This document shows positions 1-35,526 of a DNA stretch of 35,526 nt, piece after piece. A program made the translations under genes and the position numbers. Numbering within the stretch: the stretch's first letter is position 1; each line of letters opens with the position of its first letter. The DNA comes from Promethearchaeota archaeon (GTDB lineage Archaea; Asgardarchaeota; Hermodarchaeia; Hermodarchaeales; Hermodarchaeaceae). Under the pieces are notes generated by a model, which had not been told where the DNA came from, made no database searches, and saw only the letters and a program-made list of their open reading frames with translations. The stretch is from positions 1 to 35,526 of the forward strand of contig JBHLPR010000022.1 in assembly GCA_048939245.1 (NCBI GenBank). Direction: 5' to 3'.

Positions 1-2
1 CT

Positions 3-224
3 GCTAACATTCCCATTCTCCTTGTGGGAACAAAGTGTGATGCAGGGAATAAAAATACTGATTTAGCAGTTGATTATACGCAAGTCAACAATCTAGCAGG
101 ATACCTCGAGACAAGTTCTAAAGAGGACAGGAATGTAAGTGAAACATTTGAAACCATTGCTAATCTTATGTGGACCCGGTTAACCACTTCGGAACCCCAA
201 TCGCTGATGACTCCCGCATTCTAA
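3..224 (+). CDS. Ras-superfamily (Rab-like) small GTPase, C-terminal part (5' truncated by the window edge)
   Basis: The frame is open from base 3: ANIPILLVGTKCD (G4, N/TKxD) and YLETSSKEDRNVSETF (G5, ETSAK-like). There is no C-terminal CAAX. Confidence 0.85.
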   Translation, partial: ANIPILLVGTKCDAGNKNTDLAVDYTQVNNLAGYLETSSKEDRNVSETFETIANLMWTRLTTSEPQSLMTPAF

Positions 225-265
225 AGTAGACAGGAAATTCCCGTAATTATTTCTCTTTGTTCTTC

Positions 266-2086
266 TTATTTTTCATAAACCTGGTTTAAGAAGAATTCAA
301 CCGCTTTTCCATATTGCTTCTGCAAATGATCGATTCTTTGAGCTCCATGGCCCGCTTCGGCTTCTACGTAGATATCCACTGGTTTATTTAGTGATATTGC
401 CTTGCCAACAAAGGTATAGATGGGCTCAACAGGACATCGTGAATCATTGGCACGATGAATAATAAAGAGTGGTTCCTGCAGCTGATCTACATAATTAATT
501 GCAGAACGATCTTGGTAGAGTTCCGTGTTTTCTTCAGGTTTTCCAAAGAAGTGCTCTGTGAAGACTTTGAAAACCGCATCACCTAGACGGTGCATTTCAA
601 ACCAATCAGTGATACCCACAATTGCTACTCCCGCATCAAACATTCCAGGATATTTAGTCAATCCAAGGAAGGTTGCAAATCCGCCGTAGCTAGCCCCCGT
701 AAGAAATATCTTCTTACAATTCAGAAACTTCTTTTTCAAATAGTTGCGAGCCGCTAAGATATCCTCTAGGTCTGCTCCACCCAGATCCAAAATATTGGCT
801 TCCAAGAATTCTCTTCCATACCCCGTACTTCCCCGGATATTGGGACAAAACACACGAAAGCCAGAAGCTGCATAGATTTGAATTACAACTCCCATTGATG
901 CCCAATCTTGAGAGAATTCCCAGGATGGACCTCCATGGATCAGGATAATGATTGGGTCACCTGGTAATTTCGGGGCATCTTCATGAGGCGGAAACTCGAA
1001 GGCAGGAATCGACCATTCCTTAAACCCAGGATACCAGCCAAATTCGCCATAAGATAAGCTTGTAACACCTTTTGGTTTGGAATCCGCTAACACCCTAAAT
1101 TTGCTTTCTGTTGGTAGATACTCACCAACTTGGGTGGGTGTATCAGAGCTAGACCACGAAAGAAAAATCTCTCCAGTTTTCGCAATACGAATCGCGCTAA
1201 CCCACCCAGATTCTAAAGGTAATTCGATTGGGGGTGTGGATCCATCGAGTGGTTCACGATATAATTGTGTTTTTCCTTCTTTCTTCGCTGCATAGAGAAT
1301 GTCCTTGGTCTTAGGGATCGCTTTCACATCCACGTAATCTAGCGCTAGTCCCAGTTCCGTAGCTTGAAGATAGTGGATATCCTGGCTTCTTCGATTCCAC
1401 ACGGCTAAAGTCGGCTCACCTGGAGCATTAGTAGAAATGACCAGATTCTCGCCCCTTTCATCCCATACCCAATGAGTATTTTGACTCTCTTCAGATACAA
1501 ATATGGTATCAACCAATTCATCGTTGTGATAATCAAACGTTTTAACGAGCATAGCTGTACGAGAACCCTCGCGATACTCCGACCACGCTATCAGTGGTCT
1601 CTTCGGATTCACAGGGCCAATTTCACCAAATTGCATCGTTTGATAGACTTGGGAAATCGCGTTCTCCGAGACATCATATTTCCATATTCCCAAGGTTTCT
1701 GGTGTAGAGGCTTCGAATAGGATGAAATTATCTGGTGTCCACTTCGTGTATCCTACTCGCATCGAATCCAGCGCTTGAAGTAACGTGGTTTTACCCTTTA
1801 TGAAATCATACAAGTACAAGTGATGTTTTTCACTGCCTCCAGACGCCATCGGAAACAAAAACTGTGAACCATCTTTTGATAGCGTACCACTTACAACACG
1901 ATCTTCTCCTGATGTCACCTGGACCCAAGTTTTAGGCGTTTCAAGAGGAAGCTTGTAAACATGATGAACATTATCCTTATTACTCACAAGGAGCAAAAAC
2001 TTCCCATCGGGGGCCACATCTAACAAAGTTAAATCTGGAATTTCAAAAATCTTCGCAGCTTTTTTTCTCAGCGATTCCATTACCAA
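266..2086 (-). CDS. S9 family peptidase (acylaminoacyl/dipeptidyl peptidase)
   Basis: N-terminal propeller-like region, HGGP, RGSTGYG, GASYGG nucleophile, NDSRC Asp and GHG His. GGTGAGG SD lies upstream; the start may be the ATG at 2080. Confidence 0.92.
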   Translation of the reverse strand: MVMESLRKKAAKIFEIPDLTLLDVAPDGKFLLLVSNKDNVHHVYKLPLETPKTWVQVTSGEDRVVSGTLSKDGSQFLFPMASGGSEKHHLYLYDFIKGKTTLLQALDSMRVGYTKWTPDNFILFEASTPETLGIWKYDVSENAISQVYQTMQFGEIGPVNPKRPLIAWSEYREGSRTAMLVKTFDYHNDELVDTIFVSEESQNTHWVWDERGENLVISTNAPGEPTLAVWNRRSQDIHYLQATELGLALDYVDVKAIPKTKDILYAAKKEGKTQLYREPLDGSTPPIELPLESGWVSAIRIAKTGEIFLSWSSSDTPTQVGEYLPTESKFRVLADSKPKGVTSLSYGEFGWYPGFKEWSIPAFEFPPHEDAPKLPGDPIIILIHGGPSWEFSQDWASMGVVIQIYAASGFRVFCPNIRGSTGYGREFLEANILDLGGADLEDILAARNYLKKKFLNCKKIFLTGASYGGFATFLGLTKYPGMFDAGVAIVGITDWFEMHRLGDAVFKVFTEHFFGKPEENTELYQDRSAINYVDQLQEPLFIIHRANDSRCPVEPIYTFVGKAISLNKPVDIYVEAEAGHGAQRIDHLQKQYGKAVEFFLNQVYEK

Positions 2087-2270
2087 ACCTCACCAAACAA
2101 GTACTAATCCTATCTATGCCATCTTCTATCTGAAATATTTAATCAAAGTCATTTTTTTCACTCAACCTACTCCGGGTAAACCTCGAAGAAGAGAAATACA
2201 CTTAACTATCTCCCCCGAACAATTCAAACCCCAACTGGAGGGGAATTACACTTTATCGAGATGCAAATAC

Positions 2271-3632
2271 ATGACCAAAGCAGAACGACCACCAACCAAA
2301 GAAGAACTTCTCGAAAAAGCCAAACAACCGGCTAAAGAAGCGATGCAACTCCACCCATATTATAAAGGGAAAATCCAGACCATCCCCAAATGCACTATTC
2401 GGGGCTTTGAAGATTTTGCCATCTGGTATACTCCCGGTGTCGCTGCACCCTGCCGTGACATCCAAGCTAGCCCCGAAAAAGTTTGGGACCATACCAATAA
2501 AGCCAACTCAATAGCCGTAGTAACCGACGGAAGCCGGGTTCTCGGTCTGGGTAACATTGGTCCTGAAGCGGCCATGCCCGTGATGGAAGGAAAGGCACTG
2601 ATTTTCAAATATTTAGGTGGTGTCGATGCGGTACCAATCTGTTTGAATACTCAAGACCCTGAAAATTTTATTCGGGCGACAAAACTTCTTCAACCCAGCT
2701 TCGGTGGTATCAATCTCGAAGATATCTCTAAACCCAAATGTTTCAATATCTTACATCGTCTCAGAACGGACATGACTATTCCTGTCTGGCATGATGATGC
2801 ACAGGGAACCGCCGCAATTATCTTAGCAGGACTCCTTGGTGCCTTACGGTTTGTCGGAAAAGAAATTAATCAAGTTCAAATTGCTATGCTCGGAGTGGGG
2901 GCGGCAAATACCACAACCGCTGAAATTCTTATGGAGGCCGGTGTGCCTGCAGGAAACCTCATTCTTTGTGATCGTCATGGACTCTTGTATAAGGATCGCG
3001 AAGATATGAAGGTCATGAAGGATGAGGAACATGAAAAGTATGATCTCGCGATTCTGACTAACGCCGAACAACGTACCGGGAATTTTGGTGACGCTCTTCG
3101 TGGTGCCGATGTGTGTATATCGGCTTCATCGCCACAACCTGGGCTCATCAAGAAAGAATGGGTTGAACAAATGGCCTCAGATGCAATTGTATTTGCTTGT
3201 GCAAACCCTCTACCAGAAATTTGGCCTTGGGAAGCTAAAGAGGCGGGAGCAAAGGTTGTGGGCACCGGGCGATCCGATTTCGATAACCAAATAAACAACA
3301 GTTTAGGATTTCCCGCAATCTTTCGCGGAGCACTAGATGTTCGTGCGACCACGATCACCGATGAAATGTGTATTGCTGCGGCTAATGCACTTGCTGACAT
3401 TGCTGAAGAACGTGGCCTTCGTGAAGAATATGTGATTCCCAGTATGCATGAATGGGAACTTTATCCCCGTGAAGCCACAGCAGTAGGTATGAAGGCCATC
3501 GAACAAGGGGTGGCCCGAAAAGAATGGGAAACAGAAGAGCTCCTCAAGCATGCCACGAAAATCATTAAACGGTCTATTGATGTGACGCAATCACTGATGG
3601 ATAATGGATTCATACCCAAAGCACCAATCTAG
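2271..3632 (+). CDS. NAD(P)-dependent malic enzyme
   Basis: YTPGVA, VTDGSRVLGLGNIG, PVMEGKA, INLEDI, HDDAQGT, GVGAA, ANPLPEI and NQINN motifs. Confidence 0.96.
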   Translation: MTKAERPPTKEELLEKAKQPAKEAMQLHPYYKGKIQTIPKCTIRGFEDFAIWYTPGVAAPCRDIQASPEKVWDHTNKANSIAVVTDGSRVLGLGNIGPEAAMPVMEGKALIFKYLGGVDAVPICLNTQDPENFIRATKLLQPSFGGINLEDISKPKCFNILHRLRTDMTIPVWHDDAQGTAAIILAGLLGALRFVGKEINQVQIAMLGVGAANTTTAEILMEAGVPAGNLILCDRHGLLYKDREDMKVMKDEEHEKYDLAILTNAEQRTGNFGDALRGADVCISASSPQPGLIKKEWVEQMASDAIVFACANPLPEIWPWEAKEAGAKVVGTGRSDFDNQINNSLGFPAIFRGALDVRATTITDEMCIAAANALADIAEERGLREEYVIPSMHEWELYPREATAVGMKAIEQGVARKEWETEELLKHATKIIKRSIDVTQSLMDNGFIPKAPI

Positions 3633-3761
3633 CCTGGTGGGTGCTTTTCTATCCTTTTTTTAGTTGAAAATCTATGGATTCTAAAAGGGTAAACCTTTAA
3701 CTCTGAGACTCCTTTTCAGGCAATATTATCTTTGAAAGTTCATGGGAGAAATTTCTGAGCG

Positions 3762-4439
3762 ATGATTATAGTATCTGATCTAGATGGAACCCTTATCGAT
3801 GTTCGAGACCGGTTCATCCACGCCCAAATTAACGCATTAGCGGATTTTGGATACACGGTGACAGTTGAACAGATTAACCCCCTTGTTGAATTCACTATGG
3901 ATTATGATCAGTTCCTGGGCGGATTGGACATCTCCCTTTCTCAGGATGAATTAATCCAATATTTCCCCCGAATCGAACAAGAATTTTACAAAGGTTGGCA
4001 ACATTCCTTTGTATTTCCAGGCGTTATTGAGGCTTTGAACGCAATTCGACCACGCGTTGACACCTTACGGCTAATCACGTCACGGGCATGGGTCGAAGAG
4101 ACAAGACAAGAAGTCAAATATTTTGGGCTAGACCAGGTTTTTAATTGTCACGTCTATACACGTGGAGACTTGGCTCGTTCAGAGGGAGTTGAGGAAGTCC
4201 CCTTATACCCTTTTTTGGACCATCGCCAACGATTAATTCAACTTGCTATCGCAGATGTAAATTACCAGGACGACGAAGTATTGATTCTTGGCGATTCTCC
4301 CAATGAAATGCAAGCGGCACAGGAGCTTGGCTTCACCCCAGTAGGCGTATTAACTGGATTTTACACCATAAAAGCCTTGCAACCTTTCTGTACTCATATC
4401 ATCGACTCCGTAGCCGAAATTGAGACACTTCTCAAGTAA
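3762..4439 (+). CDS. HAD-superfamily hydrolase (phosphoglycolate phosphatase-like), paralog 1
   Basis: DLDGTL motif I, ITSR motif II, GDS motif IV. Confidence 0.88.
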   Translation: MIIVSDLDGTLIDVRDRFIHAQINALADFGYTVTVEQINPLVEFTMDYDQFLGGLDISLSQDELIQYFPRIEQEFYKGWQHSFVFPGVIEALNAIRPRVDTLRLITSRAWVEETRQEVKYFGLDQVFNCHVYTRGDLARSEGVEEVPLYPFLDHRQRLIQLAIADVNYQDDEVLILGDSPNEMQAAQELGFTPVGVLTGFYTIKALQPFCTHIIDSVAEIETLLK

Positions 4440-4499
4440 AAGGTAAAAGACCATAGTCAACCTTATAACCGAACTAATCCTCAATTCTTCTCATCTACA

Positions 4500-5177
4500 A
4501 TGAAGTTGAAGGCTTTCTTATCTGATCTTGATGGTACTCTCATTGATACCCGGGAAAGAGCGATACATGCTCACTCCAACGGATTACATGCCGTTGGATA
4601 CGCTGTGCTTCCTACGCAAATCCGCTCATTATACTACTACTCCTTTGATACCCGGGACTTGCTCAATCGGTTGAACATACAGCTCTCTAAGTCTGAATAC
4701 ATGAAATATCTCTCAGGGTTCCGAGAATACTTCTTCTCTGCTATCCACCACTCACGAGTCTTTCCAGCCACGATACACGCCCTAAAACATCTTCGACCGC
4801 TCACCGAACATATGCGCATAATCACTTCACGACAAGATAGTCACCAGGCACGACAAGAAATCAAGCATTTTGGGCTGGATTCATGGTTTGAAGATATTGT
4901 CACACGAGGAGACTTAGCTACTGCTGAAGGTCAAGACCGGATTCCCCTTTTTCCATTTGTACCACACCGTCAGCGATTAATCAAGTTGGCACTCAAAGAT
5001 GTCAAAACTGAAGGTGATGTATGGGTAGTTGGCGATTCAAAAGGGGAACTGGAAGCTGCGAAAAGCCTTGGTTATGTCACCATCGGTGTTCTCACCGGGT
5101 TTGGCACCATTGATGATTTAACTCCCGTTGCTACCCATGTAATCAATTCAATTGCAGAGATTGTGCACCTTATCTAG
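4500..5177 (+). CDS. HAD-superfamily hydrolase, paralog 2
   Basis: DLDGTL, ITSR, VGDS. Same length (225 aa) as the upstream gene and colinear with it. Confidence 0.88.
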   Translation: MKLKAFLSDLDGTLIDTRERAIHAHSNGLHAVGYAVLPTQIRSLYYYSFDTRDLLNRLNIQLSKSEYMKYLSGFREYFFSAIHHSRVFPATIHALKHLRPLTEHMRIITSRQDSHQARQEIKHFGLDSWFEDIVTRGDLATAEGQDRIPLFPFVPHRQRLIKLALKDVKTEGDVWVVGDSKGELEAAKSLGYVTIGVLTGFGTIDDLTPVATHVINSIAEIVHLI

Positions 5178-5201
5178 CTTGCCGAAAGAAGGAAAGTAGT
5201 C

Positions 5202-6671
5202 ATGAGCCCTTCCTCTCCTCCCCCACATTCACAGGATAACATTTCCGATACTCGCCGATTTGAACCACGGCAGTATCAAGAACATATCCTTCAACGAATC
5301 AAGGACAATTGGGAACACAATATTTTGGTGGAACTGGACTGCGGACTTGGGAAACGTGTTATCACCTTCAAATTGGTGACGGAATATTTTCCGGAGACGC
5401 GATTCATCATCACTGTGAATTCTTCTTCCTCGCTTCAAGAAACTGCGCAATACCTTGAAGAAGAGTATGGAGGTGTTGATGGGTTAGGGGTCCTTTCTCC
5501 CCGTATTCAGGGGCGTCGTCGTCAACAACTTCTTCATGACTCCCGAGTTGTGCTCTGTACGCCACGTGTGCTAGCTAATATCCTCAAAAAGGGAGGTTTT
5601 TCGAGCTCAGATTTTGAGGGACTCTTAATTAATGAGGTGGATACGCTTCTTCGACGGGTAGGAGATACTCGAGTTCTCATTCAACCTTGGAGTTATTTGC
5701 TAGAGTTTTTCAAAGAAAATTGGATTATCGGGCTTAGTGGAACACTCCGAGATGACCATGTAGTATTCAACCAAGCTCAACTCCAGATTCGTGACGAACT
5801 TCAAACACTTGCTAACTTTCTACCCAACGTTGAACTCATTAGCATGGATGAACTCATAGACACCGATTTGGATCAATATATCAAACACACTATCCTCGAT
5901 GTCATCCCTGTCGAAGATTCCGTCATACGCGCAACTTCGCTTGTCGTCGATGAACTAATCCAATCTACTCGCGATCAAATTTATCAAATGGTCCGAGAAA
6001 ACTCAGAGCAAAGTATCAGAGAACTCCCAGAATCCACTCGCATGCTACATTTGATGCTCCATGAACTCCCCATCCCCGAAGAGCTCGCCCAGCAATATAG
6101 TGGACTCCTCATGACCCGAAAATATCTTTACGGTATGGCCTCCAAGAGCTTTCGCCGATATCTTCATCATCCCACGATCAAATCCCAGATTGATATTAAC
6201 CGCATGATGCAAGACTGGCCAAAAGTTACCCCTAAATCTCTGAAAGCTCGAGACCTAGCATTGAAGGCGAAAAGAACTATCATCCTCTCCTCATATCTCA
6301 ATGTCGTGAGCGAAATCGAAGGACTGCTACAGGAGAAAGGCGTTCACACTTTCCAGCTTACTGGACGAACTCCAGACAAACAAGCTGTTTTAGCCGATTT
6401 CAAACACGCTAAAACTCCAGCGGCTGTGATTCTCTCGCCAGTCGGTGAACGAGATCTCGACTTGCCCGATGCTGATCTTCTTATTATCTGTGATACTGTA
6501 AATACGGTGAAGACGATTTACCAGAAAATGAAACGCAGCCGGGGTGGACGAGTTAGCTTTCTAGTCTATGCAAATACATCCGAAGTCGGAAAGTTACGAC
6601 GTCTCCTAAATAACATTATGGACCGATATCCTTGGTCCACCCGATATGGCAATACAAGCGCCTTGTACTAA
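5202..6671 (+). CDS. Hef/FANCM/Mph1-like SF2 helicase with degenerate ATPase motifs and no ERCC4 nuclease domain
   Basis: EPRQYQ, NILVELDCGLGKR (cf. LPTGLGKT), CTPR, INEVD (cf. DEAH), GLSGT, GERDLDLP, QKMKRSRGG (cf. QRxGRxGR). Confidence 0.75.
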   Translation: MSPSSPPPHSQDNISDTRRFEPRQYQEHILQRIKDNWEHNILVELDCGLGKRVITFKLVTEYFPETRFIITVNSSSSLQETAQYLEEEYGGVDGLGVLSPRIQGRRRQQLLHDSRVVLCTPRVLANILKKGGFSSSDFEGLLINEVDTLLRRVGDTRVLIQPWSYLLEFFKENWIIGLSGTLRDDHVVFNQAQLQIRDELQTLANFLPNVELISMDELIDTDLDQYIKHTILDVIPVEDSVIRATSLVVDELIQSTRDQIYQMVRENSEQSIRELPESTRMLHLMLHELPIPEELAQQYSGLLMTRKYLYGMASKSFRRYLHHPTIKSQIDINRMMQDWPKVTPKSLKARDLALKAKRTIILSSYLNVVSEIEGLLQEKGVHTFQLTGRTPDKQAVLADFKHAKTPAAVILSPVGERDLDLPDADLLIICDTVNTVKTIYQKMKRSRGGRVSFLVYANTSEVGKLRRLLNNIMDRYPWSTRYGNTSALY

Positions 6672-6711
6672 ACTCAATCAGCTTCTTTTTGAACCTATCT
6701 TCAGATGGATG

Positions 6712-7263
6712 TTAATTCGTGAGCCATCGATACCACACTGCGATACTGACAAGACTAACAAACATTGAAAGGAAGACAGTTGAAATGGCAATGCCCCAAA
6801 GTACGGAAATCGTCTCTGGAAGATACAATGGGTTTTGAGGAAAGGGTGGCATGGAAATCTCAGCTATACTAAACAGGGTTGGCATAAAGAAAAACCACTG
6901 CGTCCATAATGCCACCATCACAACTGTTACAGCTGTACTCAGCAGAAACCACCGTAAATGATGCGGTTGGTTTGCTGGATGTGATGCCACACTAATCAAC
7001 AGCATAGAAAGCCACGGACCAAACAGGGATGTGACAACAATCATTGATGACTGAAAACTAAGAAGAACCCCGATGAGATGAACCACTATGCTTTCAGGAG
7101 GCAGAGTGGTATTTTGCAGAATCGATACAGCACTCAAGGCTTCAACGAGAAACACAAAAGCAACAATCAAGATAACCGTTACAGCAGCTGAGAATAATAG
7201 AAACAGAATTCGCCAGTACAACCTCCGTCCAGGATATACTGAAAAATCATATGTAAATGCCAA
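6712..7263 (-). CDS. Hypothetical membrane protein with about 4 TM segments (paralog A)
   Basis: Four hydrophobic segments. Shares YPG...WR, W.SM......HP and a C-terminal VW..WL with the neighbouring gene. Confidence 0.75.
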   Translation of the reverse strand: MAFTYDFSVYPGRRLYWRILFLLFSAAVTVILIVAFVFLVEALSAVSILQNTTLPPESIVVHLIGVLLSFQSSMIVVTSLFGPWLSMLLISVASHPANQPHHLRWFLLSTAVTVVMVALWTQWFFFMPTLFSIAEISMPPFPQNPLYLPETISVLWGIAISTVFLSMFVSLVSIAVWYRWLTN

Positions 7264-7363
7264 AGAAGCTCCCTCGTTTACAAAACGGAGGCTTTCGTAT
7301 TAAAATGCACGGATAGGGATGACTTGAATCGTTTTTCTTGTGTGTGATTCTCTAATTATGGAT

Positions 7364-7864
7364 CTACTTCAAAGGTCTAGGGTTGAGCCACTTCCACCAC
7401 ACGACAATGCTTTGTATGGCAATGAAGAATCCAATAATTGTAAAAATAATTGAGTTCGCTACTAAGATATTCAAAATGCCCCAATCTGGGGGAGGCATCA
7501 AATTAGCCCAATGGAAGTACTGTATGAATTCTCCCCAACAAAGACTAACAAACGTGGCAACTAACAATCCGTTAGTCACCCATTCGCCATATTTGGGGTG
7601 TTTTGGGTGAGTGCATCCAAAGACTACAATCATGCTATACCAAGCACCAATAAGCACTGTAATTGACACGATTAATATGAAGTTAAAGAACGAGTTGGGG
7701 CTTGCCAACCACCAAACGGATTGCAGCATGGCTTGTCTGACCAATTCAAACAGAACGAGTTGACTCACAAATAAGCTGATGATAGCAATTGTCAGAATTA
7801 TGAATCCTACTCGCCAGACACGATTAAAACCAGGATATAACTCTACTATTCGATCCATGCCCAA
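7364..7864 (-). CDS. Hypothetical membrane protein with about 4 TM segments (paralog B)
   Basis: Four hydrophobic segments; motifs shared with 6712-7263. Confidence 0.75.
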   Translation of the reverse strand: MGMDRIVELYPGFNRVWRVGFIILTIAIISLFVSQLVLFELVRQAMLQSVWWLASPNSFFNFILIVSITVLIGAWYSMIVVFGCTHPKHPKYGEWVTNGLLVATFVSLCWGEFIQYFHWANLMPPPDWGILNILVANSIIFTIIGFFIAIQSIVVWWKWLNPRPLK

Positions 7865-7981
7865 ACAACTCCGAACCTCGGGGTCAGTTACTAGTGTGTC
7901 CTATCTAGCATGACTCCAATTATATCTCTGTATTACAAGGATTTAACAATTCAAAACAATGTTGGAACATGTGAATCACGC

Positions 7982-8614
7982 ATGGTCGAACAAGAAATTC
8001 AATCGAATGAAGAACAATCACGGATTCCACCGGTCTTTCCTGTGTATATCTTCGAGAGGACTTGCAAAGAGATATTCAACTACTGCCTTGATGCAGCTTT
8101 AGGTCCCTCACGACGGGAAGCCTTAGGCGTCATCCTGGGCTTTCGCCGAATCTGGAATGGAGAAAAATACATTCGGGTCACCGATTGGGCAACGGGACGT
8201 GTTGAAGCCAGTATTGCTCATGCACGATTCACACCTGAAGGCATTCTCGAATATCGACTTGCACTCCATGACCGGTACGGAAATAATCCTCATACTCCTC
8301 GGGTCGTAGGTCTTTGGCATTCACATCCGTTTGGAGGCAATCCTCACTTTTCCTCGACCGATTTGAACACATTCTTTAATACGCCCTTTTGTGCTGAAGG
8401 AAACGTGTTCTTTTTGATTGATCCAATAAGTGAGATTTTTAAAGTCTACATGCTCCGCGAACGCCTTGATGAGCCTGGTCTACAACTTGAACAAGTAAAA
8501 TGGTGTACGTATCGTCCCTCTGTTCCCCTTGGTAAACCTGAATCTCGCAAAGACTTGGTCGCACCTGAGGAGGTTGAACCCGGTAATGACGAGGAAAACG
8601 CCCACGCCGATTGA
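7982..8614 (+). CDS. JAB/MPN+ (JAMM) metalloprotease, putative Ubl maturase/deconjugase
   Basis: REALG Glu and WHSHPFGGNPHFSSTD (HxH...SxxD). The start is probably ATG 7982 (the ORF is open from 7910). Confidence 0.9.
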   Translation: MVEQEIQSNEEQSRIPPVFPVYIFERTCKEIFNYCLDAALGPSRREALGVILGFRRIWNGEKYIRVTDWATGRVEASIAHARFTPEGILEYRLALHDRYGNNPHTPRVVGLWHSHPFGGNPHFSSTDLNTFFNTPFCAEGNVFFLIDPISEIFKVYMLRERLDEPGLQLEQVKWCTYRPSVPLGKPESRKDLVAPEEVEPGNDEENAHAD

Positions 8615-9500
8615 TCTTCATTTCTTTGAGAAGGATCATCATGATCGAACTCGCCGCTGGTTAGGGGTCACCAATCTAGAAACAATTCGACAGTCTACAG
8701 TACTCATGATTGGGGCTGGCGCTGTGGGTAACGAGGTATGTAAGAATCTTGGGTTACTGGGTATTGGCAAAATTATTCTGGTCGATCCTGATAAGGTCGC
8801 GACCTCGAATTTGAATCGGTGTGTGTTCTTTCGACCTGAGGATCATGATGTGAAGTCCAAAGTCGATGCTGTGGCGGAACGACTCCCTGAACTAGCGACC
8901 GATACACGAATCGACCCTTATGCTATTCCTATTCAAGAAGCACCTGATAGTGTTTGGGATGTGGATCTCGTGCTCGTCGGGGTGGATAATCATTATGCAC
9001 GTTACTTGTTAAACGCCAAGAATCTCAGCTTAGATTCCCCTTTACCGTTGATTAATGGAGCTATGGGAAAAGATTTCGTTACCATTGATGTTCTGGCGCC
9101 ACCACACACAGCATGTCTAGTATGTTCTTGGAGTAAAGACTTTGTCGATGCTATTGTTGCGAATCAAGTGCGCACCCGCTGTGACCCTTTCTTCGTTGAT
9201 ACTCTGCCTCGCTTTCCCATGATTAGTTTCGTCACCTCGATTGTTGGCGCAGTGATGTCCTGGGAGGCGACCAAAGTGCTAGTAGGTCTACAACAATGGC
9301 GTAAAACAGGCAAATGGCAACAAGACTTGAAACCTGCTCTAGGGCGATACATCAAATACGACTTACAACGACATGAGACATCAACCGGAGCAATCCTGCC
9401 CAATCCCCGTTGCAGTGAGGCCTTCTGCCGTTCCAAACGAAAATATGCCCAATCTCTAAGAGGCTTGGAAACCCACGACCTGTCTCACCTTCCACGTTGA
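8586..9500 (+). CDS. ThiF/MoeB/UBA-family E1 activating enzyme
   Basis: GAGAVG, DPDKVATSNLNR, GVDN..AR, CLVC plus C-terminal CSEAFC Zn ligands, and a putative catalytic Cys in RTRCD. ATG 8586 overlaps the end of the JAB gene. Confidence 0.92.
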   Translation: MTRKTPTPIDLHFFEKDHHDRTRRWLGVTNLETIRQSTVLMIGAGAVGNEVCKNLGLLGIGKIILVDPDKVATSNLNRCVFFRPEDHDVKSKVDAVAERLPELATDTRIDPYAIPIQEAPDSVWDVDLVLVGVDNHYARYLLNAKNLSLDSPLPLINGAMGKDFVTIDVLAPPHTACLVCSWSKDFVDAIVANQVRTRCDPFFVDTLPRFPMISFVTSIVGAVMSWEATKVLVGLQQWRKTGKWQQDLKPALGRYIKYDLQRHETSTGAILPNPRCSEAFCRSKRKYAQSLRGLETHDLSHLPR

Positions 9501-10328
9501 ACTTAACCGAGGAGGACTAGTGTGTGGTTGTTGTCTCCAACTGACCTTGAATTCACGATTCGCCCGGATATCCATCCAATTCCCAATAATCAAGGGAAGG
9601 TGCCGATTCGTGATGCCCAGCCATCCATTGGAGCCAAACCAAGTTGGATCCATAGGCACCCACTGATTCCGAATCCATACCTCACTCCATCCATGCCGCT
9701 CCCATTTCTTCTTCGAAGCTGCGAATCCAGAGATTAACCGCGCAGGAATCTTTCTAGCTCTACAGATTGCTGCAAATAGCGCTGAGTACTCCGTACAGTC
9801 ACCAACTTGTTGTTCAATTGCGTATGCTGCCCCTCGCTCATGCTCTTGAGGAACATAACGGAGAGTTTTGGTGACTGCTCGCATAGCTGCTTTGATAAAG
9901 GGAATCAGCTTCCGATGTTTTTTGGCAAGATCACGGGCAAGATCTTTTATCAAGTGGTGATGGGACTCGATGAAATATTCGGGTTCTATATATGACTGCA
10001 GCCGGTTGGGGATTAAGCGATTTTGAATATCTGGTGATGGTTGATAGTGGATGGAGCGATTTCGAATTAAAGCGATGTATCCGCAGGTGAATGTATCATT
10101 TCCTGATAAGTGTGGACACGAGATATTCAGCCAGTTATTTCCCTCTTTATCACTAGCATGCCTACTCGTATTTGGATATGGTTTAATCTCCAACAGCTGT
10201 TGATACGGTTCAAAGGGTGGAGGAAACGCAAGCAGAATTCGAATGTTCGTTAAGGGGCTCGTAGTGGTATTCACTACTTGGGTTTGGTAGGTTAGACGAT
10301 GAGTCAGAATGGCTGAACCTGAAATCAT
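9456..10328 (-). CDS. Transglutaminase-like (papain-fold) protein with an intact Cys-His-Asp triad
   Basis: GDCTEYSALF, IPARLISG, HGWSEVW, WVPMDPTW. Confidence 0.9.
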   Translation of the reverse strand: MISGSAILTHRLTYQTQVVNTTTSPLTNIRILLAFPPPFEPYQQLLEIKPYPNTSRHASDKEGNNWLNISCPHLSGNDTFTCGYIALIRNRSIHYQPSPDIQNRLIPNRLQSYIEPEYFIESHHHLIKDLARDLAKKHRKLIPFIKAAMRAVTKTLRYVPQEHERGAAYAIEQQVGDCTEYSALFAAICRARKIPARLISGFAASKKKWERHGWSEVWIRNQWVPMDPTWFGSNGWLGITNRHLPLIIGNWMDIRANREFKVSWRQQPHTSPPRLSSTWKVRQVVGFQAS

Positions 10329-10711
10329 GGTTCCTGCCCATTTGATGTTGTTGATTCCTCGCTCTGGGCCTCGTCGTCATCAAGAATAATAACTCTACCT
10401 TCAGACGTGTGTTGTGGTTTTCGGTGAACATCACCCAAAAACACCACTTTCGAACCTCGACTAGAATTAGAGATTTCGGCTTCGCGACGTGGTCCGAGGA
10501 ATCGGCTGAAATGGGGCACATGCGTTTCAGTGCCTCGTGCAATGGCTCCTGGACAAATGTCTTCGCCTGCTTCTAACAATAAGGCACGGCAACTAGCACA
10601 AATGTAGCTCCCACAAGATGTGCATATCCACCATTGGCTCCTTGCTTCTTCGAGAGTCACTTGTGAATCGCAAGCCACACATTTGATATGCGATGCCCCG
10701 TGGACACTCAT
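10325..10711 (-). CDS. RING-like zinc-finger protein with a SIM-like acidic tail (putative E3)
   Basis: CVAC-x15-CTSC-x4-CASC-x11-CP...H; tail motifs KVVFLGD and RVIILDDDE. ATGA overlaps with the genes on both sides. Confidence 0.7.
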   Translation of the reverse strand: MSVHGASHIKCVACDSQVTLEEARSQWWICTSCGSYICASCRALLLEAGEDICPGAIARGTETHVPHFSRFLGPRREAEISNSSRGSKVVFLGDVHRKPQHTSEGRVIILDDDEAQSEESTTSNGQEP

Positions 10712-10926
10712 TCTTCTTGGTTCTCCTTCTCAGATTCTTTTCGGACATGGTGAACAGTGACTGAATAATGTGGGGAGAAATTCGGTGGCCGTTCTTCTTC
10801 AAATGGGATGTCTCGTTCTTGTAAGATCACAATCCCGTTATCCTTTGAGAGGTCTTCTGGTGAAGGTTGCTCGTTTTTATTGGGTTCCTCGGTATTTTTT
10901 TTATCATTAGGTGGCTGCTCTGCCAT
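10708..10926 (-). CDS. Small acidic, disordered protein with a SIM-like motif
   Basis: 72 aa, strong GGAGG SD, ATGA overlap with the next gene; rich in P/E/N/K with a GIVILQERD core. Confidence 0.7.
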   Translation of the reverse strand: MAEQPPNDKKNTEEPNKNEQPSPEDLSKDNGIVILQERDIPFEEERPPNFSPHYSVTVHHVRKESEKENQEE

Positions 10927-10938
10927 TAGACTCTCCTC

Positions 10939-11685
10939 CTAACGATCTTCATCATCAAGAATCCGTACAGTTGATTTTTCTTCAGGTTTATCTAGAATTT
11001 GGGGAGTTTTTCGTTGTGAAGTATCTGATGATGAATGAGGTGAAAGAATCTGGACCCGGCCCTGTCGTGGTGAGGTAGAGGCACCAGCTTGGTGTCTCGC
11101 TTCCCATAACCGGTCTAAGGTTTCGACGATATTTTTTGTGTCCTGTTCGTACCATGCCATCGCCGAACTATTGAGTCCATGATCTGATTCAAACTGGGAT
11201 GGTGGCTCTACGCGATCTGGTTTTAGCAGCACAAAGAATGGTAGATCCTCGAGAATTCGGTCAAGCTCTCCTCGAACGGAATAGCACGCATGACCTGTTC
11301 CACTGGCGGCGAGTCGAGGATGAAAAAGGGGGGTTTCAGCTGCAGGTCGGATGGTACCGATATTTTGTGGATATTCTCGTGGTAAATCAAAAACGAATCG
11401 ATGTTCATATCGGATAGCACCTTCATCCGTGAGTGAACGTGGTTGACGGACGATTCCAGGTAGATTCCGCATGGTGAATCGAATACGTTTGTATGCACCA
11501 TCACGATATCGGGCGATAATCGCAACGGTGAAATCACGATTACTCCAGGTGGTATTTTCTCGCCGTGGCGGGTCTGGATCCCATCCACGTCGCCCATAGA
11601 GATTATTGATAGTATCAAAAAATGTTTGAATCTGTGTTTCCACTCGGGCGTTGAAAAGTTCAATCGAGAATACGGGTCGTGTCAT
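10939..11685 (-). CDS. E2/UBC-fold conjugating enzyme with a disordered C-terminal tail
   Basis: FVFDLPREYP...TPLFHPRLAASGTGHAC fits the UBC pattern P-x-x-YP...FHPN...G-x-x-C, with the catalytic Cys present. ATG 11685 follows GAGGG (the ORF is open from 11700). Confidence 0.85.
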   Translation of the reverse strand: MTRPVFSIELFNARVETQIQTFFDTINNLYGRRGWDPDPPRRENTTWSNRDFTVAIIARYRDGAYKRIRFTMRNLPGIVRQPRSLTDEGAIRYEHRFVFDLPREYPQNIGTIRPAAETPLFHPRLAASGTGHACYSVRGELDRILEDLPFFVLLKPDRVEPPSQFESDHGLNSSAMAWYEQDTKNIVETLDRLWEARHQAGASTSPRQGRVQILSPHSSSDTSQRKTPQILDKPEEKSTVRILDDEDR

Positions 11686-11730
11686 GGTGTAATCCCTCAC
11701 AGATGCTTTGCCCTCCTGATTGGGCTCTAT

Positions 11731-12057
11731 TCATTGTTTCTGTCCAACTTCGGGAACGACATCAAGGAGGAAGAATTCGTCGTCAGTGATTTTCGGCTCA
11801 AGCTCACCAAAGGCCACACCGGGACTTAACCGTGTGGGCTCTGGAGCTTTGCGAATCAAGACGAACTCAGCACGTTGATCGCCGATTTTCGCTTTCGCCC
11901 AATCGTCAATACTGACACCTTCATCGCGGGCTTGTGTAACGAGGGTACGGATAACCTCCTCGACTCGAGTTTCCTCATCAATGCCAATCCGGAATTCCTT
12001 TTGGCGTGGCTCAACGTCGACAATGATTGAGCGCCAAAAACCTTCTTCGTTACTCAT
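11731..12057 (-). CDS. Ubiquitin-like (beta-grasp) protein ending EVG-QKQ
   Basis: Strand-strand-helix pattern SIIVDV / EFRIGID / ETRVEEVIRTL, then FVLIRK, LSP..AFGEL, ITDDEFFLLDV and a near-terminal Gly. First gene before the E2; AGGTGA SD. Confidence 0.72.
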   Translation of the reverse strand: MSNEEGFWRSIIVDVEPRQKEFRIGIDEETRVEEVIRTLVTQARDEGVSIDDWAKAKIGDQRAEFVLIRKAPEPTRLSPGVAFGELEPKITDDEFFLLDVVPEVGQKQ

Positions 12058-12299
12058 GTCTGTTCACCTACAAGGTGAGGGTTATATCATCCACATTAAC
12101 TTTATGTGAACCTTAGGCGGCTTCTTATCCTTTTTAACGGTTGAAAGAGAATAGGTCGGCTTAATATCGCAGATAAATGGCGCCGACTCCTTCGTTGGAG
12201 TGAAAGTTTAAGAGTCACGGACTAGTCTGACTTAGTAGACTTGGGCAAGAGTGAAAATGGCATCTGCTCAGGATAACCCGCGGGAGCTCATCTGATAGA
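12058..12299. promoter_or_regulatory. Divergent promoter region between the Ubl operon and the SMC operon
   Basis: 242-bp gap between head-to-head genes. TATA-like elements near 12082-12087 (-) and GAAAGTTTAAG at 12202-12212 (+); short inverted repeats at 12064-12078 and 12092-12108. Confidence 0.55.
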
Positions 12300-15194
12300 A
12301 TGACCACTAGGCAAGAGACAACCCTTTCAACCTCACCGGTCGTGTTTCGCAGTATCCGCCTAGTCAATTTTGTCATTCATCGCGACACCACTATTGAACT
12401 CGATGAGTCACCCGTCGTTCTCATCACCGGATCAAATGGAAGTGGTAAAACTCTCATTCTTGATGCGCTTCTGCTAGCTATTGGAGTTGAATCTAGGCGG
12501 GCTCAACGCCAACGAAATTCCGCCTTCATTGGACGATTTGGCAAATATGCCGAAGTCGAATTAGAACTTAATAACTTCCAGATCAACGGGTGCCGTGTCT
12601 TACGTAGCCCTGATACCGCTTTATCCAAACTTCTGGACAAAGATGTGGTTTCGATTCGCCTTCGGATTCATAATACCAACAGGGTATCCTATTGGCTGAA
12701 TGGGCAACGATCGGTAAATGGACACCAAATTGCGCGAAAGGATATCCGAAAGCTGTTTCAAGCGGCTGGGTTGTTCGGGGATTCTCCACTAGCGGTTACA
12801 GAAGCTGAAACATTAGATCATTTTGCTTCTCAATCACCTCGAAGAAAATTCGAAACGCTTCTCAACGAAACTGGATTAAGGAGTTGGATGGAAAAACTCG
12901 AAGAAGCCCGACTATTAGTTTTACAGGCAAAAGCCAATGTTAAACCTCTTGAATACCGCATTCGCCATGAACAACAACGGCAACAAGTTTTGAAAGCAGC
13001 CTATGAAGCCTTTCAGCAAAAACAGCAACTCCAACAACGACAAAAAGACCTCGATGTTGAAGCTGCTTGGGCAGAAGTCTCCTACCGCGAAGAACTCGCA
13101 ACTCAACTCCAATCACAGATTACGACATTAGACAATCAACTAACAGTTGAGAATGGCAAACTGGACAAACTCAATTCCCGTCAGGCTAGTCTACAAGATA
13201 AGTTGGATGCAAATCTGGCCAAACGGGAAAAACTCTTGGCAACAATGAACGAGCTCCGCGACCAGCAAATGCAATCTCAAGGACATCGTCAAGGATTAGA
13301 AAATGAACTTAACGCACTCAAAGCACGGACAAAACGATATACTAGACGTCAGAAACCTGCTAATACAAAAATCGACAGCATTCAGAAAGAATTAGACGAA
13401 TTCGTGAGTGAGCGAGATAAACTCGATGATCAACTGTCACAGGTTCGTCAAGATGTAGCATCAGCTGAAGAAGGACTCTTCTCGCAGCCCCAACGGTACC
13501 CACACTTTGAAGAAAAAATCCTTCGCGCCTGTCTACGTTTTCGTTCTGAACTAGATAAAATTGCCCTCTCCGATTCAGTCATTGGTCCACTTTTTACGCT
13601 TATCCGGATGAAACCTGAATATACCCAACATGAAACTGCGGTGAAACTCGCCTTAGGTCGCTACACCTACTCGTTTATCGCACTTAACCGCGAAGTTTTC
13701 GTCGAAGCCAAGAACCTTTATGATCGGCTCTGGCCTCACGAAAAACCTGACTTGGTGGTCGCCCGTACAAATCCCACCACTGCAATCACGCGAGACCGGC
13801 CGGCTGTTTCATCACCTGTAATTGGGTGGGCTGCAGATCTCATCGAAGGCGATCTGTACGCGGTGAGTTTTCTTAACCGTGTAGTAAATACTGCCATCGC
13901 AGAAGAAGGTGCTGATCCAAATACGTTAGTAGATGCCACTCAACAGCTCAATGGTAACATCATCACTAGTGAAGGTTCAAGCCATTATCTCCGAATAGGC
14001 GCATTTACTCGTCCTCCCCGTCCAGTAACTGTCAGCTTAGATATCACACTCCATGAACTGAGTCTAACACACGACGTTACTGACGGACGTCGCCAGCTTC
14101 GCGAACTTCGGGAGCAGGAAGCTCATTTCATGCGGGATCGGATGCGCATTAATGCAGAGATAAGCCAACTTCGATCTATCCTTCAAGATTTGCAGGCAGC
14201 CCATACCATTCAGCTATCTAGTGAAGAACGAACTGCTTTAATCACGGATGCAGACCGTCGCATTACAGAACTTCAACAGCAGATTCTTGAATTAGAAACT
14301 GGCTGTGATGCACTCAGCCAAGATTATCAAGACTGTAACTCGGATTTATCGCCACTCAATTCCAGACAACAAGAAATCACAGGACAACTCCACACTCTTA
14401 GCTCACGGCAATCTCGTCGTCAAGCAGAAATTGACCGTTTATCTGATGAGCTCAAACAACGAGAAGATGAATACGAACATCTCATGAAACAAACCAAGGA
14501 CTTCCGAAAAGCTGCAACCAAGCTTGCGGAACGCCCTGCGGTGGTTCGAGAACCTACTGCGATCCGTGATGAGCAAATCCAAATCCAGGCTATGATTGAT
14601 ACTATCACAGCAACGGCAGAAGATCGTCACGCTTTTGAAGAACAAGAAAAGGTGGTGTCTCAACTCCAAGAATATCTCACTCAACGACAGCTTCATCTTG
14701 AAAATCTCATGACGGACGTTGATCGTCGATTACTGGAGTGGCGGCGACAACTCGAACAAACAGTCGAAACTTTGAACCAACGAATGAATCAGCTGCTTAG
14801 CCACTTCCTCAAACAAGTCAAATTACTTATTCGCTTTCCTGACGAACCCAGTCGGGCAGAACTCCACCTCCAATTGGCTATCAATCGTAGAGGTGAATGG
14901 CGAACCTATCAGGAAATGTCGGGCGGGGAACGTGTGCTGGCTACTCAAACCTTTATTTTAGCACTGCATACCCTTGCAAAGAGTCCTCTTCACGTGATTG
15001 ATGAATTCACTCAACGTCTAGATGAAGCAAGCCGCGCAGCAATTCTTAGTGTCGTTCAGCGAGCCCTTGATTTGACCCAGCAAGAATCACTAATCAATCC
15101 CCAATTTCTATTAATGGCTCCATCCACAGTAGGGCTTCAGATTCCAGAGACAATGCACCACGTGGTCCTCCTTAAAGGGCAGGTGAAGAAATGA
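12300..15194 (+). CDS. SMC-family ATPase of Smc5/6 type
   Basis: IRLVNFVIH, Walker A GSNGSGKT, two coiled coils around a hinge (VIGPLFTLI...AVKLALGRYTYSFI), signature MSGGER, SPLHVIDEFTQRLD, QFLLMAP. Confidence 0.88.
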   Translation: MTTRQETTLSTSPVVFRSIRLVNFVIHRDTTIELDESPVVLITGSNGSGKTLILDALLLAIGVESRRAQRQRNSAFIGRFGKYAEVELELNNFQINGCRVLRSPDTALSKLLDKDVVSIRLRIHNTNRVSYWLNGQRSVNGHQIARKDIRKLFQAAGLFGDSPLAVTEAETLDHFASQSPRRKFETLLNETGLRSWMEKLEEARLLVLQAKANVKPLEYRIRHEQQRQQVLKAAYEAFQQKQQLQQRQKDLDVEAAWAEVSYREELATQLQSQITTLDNQLTVENGKLDKLNSRQASLQDKLDANLAKREKLLATMNELRDQQMQSQGHRQGLENELNALKARTKRYTRRQKPANTKIDSIQKELDEFVSERDKLDDQLSQVRQDVASAEEGLFSQPQRYPHFEEKILRACLRFRSELDKIALSDSVIGPLFTLIRMKPEYTQHETAVKLALGRYTYSFIALNREVFVEAKNLYDRLWPHEKPDLVVARTNPTTAITRDRPAVSSPVIGWAADLIEGDLYAVSFLNRVVNTAIAEEGADPNTLVDATQQLNGNIITSEGSSHYLRIGAFTRPPRPVTVSLDITLHELSLTHDVTDGRRQLRELREQEAHFMRDRMRINAEISQLRSILQDLQAAHTIQLSSEERTALITDADRRITELQQQILELETGCDALSQDYQDCNSDLSPLNSRQQEITGQLHTLSSRQSRRQAEIDRLSDELKQREDEYEHLMKQTKDFRKAATKLAERPAVVREPTAIRDEQIQIQAMIDTITATAEDRHAFEEQEKVVSQLQEYLTQRQLHLENLMTDVDRRLLEWRRQLEQTVETLNQRMNQLLSHFLKQVKLLIRFPDEPSRAELHLQLAINRRGEWRTYQEMSGGERVLATQTFILALHTLAKSPLHVIDEFTQRLDEASRAAILSVVQRALDLTQQESLINPQFLLMAPSTVGLQIPETMHHVVLLKGQVKK

Positions 15195-15988
15195 TGATTT
15201 CCAATGATACTTCTACTTTCCTCCGTGCCTTTCCGCGACGTAAAGCCTGGTACGACACATTCCAGCATAACTACAAACGGAATCAGCTAACCAAACATGG
15301 CACAAAAACCGTGGTCATCACCCTCTGGAATCTCACGAAAAAATACGAAGTAGCTCTCAAACAACATGAGGTATTTCCCGTTAAAGAAGCGGAAATAGAC
15401 CGCGAGGAAGTCACTGATGCATATCGCGTACTCGAAACACCTTGGGAACGAAACCTCGATGGTCGCTTCTATTACACACTTGCTTCAATGCAACACCATC
15501 GCGATTCTCAATTGGCTACTCCTGAAATTGCCCCTGAAGAATGGATTTCCCAATTTGCCAATGAGGTTAAACGTCGGGCTACTCCTCTTCTGTTTCTAAT
15601 CAATCCTGATCATACTATTCCACCGCTCGATTTACCTCCTACAGATTCTCCTGTAGCAATGGCTGAACCACCTTCCCCCGACGATCAGCAGGCAATGCGC
15701 CGACATCGAATACCTTTCAAAGACATTTCGTTCGATGATCTTGATGCCCGGCGAGCCTCAATCGTGAAGCGCCTCCAAGGAAAACGGTACAACTACATAG
15801 CATTATCAGAACTCTTAACAAACTGGGAATTGGATCTATTAAGCCAACTGATTCGAGATGATATACTCCCGGCTACCTTCGAAAAAACTGTAGTTCACTT
15901 CCGGAAATCATCACCATCTCGAAAAGCGGATTCAATATATGCAGCTGTTGCTATTGCTGCAAAAAACCATGAGGAGGTTACACATTGA
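15191..15988 (+). CDS. Hypothetical protein, putative kleisin (Nse4/ScpA-like)
   Basis: Overlaps both the smc stop and the KITE start. Helical N-terminus, Pro-rich linker (PPLDLPPTDSP..EPPSP) and a C-terminal region compatible with a winged helix. The kleisin call is positional only. Confidence 0.45.
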   Translation: MMISNDTSTFLRAFPRRKAWYDTFQHNYKRNQLTKHGTKTVVITLWNLTKKYEVALKQHEVFPVKEAEIDREEVTDAYRVLETPWERNLDGRFYYTLASMQHHRDSQLATPEIAPEEWISQFANEVKRRATPLLFLINPDHTIPPLDLPPTDSPVAMAEPPSPDDQQAMRRHRIPFKDISFDDLDARRASIVKRLQGKRYNYIALSELLTNWELDLLSQLIRDDILPATFEKTVVHFRKSSPSRKADSIYAAVAIAAKNHEEVTH

Positions 15989-16632
15989 CGACATCCAATC
16001 CCCCCTCTTCTGAATCCGCCAAACCCACCGATACGCCAAAAGACGATGAATTCGAGCAACGCCATCTCCTCGGTCAATTATTCGCCGCACTCACCGCACG
16101 ATTTCGTAATGAAGAAGGGCAACTCAGCATCGGAGTCAAACGGCAAAATCTTCTAGAAGCTCTGCATATCAACAAATCAGGGCTGACTCGTCTACTGGAT
16201 TTACTCCGGCAACAGATTTCCCCCCTTGGATTGGAATTAGTTGAATATCGATTGGGACGTGATACCCTCTATTGTATCCGAACTATCTATGGCGTTCCAG
16301 GAGAACTCTCAGATCCCGAATATGCTGTACTCGGAGTTATCATCTCCACGGTGGAACGTGCTAGTAAACATCGCCGACCGCGACACGTCTCGACGAAAGA
16401 TATCGAAACTATTCTCGTTGCCCGTGGGCGCCTTTCCCGTTATCAATTGGATAAAATCCTAAGGCGTCTGACGGAATTGGGATATATTAACCGATCTACT
16501 CGACGAGTGGCTTATGGTCCACGACTCGAACTTGAATTTGATTCGGAACGTCGCGAAGCCATCGCCAACGCTGCCACCCTCTATCTCGCTGGTGCCGTTT
16601 CTCAAAGGGAGGACACAAAGAATGAAACTTGA
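15985..16632 (+). CDS. KITE tandem winged-helix protein (Nse1/Nse3-MAGE/ScpB-like)
   Basis: LLDLLRQQISPLGLELVE (wH-A), LSDPEYAVLGVII, LDKILRRLTELGYI...YGPRLELE (cf. MAGE/Nse3 WGPRAxxE). Confidence 0.75.
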   Translation: MTTSNPPSSESAKPTDTPKDDEFEQRHLLGQLFAALTARFRNEEGQLSIGVKRQNLLEALHINKSGLTRLLDLLRQQISPLGLELVEYRLGRDTLYCIRTIYGVPGELSDPEYAVLGVIISTVERASKHRRPRHVSTKDIETILVARGRLSRYQLDKILRRLTELGYINRSTRRVAYGPRLELEFDSERREAIANAATLYLAGAVSQREDTKNET

Positions 16633-17083
16633 TCTTTCTACAGTCGGGATTAGTTGTGTGGCGTGTGGTACACGAACAACACTCGAAGAGGCAATTCAAA
16701 ATGGGTGGCATCAATGTCTCCGTTGTCAATTTTTCATTGATCCCCATTGTCTTCAAATCGTCCAAAACACCATGGGTGGTACATGTCCGTCATTTAGTCA
16801 AGGCGTTTCTCGCCATACTCTACAGCTATCTGACATTCCTTCAGAACAAATCCTCATCTTTGTAAAAGATCAATATCAGAAAGGTCGGGTCGGGGTCTTA
16901 ATTGACACTCTGTTTTATTCTAAGGATCTAAGGTTAGAAAAACCTCACCATTCGAGTCGGCTCCACCCCGAACCTGAAGAAGCCCTTACACGAGAAGAAA
17001 TTTGGCAACGCTACGGTCTTGTTTTAGTTCAGCGAACTCAGGGCAAATGGAAAACTTGGGAAAAAATTGGTACTACAGGCTAA
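16622..17083 (+). CDS. RING-like zinc-finger protein (Nse1 RING-like), paralog of 10325-10711
   Basis: CVAC...GWHQCLRC...IDPHC...CPS...H. ATG 16622 follows a GGAGG SD and overlaps the KITE stop. Confidence 0.7.
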   Translation: MKLDLSTVGISCVACGTRTTLEEAIQNGWHQCLRCQFFIDPHCLQIVQNTMGGTCPSFSQGVSRHTLQLSDIPSEQILIFVKDQYQKGRVGVLIDTLFYSKDLRLEKPHHSSRLHPEPEEALTREEIWQRYGLVLVQRTQGKWKTWEKIGTTG

Positions 17084-17504
17084 AATCCCTACAAAGCGTA
17101 AACTATTTACCACTCACTCCATTACAACTTTTCAACGAATTTACATTGCGTGCTATATGGAGTTATTGGGTGTGGTTGACGCAAAATCTCCTAGTTGGGT
17201 AAAGCAAGTTGTTCGACGATGGAAACAATTCTATCAAGAAATCCAATATGCTGATGGGCAACTGGATATGTCAAATCCCCTGAGCCTTATCTTCCAAAGA
17301 GAAATTCTTCCACAAGAAGCAGCAGCGCAAACCGCTAAAGGCGTTTCCCCATCACCTGAACCGCTTCCTTCGAAGAAAAAAGAGTCGGTAAAATCTCAAC
17401 CACAGAAAGCTCCGTCAAAAACAAAACATAAACAGAATAAAGGGCGGTTTTTCTCCAAACTAAAGGAAATCCAATGTCTCCTCAACCCTTACCCCTTTTT
17501 CTGA
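17067..17504 (+). CDS. Hypothetical protein, last gene of the SMC operon
   Basis: Overlaps the previous stop; helical N-terminal half and a Lys/Pro/Ser-rich basic tail. Confidence 0.6.
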   Translation: MVLQAKIPTKRKLFTTHSITTFQRIYIACYMELLGVVDAKSPSWVKQVVRRWKQFYQEIQYADGQLDMSNPLSLIFQREILPQEAAAQTAKGVSPSPEPLPSKKKESVKSQPQKAPSKTKHKQNKGRFFSKLKEIQCLLNPYPFF

Positions 17505-17505
17505 G

Positions 17506-18492
17506 CTAGTCTGATTCCTTCGCTCCTACTCCAAGTTCGGTGAGGATCTTGTCAACGATCTCCTTAGCTTGTTTTTTCGTGGCTGCTGATTCCGTAGTTG
17601 GTTCATCGCGAACATCGGCAGGAAGCTGGGGGAGTCCAGCAAGTGTTCGGACAATTCCGGAGATGGCGTGTTTAGCGACTGACACTTCGGATCCTCCGGA
17701 TAGTAATACGACTAATCGACCTGAACAGACTTCTTCTGCGGCCTGCATAAGAATCTCCGTCATAGCTGGAAAGGCCGCTAATGACAGATTAAATCCACCA
17801 TAATCCAATGCGTGTGCATCGTGTCCCATATTCCATAGAATCATCTCGGGGCGAATCTGACGGGCCAAGGGGTGCACCAATCGGCGAACTGCTGTGACAA
17901 AGGAGTCATCACTACTGCTGCTGGGAAAGGGAACGTCTATATGGCGGTGTGTGACCAAATCGAAGCTCTCTCGAAAACTCGCTTCAAAATTCAGATGGTA
18001 TACTCCTTCATCGTCACCAAGCGTATCACGAGTTCCATCTCCTGGATGGGGATCTGTATCAACAATGAAGAACCGTTTCGCTCCATGTGTTTGCTGCAAA
18101 TGGCGCACTAATAACGCTGTGTTATTGTAATAGCAGAATCCCCAAAAGGAATCACGGCTTGCATGGTGCCCAGCACAACCAGTAAAAGCAAACGCATTCG
18201 CAGCGTCACCTACCCACACAGCTTCACCAGCACGAATAGCTGAACCACTGGATACCAATGAAGCAGGATCATACCCTGAATCTTTTACCCTTCTGATGTG
18301 ATCCGAAGTATGGACCTTTAGAAGCAACTTTTCACTTACTTTCGGGGCTTCTTCTACTTTGGTCTGGGTAGCATCGAGAGTTCCAGTTTCTCGAAGATAA
18401 TCAAAGGCTGGTTGTACTCGGCCCGCCAATACTGGGTAGCCTTCAACCGCCATTAGAGGGTGGTAAAGAATAAGGGTTGGTTTCTTTCTCAT
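17506..18492 (-). CDS. Zn-dependent histone deacetylase family protein
   Basis: GHHA, GFCYYNN, DTDPHPGDGT, GHDAH..D, and LSGGS (normally EGGY). Confidence 0.92.
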   Translation of the reverse strand: MRKKPTLILYHPLMAVEGYPVLAGRVQPAFDYLRETGTLDATQTKVEEAPKVSEKLLLKVHTSDHIRRVKDSGYDPASLVSSGSAIRAGEAVWVGDAANAFAFTGCAGHHASRDSFWGFCYYNNTALLVRHLQQTHGAKRFFIVDTDPHPGDGTRDTLGDDEGVYHLNFEASFRESFDLVTHRHIDVPFPSSSSDDSFVTAVRRLVHPLARQIRPEMILWNMGHDAHALDYGGFNLSLAAFPAMTEILMQAAEEVCSGRLVVLLSGGSEVSVAKHAISGIVRTLAGLPQLPADVRDEPTTESAATKKQAKEIVDKILTELGVGAKESD

Positions 18493-18566
18493 CGTGAAAA
18501 CCGCCTTAATATATGTGGGCGAAAAAGGATTTAACAGGATATGCTATTCTACTCGACAAGCTAAGG

Positions 18567-19775
18567 ATGGGATTAGCATTGGAAATTCGAAAGATTACCA
18601 AAGATGAACGCTTGGCCCTTAATGATCTCTACCGCTACGCCTATACTGAATGGTCAGATCAGGACGTGAAGGATGAAGAATTAGATGATATGCGCATAGA
18701 AGAAACTCTTGGGGTGTTCGAAAATGGACGTTTGGTCTCGTCGTTACGTGTTCATGATTTCCAACAATCTGTGCGCGGTGTTCTCAAATCATGTGGAGGA
18801 ATCGCAGGTGTCGCCACTTACCCAGAAGCCCGACGTAAGGGATTTGTTCGTAAATTAATGCAAGAAAGCTTTACCATCATGCACAAGCAAGGGCAATCGG
18901 TTAGTATGCTCGACCCTTTCAAACAAACCTATTATGAACAATTCGGTTTCGTCGCTGCGAATGCTCCTTATCTCATTGAAGCTCCCATCAAACAGCTAAC
19001 AGTCTGGCATCCAAAGAAACAAGACTCCGATTGGACCTATGAACGCGTTCGTGCAGTCAACGCTAAAGAGGATTACTTAAACTTCGTCCGAGAGGTAGGT
19101 CCCAGTCAATATCATGGCTATATCATTTTCAAAACCATTCCCGATACCATGTGGAAACGACGAGTAAAAGATAGTGTCATCGTCTTCGTAAAATACAAGG
19201 GAAATACTGAGGCATTGAGCCGTTATCGAATCAAAGGTGAACGCATCAAAGGGCAATACCGTTCCACATTCCATGTGATTGATGCCCTTTGGCGATCTAG
19301 AGCGGCTCGAGACCGACTCTTCGCCTTTTATTTGAAGCATCAAGATCAAATCGACAACATCAGTATCCATGCTCCCTTCGAAACTAAAGTGGAACATTGG
19401 TTCAAAGATACTCGATTGAAAGTTGAGCGCAAAACAACCTGGATGGTTCGTATCATCGATGCGAAAAAAGCTATTGAGGACCTTCCAGGAGCCGGCGAGG
19501 ATATCATTTCTGTTGAACTTTCGGATAGTGATTGTCCCTGGAATAACGGTGTGTTTTCTCTGCAATCGGAAAAAGGGCGATTGCGTCTAACTGAAAGCTC
19601 CGGACACTCTGTTGTCAAAAGCTCAATCCAAGCCTTTTCTTCATTACTATATGGGACGCAGTCCCTTGAGGAACTAGAGTTCCAAGGCAATATCACAGTT
19701 TCCGAAAAATGGGCTAGACATATCCTCCAACGCTGGTTTCCCCCTCTCTCCCTGTATAATGTTGTTTACTTCTAG
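18567..19775 (+). CDS. Eis-family GNAT acetyltransferase
   Basis: GGIAGVATYPEARRKG, YYEQFGF, SCP-like C-domain (DSDCPWNNG) and a C-terminal Phe. The start was chosen by alignment to the paralog. Confidence 0.9.
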   Translation: MGLALEIRKITKDERLALNDLYRYAYTEWSDQDVKDEELDDMRIEETLGVFENGRLVSSLRVHDFQQSVRGVLKSCGGIAGVATYPEARRKGFVRKLMQESFTIMHKQGQSVSMLDPFKQTYYEQFGFVAANAPYLIEAPIKQLTVWHPKKQDSDWTYERVRAVNAKEDYLNFVREVGPSQYHGYIIFKTIPDTMWKRRVKDSVIVFVKYKGNTEALSRYRIKGERIKGQYRSTFHVIDALWRSRAARDRLFAFYLKHQDQIDNISIHAPFETKVEHWFKDTRLKVERKTTWMVRIIDAKKAIEDLPGAGEDIISVELSDSDCPWNNGVFSLQSEKGRLRLTESSGHSVVKSSIQAFSSLLYGTQSLEELEFQGNITVSEKWARHILQRWFPPLSLYNVVYF

Positions 19776-19849
19776 CTCCGGTCTAAACACGAGCCTTTTT
19801 AGGCAGAACAAGCATTGGGTTGACCCACAAATAACATGAGGGTTCTTCC

Positions 19850-20242
19850 ATGGGCTTTGAAATTCCCTTTGAGAAAATCCAAGCAGCAATTAAGCAATAT
19901 CTCTCTTTTGAAGCCGATCCAATTACTCGTACGATTCGATTAGAGTTTAGAGGAACTATATACGAAGAGATGCCCTTTGGGGACATGCTGGAAGACGAAG
20001 AGGGATTAAAGCGTATGGCAAAGAACATCATGGATGAAGATATCCAATACACCGCTGAACCGCTTCCTGAAGGAAAAGGAGTCTTACTCCATTTCGAGAC
20101 CGAAGACGAATACCAGAAGATGTATGATTTCATCGACGGAATTGTCAATGGGGATTTACTCCAAGAACTCATGAAAAAAGTCTTACAATCGATGTTTTCA
20201 GCGATGGATGATGACAGCTCTGAATTCGATAATACAACTTAG
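19850..20242 (+). CDS. Acidic hypothetical protein
   Basis: 130-aa ORF with a GAGGG SD; no recognised motif. Confidence 0.7.
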   Translation: MGFEIPFEKIQAAIKQYLSFEADPITRTIRLEFRGTIYEEMPFGDMLEDEEGLKRMAKNIMDEDIQYTAEPLPEGKGVLLHFETEDEYQKMYDFIDGIVNGDLLQELMKKVLQSMFSAMDDDSSEFDNTT

Positions 20243-20403
20243 CCTTATGAAACAGCAAGAAGAATTCGCCACGGGTCATCAATCGGTACCGAATTCAGTA
20301 AAAGAAGTAAACGCTTACCATTACTTGTCTAATGGGTAATAGTGAAGATAGACATCTCATCAACCTATCATTATTTATCGGATTCGAAAGGAAAAGAGAA
20401 CTA

Positions 20404-21774
20404 ATGATTCGTAACCTAGCAAAACTAGTCAAAGGGTCATACCATAACCAACACGCTCGGTGTAGTGTGCTTAACTTTCTTGAAGCTGCGCTCCAAGCCG
20501 TTGATCCACGACTCCTTGTTCAAAAAGCCCTTACATGCAATGATAATCTCCTCTCGTTTGCACGCAAACACCTGAAATTAGACGCCATCGATGGAATCTA
20601 TGTCATTGGTGCTGGAAAAGCTTCTGGACGGATGGCCGAAGCCACAGAGACCCTCCTCGAAGATCACATAAACGGCGGACTAGTCATTGTACCTAAGACG
20701 AATATTACTGACTATCGACTTGAATACATTGAACTGCTAGGTGGAGGACATCCAACACCTAATCACTCCAATACTCAAGCCACGCAGCAACTCCTCACTT
20801 TTTTGAAAGAGATTCCTAATGATGCCCTAATTCTAAGTCTTTTTTCTGGAGGCGGTTCTGCCCTCCTCACCCTTCCCACTCCACCAATTACCTTGCAGGA
20901 TCTTCAGCACGTTACGCGTCTTCTTTTGCAGTCAGGTTTACCGATCATTCAAATTAACACGATACGTAAACACCTCTCTCAGGTCAAGGGTGGTCAGCTT
21001 GCGTCCCATATATACCCCCGCCATCATTGGGGGCTTCTCATCTCTGATGTCCCAGGCGATCAACTTGATATGGTTGCCAGTGGACCAACCTTTCCCGATT
21101 CCACCACCTTCGCCGATGTCAATAATATACTGAAAACCAATCATCTCTGGGAGCATTTACCCATTCCCATTAGGGAACATTTTACCAAGGGATTGAACGG
21201 AGAAATATCTGATACGCCTAAACCCGGTGATCCCATTTTTGAAAGCTCAACTCACAAGCTCATCGGTAGTAACCTAGATGCTTGCAATGCAGCCCTCGCA
21301 AGCGCCAAAGCCAATCAATATCCTGCGCGTATCCTTACAACCGATTGTCAAGGTGAGGCTCGTGAAGTCGGTGAGAAACTGGGCAAAATTGCACAAAATC
21401 TTGCCAAACAAGCTAAACCACAGGTCTACATCATCGGGTCAGAAACCACCGTCACCGTACGACATGAGGGGAAAGGTGGGCGCAATACGGAATTGATTAC
21501 TGCTGCACTTTCCTACCTTCAGGGAACAGAGGGTCTTGCGATTGCCAGTCTTGCAACTGATGGCATCGACGGGCCCACCGATGCTGCTGGGGCCATCGGC
21601 GATGGTGATTCCTTCCACCGAGCCGCCTCACTCAATCTCTCTCCTCTTCAACTCTTAACAACAAACAACACTTATTCCCTCTTCCACGCCTTGGACGACT
21701 TGCTCATTACCGGACCCACCCATACCAATGTTCGCGATATCACCATTATTTATTGGGGCGGCTCAACACGATAA
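20404..21774 (+). CDS. Glycerate 2-kinase (MOFRL family)
   Basis: GAGKAS, GHPTP, SGGGSAL, RKHLSQVKGG, ISDVPGD, ASGPT, GGRN, TDGIDG, TGPTHTNV. Confidence 0.93.
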   Translation: MIRNLAKLVKGSYHNQHARCSVLNFLEAALQAVDPRLLVQKALTCNDNLLSFARKHLKLDAIDGIYVIGAGKASGRMAEATETLLEDHINGGLVIVPKTNITDYRLEYIELLGGGHPTPNHSNTQATQQLLTFLKEIPNDALILSLFSGGGSALLTLPTPPITLQDLQHVTRLLLQSGLPIIQINTIRKHLSQVKGGQLASHIYPRHHWGLLISDVPGDQLDMVASGPTFPDSTTFADVNNILKTNHLWEHLPIPIREHFTKGLNGEISDTPKPGDPIFESSTHKLIGSNLDACNAALASAKANQYPARILTTDCQGEAREVGEKLGKIAQNLAKQAKPQVYIIGSETTVTVRHEGKGGRNTELITAALSYLQGTEGLAIASLATDGIDGPTDAAGAIGDGDSFHRAASLNLSPLQLLTTNNTYSLFHALDDLLITGPTHTNVRDITIIYWGGSTR

Positions 21775-21875
21775 CTAAAACGGAACAGTTTCTGTAACCC
21801 TTTCAGTAAAGATTTTTCTTGTTCCACCCAGAAAACACAACTTATGAAAGGTAATCCTTCTGACCCTACACTTAA

Positions 21876-22308
21876 AACCTGAAATGCTCCGAATGTGGAG
21901 CGAAAATCACCCCCGAAGCCCTACAACCTGGCACCTCAATCATCTGCGAGTACTGCGGTGCAATCAACATCCGAATATCACCGCCACCCGAACAGCAAGT
22001 TACCCGTCGAGGAGTTCCTCGTCCAAGGGGTGCGAACCCGCCAAGGTGCACTTCGAGCACACCTCTTACACACAACTCGGTTACTCACGGAAAAAGGTGC
22101 CATAGATGCGAAACCCCTTCGCCAATATACAAAACGCCATATCGATCGCCGCATACGACTCGCAGTCGCCTTTCGCCGCGCACTCAGACAAATGCGTGAT
22201 GAGGGAAAAATTGATCGGGAGAAAATTCTCCCAGCAGTGGATGGACTTATTGCGGAGAAAAAGCTTCCACCCCGTGTGCGTCAAAGCTTCACGCTTCTTC
22301 TCCACTAG
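21876..22308 (+). pseudogene. Frameshifted zinc-ribbon plus helical-domain gene (pseudogene, recoded gene or assembly error)
   Basis: The frame from 21876 reads NLKCSECGAKI...IICEYCGAIN with no ATG/GTG/TTG start. A globular-looking C-terminus lies in the +1 frame and ends at 22308. Confidence 0.45.
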
Positions 22309-22392
22309 CGCATCTAATTTTCCTTTTTACTAGCGTCGAATGCAGACCTATTATAAGTTAGCTAAAAGACTGAGTCTTCGAAAAACTAGGAA

Positions 22393-22535
22393 GGGCATTG
22401 GATCTTATGGCGGATTAGGCACCTCCATAAAAAGGACATTTGTCCAATTTTAGGACACAATTGGAGGGGAGAGGGAATGGTTTTCTAGGGGGGAGGGAAG
22501 TGCCAATATCTTTCGCCAAACCCAATGTTCCCACA
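22393..22535 (+). ncRNA. Candidate structured non-coding RNA
   Basis: Nested stems 22393-22401/22522-22530, 22409-22414/22512-22517 and 22418-22422/22500-22504. TTATAA upstream at about 22351 and a T-rich tract downstream. Confidence 0.35.
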
Positions 22536-22652
22536 TGTAGCGCTCATTTTTGATATTTAAAACTATCATTCGGCGCTGCTTTATAAACTACTTTTCAGCC
22601 CTAAAAACCTACGGAAGCCGGCATCCACACAATATCTACTCGTTCTACTGCT

Positions 22653-24116
22653 TCATTTGAGTTGAAGATTAGGAGGCACAGGAAGCTTTGGATGGCGTTG
22701 GTAGTAATTATAGATGAGTTTCAGAATATCTGCAGCCTCTGCGATATTTGAAAAGACGGGGAGGTTTGCCTTGCGGAATTGTACTCGTGTGGCTAGATTT
22801 TCTTCTGGGTATCCAATGGCAGGAACAGCGACAAAGAAGGGTTTATGCAGTTCTTTGACACAATACTGTCCCGCATCAATCATCATATTCCAATATACCG
22901 TAGCCATATCTTTCAAATCCATGTGATTAGCCATGAAATGGACATAGTGGGGCGCTGCTTCCACAATTATCGAATCGATATTTGTATCTTCAGCAACTAG
23001 CCGAATTGTTTCCACAGTATTTTCTGGGTAGAAATAACTAGATGCCATGTCGATGGGATTCTTAATATTGGTTCCAACCGCGTTAATGACATCCGATAAC
23101 GCGTCAATGGTTTGAGGATTTAGTCGGGGGATTTTAAAGCCATATTGGGCGAGTGAGTCTGTTCCGGCGACACCTGCACCTCCACTAATAGCAATTAAAG
23201 CGACTCGGTTTCCTGGAGGCGGTGGACACCGAATGAAGGTCACGATGGTATTGACAAGTCGTTCAAAGCTATCGACGGAAATTGCACCTGTTTGATGAAG
23301 GAGGGCATCCCAGATATTCGTGGACCCTGCTAGAGCCGCGCTATGACTGGAAACCGCACGTTTGCCTGCATCAGTTACTCCTGACTTCCATACAACAATA
23401 GGTTTGGCTGGTGCACAGGCGCTAATGGCTTCTCGGAGACGTGGTCCATCACGGACCCCTTCAATGTAAATACCGATGACTTGCGTTTCAGGATCTTGGT
23501 GCAGATATTCTACGAGTTCCCAGCTACTAATATCCGCTTCGTTGCCATAGCTAAAGACCTTGCTACATCCCAACTGGGTTTCGGTCACAGCGAGGTAGGC
23601 ATCGATGGCTTTTCCCCCAGATTGTGAGATAAATCCGACGGGTCCTGGGTTGGGTATCAGATCTGGTCGAAATGAAAAACCTGACTCAGGACAGGTGAGT
23701 CCCATACAATTGGGTCCAAAAGCACGGATATGGCTTTGACGAATTTTCTTTATGATCTCTTTTTCCCGTTGTAATCCCTCTTGTGTCCCCAGTTCACTAA
23801 ATCCGCTTGTGAAAATGGTAACTGCTTTGACACCCTTGGCAATACATTCATCTAAAACTCGTGACACGATATGCGCAGGAACACGAAGAACGGCATAATC
23901 TACTGGATCTGGAACATCACTGAGGGTTTTATAAAATTTGAATCCCAAGGCTTCATCGATTTTGGGATTTATGGGATAGATTTTGCCAGGAAAGCCATAG
24001 TTTAGAAAGGATTTGAGCCAGTAGAATCCCGCTGATGGGCTCGTGCCGATTAATGCGACGGATTTAGAATGGATGAAGTCTTCGAACTGCTGGAATGTTT
24101 TTGCATCCATAGGCAT
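22653..24116 (-). CDS. ADP-forming acyl-CoA synthetase alpha subunit (CoA-binding protein)
   Basis: SVALIGTS, YPINP, SGFSE, GPNCMG, SQSGG, GNEAD, SHSAALAG (phospho-His), NPIDM. Confidence 0.9.
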   Translation of the reverse strand: MPMDAKTFQQFEDFIHSKSVALIGTSPSAGFYWLKSFLNYGFPGKIYPINPKIDEALGFKFYKTLSDVPDPVDYAVLRVPAHIVSRVLDECIAKGVKAVTIFTSGFSELGTQEGLQREKEIIKKIRQSHIRAFGPNCMGLTCPESGFSFRPDLIPNPGPVGFISQSGGKAIDAYLAVTETQLGCSKVFSYGNEADISSWELVEYLHQDPETQVIGIYIEGVRDGPRLREAISACAPAKPIVVWKSGVTDAGKRAVSSHSAALAGSTNIWDALLHQTGAISVDSFERLVNTIVTFIRCPPPPGNRVALIAISGGAGVAGTDSLAQYGFKIPRLNPQTIDALSDVINAVGTNIKNPIDMASSYFYPENTVETIRLVAEDTNIDSIIVEAAPHYVHFMANHMDLKDMATVYWNMMIDAGQYCVKELHKPFFVAVPAIGYPEENLATRVQFRKANLPVFSNIAEAADILKLIYNYYQRHPKLPVPPNLQLK

Positions 24117-24183
24117 CCCTGGTATACACTCGTTTCGTTAGCCGAAGGGCAATGTTATACTACTATTTTATGCTTAGCTAGAA

Positions 24184-24687
24184 TCAGGATTCTTTGGAAC
24201 TCACGAAGACTTGGGGAAGTGCTTTTTCCACACCAAACATAATGGCTACTCCCATAGCACATAGGATGGCAGTGCTAAGCACGATACCTGGCATCAATAG
24301 CAAATAAGGGGTGAAGACCAGAAACTGGAGATATGCAGGAACACCCAAGCCAATGATCAATGTGGGGTATAGCCAGCTAAGAAACCAGTGTGGGCAGGTT
24401 TTTCGGTTCATGACCAAAATGCCTGCAGCCAAGTTCAGAAGACTACCCAAGACCATATCAATAGCTCCAAGTCCCCCAAAAATATTCGCAACAAATCCAC
24501 CAATGAATAGTGCTACTGCCATCGGCCAGCCCAATATAAATGGAAACGGTAACAGAACATCAGCCACGCGGAATTGGATGCCATAGTAGCTCAGAGAGCC
24601 GAGTGCAATAGTGACTGCTGCATATACTGCTGACATAATTGCCATCAGGGCAATGCTTTGTGTACGATTCAATCTAGCCTTTTTCAT
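24184..24687 (-). CDS. queT: QueT-family transporter (7-deazaguanine precursor uptake, ECF S-component-like)
   Basis: AVYAAVT...LSYYGIQFRVAD, G.FVANIFG..G.IDMVLGS. Confidence 0.85.
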   Translation of the reverse strand: MKKARLNRTQSIALMAIMSAVYAAVTIALGSLSYYGIQFRVADVLLPFPFILGWPMAVALFIGGFVANIFGGLGAIDMVLGSLLNLAAGILVMNRKTCPHWFLSWLYPTLIIGLGVPAYLQFLVFTPYLLLMPGIVLSTAILCAMGVAIMFGVEKALPQVFVSSKES

Positions 24688-24760
24688 GGATTAAACCTCG
24701 CAGCCCGGGGTTTATTTAAATGAGCGGAGCACGGTGCGAGCATCCCACCCGCTCAACCAC
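24688..24760 (-). promoter_or_regulatory. Structured 5' leader of queT (riboswitch candidate)
   Basis: TGAGCGG/CCGCTCA stem (24721-24727/24749-24755) and TAAACC/GGTTTA stem (24692-24697/24709-24714) overlapping the GAGGT SD. TTATAA at about 24777-24782. Confidence 0.45.
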
Positions 24761-24902
24761 GCCAAGGCTTCCATCCTTATAATTGCTTTGTCATTGCAAC
24801 CAACATCCAAGAGAAGGAGCCACACCTGAACTCAGATTCCTGAAACTTGAAGCAAGCTTCTAGCTATAAAAGGAATTAATACGGTGCCATTGGCTAGGAA
24901 CG

Positions 24903-26837
24903 GTGGGTGTCCTATTGCCAGTTCATATCGAAGATGATTTATTTTTTGACGAAAAGAACGTTGTCCATAATCCCGATGATCAATGGTTTATTCAGTACCT
25001 CAAACCTTACTACATGCAAACCATTGATAGTCAATACCTGTTTGGGAGTACTCAAGCGGGGCGTCGACCCGATCGTGCTTTTTATGTGATTCCTAAGGGT
25101 TACAAACTCGGAAAAGGACAACGTAGTTTTGACCGAAAGATTGGTCTTCAATTGTTCGAAGTAGTCCTCCGTTATCTGAAAAATGCTAATGTGATTGTCC
25201 AGGATGGCATTCAAGGGGAAGGAGAATATAAGACTGGGCTCCGTGTTGTGCTTAGCGTGGAAAATCCTCAGACCGCGTATATCACCTGGTTTGGCCGGCT
25301 TATGATTTACCCACCCGAGCAGGATATGGCTATTCACTGCTGGAACTATATTGTCCAAGAACGGCTACCCGATGAAGCCATCAAAGAAATTCAGGAATTT
25401 TGGCCAGAGTTCGACCCTGATGAACCTCTTACACTTTATGATTTAACTCGAATGGACCAGGACCATCGTCGGGTTATGAGTTTGCGTGTCGACTATTTTG
25501 GAGGTGCGTTCAAAAAACCAAATCTAACAATGGTCTGGAATCGCGGAGAAGCCGATGGTTGTGTCTCCTATCATGCGGGCTGTACCAGCACACGGGTTCT
25601 CAAAGGACTTTCTGGCACTGGAAAAACCACATTAACAGTTGGACCACACCTAGAACAAGACGATGCCATTCTTGGTCTCCCAACCCATGATGCTACCTCA
25701 AAAATCAACGAGATGCAACTAATTGGGCTTGAAGCAGCTTCCTACGCGAAAAGCGAAGGTTTAGTTCCTGATAGCCCTGAATGGCCTGGCCTCATGAAAT
25801 CGAAGACCACTCAACCTGATGGCTCTCGGACTATTGTTCTAGCGCAAAATATCGATTGTGAAGGCATCGAATACAAAATTGAACAAATCGCGGGACATCA
25901 TGTCAAAGTCCCACGGCCCCTCTCTGGTCAACAGGTGGGACATCTTCAACCCACTCGCTATGAACAATCTGGCACCACAAATGGTCGATTTGTCTTTCGA
26001 TTTTATGATTTGAACCCTAACTGGACACCCGGCTCAAAGAAGAAATTACGAACTGAAATGCTTTCATTTCGACGCTTTGACATCTTCCCTTTGGTTGTCC
26101 GAATCATTGATCCCACAATGGCGGTGGCCCTCGACTCCGCTTGTGAATCTGTTATCACTTCCGCCGTTGGCGGCAAAATCCCGGGTACCCGGGTTCGTTC
26201 CTATGCAGCAACAGATTTCATGGCCAGGGAGCAAAGTCATCAAGCTCTGTTGAAACTGCAAATGTATTCAGATTTGAACCTCGATCTTAATGGAGAACTA
26301 GTCTTTGCTATTGTCAATTCCGGTTATGTAGGGGAGTTTGACCTCGATGGTAATCAACGTCGTCAACTGGACGAAAATGGCGACCCCATTCAAAAAATGG
26401 ACGAAGCAACCGGAAAACCTTATCTCAACGCCCAAGGCAAACCTACCTACTTGGGACTCGGAGAAAAAGTGAAGGTCAACGACACGAAACTACTTGTAAA
26501 ACTCACCGAAACCCGTGCAATCAAAACCTGGCTTCCACACCCCGTATTCGGTGATGCTTATCTCATTCCAGATCCCACCGAACTAGAAAAAACACATGGA
26601 CTACCTGATTATCGAAAACGGTTCAATCCCCTTCGCTTCTATTCGCCTAAAGAATACCTAGCCTTCTGCAAACGTGATATTAATGAACGAACAGTCTACC
26701 TCTCTGACCTCTTCTCTGGACAAGAACATGCAGAAGAACTTCATGATGTTATAAATATCTGGACGCAGGTGAAATTACCCACAGAAAACACCATTCAGAC
26801 CTTCTATGATGCCCACTTTGGATTAATAAACGACTAA
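24903..26837 (+). CDS. Divergent ATP-dependent PEP carboxykinase-like protein
   Basis: YFGGAFKK (cf. YAGEMKK), SYHAGC metal His, GLSGTGKTTL P-loop, QDD, TTNGR. Confidence 0.65.
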   Translation: MGVLLPVHIEDDLFFDEKNVVHNPDDQWFIQYLKPYYMQTIDSQYLFGSTQAGRRPDRAFYVIPKGYKLGKGQRSFDRKIGLQLFEVVLRYLKNANVIVQDGIQGEGEYKTGLRVVLSVENPQTAYITWFGRLMIYPPEQDMAIHCWNYIVQERLPDEAIKEIQEFWPEFDPDEPLTLYDLTRMDQDHRRVMSLRVDYFGGAFKKPNLTMVWNRGEADGCVSYHAGCTSTRVLKGLSGTGKTTLTVGPHLEQDDAILGLPTHDATSKINEMQLIGLEAASYAKSEGLVPDSPEWPGLMKSKTTQPDGSRTIVLAQNIDCEGIEYKIEQIAGHHVKVPRPLSGQQVGHLQPTRYEQSGTTNGRFVFRFYDLNPNWTPGSKKKLRTEMLSFRRFDIFPLVVRIIDPTMAVALDSACESVITSAVGGKIPGTRVRSYAATDFMAREQSHQALLKLQMYSDLNLDLNGELVFAIVNSGYVGEFDLDGNQRRQLDENGDPIQKMDEATGKPYLNAQGKPTYLGLGEKVKVNDTKLLVKLTETRAIKTWLPHPVFGDAYLIPDPTELEKTHGLPDYRKRFNPLRFYSPKEYLAFCKRDINERTVYLSDLFSGQEHAEELHDVINIWTQVKLPTENTIQTFYDAHFGLIND

Positions 26838-26935
26838 GAGACCATCGCGATTCCGCTTCCGTCAACATCCATCGTTTTCTCTCAATAATAATCAGTATAA
26901 ACAAAATTAATCACCAAAGAAATCGAAGTAGTATC

Positions 26936-27682
26936 ATGTATCGGAGTTTCGCACGGTTATACACGGATGGGGATTTCCCGCAATTTAGCATACGAATCGC
27001 TGAATTTCTTCCCGCCATTTTCGAGGAATACCATATTCACCCAAAAACGATACTGGATCTAGCATGTGGTGAAGGCTCATTTGCCGTGGCGATGACTAAA
27101 CAGGGGTTTCAAGTAACTGGAGTCGATCAATCACCTGATATGATTGCCTTTGCCCGCAAAAAGGCTCAAAGCGAAAGGTTATCCATTCCGCTCTTTGAGA
27201 TGGATATCAGAAAATTAGTCCTCGATGCGTCTTTTGACGTGGTCACATGCTGGTTTGATAGTCTCAACTATCTACTTACTTTGGATGACCTTGAAACCAC
27301 ATTCATTAAGGCCGCTCAGCACCTGAATCCCGACGGGTTCTTCTTTTTTGATATGAATACAGTTTATTGGTTAACTACTCTTGCTGAACGCTATGCTGTA
27401 ACCCTTGAACGTGAAACGGAGGACATTTTCCAAGTGCATCGGCATTCTTTTGACGAGGATACTCGCATCGCTACCTTCGAAATCACCGGGTTCATCAAGG
27501 ATAATGACTGCTGGAAACGACATGTTGACGAGACTCACCATGAACGCGGATACACCCTTGACGAGATTCGTGCCTGTCTAAACAAAGCGGAACTCACTGA
27601 ACTTGCTTGCTATGGGGAACTCGAAGAACGGCTCCCCTATACTTCTAACAGCAAACGGGTTTGGTTTATAACCAAGAAATAA
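26936..27682 (+). CDS. Class I SAM-dependent methyltransferase
   Basis: ILDLACGEG, GVDQSPDM, FDVVTCWFDSLNY, LNPDGFFFFD. Confidence 0.92.
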   Translation: MYRSFARLYTDGDFPQFSIRIAEFLPAIFEEYHIHPKTILDLACGEGSFAVAMTKQGFQVTGVDQSPDMIAFARKKAQSERLSIPLFEMDIRKLVLDASFDVVTCWFDSLNYLLTLDDLETTFIKAAQHLNPDGFFFFDMNTVYWLTTLAERYAVTLERETEDIFQVHRHSFDEDTRIATFEITGFIKDNDCWKRHVDETHHERGYTLDEIRACLNKAELTELACYGELEERLPYTSNSKRVWFITKK

Positions 27683-27683
27683 T

Positions 27684-28040
27684 TCACTTACTTCTTAGTG
27701 CAAGCGCGTTCTGGTAACTTTTCATTACCCAAGGCATCACTTTTTCCAATGAAGCTTTATCTTTGATAGGGAGTTGCACCCATTTTTTCATCATGCGTTG
27801 GTCAGATTCGAACGACTTAGCCCCAGGTGCGTTGTAGGCATCTACTTGCTCGTCTTCAGACAATCGAGTGAGCACAACACTATCTGTTACTAATATTGCA
27901 AATAGCTTCTCGTCAGCCTTGTAACAAGGACAACCAAACATCTTATTCGTCGACAAATGGGGGTGCTGCAAGATTTCATCTTCGAATTCTTCGCGAATCT
28001 GCTTCATCTTGTCTTCAGAGTAAAATTTCATAGCGACCAA
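27684..28040 (-). CDS. TfoX N-terminal/DUF419-like protein
   Basis: KMFGCPCY...KLFA and MKKWVQL motifs. Confidence 0.7.
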   Translation of the reverse strand: MVAMKFYSEDKMKQIREEFEDEILQHPHLSTNKMFGCPCYKADEKLFAILVTDSVVLTRLSEDEQVDAYNAPGAKSFESDQRMMKKWVQLPIKDKASLEKVMPWVMKSYQNALALRSK

Positions 28041-28138
28041 CTCCGGTATGGCTAACAGCCTTTCTTCTCTGCTTTATAGATAATTTTAACAAGCCATTCC
28101 ATATAAGACATTTAAGACCTACAGACACCTGAGAACTG

Positions 28139-29347
28139 GTGGCGCTAATGGAAATCCGAAAACTCACTAAAAAAGATATGACCCAGGTTATCAAACTCCA
28201 CCAATACGCCTACGGCTTCTGGACCGACCAGGAAGTCCGCGACGAAGATCACGAATACATTATTCCTGAAAACGTCATTGGGCTCTATGAAAACGATAAG
28301 CTGCTTTCCGTTCTTACCATTATGAGAACTCAACAATCTATTCGCGGGGTCCTAAAGGGCATGGGCGGTATTTCCATGGTCGGTACCTATCCTGAAGCCC
28401 GCATGAAAGGCTATGTTCGCACCATCATGCAAACCGCGTTCCTAGAAATGAAAGAGACTGGACTTTCTGTGAGTATGCTCGAACCGTTCAGAGAAACCTT
28501 TTACTCGCGCCTAGGCTATGTTCCAGCCCAAGATAAATTTCGGCTAAAGGCTCCACTCGACGGGCTACGTGTCCCATCCGATAAAGCCATCGAAAGTGAT
28601 TGGGAATTTGAACGGGTTTCGGGATATGAGGCTAAAGATGCGTATATGACCTTTATCCAGGATTTTGCACCATCCTCATTTCACGGTTATGCATTTAATC
28701 CAGAGATTAGTGATGAGGATTGGAAGCGTCGAAACAAGAACCGTCACTACGTCTTCATTAAAAAACGCGGAAAAGTCGAAGCGCTTGCTCGCTACCAGAT
28801 CAAAGGCTACATGCATTTTGAAGACCCGGGTGAACTAGTCGTCGAAGAACTATACTGGCGCACTCTTCCTGCCCGAGCCGCGCTCTTCAATTACTTGGGG
28901 AAACATCAGGACCAGATTCAAATCCTTCGTATGATTTTGCCATTTGGTATTGACTTCCAGCACTGGTTTGAAGACCTTAAAGATTGGATTGAAATCAAAG
29001 TTTGGCATCCCTGGATGGTTCGTATCATCGACGTTAAGGAAGCTCTCGAAGGGCTTCCTGCGCCCGTTGATGGTGAATTATCCCTCTTAATTTCTGATCC
29101 GCAATGTGGCTGGAATAATGGAACCTACCTTATCCAAGCTACAAATGAACAGCTTTCAGTAAGTTCGACGAGGCGATCTGCTCAACTCGAATGCACTATA
29201 CACGGACTCAGTGCACTGGTCTACGGCACCCATTCCCTTGATGCCCTAGAATATGCGAATTGGCTTAAAGGGCTCAACAAGCAACACCGTGAACTCCTCC
29301 AAAACTGGTTCCCACAGTTACCGCTTTACAACCCTTACAATTTCTAA
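28139..29347 (+). CDS. Eis-family GNAT acetyltransferase, paralog 2
   Basis: GGISMVGTYPEARMKG, FYSRLGY, DPQCGWNNG and a C-terminal Phe. Confidence 0.9.
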   Translation: MALMEIRKLTKKDMTQVIKLHQYAYGFWTDQEVRDEDHEYIIPENVIGLYENDKLLSVLTIMRTQQSIRGVLKGMGGISMVGTYPEARMKGYVRTIMQTAFLEMKETGLSVSMLEPFRETFYSRLGYVPAQDKFRLKAPLDGLRVPSDKAIESDWEFERVSGYEAKDAYMTFIQDFAPSSFHGYAFNPEISDEDWKRRNKNRHYVFIKKRGKVEALARYQIKGYMHFEDPGELVVEELYWRTLPARAALFNYLGKHQDQIQILRMILPFGIDFQHWFEDLKDWIEIKVWHPWMVRIIDVKEALEGLPAPVDGELSLLISDPQCGWNNGTYLIQATNEQLSVSSTRRSAQLECTIHGLSALVYGTHSLDALEYANWLKGLNKQHRELLQNWFPQLPLYNPYNF

Positions 29348-29426
29348 TTACTGAGTCGATTTTCGCCCATAAGATGCATCGCTCGTTTTGTATTAATTTT
29401 TAGAAGTCTTTGAAAAAAAAATCATT

Positions 29427-30914
29427 TCAATCCGTTTCAATATTGACGATTCTTGTCTGGATGAGTGGTATTCGGTTCTGTTGATTTATTTCCTCAAGGA
29501 GTCTGATTCCATCAATCAATTCAAAGGGTGCGATTATCCCTCCCGTTTGTAGCACTTGTTGAATTGTTCTGTCGAATGCGGTTTTAAAATCAGATGCGAG
29601 GAAAAATTCAGGTTGAGATGATAATGCAGCTTGTGGGGGCTGCTGTAATAATGCCATGGCAAGTAATACGGTGGGCCATCCTGTCAAATGTTGCATTGCT
29701 GTCAAGCCCTTTGGACTGCCAGTTGGGGCATCATCATGTAATGCAATCAACTCCACGGTATGTGGGTGCGAAGTGGATGTAGCTTGAGCCCAGACTCTAA
29801 GCAAGACCAAGTCTGGATATCCTGAAATGGTTGGATCATTCATATGTTGTCTCCATTGGGCGAGGATTGATGTTAATCGTCCTTTCTGTTGCATTTCTTT
29901 CCAAGTATCATAATGTGGGGCAAAACGGAGGGTTTTGTATTCTAGGTGGGATACGGTGCTTTGAAATCGGTGTTCAAAACACATTCGAGAGGTGCCATCA
30001 GCGGTTGGACGGGCTTCAAGGTTCTTTAAAAGCAACTCATTATTAGTTGTTTGTAGAAATTGGGCTTCAACTCGGTCAATCAGGATAGCTCTAAGTCTGG
30101 GATCTGTGATTGAAAATGGCGTAACACCATAAGGTTGGGGGGTTTCTTCGGGTGATTCCCAATATTCAGGTTGAGTAAATGTCGTAGGTGTTACTAATTG
30201 CCCATTGCGAAGTCCATAAGCGGTGTTCTCGTATTCAAAGAGGAGTCCCTCGGGTGAAAATGTGGGACCATAATGTAGCTTTCCTCCTTTTGCAGTATGT
30301 TGGGGAAGCCCCCCGACGCGCATTTGCACGGAGTTAATCTTCTTTCCTTTATTCAGGCTTCGTGCTTTGTGATACATGCTCATCGCTAGAATGTTTGCTA
30401 ATCCGGGTGCAAGTCCATTTTCTTGGATGATGCGGGTGCCTTCTTCCTTCTTAGCAATTGTTGCATCAAGAGTCGCCAGCTCTTGTATAGGTGGCAGGTT
30501 TTGGCCTAAATCGAGGTAATCGCATCCAAGTTCTCGTGCTAGGGGGATATACATCTCGTGAGCCATATAGGTAGCAGCATTCAGGATTAAGCGGGGACAA
30601 ATCTGTTGAACAGCCTTCGACACAAGGTTTGAAGTCTTTCGGAAATCTACTCCTTTATCCTTTATTTGTAAACCACTCGTCACTTGTTTCTCGGATTTGG
30701 AGAATACTTCACGAAGTGATCGAATAGTTCCTGAAATATGGTTATTAGAAACATCTTGTTGGCATTGTGTTTCTGCAGGCAGATATGGGTCAAATATCCA
30801 AAGCTCAAAGGGAAAGCGTTGGCGGTTCTGCTCCATTAGGAGCATCTGCGCGATACCACTCCCCATTCGACCGCATCCAATGAGAAGCACACAAGGAATT
30901 GCCATGCACAACAC
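29427..30914 (-). CDS. Saccharopine dehydrogenase / lysine 6-dehydrogenase-like oxidoreductase
   Basis: IGCGRMG, YLDLG, GLAPGLAN, RVGGLPQ, FSPEGLLFEY, EYKTLR, TAMQHLTG. Confidence 0.85.
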   Translation of the reverse strand: MLCMAIPCVLLIGCGRMGSGIAQMLLMEQNRQRFPFELWIFDPYLPAETQCQQDVSNNHISGTIRSLREVFSKSEKQVTSGLQIKDKGVDFRKTSNLVSKAVQQICPRLILNAATYMAHEMYIPLARELGCDYLDLGQNLPPIQELATLDATIAKKEEGTRIIQENGLAPGLANILAMSMYHKARSLNKGKKINSVQMRVGGLPQHTAKGGKLHYGPTFSPEGLLFEYENTAYGLRNGQLVTPTTFTQPEYWESPEETPQPYGVTPFSITDPRLRAILIDRVEAQFLQTTNNELLLKNLEARPTADGTSRMCFEHRFQSTVSHLEYKTLRFAPHYDTWKEMQQKGRLTSILAQWRQHMNDPTISGYPDLVLLRVWAQATSTSHPHTVELIALHDDAPTGSPKGLTAMQHLTGWPTVLLAMALLQQPPQAALSSQPEFFLASDFKTAFDRTIQQVLQTGGIIAPFELIDGIRLLEEINQQNRIPLIQTRIVNIETD

Positions 30915-30980
30915 GTTGCTTCTAAATTAATTACGCTTGTCTGGCTTTGTTTAAGCTGATAAGGTTGTTGCACAGGTGTC

Positions 30981-31001
30981 ACACTTGATTTTTTCAAGTG
31001 T
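30981..31001. promoter_or_regulatory. Perfect inverted repeat in the divergent region upstream of uvrB (operator candidate)
   Basis: ACACTTGA-TTTTT-TCAAGTGT. Confidence 0.4.
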
Positions 31002-31094
31002 AAATCGGGGAAAGGGGCTCCTTAGCTATCACGGACAGTCCGTAAGAATGATAAACCTGAGTGCCTTGTTTCGACTGGGAGGCGCAACGACTTA

Positions 31095-33104
31095 GTGGCC
31101 ACTTCACGTCGATTCAAACTCAATCCAGATTATTCACCACGCGGTGATCAACCTAAAGCGATCACTAAGCTCATTGAAGGCTATAAAACTGGCAAGCAAC
31201 AACAAACTCTACTCGGTGTGACAGGGTCTGGCAAAACCTTCACCGTTGCCTCTATTGTTGAAGCGCTACAAAAGCCCACGCTTGTCATTGCTCCAAACAA
31301 GACCTTAGCGGCACAATTGACCAGTATGTTCCGTGAATACTTTCCCAATAACGCCGTGGAATATTACACCTCCTACTACGATTACTTTCAACCGGAAGCC
31401 TACATGCCCGCCCCGGACCTCTATATCGAAAAAGATGCGTCCATCAACGAGGAAGTTGAACGGATGCGATTATCCGCCGTGGCTTCTCTCGCGGTACGAA
31501 CAGATGTATTGATTGTGGCTACCGTCTCATGCATCTACGGCATCGGAGCCCCTGGTTCATATCGAAACCTTGTAGTAGAACTAGAAAAAGGTCAGGAAAT
31601 CCCCCGTGATGAACTCTTTGCCCGCTTAGTTCATATCAATTATACGCGGAACGATTTTGATTTCCATAGGGGAACCTTTCGCGTTCGCGGTGAAGTAATC
31701 GAAATTTTTCCCGCTTATGCAAACCACCCAATTCGCCTAGAAACCTTTGGAGACACAATCGACAGCATCTCAGACATCGCTCCAGTGAAAGGCACGGTGC
31801 TCTATGAACGGGAGAAGGTCAAGATTTTCCCTGCTAAGCAATTCACTACAGATCAGAGGATGCTGCCCGAGGTTTTAGACCAAATTGAAAATGATTTAGA
31901 AATACGTTTGAAAGAATTGGAAGAACAAAACAAAATTCTTGAGGCAGACCGCCTACGACGGCGGGTGAAATACGATATTGAAATGATGCGATCCGTGGGT
32001 TGGACCGGGGGCATTGAGAATTATTCGCGTTATTTCGATGGACGAAAAGAAGGCCAAAAACCCTACTGCTTATTAGATCATTATCCCGAAGACTTTCTCC
32101 TCGTCATCGATGAATCTCATATCACAGTTCCACAAATCGGAGGCATGTATCATGGCGATTTGTCACGAAAACGCAACCTCGTGGATTACGGTTTCCGTCT
32201 CCCTGCGGCATACGACAATCGACCCTTAACCTTTGAAGAATTCGAGCCCTATATGCGCACTGTTCTATATACATCAGCAACACCTGCTAAATACGAACGA
32301 AAACATTCCAATCAGATAGTAGAACAGATTGTACGACCAACCGGCTTAGTTGACCCCAAAATCATCGTGCGTCCAACGGAAGGGCAAGTGGAAGATCTCT
32401 TGGGAGAAATCCGTGACCGTGCCAAGAAGGATGAACGAGCCTTAGTGACCACTTTGACCAAGCGTATGGCCGAAGATTTATCTGATTATATGGTGCACGC
32501 CGGTGTTAAAGCGGAATATCTACACTCGGAGGTTGGTACACTCGAACGGATTGAGGTGCTTCGCAATCTTCGCCGTGGGAAGTATGAAGTGGTCGTTGGC
32601 ATTAACCTCCTGCGTGAAGGGCTTGATCTTCCCGAAGTCTCCTTAGTGGCTATTCTTGATGCTGATAAGGAAGGGTTTCTTCGGTCGGATACGAGTTTAA
32701 TTCAGATTATGGGTCGGGCAAGCCGGAATGTGCGCGGAACGGTGATTTTGTACGCAGACCGAATGACTGATTCAATGAAGCGCGCAATTGGTGAGAATAA
32801 TCGTCGCCGTGAAATGCAAATCGCTTATAACAAAGAACATGGCATCACACCTACCACCATTGTGAAATCCATATCTGACATCGCTGAAGGGGTCGAGCGT
32901 GTCGCTGCTGAATCACGAACTAAGGTCCGAGTACCGAAAAACTGGCGAACAGCTGATGAAAGTGATTTAGCTTTGTTAATTGTAGAATTGCGGGAAGAGA
33001 TGTTACAAGCGGCAGAGGAATTAGAGTTTGAACGTGCCGCCGAGTTACGGGATTTGATCAATGAGATTGAAGCCTATCTTGGGTTACAAAGCAAGTCCGC
33101 ATAG
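31095..33104 (+). CDS. uvrB: Excinuclease ABC subunit B
   Basis: GDQP, GVTGSGKT, YYDYFQPEAY beta-hairpin, DESH, GINLLREGLD and a C-terminal UVR domain (LEFERAAELRD). Confidence 0.98.
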   Translation: MATSRRFKLNPDYSPRGDQPKAITKLIEGYKTGKQQQTLLGVTGSGKTFTVASIVEALQKPTLVIAPNKTLAAQLTSMFREYFPNNAVEYYTSYYDYFQPEAYMPAPDLYIEKDASINEEVERMRLSAVASLAVRTDVLIVATVSCIYGIGAPGSYRNLVVELEKGQEIPRDELFARLVHINYTRNDFDFHRGTFRVRGEVIEIFPAYANHPIRLETFGDTIDSISDIAPVKGTVLYEREKVKIFPAKQFTTDQRMLPEVLDQIENDLEIRLKELEEQNKILEADRLRRRVKYDIEMMRSVGWTGGIENYSRYFDGRKEGQKPYCLLDHYPEDFLLVIDESHITVPQIGGMYHGDLSRKRNLVDYGFRLPAAYDNRPLTFEEFEPYMRTVLYTSATPAKYERKHSNQIVEQIVRPTGLVDPKIIVRPTEGQVEDLLGEIRDRAKKDERALVTTLTKRMAEDLSDYMVHAGVKAEYLHSEVGTLERIEVLRNLRRGKYEVVVGINLLREGLDLPEVSLVAILDADKEGFLRSDTSLIQIMGRASRNVRGTVILYADRMTDSMKRAIGENNRRREMQIAYNKEHGITPTTIVKSISDIAEGVERVAAESRTKVRVPKNWRTADESDLALLIVELREEMLQAAEELEFERAAELRDLINEIEAYLGLQSKSA

Positions 33105-33295
33105 CGTAGATTACTTTCACCTTGGTCTCCCCTCCGCTTATATGATTAAACAGATGTTCACGTGTGAGAAAGCTGATAAAGTAATTCAGCTAACCTGGCA
33201 CGCTGGACACAACTTATGGTCAGACTGGGTGTAGAACCGTAACTCTTATGGCAGCTGGTGCAATCGATGCCGCTGAGAATAAAGGTGAACGATGG

Positions 33296-35526
33296 GTGAG
33301 CGACGACAAGTACATTACCGTCAAAGGTGCGCGTGTACACAACTTGAAAAATATCACCGTGAAAATTCCACGGGACAAATACGTAGTGATAACTGGGCTC
33401 TCTGGTTCCGGCAAGTCTTCTCTCGCCTTTGATACCCTCTTTGCGGAAGGTCAGCGCCGGTATGTTGAATCCTTATCAGCCTATGCTCGGCAGTTTCTAG
33501 GTCGAATGGACAAACCCGATGTCGATTCCATCGAAGGGCTCAGCCCTGCAATTTCAATCGATCAGCGGTCTGCAGGGGGAAATCCCCGATCTACAGTAGG
33601 CACGACAACTGAAATCTATGATTACATGCGGCTACTTTGGGCACGAATCGGGATTCCACATTGCCACCAGTGCGGCCGTCAAATTTCTCCGCAGTCTGCT
33701 CAACAGATTGTACGACAGATTCTTGAGTTTGAAGAAGGAAAACGAGTTCGCATTCTCTCCCCTGTTGTTCGGGGACGAAAAGGCACTTACAAAGCGCTCT
33801 TCAAGAAGTTACAAAGCGAAGGATTCGTTCGGGTCCGTGTTGATGAGACTGATCATCGATTGGATAAGGATGAAATCGAGCTCGAGCGGTACAAGCTCCA
33901 TAATATCGAAATCATCGTTGATCGGCTCGTACTCAAACCAGCCGTAGAACAACGCCTTACGCAATCCGTAGAAACGGCTCTAGAGTTTGGTAATGGCCTT
34001 GTTATCGTCGATGTTCAAGGAGATCAGGAATATCTCTTTAGCGAATCAGCGGGCTGTCCCGTCTGTGGCATCAGCTTCCCAGATTTGGCACCCCGACTCT
34101 TCAGTTTTAATTCCCCATATGGGGCATGTCCCGAATGCAAAGGATTAGGATATACTCTAGAAGTCGACCCCGAGCTTGTAGTTCCTGATGCCACCAAGTC
34201 CATTCGTGAAGGGGCAATCGCTCCCTATCACGTTCCACTAAATGGATGGCGTCACCGAAGTCTAACCAGCATTGCCCAGCACTATGGCTTCAGCCTTGAT
34301 ACTCCTTTCAATGAATTAAGTCCAGAACATCAGCAAATCCTGCTATATGGTTCGGGTGAAGAGGAAATCCGATTTGAACATCGTGGGATCACTGAATCTG
34401 GACGCAAATGGGAATGGATTAGTGAAAAACCTACCATGGGCGTTATTCCAGGACTCAAACACCGTTACAAGTATACAAGTTCGGAAGTAGTCCGTGAATC
34501 CATTACTCGTTACATGGCCCAATTACCCTGTCCCGTTTGTAAAGGACGCAAATTACGCCCTGAAGCCTTGGCCGTTACAATTCAAGATAAGAGTATTGAC
34601 TATGTTACGAATTTTTCAATAGACGAAACACTAAGCTTCTTTGATGCCCTAAAACTCACAAAGAAGGAAGCTGCAATCGCTCGACAAACCCTCCGGGAAA
34701 TCAAGCAGCGACTACAATTTCTTTCTTCAGTCGGGCTTGATTATCTTACCTTGAACCGAAAATCTGCAACACTAGCGGGGGGTGAGGCTCAACGTGTTCG
34801 ACTTGCCACCCAAATTGGCTCCCGTCTCGTGGGTGTAACCTACATTCTCGACGAACCCAGCATCGGGTTACATATGCGTGATAATCAGCGTCTCCTCTCA
34901 ATGCTCCTACAACTGCGCGACCTCGGAAACACAGTATTGGTTGTTGAACATGATGAAGGCTTTATCCGGGCTGCAGACTGGATCATCGACTTGGGACCTA
35001 GCGCTGGTATTCATGGCGGACAGGTCGTTGCTGAAGGCACCGTAGCACAAATCGAAGCCAACTCAAACTCCATCACCGGGCAATACCTCCGAGGTGATAA
35101 ATTTATCTCGGTTCCTCCCACACGGCGCATCGGGAATGGTGCCAGTATTCAAATCAAAGGGGCACACCATCGTAACCTTAAGGATATTGATGTGACATTC
35201 CCACTTGGAACCTTCATTTGCATCACCGGGGTCTCTGGTTCCGGGAAGAGTACGCTTATCACAGATACGCTATATCCTGGTATCCTCTGGGAATTTCGAA
35301 GAAATCGTCACCGTCAATCTGATGCACTACTAGCTAGTTCGATTCAGAAACCAGGTCCTCTTAAGACAATTAAGGGTGTTAATCTCATCGATAAAGTCAT
35401 CTTAGTCGACCAATCCCCCATCGGACGAACCCCACGCTCAAATCCAGCAACCTATACTAAGGTCTTTGGTCCAATTCGGGAGTTATTCTCGAAAACTGAA
35501 GAAGCACGAAAACGTGGGTATCAGCC
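33296..35526 (+). CDS. uvrA: Excinuclease ABC subunit A (3' truncated; absent from the ORF track)
   Basis: GTG after AGGTGA (an in-frame ATG at 33248 is also possible). [29 protein letters not shown], Zn fingers, [16 protein letters not shown] and a second GVSGSGKST. Confidence 0.97.

What the first reader, a model, noticed from the sequence alone, without database searches (positions are those of the whole stretch)
7982..17504. Smc5/6-like complex genomically coupled to an apparently complete ubiquitin/SUMO-like conjugation system
Seen: 12 contiguous, mostly overlapping genes, JAB>E1> <TGase<RING<small protein<E2<Ubl | SMC>kleisin?>KITE>RING>orf. The Ubl and SMC operons are head-to-head, and each contains one copy of a paralogous RING-like gene. 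Established: eukaryotic Smc5/6 is the SMC complex with built-in ligases (Nse1 RING, Nse2 SP-RING SUMO E3) and acts in replication/repair and in restricting extrachromosomal DNA. Prokaryotic Smc-ScpAB, MukBEF and Wadjet are not known to me to have a linked E1-E2-E3 cascade. Inference: an archaeal SMC-coupled Ubl-conjugation system for genome maintenance or anti-MGE defence, possibly related to the ancestor of Smc5/6-SUMO/ubiquitin signalling.
Basis: partly seen in the sequence, partly recalled or inferred. Interest (0 to 1): 0.95.

Follow-up and report, generated by a model that had tools for sequence, protein, structure and literature searches.

The report
Asgard Smc5/6-like complex with Ubl cascade
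This Asgard archaeon keeps a second, Smc5/6-type chromosome-clamp complex with its own RING-like zinc protein next to a private ubiquitin-like tagging kit. The pairing survives gene reshuffling in other Asgard families, so the eukaryotic tie between Smc5/6 and ubiquitin/SUMO ligases may predate eukaryotes.

Summary
Window 7982-17083 holds JAB>E1> <TGase<RING1<small<E2<Ubl | SMC>'kleisin'>KITE>RING2>. JAB, ThiF-type E1, TGase and SMC reach Pfam thresholds. The Pfam-invisible E2 folds as a UBC enzyme with a conserved HPR...C motif. The Ubl has an invariant C-terminal Gly followed by 0-18 variable residues. The KITE model superposes best on chains from Nse1-Nse3-Nse4 and Smc5/6 entries (Z up to 10.9). 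The SMC falls in the archaeal Smc5/6-related clade, not with canonical Smc or Rad50; the genome has a separate Smc-ScpAB operon and separate canonical E2 genes.

Three gene arrangements in different Asgard families keep the linkage, including one nine-gene co-directional string. In 301 Asgard genomes, 28 of the 31 with the E2 also have a strong RING2 match; the other three are fragmented assemblies. SMC-kleisin-KITE-RING2 is the wider core.

Unverified: the kleisin (assigned by position only), E3 activity of the RING-like proteins, the substrates and the biological role. Archaeal Smc5/6-related complexes are already published. I found no paper describing the RING subunit or the Ubl coupling. 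This scan noted the same system before in at least 11 other genomes.

The parts
7982..8614 (+). JAB/JAMM metalloprotease (candidate Ubl-processing or deconjugating enzyme)
   Evidence: Pfam Prok-JAB E 2.7e-6, over the cut-off. The Glu and the HSHP-x7-S-x2-D motif are conserved in 15/15 orthologs across families. Start set at M25 of the 7910 ORF from ortholog alignment.
8586..9500 (+). ThiF/MoeB-type E1-like adenylating enzyme
   Evidence: Pfam ThiF E 2.4e-35. Conserved: GAGAVGNE, SNLNRC, Zn motifs C-x2-C and C-x4-C, and a conserved Cys in RCDPFF. Overlaps the JAB gene by 29 nt.
9456..10328 (-). Transglutaminase-core (papain-like Cys-His-Asp) enzyme, short form
   Evidence: Pfam Transglut_core E 1.2e-20. 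The C, H and D motifs GDCTE / ERHxW / DPT are conserved. Most relatives have a 530-560 aa form.
10325..10711 (-). RING1: RING-like binuclear zinc finger with an acidic, motif-bearing tail
   Evidence: Pattern C-x2-C-x15-C-x2-C-x4-C-x2-C-x11-CP-x10-H. Best Pfam family zf-UDP (CesA RING): E 0.0014 here, 2.4e-6 in the best member, 9/19 members. PDB 1weo E 0.043.
10708..10926 (-). Small acidic protein with a conserved C-terminal motif (I/V)xIL-ERD-hPF-E-x-PPN-x-SP
   Evidence: Orthologs always follow the E2 gene in three Asgard families. Alignment. No family match.
10939..11685 (-). Divergent E2 (UBC fold) with a disordered C-terminal tail
   Evidence: AF2 model pLDDT 74. The Foldseek PDB top 50 are all E2s, best E 2.1e-4. 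VIA Z 8.5 over 139 aligned residues, all 50 rows E2 or E2-like UBC-fold chains. The HPR-x8-10-C motif is invariant in 13/13. No Pfam or PDB sequence match.
11731..12057 (-). Ubiquitin-like modifier precursor (matures at ...VPEVG; 3-residue tail QKQ here)
   Evidence: 80-98% identity within the family. An invariant terminal Gly is followed by 0-18 variable residues; the protein ends exactly at VG in families f5 and f27. All ten best Atlas feature hits that carry a Pfam family share the ubiquitin-fold clan. No Pfam or PDB sequence match.
12058..12299 (.). Divergent intergenic region between the Ubl and SMC operons
   Evidence: Read directly. A+T-rich TATA-like stretches are present. No promoter test was possible for archaea.
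12300..15194 (+). Smc5/6-related SMC ATPase (964 aa)
   Evidence: Pfam SMC_N 2.6e-22. Walker A, signature SGGE and Walker B DE are invariant. PDB profile hits: Pyrococcus Smc 2.8e-17, then Smc6 3.8e-11. Trees and AU test.
15191..15988 (+). Candidate kleisin (position only)
   Evidence: Always encoded between the SMC and KITE genes, or next to them, with a 4-nt overlap. Conserved N- and C-terminal blocks flank a variable Pro-rich linker. No match in Pfam, PDB or by hhalign to ScpA.
15985..16632 (+). KITE subunit (tandem winged helix, Nse1/Nse3-like)
   Evidence: AF2 pLDDT 81.5. Foldseek top hits are ScpB, Nse1, Nse3/MAGE, MukE and JetB. Best full-length VIA matches are chains of Nse1-Nse3-Nse4 and Smc5/6 entries, Z 9.2-10.9, rmsd ~3 A over ~159 residues.
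16622..17083 (+). RING2: RING-like zinc protein, conserved fourth gene of the SMC module
   Evidence: Paralogous to RING1 at the N-terminus. It directly follows the KITE gene in every family that has it, including the inverted arrangements. Found in 63/301 Asgard genomes. Conserved C-terminal block TREEIWxRYGLVLVKRxxGKFxTWEKI.
17067..17504 (+). orfX, doubtful member
   Evidence: Orthologs in only 5 related loci at 41-55% identity. Absent outside the family.

Best explanation
The locus encodes a second, Smc5/6-related SMC complex. It consists of an SMC (presumably a homodimer), a divergent kleisin, an Nse1/Nse3-like kite and a dedicated RING-like subunit, RING2. This complex is functionally coupled to a private ubiquitin-like conjugation pathway.

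Proposed mechanism:
1. The Ubl precursor is trimmed to its C-terminal Gly by JAB or by the papain-fold TGase.
2. The ThiF-type E1 adenylates it.
3. It passes to the catalytic Cys of the divergent E2.
4. RING2, docked on the kite/kleisin module, delivers it to complex subunits or to DNA-bound proteins near the loaded complex. RING1, paired with the TGase, may deliver it to other targets.
5. JAB reverses the mark.

The system is a resident chromosomal function (replication, repair or chromosome handling), not a mobile defence island.

Shown here: the gene set, the folds and motifs of E1, E2, JAB, TGase, KITE and SMC, the Ubl's terminal Gly, the conserved linkage and the clade placement.

Inferred: the kleisin identity, E3 activity, RING2 as a subunit, the substrates and the biological role.
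For: Linkage:
- The identical locus occurs in 18/18 same-family genomes.
- In family f27 the genes form one string, SMC>KLE>KITE>RING2>JAB>E1>Ubl>E2>small.
- In f5, f10 and two metagenomic lineages, JAB>E1 directly follow RING2.
- E2 and RING2 lie within 6 kb on one contig in 19 genomes.

Phyletic nesting:
- The E2 is in 31/301 Asgard genomes.
- 28 of those 31 also have a strong RING2 match (E 1e-28 or better). The other three are fragmented assemblies.
- RING2 is found in 63/301.

Parts:
- E2 UBC fold and HPR..C motif.
- Ubl terminal Gly with variable tails and ubiquitin-clan features.
- Intact JAMM, E1 and Cys-His-Asp motifs.
- KITE best matched by chains of Nse1/3/4 and Smc5/6 entries.

SMC clade. 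Published tables list a Hermodarchaeum genome with SMC5/6-related SMCs and an Nse1/3-related kite.

Resident, not mobile: same flanking genes across the family, single copy, near-universal within families, and no nuclease or specific PADLOC match. The genome has its own canonical Smc-ScpA-ScpB and UQ_con E2 genes elsewhere.
Against:
- The kleisin has no detectable similarity to any kleisin.
- The RING assignment rests on ligand spacing and sub-threshold Pfam and PDB matches. No structure of it was predicted.
- Half of the RING2-bearing genomes (families f4, f10, f24, f25) lack this E2 and Ubl, so the SMC module works without them.
- In G004 the Ubl-E2 cassette is on a different contig from the SMC-RING2-JAB-E1 string.
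- The trees lack eukaryotic Smc5 and Smc1-4, and the rows were drawn from the query's own best hits.
- The AU-tested group was named after seeing the tree.
Confidence: 0.6

Rival explanations
1. An anti-mobile-element defence system: an SMC-type DNA sensor (like Wadjet or Lamassu, or like Smc5/6 restricting episomes) that signals through Ubl conjugation, as bacterial Bil and CBASS Cap2/Cap3 systems do.
For: - The E1 and JAB give weak hits to the PADLOC Cap2 E1-E2, BilD and JAB models, and the SMC to LmuB/JetC.
- NCBIfam gives a weak hit to the 6A-MBL cap2_3 model.
- Eukaryotic Smc5/6 restricts viral and extrachromosomal DNA (stated in doi 10.1101/2024.01.07.573240).
- The Ubl cassette is patchy among families that have the SMC module.
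Against: - The PADLOC hits are superfamily-level only. There are no JetA, JetB or JetD matches and no nuclease or other effector in the locus.
- The locus sits in the same syntenic position, flanked by housekeeping genes, in all family members, and is single copy.
- It is near-universal within families (18/18, 26/29, 10/11), unlike typical defence islands.
Confidence: 0.2
2. The E1 and Ubl are a sulfur-carrier pair (ThiS/MoaD-ThiF/MoeB-like) for cofactor or tRNA thiolation that merely neighbours an SMC operon.
For: The best NCBIfam matches of the E1 are ThiF/MoeB adenylyltransferases, all far below their cut-offs. The Ubl ends in Gly.
Against: - An E2 with a conserved catalytic Cys, two RING-like proteins and a JAMM protease travel with it.
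- The Ubl ends in a single VG, often with a tail that needs proteolysis.
- No sulfurtransferase or cofactor-biosynthesis gene is in the cluster.
- The linkage to SMC survives three rearrangements.
Confidence: 0.05
3. Two independent systems kept adjacent only by inherited synteny, with no functional coupling.
For: Within the window's own family the wider neighbourhood (helicase-like gene, HAD, malic enzyme, HDAC) is also conserved. Conservation inside that family alone therefore proves little.
Against: - Outside the family the flanks differ, but the SMC and Ubl genes stay together in new orders and orientations.
- The f27 loci show gapless co-directional strings.
- The E2's distribution is nested within RING2's.
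Confidence: 0.08

Closest known systems
Eukaryotic Smc5/6 holocomplex (Smc5-Smc6, kleisin Nse4, kites Nse1/Nse3, Nse1 variant RING, Nse2 SP-RING SUMO ligase)
   Same: - The SMC is in the Smc5/6-related clade.
- The kite's two winged helices superpose best on chains of Nse1/3/4 and Smc5/6 entries.
- A RING-like protein is tied to the kite.
- There is a link to Ubl conjugation.
- The first four zinc ligands are Cys, as in the C4HC3 Nse1 vRING (PMC8750328).
   Different: - One SMC gene and one kite gene, so presumably homodimers.
- The RING is a separate gene, not fused to the kite.
- No SP-RING or Nse5/6 was seen in the locus.
- The complex comes with its own E1, E2, Ubl and JAB instead of using a general cellular pathway.
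- The Ubl is not detectably ubiquitin or SUMO by sequence.
Archaeal SMC5/6-related operons of TACK and Asgard archaea (van Hooff et al., bioRxiv 10.1101/2024.01.07.573240; Yoshinaga and Inagaki, PMC8665677)
   Same: Same kind of SMC with an Nse1/3-like kite. Their Supplementary Table 3 lists a Hermodarchaeum genome with SMC5/6-related SMCs and one Nse1/3-related kite.
   Different: - They list no Nse4-related kleisin for that genome.
- They state that the RING is absent from archaeal kites and is a eukaryotic innovation.
- Neither the text nor the supplements mention an adjacent RING gene or an E1/E2/Ubl/JAB linkage.
Canonical Asgard / Caldiarchaeum ubiquitin operons (Ub, E1, UQ_con E2, small RING, Rpn11-like)
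   Same: The same component logic: Ubl, E1, E2, RING and JAMM.
   Different: - The window's E2 and Ubl are invisible to Pfam.
- The genome carries canonical UQ_con E2 genes on another contig.
- This cassette adds a TGase and a conserved small protein.
- It is tied to an SMC complex.
Bacterial Ubl-conjugation defence systems (Bil; CBASS Cap2/Cap3) and SMC-type defence (Wadjet JetABCD, Lamassu)
   Same: E1 and JAB domains, and SMC-like ATPases with kleisin and kite partners. JetB is among the kite fold matches.
   Different: Only weak superfamily-level PADLOC hits. No JetD or other effector. Resident syntenic locus.

Membership tests
Smc5/6-type SMC complex | SMC ATPase that groups with Smc5/Smc6 rather than with canonical Smc or Rad50 | tested here: met
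   FastTree on 64 rows and IQ-TREE LG+C20 PMSF on 31 rows give the same result. Rooted on Rad50, canonical SMC branches first. The window family lies in an archaeal clade (SH-aLRT 95) that is sister to eukaryotic Smc6 plus a small group (SH-aLRT 94). Forcing it with canonical SMC gives p-AU 0.014. Caveat: no Smc5 or Smc1-4 rows were included.
Smc5/6-type SMC complex | Heterodimer of two SMC paralogues (Smc5 + Smc6) | tested here: not met
   There is one SMC gene of this clade in the locus. The only other SMC-type genes in the genome are canonical Smc and Rad50-like.
Smc5/6-type SMC complex | Nse4-type kleisin bridging the heads | tested here: inconclusive
   A 265-aa gene sits in the kleisin position. 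It has no match in Pfam, in PDB profiles, to Asgard ScpA by hhalign, or to any annotated homolog.
Smc5/6-type SMC complex | Nse1/Nse3-type tandem winged-helix kite | tested here: met
   Model pLDDT 81.5. VIA: 7dg2_A Z 10.9 / 3.2 A / 159 residues; 5hvq_C 10.1; 7tve_C 9.9; 7ymd_B 9.7; 7qcd_D 9.5. Full-length ScpB matches have rmsd 5.8-14 A. No profile similarity to ScpB. I inferred the chain identities within those entries from their lengths and did not verify them.
Smc5/6-type SMC complex | RING domain carried by the Nse1 kite | tested here: not met
   The kite has no RING. A RING-like protein is instead encoded by the next gene, overlapping by 11 nt here, and stays adjacent in all arrangements.
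Smc5/6-type SMC complex | Nse2 SP-RING SUMO ligase and Nse5/6 | tested here: inconclusive
   No zf-MIZ, zf-Nse or other such Pfam match among the locus proteins. The rest of the genome was not searched.
E2 ubiquitin-conjugating enzymes (UBC fold) | UBC fold: alpha1, four-strand meander, active-site loop, alpha2-4 | tested here: met
   Secondary-structure order. All 50 best Foldseek matches are E2s. All 50 VIA rows are E2 or E2-like UBC-fold chains, Z up to 8.5.
E2 ubiquitin-conjugating enzymes (UBC fold) | HPN motif followed by the catalytic Cys | tested here: met
   HPR(L/I/V)-x8-10-C is invariant in 13/13 orthologs from four Asgard families.
E2 ubiquitin-conjugating enzymes (UBC fold) | Match to Pfam UQ_con | tested here: not met
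   No Pfam hit at E 0.1. No precomputed Pfam domain on any of 68 homologs.
Ubiquitin-like modifiers | C-terminal Gly exposed directly or after removal of a variable tail | tested here: met
   An invariant ...VG is followed by 0-18 unconserved residues. The stop codon falls right after Gly in f5, f27 and one Hermod genome.
Ubiquitin-like modifiers | Beta-grasp fold | tested here: inconclusive
   Only language-model features are available. All ten best Atlas hits that carry a Pfam family are ubiquitin-clan families, scores 0.80-0.90. The protein was not folded.
E1-like ThiF/MoeB adenylyltransferases | Rossmann GxGxxG, Arg/Asn/Asp adenylation residues, Zn-binding Cys pairs | tested here: met
   Pfam ThiF 2.4e-35. 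Motifs conserved in 16/16.
JAMM/JAB metalloproteases | E ... HxH-x7-S-x2-D | tested here: met
   Pfam Prok-JAB over the cut-off. Motif conserved in 15/15.
RING-type E3 ligases | Eight zinc ligands with cross-brace spacing; recognised RING family match | tested here: inconclusive
   Ligand spacing equals that of the CesA RING. zf-UDP matches 9/19 members, best E 2.4e-6; the window copy scores 19.1 bits against a 27.1-bit cut-off. Cys-to-His and Cys-to-Asp swaps occur at ligand positions. No structure was predicted.
RING-type E3 ligases | Binds E2~Ubl and stimulates transfer | not testable with these tools
   This needs biochemistry.
Canonical prokaryotic Smc-ScpAB | ScpA kleisin and ScpB kite | tested here: not met
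   hhalign probabilities are below 1%. The genome has a separate Smc-ScpA-ScpB operon on contig C32.
Known anti-phage systems (Wadjet, Lamassu, Bil, CBASS Cap2/3) | Specific PADLOC models for all core genes, including an effector or nuclease | tested here: not met
   Only generic JAB, E1 and SMC-superfamily hits. Nothing for the kleisin, kite, E2, Ubl or RINGs.

The most novel reading that the evidence does not exclude
The kite gene plus the adjacent RING2 gene are the unfused precursor of eukaryotic Nse1 (kite-RING). On this reading the Smc5/6 complex was already wired to a ubiquitin-like E1-E2-E3 cascade in the Asgard ancestors of eukaryotes, and the ligase-bearing nature of Smc5/6 is an archaeal inheritance, not a eukaryotic innovation.
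Probability: 0.3. Interest if true: 0.9.

Novelty: new variant of a known kind. Interest (0 to 1): 0.8.

Why it matters
Smc5/6 is the least understood eukaryotic SMC complex, and the only one with built-in ubiquitin and SUMO ligases. Why these are coupled, and when the coupling arose, are open questions.

A compact archaeal version offers a tractable system for asking what Ubl conjugation does for an SMC motor. It has one SMC, one kite, a separate RING-like subunit and a private E1/E2/Ubl/JAB set.

It also bears on a published statement that the Nse1 RING is a eukaryotic innovation. In addition, it reveals E2 and Ubl families that current domain libraries miss; every homolog found is annotated 'hypothetical protein'.

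Tried and rejected
- **Complex prediction, KITE + RING2:** no answer (score 0.00, controls not run). This is neither for nor against binding.
- **PDB profile searches** with E2, Ubl, kleisin and KITE alignments gave nothing meaningful.
- **hhalign** of the kleisin against Asgard ScpA, and of the KITE against ScpB, gave nothing.
- **Pfam on 15 diverse kleisin orthologs** at E 10 gave only scattered noise. The kleisin profile search returned only unannotated proteins.
- **IQ-TREE mixture model on 64 x 961** did not finish in two 5-minute runs. I replaced it with FastTree and a 31-row run.
- **MAGE Pfam search of the own genome** gave nothing, but its control also rang nowhere.
- **Planctomycetota lead from earlier notes:** two bacterial-looking contigs carry Ubl and E2 relatives, but no SMC, E1 or JAB within 10 kb. 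One high-GC contig carries SMC-kleisin-kite without Ubl genes. I therefore did not reproduce a bacterial coupling. These are only three loci.
- **Helicase-like and HDAC neighbours** were rejected as core members. They are syntenic only within the window's family.

Full report
**1. Observation**

The window is contig C96 of a 2.5-Mb, 88%-complete MAG. ORF listing and ortholog alignments give these genes:

| Gene | Coordinates | Strand |
|---|---|---|
| JAB | 7982-8614 | + |
| E1 | 8586-9500 | + |
| TGase | 9456-10328 | - |
| RING1 | 10325-10711 | - |
| small protein | 10708-10926 | - |
| E2 | 10939-11685 | - |
| Ubl | 11731-12057 | - |
| spacer (242 bp) | 12058-12299 | . |
| SMC | 12300-15194 | + |
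| candidate kleisin | 15191-15988 | + |
| KITE | 15985-16632 | + |
| RING2 | 16622-17083 | + |
| orfX (poorly conserved) | 17067-17504 | + |

Most neighbouring genes overlap by 4-29 nt. Pfam supports Prok-JAB, ThiF, Transglut_core and SMC_N. The other seven proteins have no significant Pfam or NCBIfam family.

**2. Identity of the unannotated parts**

*E2.*
- The alignment shows an invariant HPR(L/I/V)-x8-10-C motif.
- The AlphaFold model has pLDDT 74 and the secondary-structure order of a UBC fold.
- All 50 best Foldseek matches are E2 enzymes. All 50 VIA rows are E2 or E2-like UBC-fold chains. Best values: Foldseek E 2.1e-4; VIA Z 8.5 over 139 residues.
- The Z values alone are middling. The uniform hit list together with the motif makes the call.

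*Ubl.*
- It is the most conserved protein of the locus (80-98% identity).
- It ends in an invariant ...VG. This is followed by 0-18 unconserved residues in the window's family and by the stop codon in two other families.
- The ten best Atlas feature hits that carry a Pfam family all belong to ubiquitin-fold families. This is a lead, not a fold test.

*KITE.*
- The model has pLDDT 81.5 and is a tandem winged helix.
- The Foldseek list is dominated by ScpB, Nse1, Nse3/MAGE, MukE and JetB.
- The matches that superpose both domains well are chains of Nse1-Nse3-Nse4 and Smc5/6 entries: Z 9.2-10.9, rmsd about 3 A, about 159 residues.
- I inferred from chain lengths that most of these chains are Nse1. 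I did not verify this.

*RING1 and RING2.*
- They share an N-terminal C-x2-C-x15-C-x2-C-x4-(C/D)-x2-C-x11-CP-x9-10-H module.
- The closest family is the cellulose-synthase RING (zf-UDP; best member E 2.4e-6; 1weo E 0.043), below threshold for the window copies.

*Candidate kleisin.* It has no detectable relative of known function. It is assigned by position and by its two-block-plus-linker layout only.

*Enzyme motifs.* The catalytic motifs of JAB, E1 and TGase are conserved across families.

**3. The SMC**

It has intact Walker A, signature and Walker B motifs.

A full HMMER search of 1.8 billion representatives found a broad family of 930-1010-aa relatives (E 1e-205 to 1e-117). Named eukaryotic Smc6 proteins appear among the best 150 hits.

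Two trees, rooted on the genome's Rad50, agree: FastTree on 64 rows and IQ-TREE LG+C20 PMSF on 31 rows.
- Canonical SMC branches first.
- An Smc2/3-like group branches next.
- Then comes a clade (SH-aLRT 94) that unites eukaryotic Smc6 (plus a small group) with an archaeal clade (SH-aLRT 95) holding the window family.

Holding the archaeal clade together with canonical SMC costs 11.3 log-likelihood units (p-AU 0.014).

Limits: Smc5 and Smc1-4 were not available, the rows came from the query's own hit list, and the tested group was named after the tree was seen.

The genome also has a canonical Smc-ScpA-ScpB operon on C26/C32 and canonical UQ_con E2 genes on C54. The window system is therefore an extra one.

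**4. Is the coupling real?**

Seventeen GTDB species genomes contained close SMC relatives, and 18/18 same-family genomes in the phylum sample have the E2. Wherever the contig is long enough, the gene order is identical.

Housekeeping flanks are conserved there too, so that family alone proves little. The decisive evidence comes from other families:

| Lineage | Arrangement |
|---|---|
| f1 (window's family) | JAB>E1> <TG<RING1<small<E2<Ubl \| SMC>kleisin>KITE>RING2> |
| f27 | SMC>kleisin>KITE>RING2>JAB>E1>Ubl>E2>small in one string; RING1>TGase about 6.5 kb downstream |
| f5 | SMC>...>RING2>JAB>E1 on one contig; Ubl>E2>small>TGase on another |
| f10 and two metagenomic lineages | JAB>E1 directly follow RING2 |
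| f4, f24 and other metagenomic loci | SMC, kleisin, KITE and RING2 only, sometimes inverted (<RING2<KITE \| SMC>kleisin>) |

Counts in a sample of 301 Asgard genomes:
- RING2 occurs in 63, in families f1, f4, f5, f10, f24, f25, f27 and f29.
- This E2 occurs in 31, in families f1, f5, f27 and f29.
- 28 of the 31 E2 genomes also have a strong RING2 match. The other three are fragmented assemblies.
- E2 and RING2 lie within 6 kb on one contig in 19 genomes.

Related genomes are not independent, so these are about four lineage-level observations. Even so, linkage kept through three rearrangements is the classical signature of functional coupling.

The KITE-RING2 gene pair is the most constant adjacency.

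**5. Mechanism**

The best reading is an Smc5/6-related SMC-kleisin-kite complex with a dedicated RING-like subunit, served in some lineages by a private Ubl pathway.
- JAB or the TGase matures the Ubl.
- The E1 activates it.
- The E2 carries it.
- RING2, and RING1 paired with the TGase, direct it.
- JAB reverses the mark.

Kolesar et al. report the kleisin Nse4 as a substrate of the Nse1 RING in fission yeast (PMC8750328). This makes complex subunits plausible targets here, but that is inference.

The defence reading is weaker.
- Only superfamily-level PADLOC hits were found.
- No effector is present.
- The locus is fixed and syntenic.
- It is near-universal within families.

A sulfur-carrier reading is unlikely given the E2, the RING proteins and JAB.

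**6. What is known and what is new**

Already published: SMC5/6-related SMCs in archaea (PMC8665677), and SMC5/6-related SMC / Nse4-like kleisin / Nse1/3-like kite operons in TACK and Asgard archaea (doi 10.1101/2024.01.07.573240).

That preprint's Supplementary Table 3 lists a Hermodarchaeum genome with two SMC5/6-related SMCs, one Nse1/3-related kite and no Nse4-related kleisin. This matches what I see.

The same preprint says the RING is absent from archaeal kites and calls it a eukaryotic innovation. Neither its text nor its supplements mention a neighbouring RING gene or E1/E2/Ubl/JAB genes.

Four further literature searches found no description of the coupling. The library is limited, so this is not proof of novelty.

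Earlier agents of this scan reached similar conclusions on at least 11 other genomes. I treated those notes as leads only.

Their claim of a Planctomycetota counterpart was not reproduced in the three bacterial-looking loci I examined.

**7. Verdict**

The system is a new variant of a known kind: an Smc5/6-like complex with its own RING-like subunit and a private Ubl cascade.

Open points: the kleisin identity, the RING fold and E3 activity, the substrates and the biological role.

Noticed in passing
window 10325-11065; L044, L046, L048, L043: The disordered tails of the E2 and RING1, and the small protein, carry recurring (R/K)-(V/I)-x-(I/V)-L-(D/E) strands. The small protein has a motif conserved across three Asgard families: hxIL-ERD-hPF-E-x-PPN-x-SP. 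These could be SIM-like Ubl-binding or docking motifs.
   Followed up: partly
window 5202-6671 and 17506-18492: A ResIII/Helicase_C-like gene upstream and a histone-deacetylase-family gene downstream are syntenic with the locus in the window's family. They are absent from the f27 and other out-of-family loci, so they are probably not core parts.
   Followed up: partly
window 9456-10328; L012, L013, L015-L018, L023, L026: The TGase comes in a short form (about 290 aa; here and in L011, L019, L020, L028) and a long form (530-560 aa) with extra N- and C-terminal regions.
   Followed up: no
L058:785-2446, L059:16394-18022, L039 (about 18.7 kb): In family f4 genomes that lack the E1, E2 and Ubl, a TGase homolog (E 1e-30 to 1e-37) still lies 7-9 kb from the SMC-kleisin-KITE-RING2 module.
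   Followed up: no
L064:9501-10441, L065:9549-10492: Bacterial-looking contigs (with CheW, LGT and signal peptidase neighbours) encode a Ubl homolog ending ...AVVG fused in frame to the E2's N-terminal helix. A second ORF with the E2 core follows. This could be a polyprotein, a split gene or a frameshift. No SMC, E1 or JAB lies within 10 kb. Two BRCT proteins follow in L065.
   Followed up: partly
L037:9062-9889; L040:829-1227: An RPA-like OB-fold protein with a zinc ribbon follows the E1 in one lineage. A PDCD5-like dsDNA_bind gene precedes the SMC in another. Both are DNA-related neighbours.
   Followed up: no
window 16622-16831; L044, L046, L048: Zinc-ligand substitutions in RING2: the Hermod copies have Asp at ligand 5 (FFIDP instead of FICP), and the f27 copies have His at ligand 2 (C-x2-H).
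   Followed up: partly
G000 contig C54 (L035, L036): The same genome has two canonical UQ_con E2 genes about 3 kb apart. This is presumably the usual Asgard ubiquitin system, separate from the window cassette.
   Followed up: no

Follow-up and report, generated by a model that had tools for sequence, protein, structure and literature searches.

Six peptides in three proteins encoded by the operon of a rare archaeal ubiquitin-like (Ubl) conjugation system are copies of one short linear motif, G-[RK]-[VI]-[RQK]-[IF]-[LI]-[DE]. The motif is more than chance, and it is under purifying selection across the whole family of the E2-like enzyme that carries three of the copies. Judged by its sequence, it is a real docking motif with a core like that of a SUMO-interacting motif (SIM) and with a putative partner, and it probably docks its carriers on one partner that they share. 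The explanation as a whole, in which a conserved linear motif would act by strand addition with the operon's Ubl as its most likely partner, is given an even chance of being right.

The carriers are the E2-like enzyme, a 72-aa protein and a RING-like protein, which are encoded by consecutive genes on the minus strand of the 35,526-nucleotide stretch of DNA analysed (the window; Table 1). All six peptides that an earlier note had reported in them, from the same DNA, are present. The placing of these peptides in disordered regions is borne out as well: the last 46 residues of the E2 have an AF2 pLDDT of ~33, with no secondary structure and no docking to the E2 core, and the motif flanks are polar and variable in all three carriers.

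Table 1. Operon genes, motif copies and related features, with positions in the window
Feature	Position	Strand	Details
Ubl precursor, 108 aa	11731..12057	-	mature end ..VG, codons 11743-11754, then 3 extra residues
E2-like enzyme, 253 aa	10939..11700	-	UBC-fold core (modelled), invariant HPR...C; disordered tail from ~aa 207
E2 tail motif 1, GRVQIL, aa 214-219	11044..11061	-	G-R-[VI]-x-[IF]-[LI] kept in 17/17 full-length relatives
E2 tail motif 2, PQIL, aa 233-236	10993..11004	-	weaker P-[RQ]-[IV]-L form; conserved among relatives
E2 C-terminal motif 3, VRIL + acidic end, aa 245-253	10942..10968	-	copy kept family-wide
72-aa partner protein	10708..10926	-	directly after E2
72-aa protein motif, GIVILQ (GIVIL aa 31-35)	10819..10836	-	[RKN]-[RK]-[IV]-x-[IV]-L in 19/19 sequences
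72-aa protein, conserved post-motif segment, E-R-D-I-P-F-E-E-.-.-P-P-N-F-S-P	10771..10818	-	invariant E37, P41, E44, P47, P48, N49
RING-like zinc-finger protein, 128 aa	10325..10711	-	Cys/His-rich domain aa 1-70; disordered tail aa 70-128
RING tail motif A, KVVFLGD (VVFL aa 89-92)	10430..10450	-	S-x-[VI]-x-[IFL]-L-x-[DN]-V in 18/18
RING tail motif B, GRVIIL + acidic run (VIIL + acids aa 107-114)	10370..10399	-	G-G-[KR]-V-[VI]-[IF]-[LF] in 18/18
Transglutaminase-core protein, operon's last gene	9456..10328	-	Pfam Transglut_core, E 1e-20
JAB/JAMM peptidase	7910..8614	+	Pfam Prok-JAB, 27.7 bits, exceeds cut-off
E1-like adenylating enzyme	8529..9500	+	Pfam ThiF, E 2e-35, aa 45-285 of 323
uvrA, N-terminal part	33248..35526	+	gene runs off contig; tail on contig C93 (locus L039:151-774)

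Conservation, spread and sequence of the motif

The earlier note had staked its proposal partly on whether the motifs are conserved in the otherwise variable tails of homologues, and there they form clearly conserved islands, across Asgard lineages. Among the same-family genomes (n = 18) all six sites are kept, with motif columns conserved at 70-100% and spacers at 20-40%. The corresponding values for the first E2 copy are 70-90% and 20-40%. In the second RING copy G105 and V107 are invariant, and in the 72-aa protein the N-terminal 30 residues vary freely while the motif is kept. The second, weaker E2 copy recurs as RR-x-P-[RQ]-[IV]-L-[DE], with 46 instances among E2 homologues. The terminal copy is kept even in homologues that have a single copy and share only 25-45% identity.

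In a collection of 5.8 billion proteins the E2 family comprises 74 clusters and is confined to Asgard archaea. About 70 of its 72 full-length members carry one to three copies of the motif, which lie at or near the C-terminus. The motif thereby spans Hermodarchaeota, Heimdall-type and other Asgard members of the family, down to 25-45% identity. The source organism is itself an Asgard archaeon of the Hermodarchaeota.

Four-residue hydrophobic patterns are generally common in proteomes (the loose six-residue form has 59 matches in 765,000 residues), and the resemblance among the six peptides could be a functionless effect of chance or of composition in low-complexity tails. Against this, shuffling of the tails gave a mean of 0.17 [VI]x[IFV][LI] cores, compared to the 5 observed, and none of 20,000 shuffles reached 5. 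Isolated hydrophobic tetrads with polar flanks number only 5 in ~2,600 crude ORFs of the genome, and 3 of these are in the genes described here. In addition, the motif is conserved in 18 genomes and ~70 E2 clusters while the spacers vary. The conservation data effectively refute an origin by chance, the probability of which is put at next to nothing.

Three other sequences were considered as further copies and rejected. An IRIL-like stretch near the N-terminus of the transglutaminase was left out of the motif count because it belongs to a folded domain that is evenly conserved in 17 orthologues. The tail of a membrane protein encoded on another contig (C46) has a different conserved consensus of its own, G-K-G-psi-psi-x-psi-E-D-G-G-P-T, and the C-terminus of a methyltransferase encoded in the window (26936-27682) resembles a fold element.

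The likeness to SIMs stands as far as the core is concerned and is mixed in the flanks. The cores VQIL, VRIL, IVIL, VVFL and VIIL all fit V/I-x-V/I-V/I/L. In the E2-family logo V makes up 77% and I 23% of position 1 (V/I being preset by the search pattern), I makes up 95% of position 3, and L makes up 90% of position 4. Among the E2 instances the residue after the core is acidic (D/E) in 71%, and R/K occupies position -1 in 72%. The best-conserved flank is the basic one, however, with G-R/K before the core and R/Q/K inside it. Hermodarchaeota have the acidic flank more often than other lineages; in Heimdall-type tails, which are rich in Lys, it is weak or missing. The charge of the flanks showed no clear trend with that of the Ubl over some six lineages, which are too few independent ones for such a comparison.

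The operon and its products

The minus-strand genes are arranged in the order Ubl, E2, small protein, RING-like protein and transglutaminase, and a JAB-E1 pair lies alongside. An SMC operon, which is Smc5/6-like, stands head-to-head with them in the window. Canonical ubiquitin, a UQ_con E2 and an E1 are encoded on a separate contig (C54), and thus two modifiers coexist in the genome.

The Ubl is the most conserved protein of the operon, with 82-98% identity within the family compared to 48-83% for the motif carriers, which fits a hub. The protein is acidic throughout the lineages (net charge -3 to -10) and, in relatives, always ends in VG (or VA) followed by 0-13 variable residues. Its language-model features lie nearest to ubiquitin-clan domains in general. 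There was no Pfam match at E up to 0.1 and a profile search of the PDB returned no meaningful relative; by these sequence comparisons it is not a member of the SUMO (Smt3/Rad60-SLD) family, and no relation to ubiquitin or UFM1 was detected either. An AF2 model made from an 18-row alignment had a mean pLDDT of 52, which is too poor for a fold search or for inspection of a groove.

The E2 also lacks a Pfam match at E up to 0.1, UQ_con (PF00179) included, and its family profile matched no E2 among PDB sequences. For its AF2 model (pTM 0.67) the top Foldseek matches are UBC9, UBE2G1, Rad6 and other E2s, with a probability of 1.0 and TM values, by target, of 0.44-0.54. In an alignment of 47 sequences H126, P127, R128 and C138 (alignment numbering) are invariant. 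The enzyme is therefore predicted, from the model, to have the UBC fold, the HPN-type motif (in the form H-P-R) and the Cys that mark the E2 superfamily.

The E1-like enzyme consists of the ThiF domain only and has neither a UFD nor a separate Cys domain. The solved sequences nearest to it are the active adenylation domains of UBA6, UBA1, UBA7 and UBA3, followed by ThiF and UBA5.

The 72-aa protein has no Pfam match. In each lineage examined the E2 is followed immediately by a small protein with its own copy of the motif. This holds for Hermodarchaeota, G022, an 'Asgardarchaeia' contig and a Heimdall-type operon, and such a protein also comes after a Ubl-E2 fusion. The segment that follows the motif is conserved in its own right, its PPN core occurs in distant homologues as well, and it may be a second contact site.

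In the RING-like protein C11, C14, C30, C33, C38, C41, C53, H64 and H67 are invariant. Pfam matches to zf-UDP, IBR and zf-RING_5 are below threshold. RING families are its nearest neighbours in an atlas comparison (feature score 0.90, TM 0.56-0.65), values that serve as leads only.

Candidate docking partners

Each motif copy would form a short beta-strand and attach, by strand addition, to the edge of one folded partner common to the three carriers. The operon's acidic Ubl, a presumed beta-grasp protein, is the favoured candidate for this partner, with a chance at or slightly under one half. It would be gripped non-covalently, much as SIMs are held by SUMO and the UBA5 motif by UFM1. Since the E1 has no UFD to hold the E2, the E2 tail would reach the E1-bound Ubl by gripping the Ubl itself. 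The E2 and RING-like copies would keep a second Ubl, or a previously modified substrate, in place, and discharge, chain building or multivalent assembly would be favoured as a result.

Support for the Ubl comes from the smallest motif-bearing gene sets, one comprising Ubl, E2, small protein and transglutaminase (L076) and the other a Ubl-E2 fusion and the small protein (L077). These sets point to either the Ubl or the E2 core as the probable partner, unless it is encoded elsewhere in the genome. The argument is not exclusive, as the E1, JAB and SMC genes of lineages with minimal operons may lie elsewhere too. The acidity of the Ubl, facing the basic best-conserved flank of the motif, is also counted in its favour. 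A predicted complex of the mature Ubl (40-row alignment) and the last 47 residues of the E2 (47-row alignment), run without controls, scored 0.17 and 0.25 relative to a mark of 0.32, values that tip the balance neither way.

As the E2 core also belongs to the smallest conserved gene sets, the motif could instead be an assembly code inside the enzyme set. The strands of the three carriers would then pair with each other, or would join the RING-like domain or the E2 core, for example at its backside sheet, and E2, small protein and E3 would be kept in a single complex. The several copies per chain suit a zipper-like pairing, and the E2 and the small protein are universal carriers that are always adjacent. 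Additional elements that bind the E2 backside are frequent on eukaryotic E3s. However, the motif persists in Heimdall-type and 'Asgardarchaeia' operons, from which the RING-like carrier is absent, and the copy on UvrA (see below) is hard to fit with a purely internal role. The unstructured, undocked tail in the AF2 model of the full-length E2 is a further, weak argument against it. Internal assembly is considered unlikely.

New here is the finding of the motif at the end of the UvrA tail in the source genus. The C-terminal tail of this UvrA ends in G-R-V-K-I-L-S-R, and a tail of ~20 residues ending in G-R-V-[KE]-I-L, or in a hydrophobic-conservative variant, is present in 12/12 same-genus genomes with a readable tail. 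In the sister genus and in other Asgard families UvrA lacks the tail motif, and it is therefore not claimed as a general client. The sister genus does have the E2 system. With its range limited to a single genus, the copy on UvrA may have been gained recently or may be coincidental. With the Ubl as partner, it would tie nucleotide-excision repair to the Ubl system in the source genus.

UvrA also lends weight to docking on an outside partner, whereby the conjugation machinery and UvrA would be brought together on DNA by the Smc5/6-like complex or by another chromatin or repair hub. Candidates are the SMC, kleisin and KITE proteins and the folded C-terminal domain of the SMC complex's RING-like subunit, a protein encoded at 16514-17083. 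Consistent with this are the head-to-head operons in the window and a Heimdall-type contig on which SMC, kleisin-position, KITE-position, RING-like, JAB, E1, Ubl, E2 and small-protein genes form one co-directional array. In addition, BRCT proteins flank one Ubl-E2 fusion. On the 'Asgardarchaeia' contig, by contrast, the 9 kb to each side of Ubl, E2, small protein and transglutaminase contain no SMC genes, and among the data seen the motif tracks the E2 family and not the presence of SMC genes. An outside partner is rated as slightly less probable than internal assembly.

Finally, the motif could be a regulatory or turnover element, acting as an autoinhibitory strand, as a tag for a protease or unfoldase, or as an aggregation-prone patch for condensation. 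In favour of this are the small size and hydrophobicity of the motif, its exposure in disordered sequence and its frequent place at the very C-terminus, a common position for degrons; the operon also encodes a JAB peptidase and a transglutaminase-fold (papain-like) enzyme. One degron placed on just the enzymes of a single pathway, in one to three copies and throughout a family, is nevertheless a less economical explanation than docking, and turnover is regarded as quite improbable.

With the Ubl retained as the favoured partner, a broader reading can be considered, in which the motif would be a non-covalent code by which Asgard archaea read a second, SUMO-like modifier that acts beside canonical ubiquitin. 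The code would be used by the E2, the adaptor and the E3, and would be spreading to clients such as UvrA in the neighbourhood of an Smc5/6-like complex. This broader reading is tentative and is held to be possible rather than likely. If it is true, the principle of reading a Ubl in DNA repair through a hydrophobic strand motif is older than the eukaryotes.

Short strand-forming motifs that read ubiquitin-like tags (SIM, LIR, UFIM) are regarded as a eukaryotic mode of wiring, and among the papers searched none was found to describe such motifs in an archaeal Ubl system. A conserved, multi-copy motif that marks a whole Asgard-only E2 family allows this wiring to be tested directly among the prokaryotes most closely related to eukaryotes. 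An Smc5/6-like operon adjoins the system, and the motif reaches UvrA in one genus. It can also serve as a handle with which to search Asgard proteomes for clients and readers of the Ubl.

Comparison with known systems

The architecture of RNF4, a RING with multiple SIMs, had been cited in the earlier note as a parallel to the RING-like protein, and the analogy is loose. As in the SUMO-targeted ubiquitin ligases RNF4 and Slx5-Slx8, a small protein unites a zinc finger, here RING-like, with at least two SIM-like motifs, and the genome has a separate canonical ubiquitin set and hence two modifiers. The differences are that there are two motifs and not four, that both lie C-terminal to the zinc finger instead of forming an array N-terminal to the RING, and that the RING-like gene is inside the operon of the very Ubl it would read. 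The E2 and the small partner protein bear the motif as well, and the two other lineages whose operons were read and which keep the motif, a Heimdall-type and an 'Asgardarchaeia' contig, lack the RING-like carrier.

The operon of Caldiarchaeum subterraneum, with its Ub, E1, E2, small RING protein and Rpn11 (PMC5654768), is likewise an archaeal system with a Ubl, an E1, an E2, a small RING-type protein and a JAB peptidase. The system described here differs in having an E2 and a Ubl that fall in no Pfam family, with the E2 family being Asgard-only, and in adding a small motif-bearing protein and a transglutaminase.

The SIMs of PIAS, Nse2 and ZNF451 and the UFM1-binding motif of UBA5 are closer analogues than RNF4. 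The SIMs of the SUMO pathway (PIAS/Siz, Nse2, ZNF451, RanBP2) have the same V/I-x-V/I-V/I/L core, often with acidic residues after it, and lie in disordered regions. Their carriers are the conjugation enzymes themselves, some of them with several copies, and the Smc5/6-like neighbourhood of the operon recalls the Nse2 of Smc5/6. SIMs bind a hydrophobic groove of SUMO and are present on SUMO E3 ligases (PMC12751080), and the ligase activity of Nse2 is enhanced by its SIMs (PMC8636563). Here, in contrast, conservation is strongest in a basic flank, the motif's universal carrier is the E2 itself, and the partner is putative, being presumed to be an acidic Ubl that is unrelated to SUMO by sequence.

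UFM1 matures to a single-Gly ..VG end, as does the Ubl described here. UBA5, the E1 for UFM1, carries a UFM1/ATG8-interacting motif and shares with this system a ThiF-type E1 without a UFD, and in both cases linear motifs in disordered tails would replace contacts between the domains of E1, E2 and Ubl. UBA5 contacts its E2 through a short linear sequence (PMC8481289). The motifs of UBA5 are on the E1, whereas here they are on the E2, the small protein and the RING-like protein, with a core that has no aromatic residue, and the E1 is nearer by sequence to the adenylation domains of UBA6 and UBA1.

Motif-bearing tails in the Ubl operon

The Ubl operon places three motif carriers on consecutive genes of the minus strand, encoding a RING-like protein, a 72-aa protein and an E2-like protein. 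All six hydrophobic peptides that the earlier note had quoted from these proteins are present where it had located them, and the disorder it ascribed to the tails was seen for the E2, whose last 46 residues have a pLDDT of ~33 (AF2) and are undocked from the core.

The motif is rare. Five cores matching [VI]-x-[IFV]-[LI] lie in the three tails, against a mean of 0.17 after shuffling, and none of 20,000 shuffles reached five. When polar flanks are required, the core occurs five times genome-wide in ~2,600 crude ORFs (assembly of 122 contigs, 2.52 Mb, completeness 88%), three of them in the motif-carrier genes. Elsewhere, a small membrane protein on contig C46, with a paralogue on C70, has a conserved cytoplasmic tail (G-K-G-psi-psi-x-psi-E-D-G-G-P-T) that is superficially alike but follows its own distinct consensus, and it was not accepted as a copy.

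Features of the window and of loci read outside it
Feature	Location	Strand	Remarks
JAB peptidase	7910-8614		converges on Ubl operon
E1, ThiF-type	8529-9500		converges on Ubl operon
Transglutaminase-core protein	9456-10328		downstream of RING-like gene
RING-like protein	10325-10711	-	128 aa; motif carrier
72-aa protein	10708-10926	-	motif carrier
E2-like protein	10939-11700	-	253 aa; motifs in tail
Ubl	11731-12057		108 aa; upstream of E2-like gene
SMC-type operon	at 12300		divergent from Ubl operon
Histone-deacetylase-family gene	17506-18492	-	just past SMC-side operon
GNAT/SCP2 acetyltransferase	18513-19775		just past SMC-side operon
uvrB	31095-33104
uvrA, N-terminal part	33248-35526		window ends inside gene
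uvrA, continuation	contig C93 (L039:151-774)
uvrC	contig C93, 816-2663
Heimdall-type contig	L073, 1-7070		SMC, kleisin-position, KITE-position, RING-like, JAB, E1, Ubl, E2, small protein; one co-directional array
'Asgardarchaeia' contig	L076		Ubl, E2, small protein and transglutaminase only; unrelated genes around
Ubl-E2 fusion	L077		followed by 59-aa small-protein homologue; motif in both
Ubl-E2 fusion, apparently split over two frames	L075:5549-6492		two BRCT-domain proteins after
Membrane protein	contig C46, 37418-37777 (L082)		look-alike tail
Canonical ubiquitin set	contig C54, ~4700-9500 (L079-L081)		ubiquitin (PF00240), UQ_con E2, second UQ_con-like ORF, ThiF-type E1

The canonical set on C54 is separate from the Ubl operon, and the genome therefore holds two modifier systems.

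Conservation of the motif and its carriers

Searches of 18 same-family genomes, drawn from two genera, detected the E2 in all 18, and it was also detected in one other family of the phylum. When the three proteins of those loci are aligned, all motifs are retained between drifting spacers, with column conservation of 70-100% inside the motifs versus 20-40% elsewhere in the tails, which bears out the expectation of conserved motifs in variable tails. When 5.8 billion proteins were searched with the E2 profile, only 74 clusters came back, all Asgard where the source is named. One to three motif copies, mostly at the extreme C-terminus, are present in ~70 of 72 full-length members, including Heimdall-type and other lineages at 25-45% identity. 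The motif is thus a hallmark of the E2 family and not a quirk of one genome. The consensus from 118 instances reads G (-2), R/K (-1), V/I, R/Q/K, I, L, D/E. Chance resemblance, which would leave the shared hydrophobic core without function, is very hard to credit given the shuffles and these columns. A regulatory or turnover tag, for which a C-terminal position may be considered, appears improbable.

The Heimdall-type array has an E2 with three motif copies and a 108-aa small-protein homologue that carries a copy itself, along with the conserved P-P-N segment. Here, the SMC-Ubl link, head-to-head in the window, recurs in a different gene order. Docking of the motif onto an Smc5/6-like complex or another chromatin hub draws on this link; with the 'Asgardarchaeia' operon reduced to four genes, we consider it unlikely. 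The tail-bearing RING-like protein was seen only in Hermodarchaeota loci and was not found in the Heimdall-type or 'Asgardarchaeia' operons, so the recurring motif-bearing set is Ubl, E2 and small protein. That composition suggests that the partner in common is either the Ubl or the E2 core, although those genomes may encode further components at other loci. In some relatives (P0068, P0106, P0114) the Ubl is fused straight to the E2, with its VG leading into the N-terminal helix of the latter.

Proposed docking onto the Ubl

We give close to an even chance to the reading that the motif is a shared docking element, which would add as a strand to a partner common to the carriers, with the Ubl as the most likely candidate. 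At 82-98% identity, the Ubl far exceeds the other operon proteins in conservation, and it is acidic across all lineages (net charge -3 to -10). Only 35 relatives turned up when 1.84 billion representatives were searched exhaustively, and sequence searches of Pfam and PDB gave none; by language-model features its closest neighbours are ubiquitin-clan domains, as a lead only, and its monomer model is of poor quality. The Ubl always closes with VG, or with VA in one subgroup, and carries 0-13 variable residues beyond it; trimming would therefore be needed, as for a conjugatable Ubl.

The E2 core has the UBC domain fold (AF2 pTM 0.67; Foldseek probability 1.0 against UBC9 and other E2s). By sequence, the sole PDB match of its profile A7 (positions 77-194) is 4y6c_A (E 4e-4), deposited as a putative kinesin light chain of Podospora anserina and not an E2. 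An internal assembly code, in which the motif binds the E2 core or the tails bind each other, would also suit the recurring set; the E2 tail modelled away from its core speaks weakly against it, and we hold it to be a minority prospect, ahead of the chromatin hub.

The E1 consists of an adenylation domain without a UFD, nearest by sequence to the active adenylation domains of UBA6, UBA1, UBA7 and UBA3. Docking on the Ubl would explain the motif on every E2 of the family, because such an E1 has no UFD to recruit the E2. It would also explain the two copies on the RING-like protein and the pairing of motif and second conserved segment in the small protein, a putative adaptor with two contact sites. 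Upstream of ThiF, the E1 shares [VL]-x-F-[FY]-E-[EK]-D and then D-R-T-R-R with Heimdall-type E1. As listed, its ORF begins at a TTG and shares 86 bases (8529-8614) with the 3' end of the JAB gene, and the real start may be an internal Met ~20 codons downstream.

UvrA may have joined this docking system recently as a client, a suggestion only. Its C-terminal tail of ~20 residues ends G-R-V-K-I-L-S-R, and G-R-V-[KE]-I-L or hydrophobic-conservative variants occur in 12 of 12 same-genus genomes with a readable tail; the motif is absent from UvrA of the sister genus, where the E2 system is present, and of other Asgard families. About 20 kb separate the uvrB, uvrA, uvrC cluster from the Ubl operon, and this synteny is retained on single contigs in relatives.

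Relation to SIMs and UBA5

In the literature covered by the search, no description of such a motif in an archaeal Ubl system was found. The proposed likeness to RNF4 fails, as motif order and number in the RING-like protein differ. The likeness to SIMs holds in part: the hydrophobic core fits, whereas the conserved flank is basic and the presumed partner is not SUMO by sequence. For these reasons, and with binding still putative, the motif is not filed as a SIM. By analogy, it most likely works like one. Strand docking has a known precedent in SIM-SUMO binding on SUMO ligases (PMC12751080, PMC8636563), and the short linear contacts of the UFD-less UBA5 system provide a second (PMC8481289).

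Follow-up and report, generated by a model that had tools for sequence, protein, structure and literature searches.

Smc5/6 is the sole eukaryotic SMC complex with E3 ligases of its own, the Nse1 RING and the Nse2 SP-RING. SMC5/6-related operons have been described in archaea of the TACK and Asgard groups and comprise three genes, encoding an SMC protein, a kleisin and an Nse1/3-like kite. To our knowledge, current evolutionary accounts assign no RING to the archaeal kites and place the addition of the Nse1 RING in eukaryotes. Caldiarchaeum and Asgard archaea also possess eukaryote-like ubiquitin operons with Ub, E1, E2, a small RING finger protein and Rpn11, and we know of no RING-like component or SMC partner in the bacterial Bil-type systems. 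The ligand pattern of Nse1 is C4HC3 (PMC8750328) and its RING is treated as a eukaryotic innovation (bioRxiv 10.1101/2024.01.07.573240). A literature search found no paper on the SMC/Ubl/finger system presented below.

The window, i.e. the whole stretch of 35,526 nucleotides that was analysed, comes from the 2.52 Mb genome of an Asgard archaeon of the Hermodarchaeota. As in other Hermod loci, an SMC operon and a Ubl operon are divergently oriented in it, each including one RING-like finger gene. The relevant features are:

7910..8614 (+), JAB/MPN metalloprotease (Prok-JAB 2.7e-6)
8529..9500 (+), E1-like ThiF-family adenylyltransferase (ThiF 2.4e-35), the true start probably lying downstream of 8529
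9456..10328 (-), transglutaminase-core (papain-like) protein (Pfam Transglut_core 1.2e-20)
10325..10711 (-), ZnF1, 128-aa RING-like predicted two-zinc protein of the Ubl operon
10328..10495 (-), tail of ZnF1 with the SIM-like motifs SKVVFLGD and GRVIILDDDE
10496..10690 (-), finger domain of ZnF1, residues 8-72, putative ligands C11, C14, C30, C33, C38, C41, C53 and H64
10708..10926 (-), p72, small conserved protein 3' of the E2, with one SIM-like motif
10939..11700 (-), divergent E2-like protein, likely start ATG at 11685
11731..12057 (-), Ubl candidate, 108 aa, C-terminus VG-QKQ
12300..15194 (+), SMC-like ATPase, 964 aa (Pfam SMC_N 2.6e-22)
15191..15988 (+), p265, candidate kleisin by gene position
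15985..16632 (+), p215, kite-like winged-helix protein with weak MarR-type matches
16622..17083 (+), ZnF2, 153-aa RING-like protein, gene 4 of the SMC-like operon
16646..16837 (+), finger domain of ZnF2, residues 9-72, putative ligands C12, C15, C32, C35, D40, C43, C55 and H65
16841..17071 (+), C-terminal extension of ZnF2, predicted as two helices, a low-confidence linker and a three-stranded sheet

The SMC-like ATPase is a second SMC in this genome, whose canonical SMC and ScpB are encoded on other contigs. The product of the next gene, p265, matched no family among the Pfam, NCBIfam and PADLOC models, and its gene position alone makes it a candidate kleisin. The language-model leads for p215 were MAGE (0.82) and DUF4194 (0.81), both below the 0.9 level. 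The E2-like protein has an HPR motif and three SIM-like repeats in its tail, and its Cys134 is conserved; it had no Pfam match, it aligned weakly to UBE2C/Ubc9, and its language-model neighbours carry UQ_con (0.92, 183 shared features), which from the sequence weakly suggests an E2. Canonical UQ_con E2s are encoded elsewhere in the same genome. The Asgardarchaeum ortholog of the Ubl candidate terminates exactly at VG.

The locus shares with the archaeal SMC5/6-related operons the SMC-kleisin-kite order and the status of a second SMC operon besides the canonical SMC-ScpB, but differs from them in a constant fourth, RING-like gene (59 of 62 genomes) and, in several families, in a private Ubl set. 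Like the Caldiarchaeum-type operons, it combines a stand-alone small RING-type protein with Ubl, E2, E1 and JAB/MPN; unlike in those operons, the Pfam UQ_con and RING models miss the E2 and both fingers, and an SMC operon and a transglutaminase-like gene are linked to the set. A compact E1 of the ThiF type, a divergent E2, a JAB of the prokaryotic kind and a C-terminally extended Ubl are clustered here as in the bacterial E1-E2-JAB-Ubl (Bil) operons. The PADLOC Bil models gave no specific match to the E2, Ubl or JAB.

Both finger ORFs were found where the preliminary description had placed them, and the paralogy it proposed was confirmed by BLASTP of ZnF1 against ZnF2 (E 4e-8, 26% identity). 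When the profiles of the two ortholog families were aligned with hhalign, the probability was 99.0 and E 2.4e-18 across 88 columns. No finger copy besides these two was detected when the complete 2.52 Mb genome was searched in six frames. ZnF2 starts at the ATG at 16622, where all of its orthologs begin (MKLDLSTVG), with GGGAGG upstream and an 11-nt overlap with the preceding kite-like gene. The ZnF1 start overlaps the p72 stop and the ZnF1 stop overlaps the start of the transglutaminase-like gene, in each case within ATGA.

The motif common to both families, C-x2-C-x13/14-C-x2-C-x4-(C/D)-x2-C-x12/13-CP-x9-H, has the eight-ligand spacing of the RING type with an unusual final pair (C...x10...H). 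The distal His, suggested earlier as the last ligand, is invariant in the alignment of ZnF1 orthologs, as are C11, C30, C33, C38, C41 and C53 (H64 being the His), and nearly invariant in that of ZnF2; in one subgroup it is replaced by a C-x4-C pair. The Asp noticed in place of Cys at the fifth ligand of ZnF2 is a fixed trait of Hermodarchaeota; the remaining families that were examined have Cys at this position. Site-1 ligands are lost or substituted by Asp, His or Asn in parts of the finger family, whose members also include fusions to SWIM and to coiled coils in unrelated Asgard contexts. ZnF1 forms an old, separate branch that is not paired with the ZnF2 of its own genome and is no local duplicate. 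Judged by their sequences, the two proteins belong to one Asgard finger family, within which they diverged long ago.

The finger domains of both proteins were modelled by AlphaFold with pLDDT > 90 and with an identical order of secondary-structure elements. In an exhaustive VIA structural search nearly all of the top 50 matches of both models were RING, U-box, SP-RING or ZZ domains, with best Z values of 5.1 (ZnF2) and 5.6 (ZnF1), which according to the tool lie within the range where a common arrangement alone can explain the match. The RNF4 RING was the top match of ZnF1 (Z 5.6, rmsd 2.9, 56 aligned), the U-box matches had Z 5.1-5.4, and Nse2, Nse1, Ring1b, TRAF6 and Slx1 were in the same band. 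The nearest shapes in the ESM Atlas were mostly RING-type clusters, every one at TM < 0.5, and Foldseek returned a best match of only E 0.12 for the two models. No RING model from Pfam, NCBIfam or PADLOC passed the threshold for ZnF1 or ZnF2; the sub-threshold profile matches were scattered among zf-UDP, zf-RING_4/5, zf-RING_UBOX, FYVE, B-box, IBR and C1, and the closest PDB sequence, at E 1.1, was the RING of cellulose synthase. The predicted fold suggests RING-like, two-zinc domains in both proteins.

The fingers could instead be structural, or nucleic-acid- or protein-binding, zinc modules devoid of E3 activity, ZnF2 stabilising the kite-kleisin module or contacting DNA, ZnF1 being a Ubl- or enzyme-binding adaptor, and the Ubl system acting on the SMC complex with no RING-type E3, as in the bacterial E1-E2-JAB operons. 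The variable site-1 ligands, the RING models all below threshold and the likeness of the E1 and JAB to bacterial-type components agree with such modules, but the fold matches are dominated by E2-binding RING and U-box domains. A structural role has also been reported for the vRING of Nse1 (PMC8750328). Overall this explanation is considered rather unlikely, also in view of the co-folding and gene-order results given below.

Co-folding of E2 residues 1-200 with ZnF2 scored 0.60 in comparison to 0.01 for the best control, a pass in the weak-support class that counts against zinc modules without E3 activity. At least 58% of contacts were common to the runs and the pLDDT of the partner was at least 74. 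Of 80 solved complexes 58 reach the co-fold mark, as do 2 of 110 mismatched pairs; scores of up to 0.60 were given by only 7 of the 80 solved complexes and by both mismatched pairs that passed. RING and E2 are a textbook pair, so the pass may reflect likeness to solved complexes rather than binding. The model gives weak support to recruitment of the E2 by ZnF2.

ZnF2 resembles Nse1 and the MAGE-RING ligases in being a RING-like finger that goes with the kite of an SMC complex other than cohesin and condensin. It further shares with Nse1 four Cys as the first ligands followed by the x4-(H/C/D)-x2-C spacing, a kite-then-finger gene order equal to the domain order of Nse1, and the tie to ubiquitin-type conjugation; unlike Nse1, it is a free polypeptide with its own C-terminal domain. 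The architecture of Nse1, with kite and RING in one polypeptide, was rejected for this locus, p215 and ZnF2 being separate overlapping genes in all loci read, and the fused finger proteins that were found carry SWIM or coiled-coil parts and lie elsewhere. The C4HC3 pattern was ruled out by the C4(C/D)C2H pattern of ZnF2, with Cys or Asp at position 5 and His at position 8. Nse1 structures matched the two fingers with Z 3.8 and 4.6 (2ct0) and Z 3.9 and 4.5 (7dg2_A), within about 1 to 1.3 units of, or below, RNF4, U-box, Ring1b and TRAF6, and a link between ZnF2 and Nse1 was not found at the sequence level. The C4C4 RING of TFIIH p44/Ssl1 was ruled out by the His as the last ligand and the lack of a vWA domain; in the structure search for ZnF1, p44 chains reached only Z 4.2. 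The RING-like spacing pointed out in the preliminary description stands; in the structure search Nse1 and p44 were no closer than any other RING.

The kite gene lies directly upstream of ZnF2 on the same strand in 59 of the 62 genomes with ZnF2, and on a different contig in the other three; p215 kite and ZnF2 co-occur in all 62, and the adjacency extends to families without this E2/Ubl. Operon membership (59/62) and the second SMC, with a weak MAGE lead for the kite (0.82), would be compatible with a place in the Smc5/6 lineage. In Asgardarchaeum the order is SMC-p265-kite-ZnF2-JAB-E1 on one strand, with Ubl-E2-p70-TGase elsewhere in the genome, and in Heimdall family f21 it is SMC-p265-kite-ZnF2-JAB-E1-Ubl-E2-p72 on a single strand. 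A metagenome contig of 70% GC carries kite-ZnF2-JAB with a kite 41% identical. JAB follows directly 3' of ZnF2 in families f5, f10 and f21 and on the high-GC contig. The E2 family was confined to families that also have ZnF2/SMC (32/400 vs 71/400 genomes).

The two operons very probably form one system, as proposed earlier. The paralogy of the fingers is not the best evidence for it, as the finger family is wider and ZnF1 an old branch; the strongest evidence is that the gene neighbourhood has been rearranged yet retained across families. The position of the finger gene between the SMC and JAB-E1 genes in three gene orders also speaks against fingers without E3 activity. In Heimdall families f4, f17 and f18 ZnF2 and the SMC operon occur without this E2/Ubl (the E2 family was found in 0 of 31 f4 genomes), the ZnF2 ligands being intact, and such retention indicates a ZnF2 role independent of the E2/Ubl, as non-E3 zinc modules would predict; canonical UQ_con E2s are nevertheless available in these genomes.

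The preliminary description envisaged a RING heterodimer of ZnF1 and ZnF2 physically bridging the Ubl machinery and the SMC complex. RING heterodimers such as BRCA1-BARD1 and Ring1b-Bmi1 are well known, Ring1b-Bmi1 and TRAF5/6 were among the fold matches, and the paralogs co-occur in all Hermod genomes and, as far as the assemblies permit, in most genomes of Heimdall f21. On the other hand, no ZnF1 was found in Asgardarchaeum abyssi (93% complete), in which E2, Ubl, JAB, E1 and ZnF2 are all present; in f21 ZnF1 lies 6 kb from the cluster beside the transglutaminase-like gene; its old branch is unpaired with the ZnF2 of the same genome; and the models lack the usual RING-dimer flanking helices on the ZnF1 side. 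The paralogs do occur partly independently of these loci, ZnF2 without E2/Ubl and E2/Ubl with ZnF2 without ZnF1, so a heterodimer would be non-essential, and a bridging role for it appears quite improbable.

The patchy spread among Asgard families and the close kite-ZnF2-JAB copy on the 70% GC contig, suggestive of horizontal transfer, would suit a mobile-DNA defence module in which a Wadjet/Lamassu-like SMC sensor is joined to Bil-like Ubl conjugation and the fingers are specificity or effector adaptors, not chromosome-maintenance factors. The best PADLOC matches were indeed LmuB and JetC for the SMC and CBASS/Bil-type E1 models for the E1, but these are generic ATPase and adenylyltransferase matches, and no PADLOC defence model matched the kite, kleisin, E2, Ubl or fingers. 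Nuclease and toxin genes are absent from the operon, the same site beside HDAC and GNAT genes is occupied in every examined Hermod locus with the flank recovered, and ZnF-family matches were present in 14/14 genomes of the host genus, all of which makes a defence module very unlikely.

The explanation favoured here, with roughly even chances of being right, is an ancient RING-like pair in which ZnF2 is an SMC subunit and E3-like adaptor and ZnF1 a soluble adaptor of the Ubl module. The sequences, models and gene neighbourhoods establish homology, conserved ligands, confidently modelled fingers, operon membership and linkage across families; zinc binding, E2 docking, E3 activity, the task of the tail and all physical contacts are inferred from them. 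ZnF2, translationally coupled to the kite gene, would be a stoichiometric accessory subunit of a second complex of the SMC-kleisin-kite type, which is probably the 'SMC5/6-related' one of archaea. Its conserved C-terminal domain may anchor it there. The extension was modelled with pLDDT of about 80-90 in the sheet and first helix, falling to 43-68 at residues about 91-120, and the three-stranded sheet holds the most conserved block of the family (REE-W...G-VLV-R..GK...WE). In lineages with the Ubl-E2-E1-JAB set the finger could dock the divergent E2~Ubl, leading to modification of the SMC complex or of DNA-bound neighbours, analogously to the Nse1/Nse2 RINGs on eukaryotic Smc5/6.

The partnership of SMC5/6 with an E3 ligase may accordingly be older than eukaryotes. 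That ZnF2 is a free-standing archaeal forerunner of the Nse1 RING, and Nse1 a product of kite and finger gene fusion, is a doubtful proposal at present; if true, a complex of the SMC5/6 type with a kite-associated RING-like subunit, and with it a dedicated Ubl cascade, was already present in the Heimdall-group Asgard archaea, and the SMC5/6-E3 link came to eukaryotes from archaea instead of arising within them. The picture is changed by the RING-like gene that follows the second-SMC kite gene in the Asgard lineages nearest eukaryotes, and by the private Ubl-E2-E1-JAB set to which the second SMC operon is repeatedly joined. Recombinant proteins would allow the origin of the partnership to be tested directly, and the locus offers a four-subunit prokaryotic model for coupling of an SMC complex to protein tagging.

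The constant neighbour of ZnF1 in both ZnF1-bearing families (f1 and f21) is the transglutaminase-like gene. As the soluble paralog in the Ubl module, ZnF1 might act as a second adaptor that brings the transglutaminase/papain-fold enzyme, or the E2, to Ubl-marked proteins through its finger and a disordered tail with SIM-like strands. A soluble second finger, SIM-like arms and a papain-fold partner hint at reader/eraser functions in an archaeal Ubl pathway. The contrast drawn earlier between a SIM-like tail and a folded extension was borne out by the predicted models, in which ZnF1 past residue 72 is disordered (pLDDT below about 60) and the ZnF2 C-terminus is structured. ZnF1 resembles the STUbLs (RNF4, Slx5-Slx8) in joining a RING-like finger to SIM-like strands in a disordered arm and in its top structural match, the RNF4 RING (Z 5.6); the putative SIMs are C-terminal in ZnF1 but N-terminal in STUbLs. 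The conserved hydrophobic-acidic tail motifs, S-x-V-x-[IF]-L and G-[RK]-V-[IV]-I-L-D-D, are kept in Hermod orthologs and in the ZnF1-like protein of Heimdall f21, and, unlike in STUbLs, motifs of this type recur on the E2 tail and p72.

The locus genes together occupy 7.9-17.5 kb of the window, which is DNA of an Asgard archaeon, and include two divergent operons, each with a gene for a RING-like finger protein: ZnF1 on the side of the ubiquitin-like protein (Ubl) and ZnF2 on the side of the SMC-like ATPase. The genes are arranged as follows.

7910-8614 (+), JAB
8529-9500 (+), ThiF-type E1
11731-12057 (-), Ubl, first in transcription order of the minus-strand operon
10939-11700 (-), divergent E2-like protein, second, after Ubl
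10708-10926 (-), p72, third, after E2
10325-10711 (-), ZnF1, fourth, after p72
9456-10328 (-), transglutaminase-core protein (TGase), fifth, after ZnF1
12300-15194 (+), SMC-like ATPase, first of the divergent plus-strand operon
15191-15988 (+), p265, in the kleisin position, after SMC
15985-16632 (+), p215, winged-helix kite-like protein, after p265
16622-17083 (+), ZnF2, after p215
17067-17504 (+), p145, poorly conserved, after ZnF2

The start and stop codons overlap as ATGA at both the p72/ZnF1 and the ZnF1/TGase junctions, and the p215 and ZnF2 genes overlap by 11 nt; each finger gene is thus an integral part of its own operon. The p145 gene overlaps the ZnF2 stop codon, codes for a basic, Lys-rich tail and was recognisable in 5 of 13 Hermodarchaeia loci (37-54 % identity); a fifth gene that evolves fast is one possibility and a spurious ORF the other.

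The preliminary description regarded ZnF1 and ZnF2 as paralogs. This was confirmed by pairwise BLASTP (E 4e-8) and again by profile-profile comparison of both ortholog families (probability 99.0, E 2.4e-18, 88 columns), which places their homology, as judged from sequence, beyond doubt. In a six-frame search they were the sole two copies in the 2.52 Mb assembly. Database relatives of the finger proteins are labelled Promethearchaeota, Thorarchaeota or Hodarchaeota, and the closest loci lie in Candidatus Hermodarchaeota genomes. Eight ligand positions, C-x2-C-x13/14-C-x2-C-x4-(C/D)-x2-C-x12/13-C-P-x9-H, are kept in both families, as seen in alignments of 13-19 ZnF1 and 17-39 ZnF2 relatives. The Asp noticed earlier among the ZnF2 ligands proved invariant in Hermodarchaeota ZnF2; every other family examined has Cys at this position. 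Several branches carry Asp, His or Asn as the second ligand, and in one subgroup the ligand series closes with C-x4-C in place of C...H, so the first site is plastic and the second firm. A finger-domain tree, weak because of its 66 columns and long branches, groups Hermodarchaeia ZnF1 with the ZnF1-like proteins of the Heimdallarchaeota family f21 (78/78), apart from Hermodarchaeia ZnF2; the duplication would therefore be old, and a recent local duplication was set aside on account of the same grouping.

AlphaFold2 models built with family alignments had pLDDT above 90 at residues ~10-80 of ZnF2 and 8-72 of ZnF1, and the two fingers share the order of strands and helices, including a central helix past ligands 5 and 6. 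The ZnF1 tail is modelled at low confidence; ZnF2 continues beyond the finger with two predicted helices and a three-stranded sheet containing the most conserved block of the family. Exhaustive alignment of both models against 48,161 PDB representatives returned almost only RING, U-box, SP-RING and ZZ structures, at low Z values for both fingers. The best match of ZnF1 was RNF4 (Z 5.6, rmsd 2.9, 56 residues), followed by a U-box (5.4), Ring1b (5.3), Nse2 (4.9), Nse1 (4.6 and 4.5) and p44 (4.2); ZnF2 matched a U-box (5.1), APC11 (4.9), RNF4 (4.9), Nse2 (4.8 and 4.5) and Nse1 (3.9 and 3.8). The nearest shapes in the ESM Atlas were mostly RING clusters, every TM being below 0.5. Foldseek against the PDB gave no match at E ≤0.001 for either finger model (best E 0.12), and the sole match of the ZnF2-family profile among PDB sequences was the cellulose synthase RING (E 1.1); the kite profile had no usable match there. 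No family of Pfam, NCBIfam or PADLOC scored above threshold for ZnF1, ZnF2, E2, Ubl, p72, p265 or p215. Because of the low Z values, the Foldseek E of 0.12 or more and the failure of any curated RING profile to pass, the proteins are called RING-like and are not assigned to a named RING family. The likeness to Nse1 and p44 remarked on earlier is real (Z 3.8-4.6 for Nse1; 4.2 for p44, with ZnF1) but not specific, and a specific homolog of either was set aside since these matches are indistinguishable from those to RINGs generally.

A survey covered 400 genomes of the phylum: 62 have full-length ZnF2, and exactly these 62 also have the kite. In 59 genomes ZnF2 has the kite gene upstream on its own strand, the kite end lying at most a few tens of bases away; the remaining three have the pair on separate contigs. 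The divergent E2 family was found in 32 of the 400 genomes, every one in a ZnF2-bearing family. The Heimdallarchaeota family f4 has ZnF2 in 28/31 genomes and the E2 of this private type in 0/31, and f4, together with families f17 and f18, carries the four-gene SMC operon alone. The linkage of kite and ZnF2, and SMC operons lacking the private E2, thus point to ZnF2 as encoding, first and foremost, a subunit of the SMC-like complex, with the Ubl set as an add-on. Canonical E2s with the UQ_con domain are encoded elsewhere in all five genomes checked, so the lone SMC operons have possible E2 partners. The window's genome is one of the five; its canonical E2s lie on another contig (C54:5780-6157 and 9217-9498), so the E2/Ubl set of the window would be an additional, private system.

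ZnF1 is confined to lineages with the private Ubl set (Hermodarchaeia, f21, perhaps f20), and it was not found in the 93 % complete genome of Asgardarchaeum. Its constant neighbour is a transglutaminase-like gene, not E2; this comparison leaves aside one ZnF1-like copy at a contig end (genome G112). The same type of finger also occurs fused C-terminally to a SWIM zinc finger or to a coiled-coil/winged-helix-like region on other Asgard-type contigs (P0079, P0085, P0090, P0077; P0072, P0075, P0083, P0087, loci L107 and L108), with TPR genes alongside one kind of fusion and genes for WD40 proteins and small GTPases alongside the other; neither SMC nor Ubl genes were found near the fused fingers on those contigs. 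The distant members P0061, P0041 and P0052 are on short contigs, that of P0061 having 67 % GC and unrelated genes alongside.

The two operons were previously taken to be one system, with the paralogy as the best evidence. They very probably are one system, as judged from gene order, since three different orders retain the same partners, and this outweighs the paralogy. The full arrangement is kept in Hermodarchaeia loci on contigs that span it, and ZnF-family matches were obtained in 14/14 genomes of the genus and 17/18 other genomes of the family. Candidatus Asgardarchaeum abyssi has SMC-p265-kite-ZnF2-JAB-E1 on one strand and Ubl-E2-p70-TGase on a separate contig, and Sifarchaeum has kite-ZnF2-JAB-E1 on a short contig. 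In f21, nine genes run head to tail, SMC-p265-kite-ZnF2-JAB-E1-Ubl-E2-p72, and a ZnF1-like gene followed by a TGase-like gene lies 6 kb downstream. The order kite-ZnF2-JAB was also seen on a metagenomic contig (L104; Logan DRR538840, 1442 nt, 70.5 % GC) whose kite is 41 % identical to p215; its host is presumably a high-GC non-Asgard organism, which suggests that the module has spread horizontally.

On the most likely reading, ZnF2 would serve the SMC complex as a RING-like accessory subunit able to bring the private E2~Ubl to it. Co-folding of E2(1-200) with ZnF2, each with its own alignment, scored 0.60, 0.60 and 0.59, the best of three controls reaching 0.01. The runs had at least 58 % of contacts in common and partner pLDDT of at least 74. 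Of 80 solved complexes, 58 reached the mark, as did 2 of 110 mismatched pairs; just 7 of the 80 scored 0.60 or less, and so did the two passing mismatches. RING and E2 are a textbook pair, so the pass may reflect likeness to solved complexes and not binding; the model offers weak support for E2 docking. The window E2 is divergent, with an HPR motif and an invariant Cys134; it has no UQ_con match in Pfam, its language-model neighbours carry UQ_con, and its profile matched UBE2C/Ubc9 among PDB sequences at E ~0.4, ranked under an unrelated acyl carrier protein (E 0.12).

The strand motif (G/S)-x-(V/I)-x-(I/V/F)-(L/I), often next to acidic residues, recurs on three consecutive proteins of the minus-strand operon and is kept in the Asgardarchaeum and f21 orthologs:

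10942-11100 (-), E2 tail, three copies
10328-10495 (-), ZnF1 tail, two copies
10708-10926 (-), p72, one copy

The copies are likely to share one putative docking site, which may be the Ubl, bound as a SIM would bind it, or else some part of the SMC complex. The Ubl ortholog of A. abyssi (L037:6349-6657) terminates exactly at VG and the window Ubl at VG-QKQ, ends consistent with processing to a C-terminal Gly. The ZnF1-ZnF2 heterodimer proposed in the preliminary description is not needed, because Asgardarchaeum lacks ZnF1. The observation of paired RING-like paralogs is confirmed and its interpretation partly supported.

Archaeal SMC5/6-related operons have been described with three genes, and the Nse1 RING as absent from archaeal kites and a eukaryotic innovation (bioRxiv 10.1101/2024.01.07.573240). 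The literature search returned no paper on a finger gene in such operons or connecting them with a Ubl set. The candidate RING-like E3, the SMC-kite complex and the prokaryotic Ubl cascade are each of a known kind, and their combination is without description in the literature searched. The name Smc5/6-like for the window complex rests on that literature and on its being the second SMC in a genome whose canonical SMC and ScpB genes are on contigs elsewhere. The locus bears, in a testable way, on how Smc5/6 came by its ligase subunits.

Directly 3' of the SMC operon, at 17506-19775, lie a histone-deacetylase-family gene (-) and a GNAT/SCP2 acetyltransferase gene (+). The former is present there in 13/13 Hermodarchaeia loci examined and the latter in 9/13, the stretch ending before its place in most others; both are absent beside the SMC operon in other families. 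Upstream of the locus, 5202-6671 (+) encodes a helicase-superfamily protein with ResIII and Helicase_C matches.

Follow-up and report, generated by a model that had tools for sequence, protein, structure and literature searches.

A probable member of the archaeal SMC5/6-related class and its operon partners in an Asgard genome

Smc5/6 is the least understood of the eukaryotic SMC complexes, and its origin is debated. According to the available text of two studies, a second SMC paralogue present in TACK and Asgard archaea branches with Smc5/6 and not with canonical SMC, and these archaeal 'SMC5/6-related' proteins have been proposed to be homodimeric and are found alongside the canonical SMC complex (Yoshinaga & Inagaki 2021, PMC8665677; van Hooff et al., bioRxiv 10.1101/2024.01.07.573240). 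The same sources describe an operon in which the SMC gene is accompanied by its own kleisin and kite. In the available part of the preprint, Asgard homologues are placed among the closest relatives of Smc5/6, and the archaeal kites are described as being without RING (van Hooff et al.).

We analysed a 35,526-nucleotide stretch of Asgard DNA (the window) which encodes an SMC-family ATPase, P0001, on the forward strand at 12300–15194. The locus agrees with the published description in its branching, its operon (with the kleisin as a candidate), its predicted homodimer and the presence of a canonical SMC alongside. Probably P0001 provides the SMC subunit for a further, non-canonical SMC complex that Asgard archaea have beside the canonical one, and belongs to the published class. 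Because archaeal SMC5/6-related homodimer operons have already been published, P0001 adds to a class that has been described; what its branch contributes is an ATPase motif out of the ordinary and an informative distribution.

Head motifs and comparison with known SMC proteins

The open reading frame translates into one protein of 964 residues, the short length given in the initial annotation, and all of the motif strings quoted there are found in the translation and conserved in the family. Pfam SMC_N matches the protein at 2.6e-22 (79.8 bits; cut-off 40). P0001 is a true SMC, with a complete ABC/SMC head, intact motifs and an SMC-type hinge. The translation places the Walker A motif or P-loop, GSNGSGKT (residues 44–51), at 12429–12452, the ABC signature motif MSGGER (residues 873–878) at 14916–14933, and the Walker B and D-loop segment SPLHVIDEFTQRLD (residues 895–908, including the catalytic E902) at 14982–15023, all on the forward strand. 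The Q-loop region PLAVTEAETLDHF (residues 163–175; 12786–12824) and the switch or H-loop region QFLLMAP (residues 935–941; 15102–15122), both also on the forward strand, were located by alignment. Further motifs are NFVIH at residues 23–27, AVTEAETLDHF at 165–175 and VIGPLF at 427–432. The three head motifs GSNGSGKT, MSGGER and HVIDEFTQRLD are invariant in the family. In an alignment of 35 family members, the most distant at 28% identity, the invariant positions are H27, G44, N46–T51, T167, E168, G429, P430, S874–E877, D901, E902, T904–D908, Q935, F936 and P941, so the motifs listed here are not chance features. Two antiparallel coiled-coil arms of ~200 residues each end in a globular hinge.

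In our alignment Smc6 is characterised by NFMCH, PIGP(I/L)G, LDEFDV(F/Y)MD and (I/L)TPQ, and canonical SMC by GFKSF, DE(I/V)DAALD and the switch His. Since none of the 271 proteins retrieved was a Smc5, the Smc5 motifs (VVDEINQGMD and FFITPKLL, from the human protein) were taken only from the printed PDB alignment. P0001 has in common with Smc6 the NF.xH N-terminal strand, the IGP hinge start and the DEF of the Walker B/D-loop, with Smc5 the D-loop Gln, and with both eukaryotic proteins the SGGER signature and a switch Pro instead of His. The mixture of a Smc6-like DEF and a Smc5-like Gln, and the likeness of NFVIH and IGPL to Smc5/6, had been pointed out beforehand and are borne out by these alignments, the latter for Smc6. 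There are also clear differences. P0001 is the product of one gene, the only one of its kind in the genome, whereas eukaryotic Smc5 and Smc6 are a heterodimeric pair of paralogous subunits; it is ~100–200 residues shorter than eukaryotic Smc6 or Smc5; it is without the N-terminal extension of the Smc6 proteins compared (Walker A at residue 44, against 62–207); and it has replaced the Q-loop Gln that Smc6 keeps.

A PDB search with the family profile returned human Smc6 as the best match (1.6e-24), the N-terminal head and arm resembling Smc6 most, and the C-terminal head on its own matched human Smc5 best (8.1e-9). When the single P0001 sequence was used, Pyrococcus Smc heads came top. Searching the open reading frames of this genome with a Smc6 HMM gave P0001 as the best match at 200.8 bits, the pieces of the canonical SMC scoring 113.9 and 51.4 bits. 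The canonical SMC-ScpAB complex is like the P0001 locus in overall architecture, in the SMC-type hinge fold and, given the predicted homodimer, the KITE and the kleisin candidate, in subunit composition, but P0001 reads NFVIH in place of GFKSF, has shorter arms and falls in a separate clade. It is also without the switch His (Pro941) and the Q-loop Gln (Ala169), and stays far below the equivalog cut-offs of both TIGR02168 (114.6 bits against 567.35) and TIGR02169 (100.6 bits against 729.4). Its apex, a globular hinge of ~190 residues with a single Cys, sets it apart from Rad50/SbcC, in which the coiled coil ends in a CxxC zinc hook and the partner is Mre11.

The initial annotation had suspected a Q-loop devoid of Gln, and this is what the head alignment displays: Ala169 occupies the column held by the Q-loop Gln in Smc6 and canonical SMC. 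Among 82 family members this column contains E (38), A (36), Q (5), G (2) or S (1), so 77 of the 82 lack the Gln and mostly have Glu or Ala instead; the neighbouring T167 (80/82) and E168 (68/82) are near-invariant. The switch Pro, described at first as a Smc5/6 trait, does replace the canonical His; it is not specific to Smc5/6, however, because other archaeal groups and MukB carry Pro in the alignment too. Judged from sequence, ATP hydrolysis may be altered by the Glu/Ala Q-loop and the switch Pro, and could be slower or depend on partners. A term search for 'Q-loop' in the available text of van Hooff et al. gave nothing, and the Glu/Ala substitution is a detail that we did not find in the available text of Yoshinaga & Inagaki 2021 or van Hooff et al. 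2024/25.

Phylogenetic position and other SMC genes

The head-domain tree was built from 70 rows and 385 columns under LG+C20+F+G4, with Smc6 and one eukaryotic Smc1-4-type (Smc2-like) sequence and without Smc5. MukB and P0253 were dropped because the MukB outgroup joined P0253, another long branch. The tree supports a position of P0001 on the non-canonical, Smc5/6-related side of the SMC family: a clade containing the P0001 family and Smc6 stands apart from canonical SMC and the Smc1-4-type sequence with support of 99/93, and because the tree holds no Smc5 and a single Smc1-4-type sequence, the label 'Smc5/6-related' is founded on Smc6 and on the published trees. Inside this clade, Smc6, a set of short TACK proteins and the Asgard groups form a sub-clade (100/95), in which the P0001 family is itself recovered (94/90). 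The sister of Smc6 is the short TACK group and not the P0001 family (95/94); nevertheless, constraining the Asgard clade and Smc6 together costs 6.4 lnL units and is not rejected (p-AU 0.295). The proposal that P0001 is a Smc5/6 relative thus stands in so far as maximum likelihood puts its head outside canonical SMC and in a clade with Smc6, the eukaryotic member compared. The closest archaeal relatives of Smc6 in this tree are the TACK proteins.

The latter are SMC-like proteins of 550–680 aa, labelled Bathyarchaeia where a label exists. They have in common NFMS(Y/H), SGGER, DEFD.HMD and an ITP switch, their arms are much shorter than those of P0001, and most of them are without a hinge detectable by the family hinge profile. 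Other archaeal groups encountered were a Thorarchaeota-labelled type of 1126 aa (P0231), an 'SSGQ' type and a group C.

Besides P0001 the genome encodes a canonical SMC, which is split across the ends of two contigs (C26 and C32), and a separate Rad50 on a third (C97). A search for a third SMC paralogue with HMMs of five other non-canonical groups turned up nothing beyond P0001, the canonical SMC and Rad50. The description 'a single SMC' consequently fits the operon, which has one SMC gene, but not the genome.

Hinge and operon partners

The hinge (dimerisation) domain spans approximately residues 402–590 (13503–14069, forward strand), with the VIGPLF motif as its start, and was modelled with AlphaFold2 over residues 385–615 (pLDDT 90.3). 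The model matches SMC hinges with Z scores of 9.5–13.8 (Smc3 13.8, Smc4 13.2, Smc5/6 12.1, P. furiosus 11.3), against 4.6 for MukB and 5.5 for JetC; together with partial matches to JetC profiles and an operon in which no nuclease partner was identified, these values distinguish P0001 from MukB/JetC-type proteins. Cohesin and condensin hinges (Z 12.2–13.8) score equal to or slightly above the Smc5/6 hinge (12.1), and neither Foldseek nor VIA separates a Smc5/6-type from a cohesin/condensin-type hinge for P0001. As modelled, the fold is that of a generic SMC hinge, and the leaning towards Smc6 comes from the sequence profile only: the family hinge HMM detects Smc6 hinges, to 9e-11, whereas its best match to any of the 14 canonical-type SMCs compared (0.0022) is not significant. 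Pfam SMC_hinge has no match in P0001. The resemblance to Smc5/6 noted for the hinge start in the initial annotation goes together with an SMC-type fold and a Smc6-leaning profile; cohesin and condensin hinges match the fold equally well or slightly better.

The same annotation's proposal of a homodimer is favoured by the single gene, which has no paralogous partner, and by the hinge, which is predicted to homodimerise with an ipSAE of 0.70, against 0.00 in the best of three controls. Between runs at least 82% of contacts were common, and the partner pLDDT was at least 82. The predicted interface lies at residues 482–490 and 566–572. Of 30 proteins solved as same-chain pairs, 20 attain the 0.70 mark, as does 1 of 23 with single-chain structures, and passing it may reflect likeness to SMC hinge dimers that have already been solved.

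Immediately downstream, the start of a 265-aa gene, P0002 (15191–15988, forward strand), overlaps the SMC stop (ATGA). An orthologue directly follows the SMC gene in 16 of 16 distant loci examined. The PDB profile search with P0002 returned nothing below E 0.13, Pfam scans of 19 orthologues gave scattered chance matches, and there was no usable match in the protein atlas and none in NCBIfam or PADLOC. Since Pfam, PDB and the atlas give no match, it is the conserved position and layout that make P0002 the candidate kleisin.

The third gene, P0003 (15985–16632, forward strand; 215 aa), encodes a tandem winged-helix protein for which a KITE fold is confirmed at the level of the AlphaFold2 model (pLDDT 82.6), a partner type that the operon has in common with the eukaryotic Smc5/6-Nse1/3/4 complex. 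Two-domain matches were obtained to Nse1 (Z 11.1), ScpB (9.7), the yeast Smc5/6 subunit 7qcd_D (9.4) and JetB (9.0), and Foldseek ranked ScpB first and Nse1 second, with MukE also similar; with a Z gap of ~1.4, the fold does not separate the Nse1/3 type from the ScpB type. The PDB profile search with P0003 gave no significant match. Weak Pfam matches in a few orthologues (SMC_Nse1 0.0022, MksE 0.003, ScpB 0.054) and protein-atlas matches to MAGE and DUF4194 (<0.9) serve as leads only.

A fourth gene (16622–17083, forward strand) encodes a Cys-rich, RING-like zinc-finger protein; its frame opens at 16514, and the start at 16622 was chosen because orthologues are 147–172 aa long. Its orthologue directly follows the KITE gene in 15 distant loci (phmmer, E 1.9e-36 to 3.2e-11), it belongs to no Pfam family, and a conserved zinc-finger fourth gene was not found in the available text of the two papers. 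The following frame, 17067–17504, has neither a Pfam family nor a match in related loci. The SMC, kleisin candidate and KITE genes are translationally coupled and are followed by the conserved zinc-finger gene; the order of the first three is kept down to 27% SMC identity, and the KITE gene is placed after the kleisin candidate across distant loci. With the KITE recognised by its modelled fold and the candidate kleisin by its conserved position, the layout may be that of an SMC in its own operon with kleisin and kite. In this Asgard family and in one other, the four-gene module adjoins a ubiquitin-like conjugation operon.

Rival readings, proposed mechanism and distribution

The Asgard family could stand closer to the eukaryotic complex than class membership requires, as the direct sister of Smc5 and Smc6 from before their duplication, with the D-loop Phe of Smc6 and Gln of Smc5 preserving the ancestral state. 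The Asgard ancestry of eukaryotes is established and would suit such a descent, as would the N-terminal head and arm being most Smc6-like and the C-terminal head most Smc5-like, the NF.xH and IGP motifs common to Smc6, the detection of Smc6 hinges by the family hinge profile and the small cost (6.4 lnL, p-AU 0.295) of joining the Asgard clade to Smc6. The ranking of Asgard homologues among the closest Smc5/6 relatives, in the available text of van Hooff et al., points the same way. We nonetheless give this reading a minority chance: the best tree, which is without Smc5, pairs Smc6 with the short, mostly hinge-less TACK proteins (95/94), whose DEFDVHMD and ITP are closer to Smc6 than the DEFTQRLD and MAP of P0001, the family Q-loop has diverged from the Gln that Smc6 keeps, and agreement at two of the eight residues of a motif carries little weight.

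Restriction of extrachromosomal DNA is an established activity of eukaryotic Smc5/6; this activity, weak and partial matches to PADLOC profiles (LmuB 5.9e-21, JetC 9.4e-14) and the resemblance of the P0003 model to JetB (Z 9.0) and MukE would accord with a Wadjet- or Lamassu-type module for defence against plasmids or viruses instead of chromosome maintenance. Such a function is improbable for a gene that is near-universal in whole families with its synteny kept, unlike patchy defence islands, and beside which no other SMC was found in two closed genomes; moreover, the hinge is SMC-type (Z 12–14) and not MukB/JetC-type (4.6, 5.5), and no JetD- or LmuA-like nuclease was seen, the two frames after the KITE gene having no Pfam family. 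If P0001 were a canonical archaeal SMC-ScpAB condensin copy that evolves fast and is drawn to Smc6 by long-branch attraction, this might account for the Pyrococcus Smc heads in the single-sequence search, for ScpB at the top of the Foldseek results for P0003 and for the best hinge matches, which are to cohesin, condensin and bacterial hinges. This we regard as highly improbable, given that this genome and its relatives encode a full canonical SMC separately, and given a canonical clade that excludes the P0001 family at 99/93 under a mixture model, a TIGR02169 score of 100.6 bits against a cut-off of 729.4, and the absence of both the switch His and GFKSF from P0001.

In the non-canonical, SMC5/6-related complex that we favour, two copies of P0001 would dimerise through the hinge, the kleisin would connect one head, at its neck, to the second, at its cap, and would itself carry a dimer of the KITE protein. 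ATP binding would engage the heads, with signature motif and D-loop acting in trans, and the engaged heads could clamp DNA and hold or move it, as in other SMC-kleisin-KITE complexes. An archaeal relative that is compact and homodimeric, with only three or four partner genes, would make a tractable model system and could reveal the role of the ancestral complex, the route from a homodimer to the Smc5/Smc6 heterodimer, and the effect of a switch Pro and a Gln-less Q-loop on the ATPase cycle.

Full-length P0001 orthologues occur in 71 of 301 sampled Asgard genomes. The gene is near-universal in three Asgard families (f1, 17/18; f4, 26/29; f27, 10/11) and in two others the counts are 1/76 (f6) and 0/68 (f9). 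Canonical SMC is rarely or never found in f4, f25, f24 and f10, and the P0001-family protein is the only SMC found in several Asgard families, including two closed genomes; we did not find lineages of this kind in the available text of the two papers. The role is probably Smc5/6-like genome maintenance where a canonical SMC is also present, and probably general organisation of the chromosome in lineages with no SMC found other than the P0001-family protein. A bolder combination is unlikely, namely that the four-gene Asgard module directly gave rise to the entire Smc5/6-Nse1/3/4 core, ligase module included, that the acidic Q-loop denotes a partner-gated ATPase cycle, and that the module is the sole chromosome organiser where canonical SMC has been lost. 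Database labels on the close homologues of P0001 vary between Promethearchaeota, Hodarchaeota and Thorarchaeota.

Motifs of the SMC ATPase

The SMC ATPase P0001 is encoded by one ORF of 964 codons (12300-15194, + strand); its stop codon and the start codon of the following gene share an ATGA. The short length of 964 aa and the motif strings quoted in the initial annotation are all recovered in the translation, which contains NFVIH (residues 23-27), GSNGSGKT (44-51), AVTEAETLDHF (165-175), VIGPLF (427-432), MSGGER (873-878), SPLHVIDEFTQRLD (895-908) and QFLLMAP (935-941). The protein matches Pfam SMC_N (2.6e-22) and lies far under the cut-offs of the NCBIfam SMC, Rad50 and ASRP models (e.g. TIGR02169, 100.6 bits vs 729.4). 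Across an alignment of 35 relatives with at least 28% identity, H27, T167, E168, G429, P430, S874-E877, D901, E902, T904-D908, Q935, F936 and P941 are invariant. The motif features are genuine and under selection. Two orthologues from the sampled Asgard family f4 (G195:C94:78067-81030 and G150:C112:12487-15450) are each interrupted by one in-frame TGA, for which sequencing error, pseudogenisation and recoding are all possible explanations.

We compared these motifs using aligned heads and a printed PDB alignment, from which Smc5 was read. The N-terminal strand is GFKSF in canonical SMC, NFMCH in Smc6 (it was not seen for Smc5) and NF(V/M).H in the family formed by P0001 and its Asgard orthologues. 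The Walker B/D-loop reads DEFTQRLD in the family, compared with DE(I/V)DAALD in canonical SMC, DEFDV(F/Y)MD in Smc6 and DEINQGMD in Smc5; the proposed mixture of Smc5 and Smc6 signatures is literally true here, yet amounts to just two residues. At the switch, canonical proteins have His, Smc5 and Smc6 have TP and the family has (A/C/T)P. The Pro is therefore present as in Smc5/6, but it is not specific to them, because the head alignment also places it in a short archaeal type, a 1126-aa type and E. coli MukB. The supposed absence of the Q-loop Gln is borne out: Ala169 occupies the column of the Smc6 and canonical Gln, gap-free between the flanking Pro and Phe. Among 82 family members this column holds E 38, A 36, Q 5, G 2 and S 1, and the preceding residues are near-fixed (T167 in 80/82, E168 in 68/82), the stretch reading TEAE in close and TEEG in distant relatives, so that across the family an acidic patch has largely taken the place of the Gln. 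Speculatively, the acidic Q-loop and switch Pro might slow or gate hydrolysis.

Relationship to Smc5/6

In earlier work, an 'SMC5/6-related aSMC' is defined, mostly from TACK and also from Asgard archaea (Yoshinaga & Inagaki, PMC8665677), and archaeal SMC5/6-related SMC-kleisin-kite operons are described, with homodimers proposed and extra Asgard paralogues noted (van Hooff et al., bioRxiv 10.1101/2024.01.07.573240). No further paper that connects Asgard archaea with Smc5 and Nse1 came up in a full-text literature search. The initial annotation's idea of a homodimeric pre-duplication Smc5/6 relative thus restates a published one, and the P0001 locus is a further member of this kind with some undescribed details; overall, the original observation was confirmed and its interpretation only partly supported.

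As a single sequence searched against the PDB, P0001 has its best matches in Pyrococcus Smc heads. The family profile finds human Smc6 best (1.6e-24, 88.8 bits), then Pyrococcus Smc (68 bits), yeast Smc6 (63), Smc4 (54) and Smc5 (45), and the C-terminal head alone finds human Smc5 (8.1e-9), followed by Pyrococcus Smc (3.9e-6) and Smc6 (5.9e-6). A 17-sequence Smc6 HMM run over the ORFs of the genome ranks P0001 best, with 200.8 bits vs 113.9 and 51.4 for the two pieces of the canonical SMC.

For the tree, N- and C-terminal head halves were cut by motif anchors, aligned with L-INS-i (385 columns) and analysed in IQ-TREE (LG+C20+F+G4 PMSF, UFBoot/SH-aLRT; 70 rows, with Rad50 of the same genome as the root). 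Canonical SMCs, including three from Asgard archaea and an Entamoeba Smc2-like protein, form one clade (90/91). All other ingroup rows, P0001 and Smc6 among them, form a second, non-canonical clade (99/93) with the 1126-aa type basal. The next node (100/95) splits into a pair of stray proteins, a group that joins short TACK proteins to 14 Smc6 sequences (95/94), and an all-archaeal clade (100/96) of the 'SSGQ' group, an Odinarchaeota-labelled protein, group C and the 21 rows of the P0001 family (94/90). A quick tree of 96 rows agreed with this. When Smc6 is constrained to group with the Asgard clade, the likelihood drops by 6.4 lnL units (p-AU 0.295). On this head-only tree, which is without Smc5, includes one Smc1-4-type eukaryotic sequence and has several rows of deviant composition, the family is Smc5/6-related in the broad, published sense, but it is not established as the nearest relative of Smc5/6: Smc6 sits with the short TACK proteins, and the constrained alternative is not rejected.

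The modelled hinge (residues 385-615, pLDDT 90.3) is of SMC type. Foldseek places cohesin, Geobacillus and Pyrococcus hinges at the top (5e-9 to 3e-7), with Smc5/6 hinges from rank 28. A Foldseek-independent search put the S. pombe Smc5/6 hinge (Z 12.1) level with Smc3 (13.8), Smc4 (13.2) and Smc1 (12.2), and MukB (4.6) and JetC (5.5) score lower; the predicted fold is that of SMC hinges in general and neither refutes nor favours an Smc5/6 reading. An HMM of the family's hinge picks up Smc6 hinges (9e-11, 2e-9 and 3e-8) and other non-canonical archaeal hinges, and none of the 14 SMCs of canonical type that were included significantly (best 0.0022), which at the sequence level agrees with the tree and the shared IGP motif. 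A hinge homodimer is predicted, pairing symmetrically via strands at residues 482-490 and 566-572, with a score of 0.70 against 0.00 for the best of three controls; the 0.70 mark is reached by 20/30 proteins solved as one-chain pairs and 1/23 solved as single chains. The runs agree on at least 82% of contacts, with a partner pLDDT of at least 82. The predictor may here be reproducing SMC hinge dimers that have been solved.

Partner genes and proposed complex

In all 16 distant loci the SMC gene is directly followed by a homologue of P0002 (15191-15988, +), and in all of those with enough sequence a homologue of P0003 (15985-16632, +) comes next. P0002 has conserved N- and C-terminal blocks around a variable Pro-rich linker; Pfam scans of orthologues, a PDB profile search and the protein atlas gave no family match, and it is a kleisin candidate by position only. 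P0003 was modelled with a pLDDT of 82.6 as a KITE with tandem winged helices that matches Nse1 over its full length (Z 11.1, 161 residues, 3.8 Å), as it does P. yayanosii ScpB (Z 9.7), the yeast Smc5/6 subunit 7qcd_D (9.4) and JetB (9.0). In the Foldseek ranking ScpB comes first, ahead of Nse1. P0003 is a KITE that fits the Nse1/3 and ScpB subtypes alike.

A Cys-rich, RING-like zinc-finger protein of ~150 aa is encoded directly after the KITE gene, in the window (16622-17083, +) and in 15 distant orthologous operons (L021:9132-9605, L023:9518-10006, L031:3286-3729 and others); it is distantly similar to a RING-like protein at 10325-10711 (-). Van Hooff et al. (bioRxiv 10.1101/2024.01.07.573240) state that kites in archaea have no RING, so a conserved RING-like partner encoded by its own gene would be of interest for how Nse1 arose. 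Divergently upstream of P0001 lie genes for a ubiquitin-like protein (11731-12057, -) and a neighbour (10939-11700, -). In f27, homologues of both are found ~2 kb past the downstream end of the SMC operon (L024:11677-12866, L025:11686-12857), so the SMC-Ubl link recurs in another Asgard family. A histone-deacetylase-family gene (17506-18492, -; Pfam Hist_deacetyl, 2.4e-45) converges on the operon end; none of the related loci examined gave a match to it.

The analysis itself shows the arrangement of domains, a catalytic set that is conserved, the partner genes, the KITE fold and a predicted hinge dimer. By established SMC biology, one kleisin carrying a KITE dimer would close the SMC homodimer, and ATP-driven head engagement would clamp DNA. 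From residue counts, arms of ~200 residues would span ~30 nm, shorter than in canonical SMC.

Distribution and co-occurrence with canonical SMC

A word-indexed search found ~35 proteins of 950-977 aa with 52-97% identity to P0001, the labelled ones all from Asgard MAGs (Promethearchaeota, Hodarchaeota, Thorarchaeota), and, after a gap, 630-680-aa proteins (Bathyarchaeia where labelled) and a few eukaryotic proteins, Smc6 by their motifs. An exhaustive profile search added ~1050-aa 'SSGQ...DEFDKGLD' relatives, the 1126-aa 'DEVDTFLD...FTPA' type (one labelled Thorarchaeota) and the short 'DEFDVHMD...ITP' type, all archaeal and all with Pro at the canonical switch-His position. Outside the window, SMC-like proteins of 550-680 aa form a large group (P0195-P0224 and relatives; Bathyarchaeia where labelled) with Smc6-like motifs (QSGGERS, DEFDVHMD, ITP). 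Most of them lack a hinge detectable by the family's hinge profile, and the head tree makes them the sister group of eukaryotic Smc6 (95/94).

P0001 matches occur in 71 of 301 sampled genomes of the phylum: 17/18 in the window's own family, f1 (54-84% identity), 26/29 in f4 and 10/11 in f27, with 1/76 and 0/68 in the large families f6 and f9. Orthologues in f4, f27, f25, f29, f5, f10 and f24 are full-length (~1000 aa, 26-33% identity).

The 'single' SMC of the initial annotation holds for the operon but not for the genome (2.52 Mb, 88% complete), which also has Rad50 on C97 and a canonical SMC split across two contig ends (C26:1-2981, 993 aa; C32:17818-18477, 219 aa); HMMs of five other non-canonical groups found no third paralogue there. 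A canonical Asgard SMC query found orthologues in 16/18 f1, 11/11 f27, 73/76 f6 and 61/68 f9 genomes, and in only 2/29 of f4; f25, f24 and f10 yielded none. These last four families all carry the P0001 family. The closed f4 genomes G026 and G074 (G026:C1, G074:C1) gave no match at E <= 1e-40, and a TIGR02169 search of G074 gave nothing above the model cut-off. As the only SMC found in these lineages, the P0001-type complex is probably their general chromosome organiser. No canonical SMC was found in 11 f13 and 5 f16 genomes, where P0001 family matches number one (weak) and none, respectively.

In G026, a 214-aa ORF resembling only the N-terminal head of the P0001-type SMC (G026:C1:1354680-1355258; L032:10070-10714, -; E 3.5e-26) lies ~2 kb from the full-length orthologue, perhaps as a fragment or as a paralogue that has been split. 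P0039, a full-length family member of 980 aa labelled as a Planctomycetes bacterium, falls in the quick tree beside the unlabelled metagenome protein P0123, with an f24 Asgard orthologue one node out, and probably comes from a mis-binned contig rather than gene transfer.
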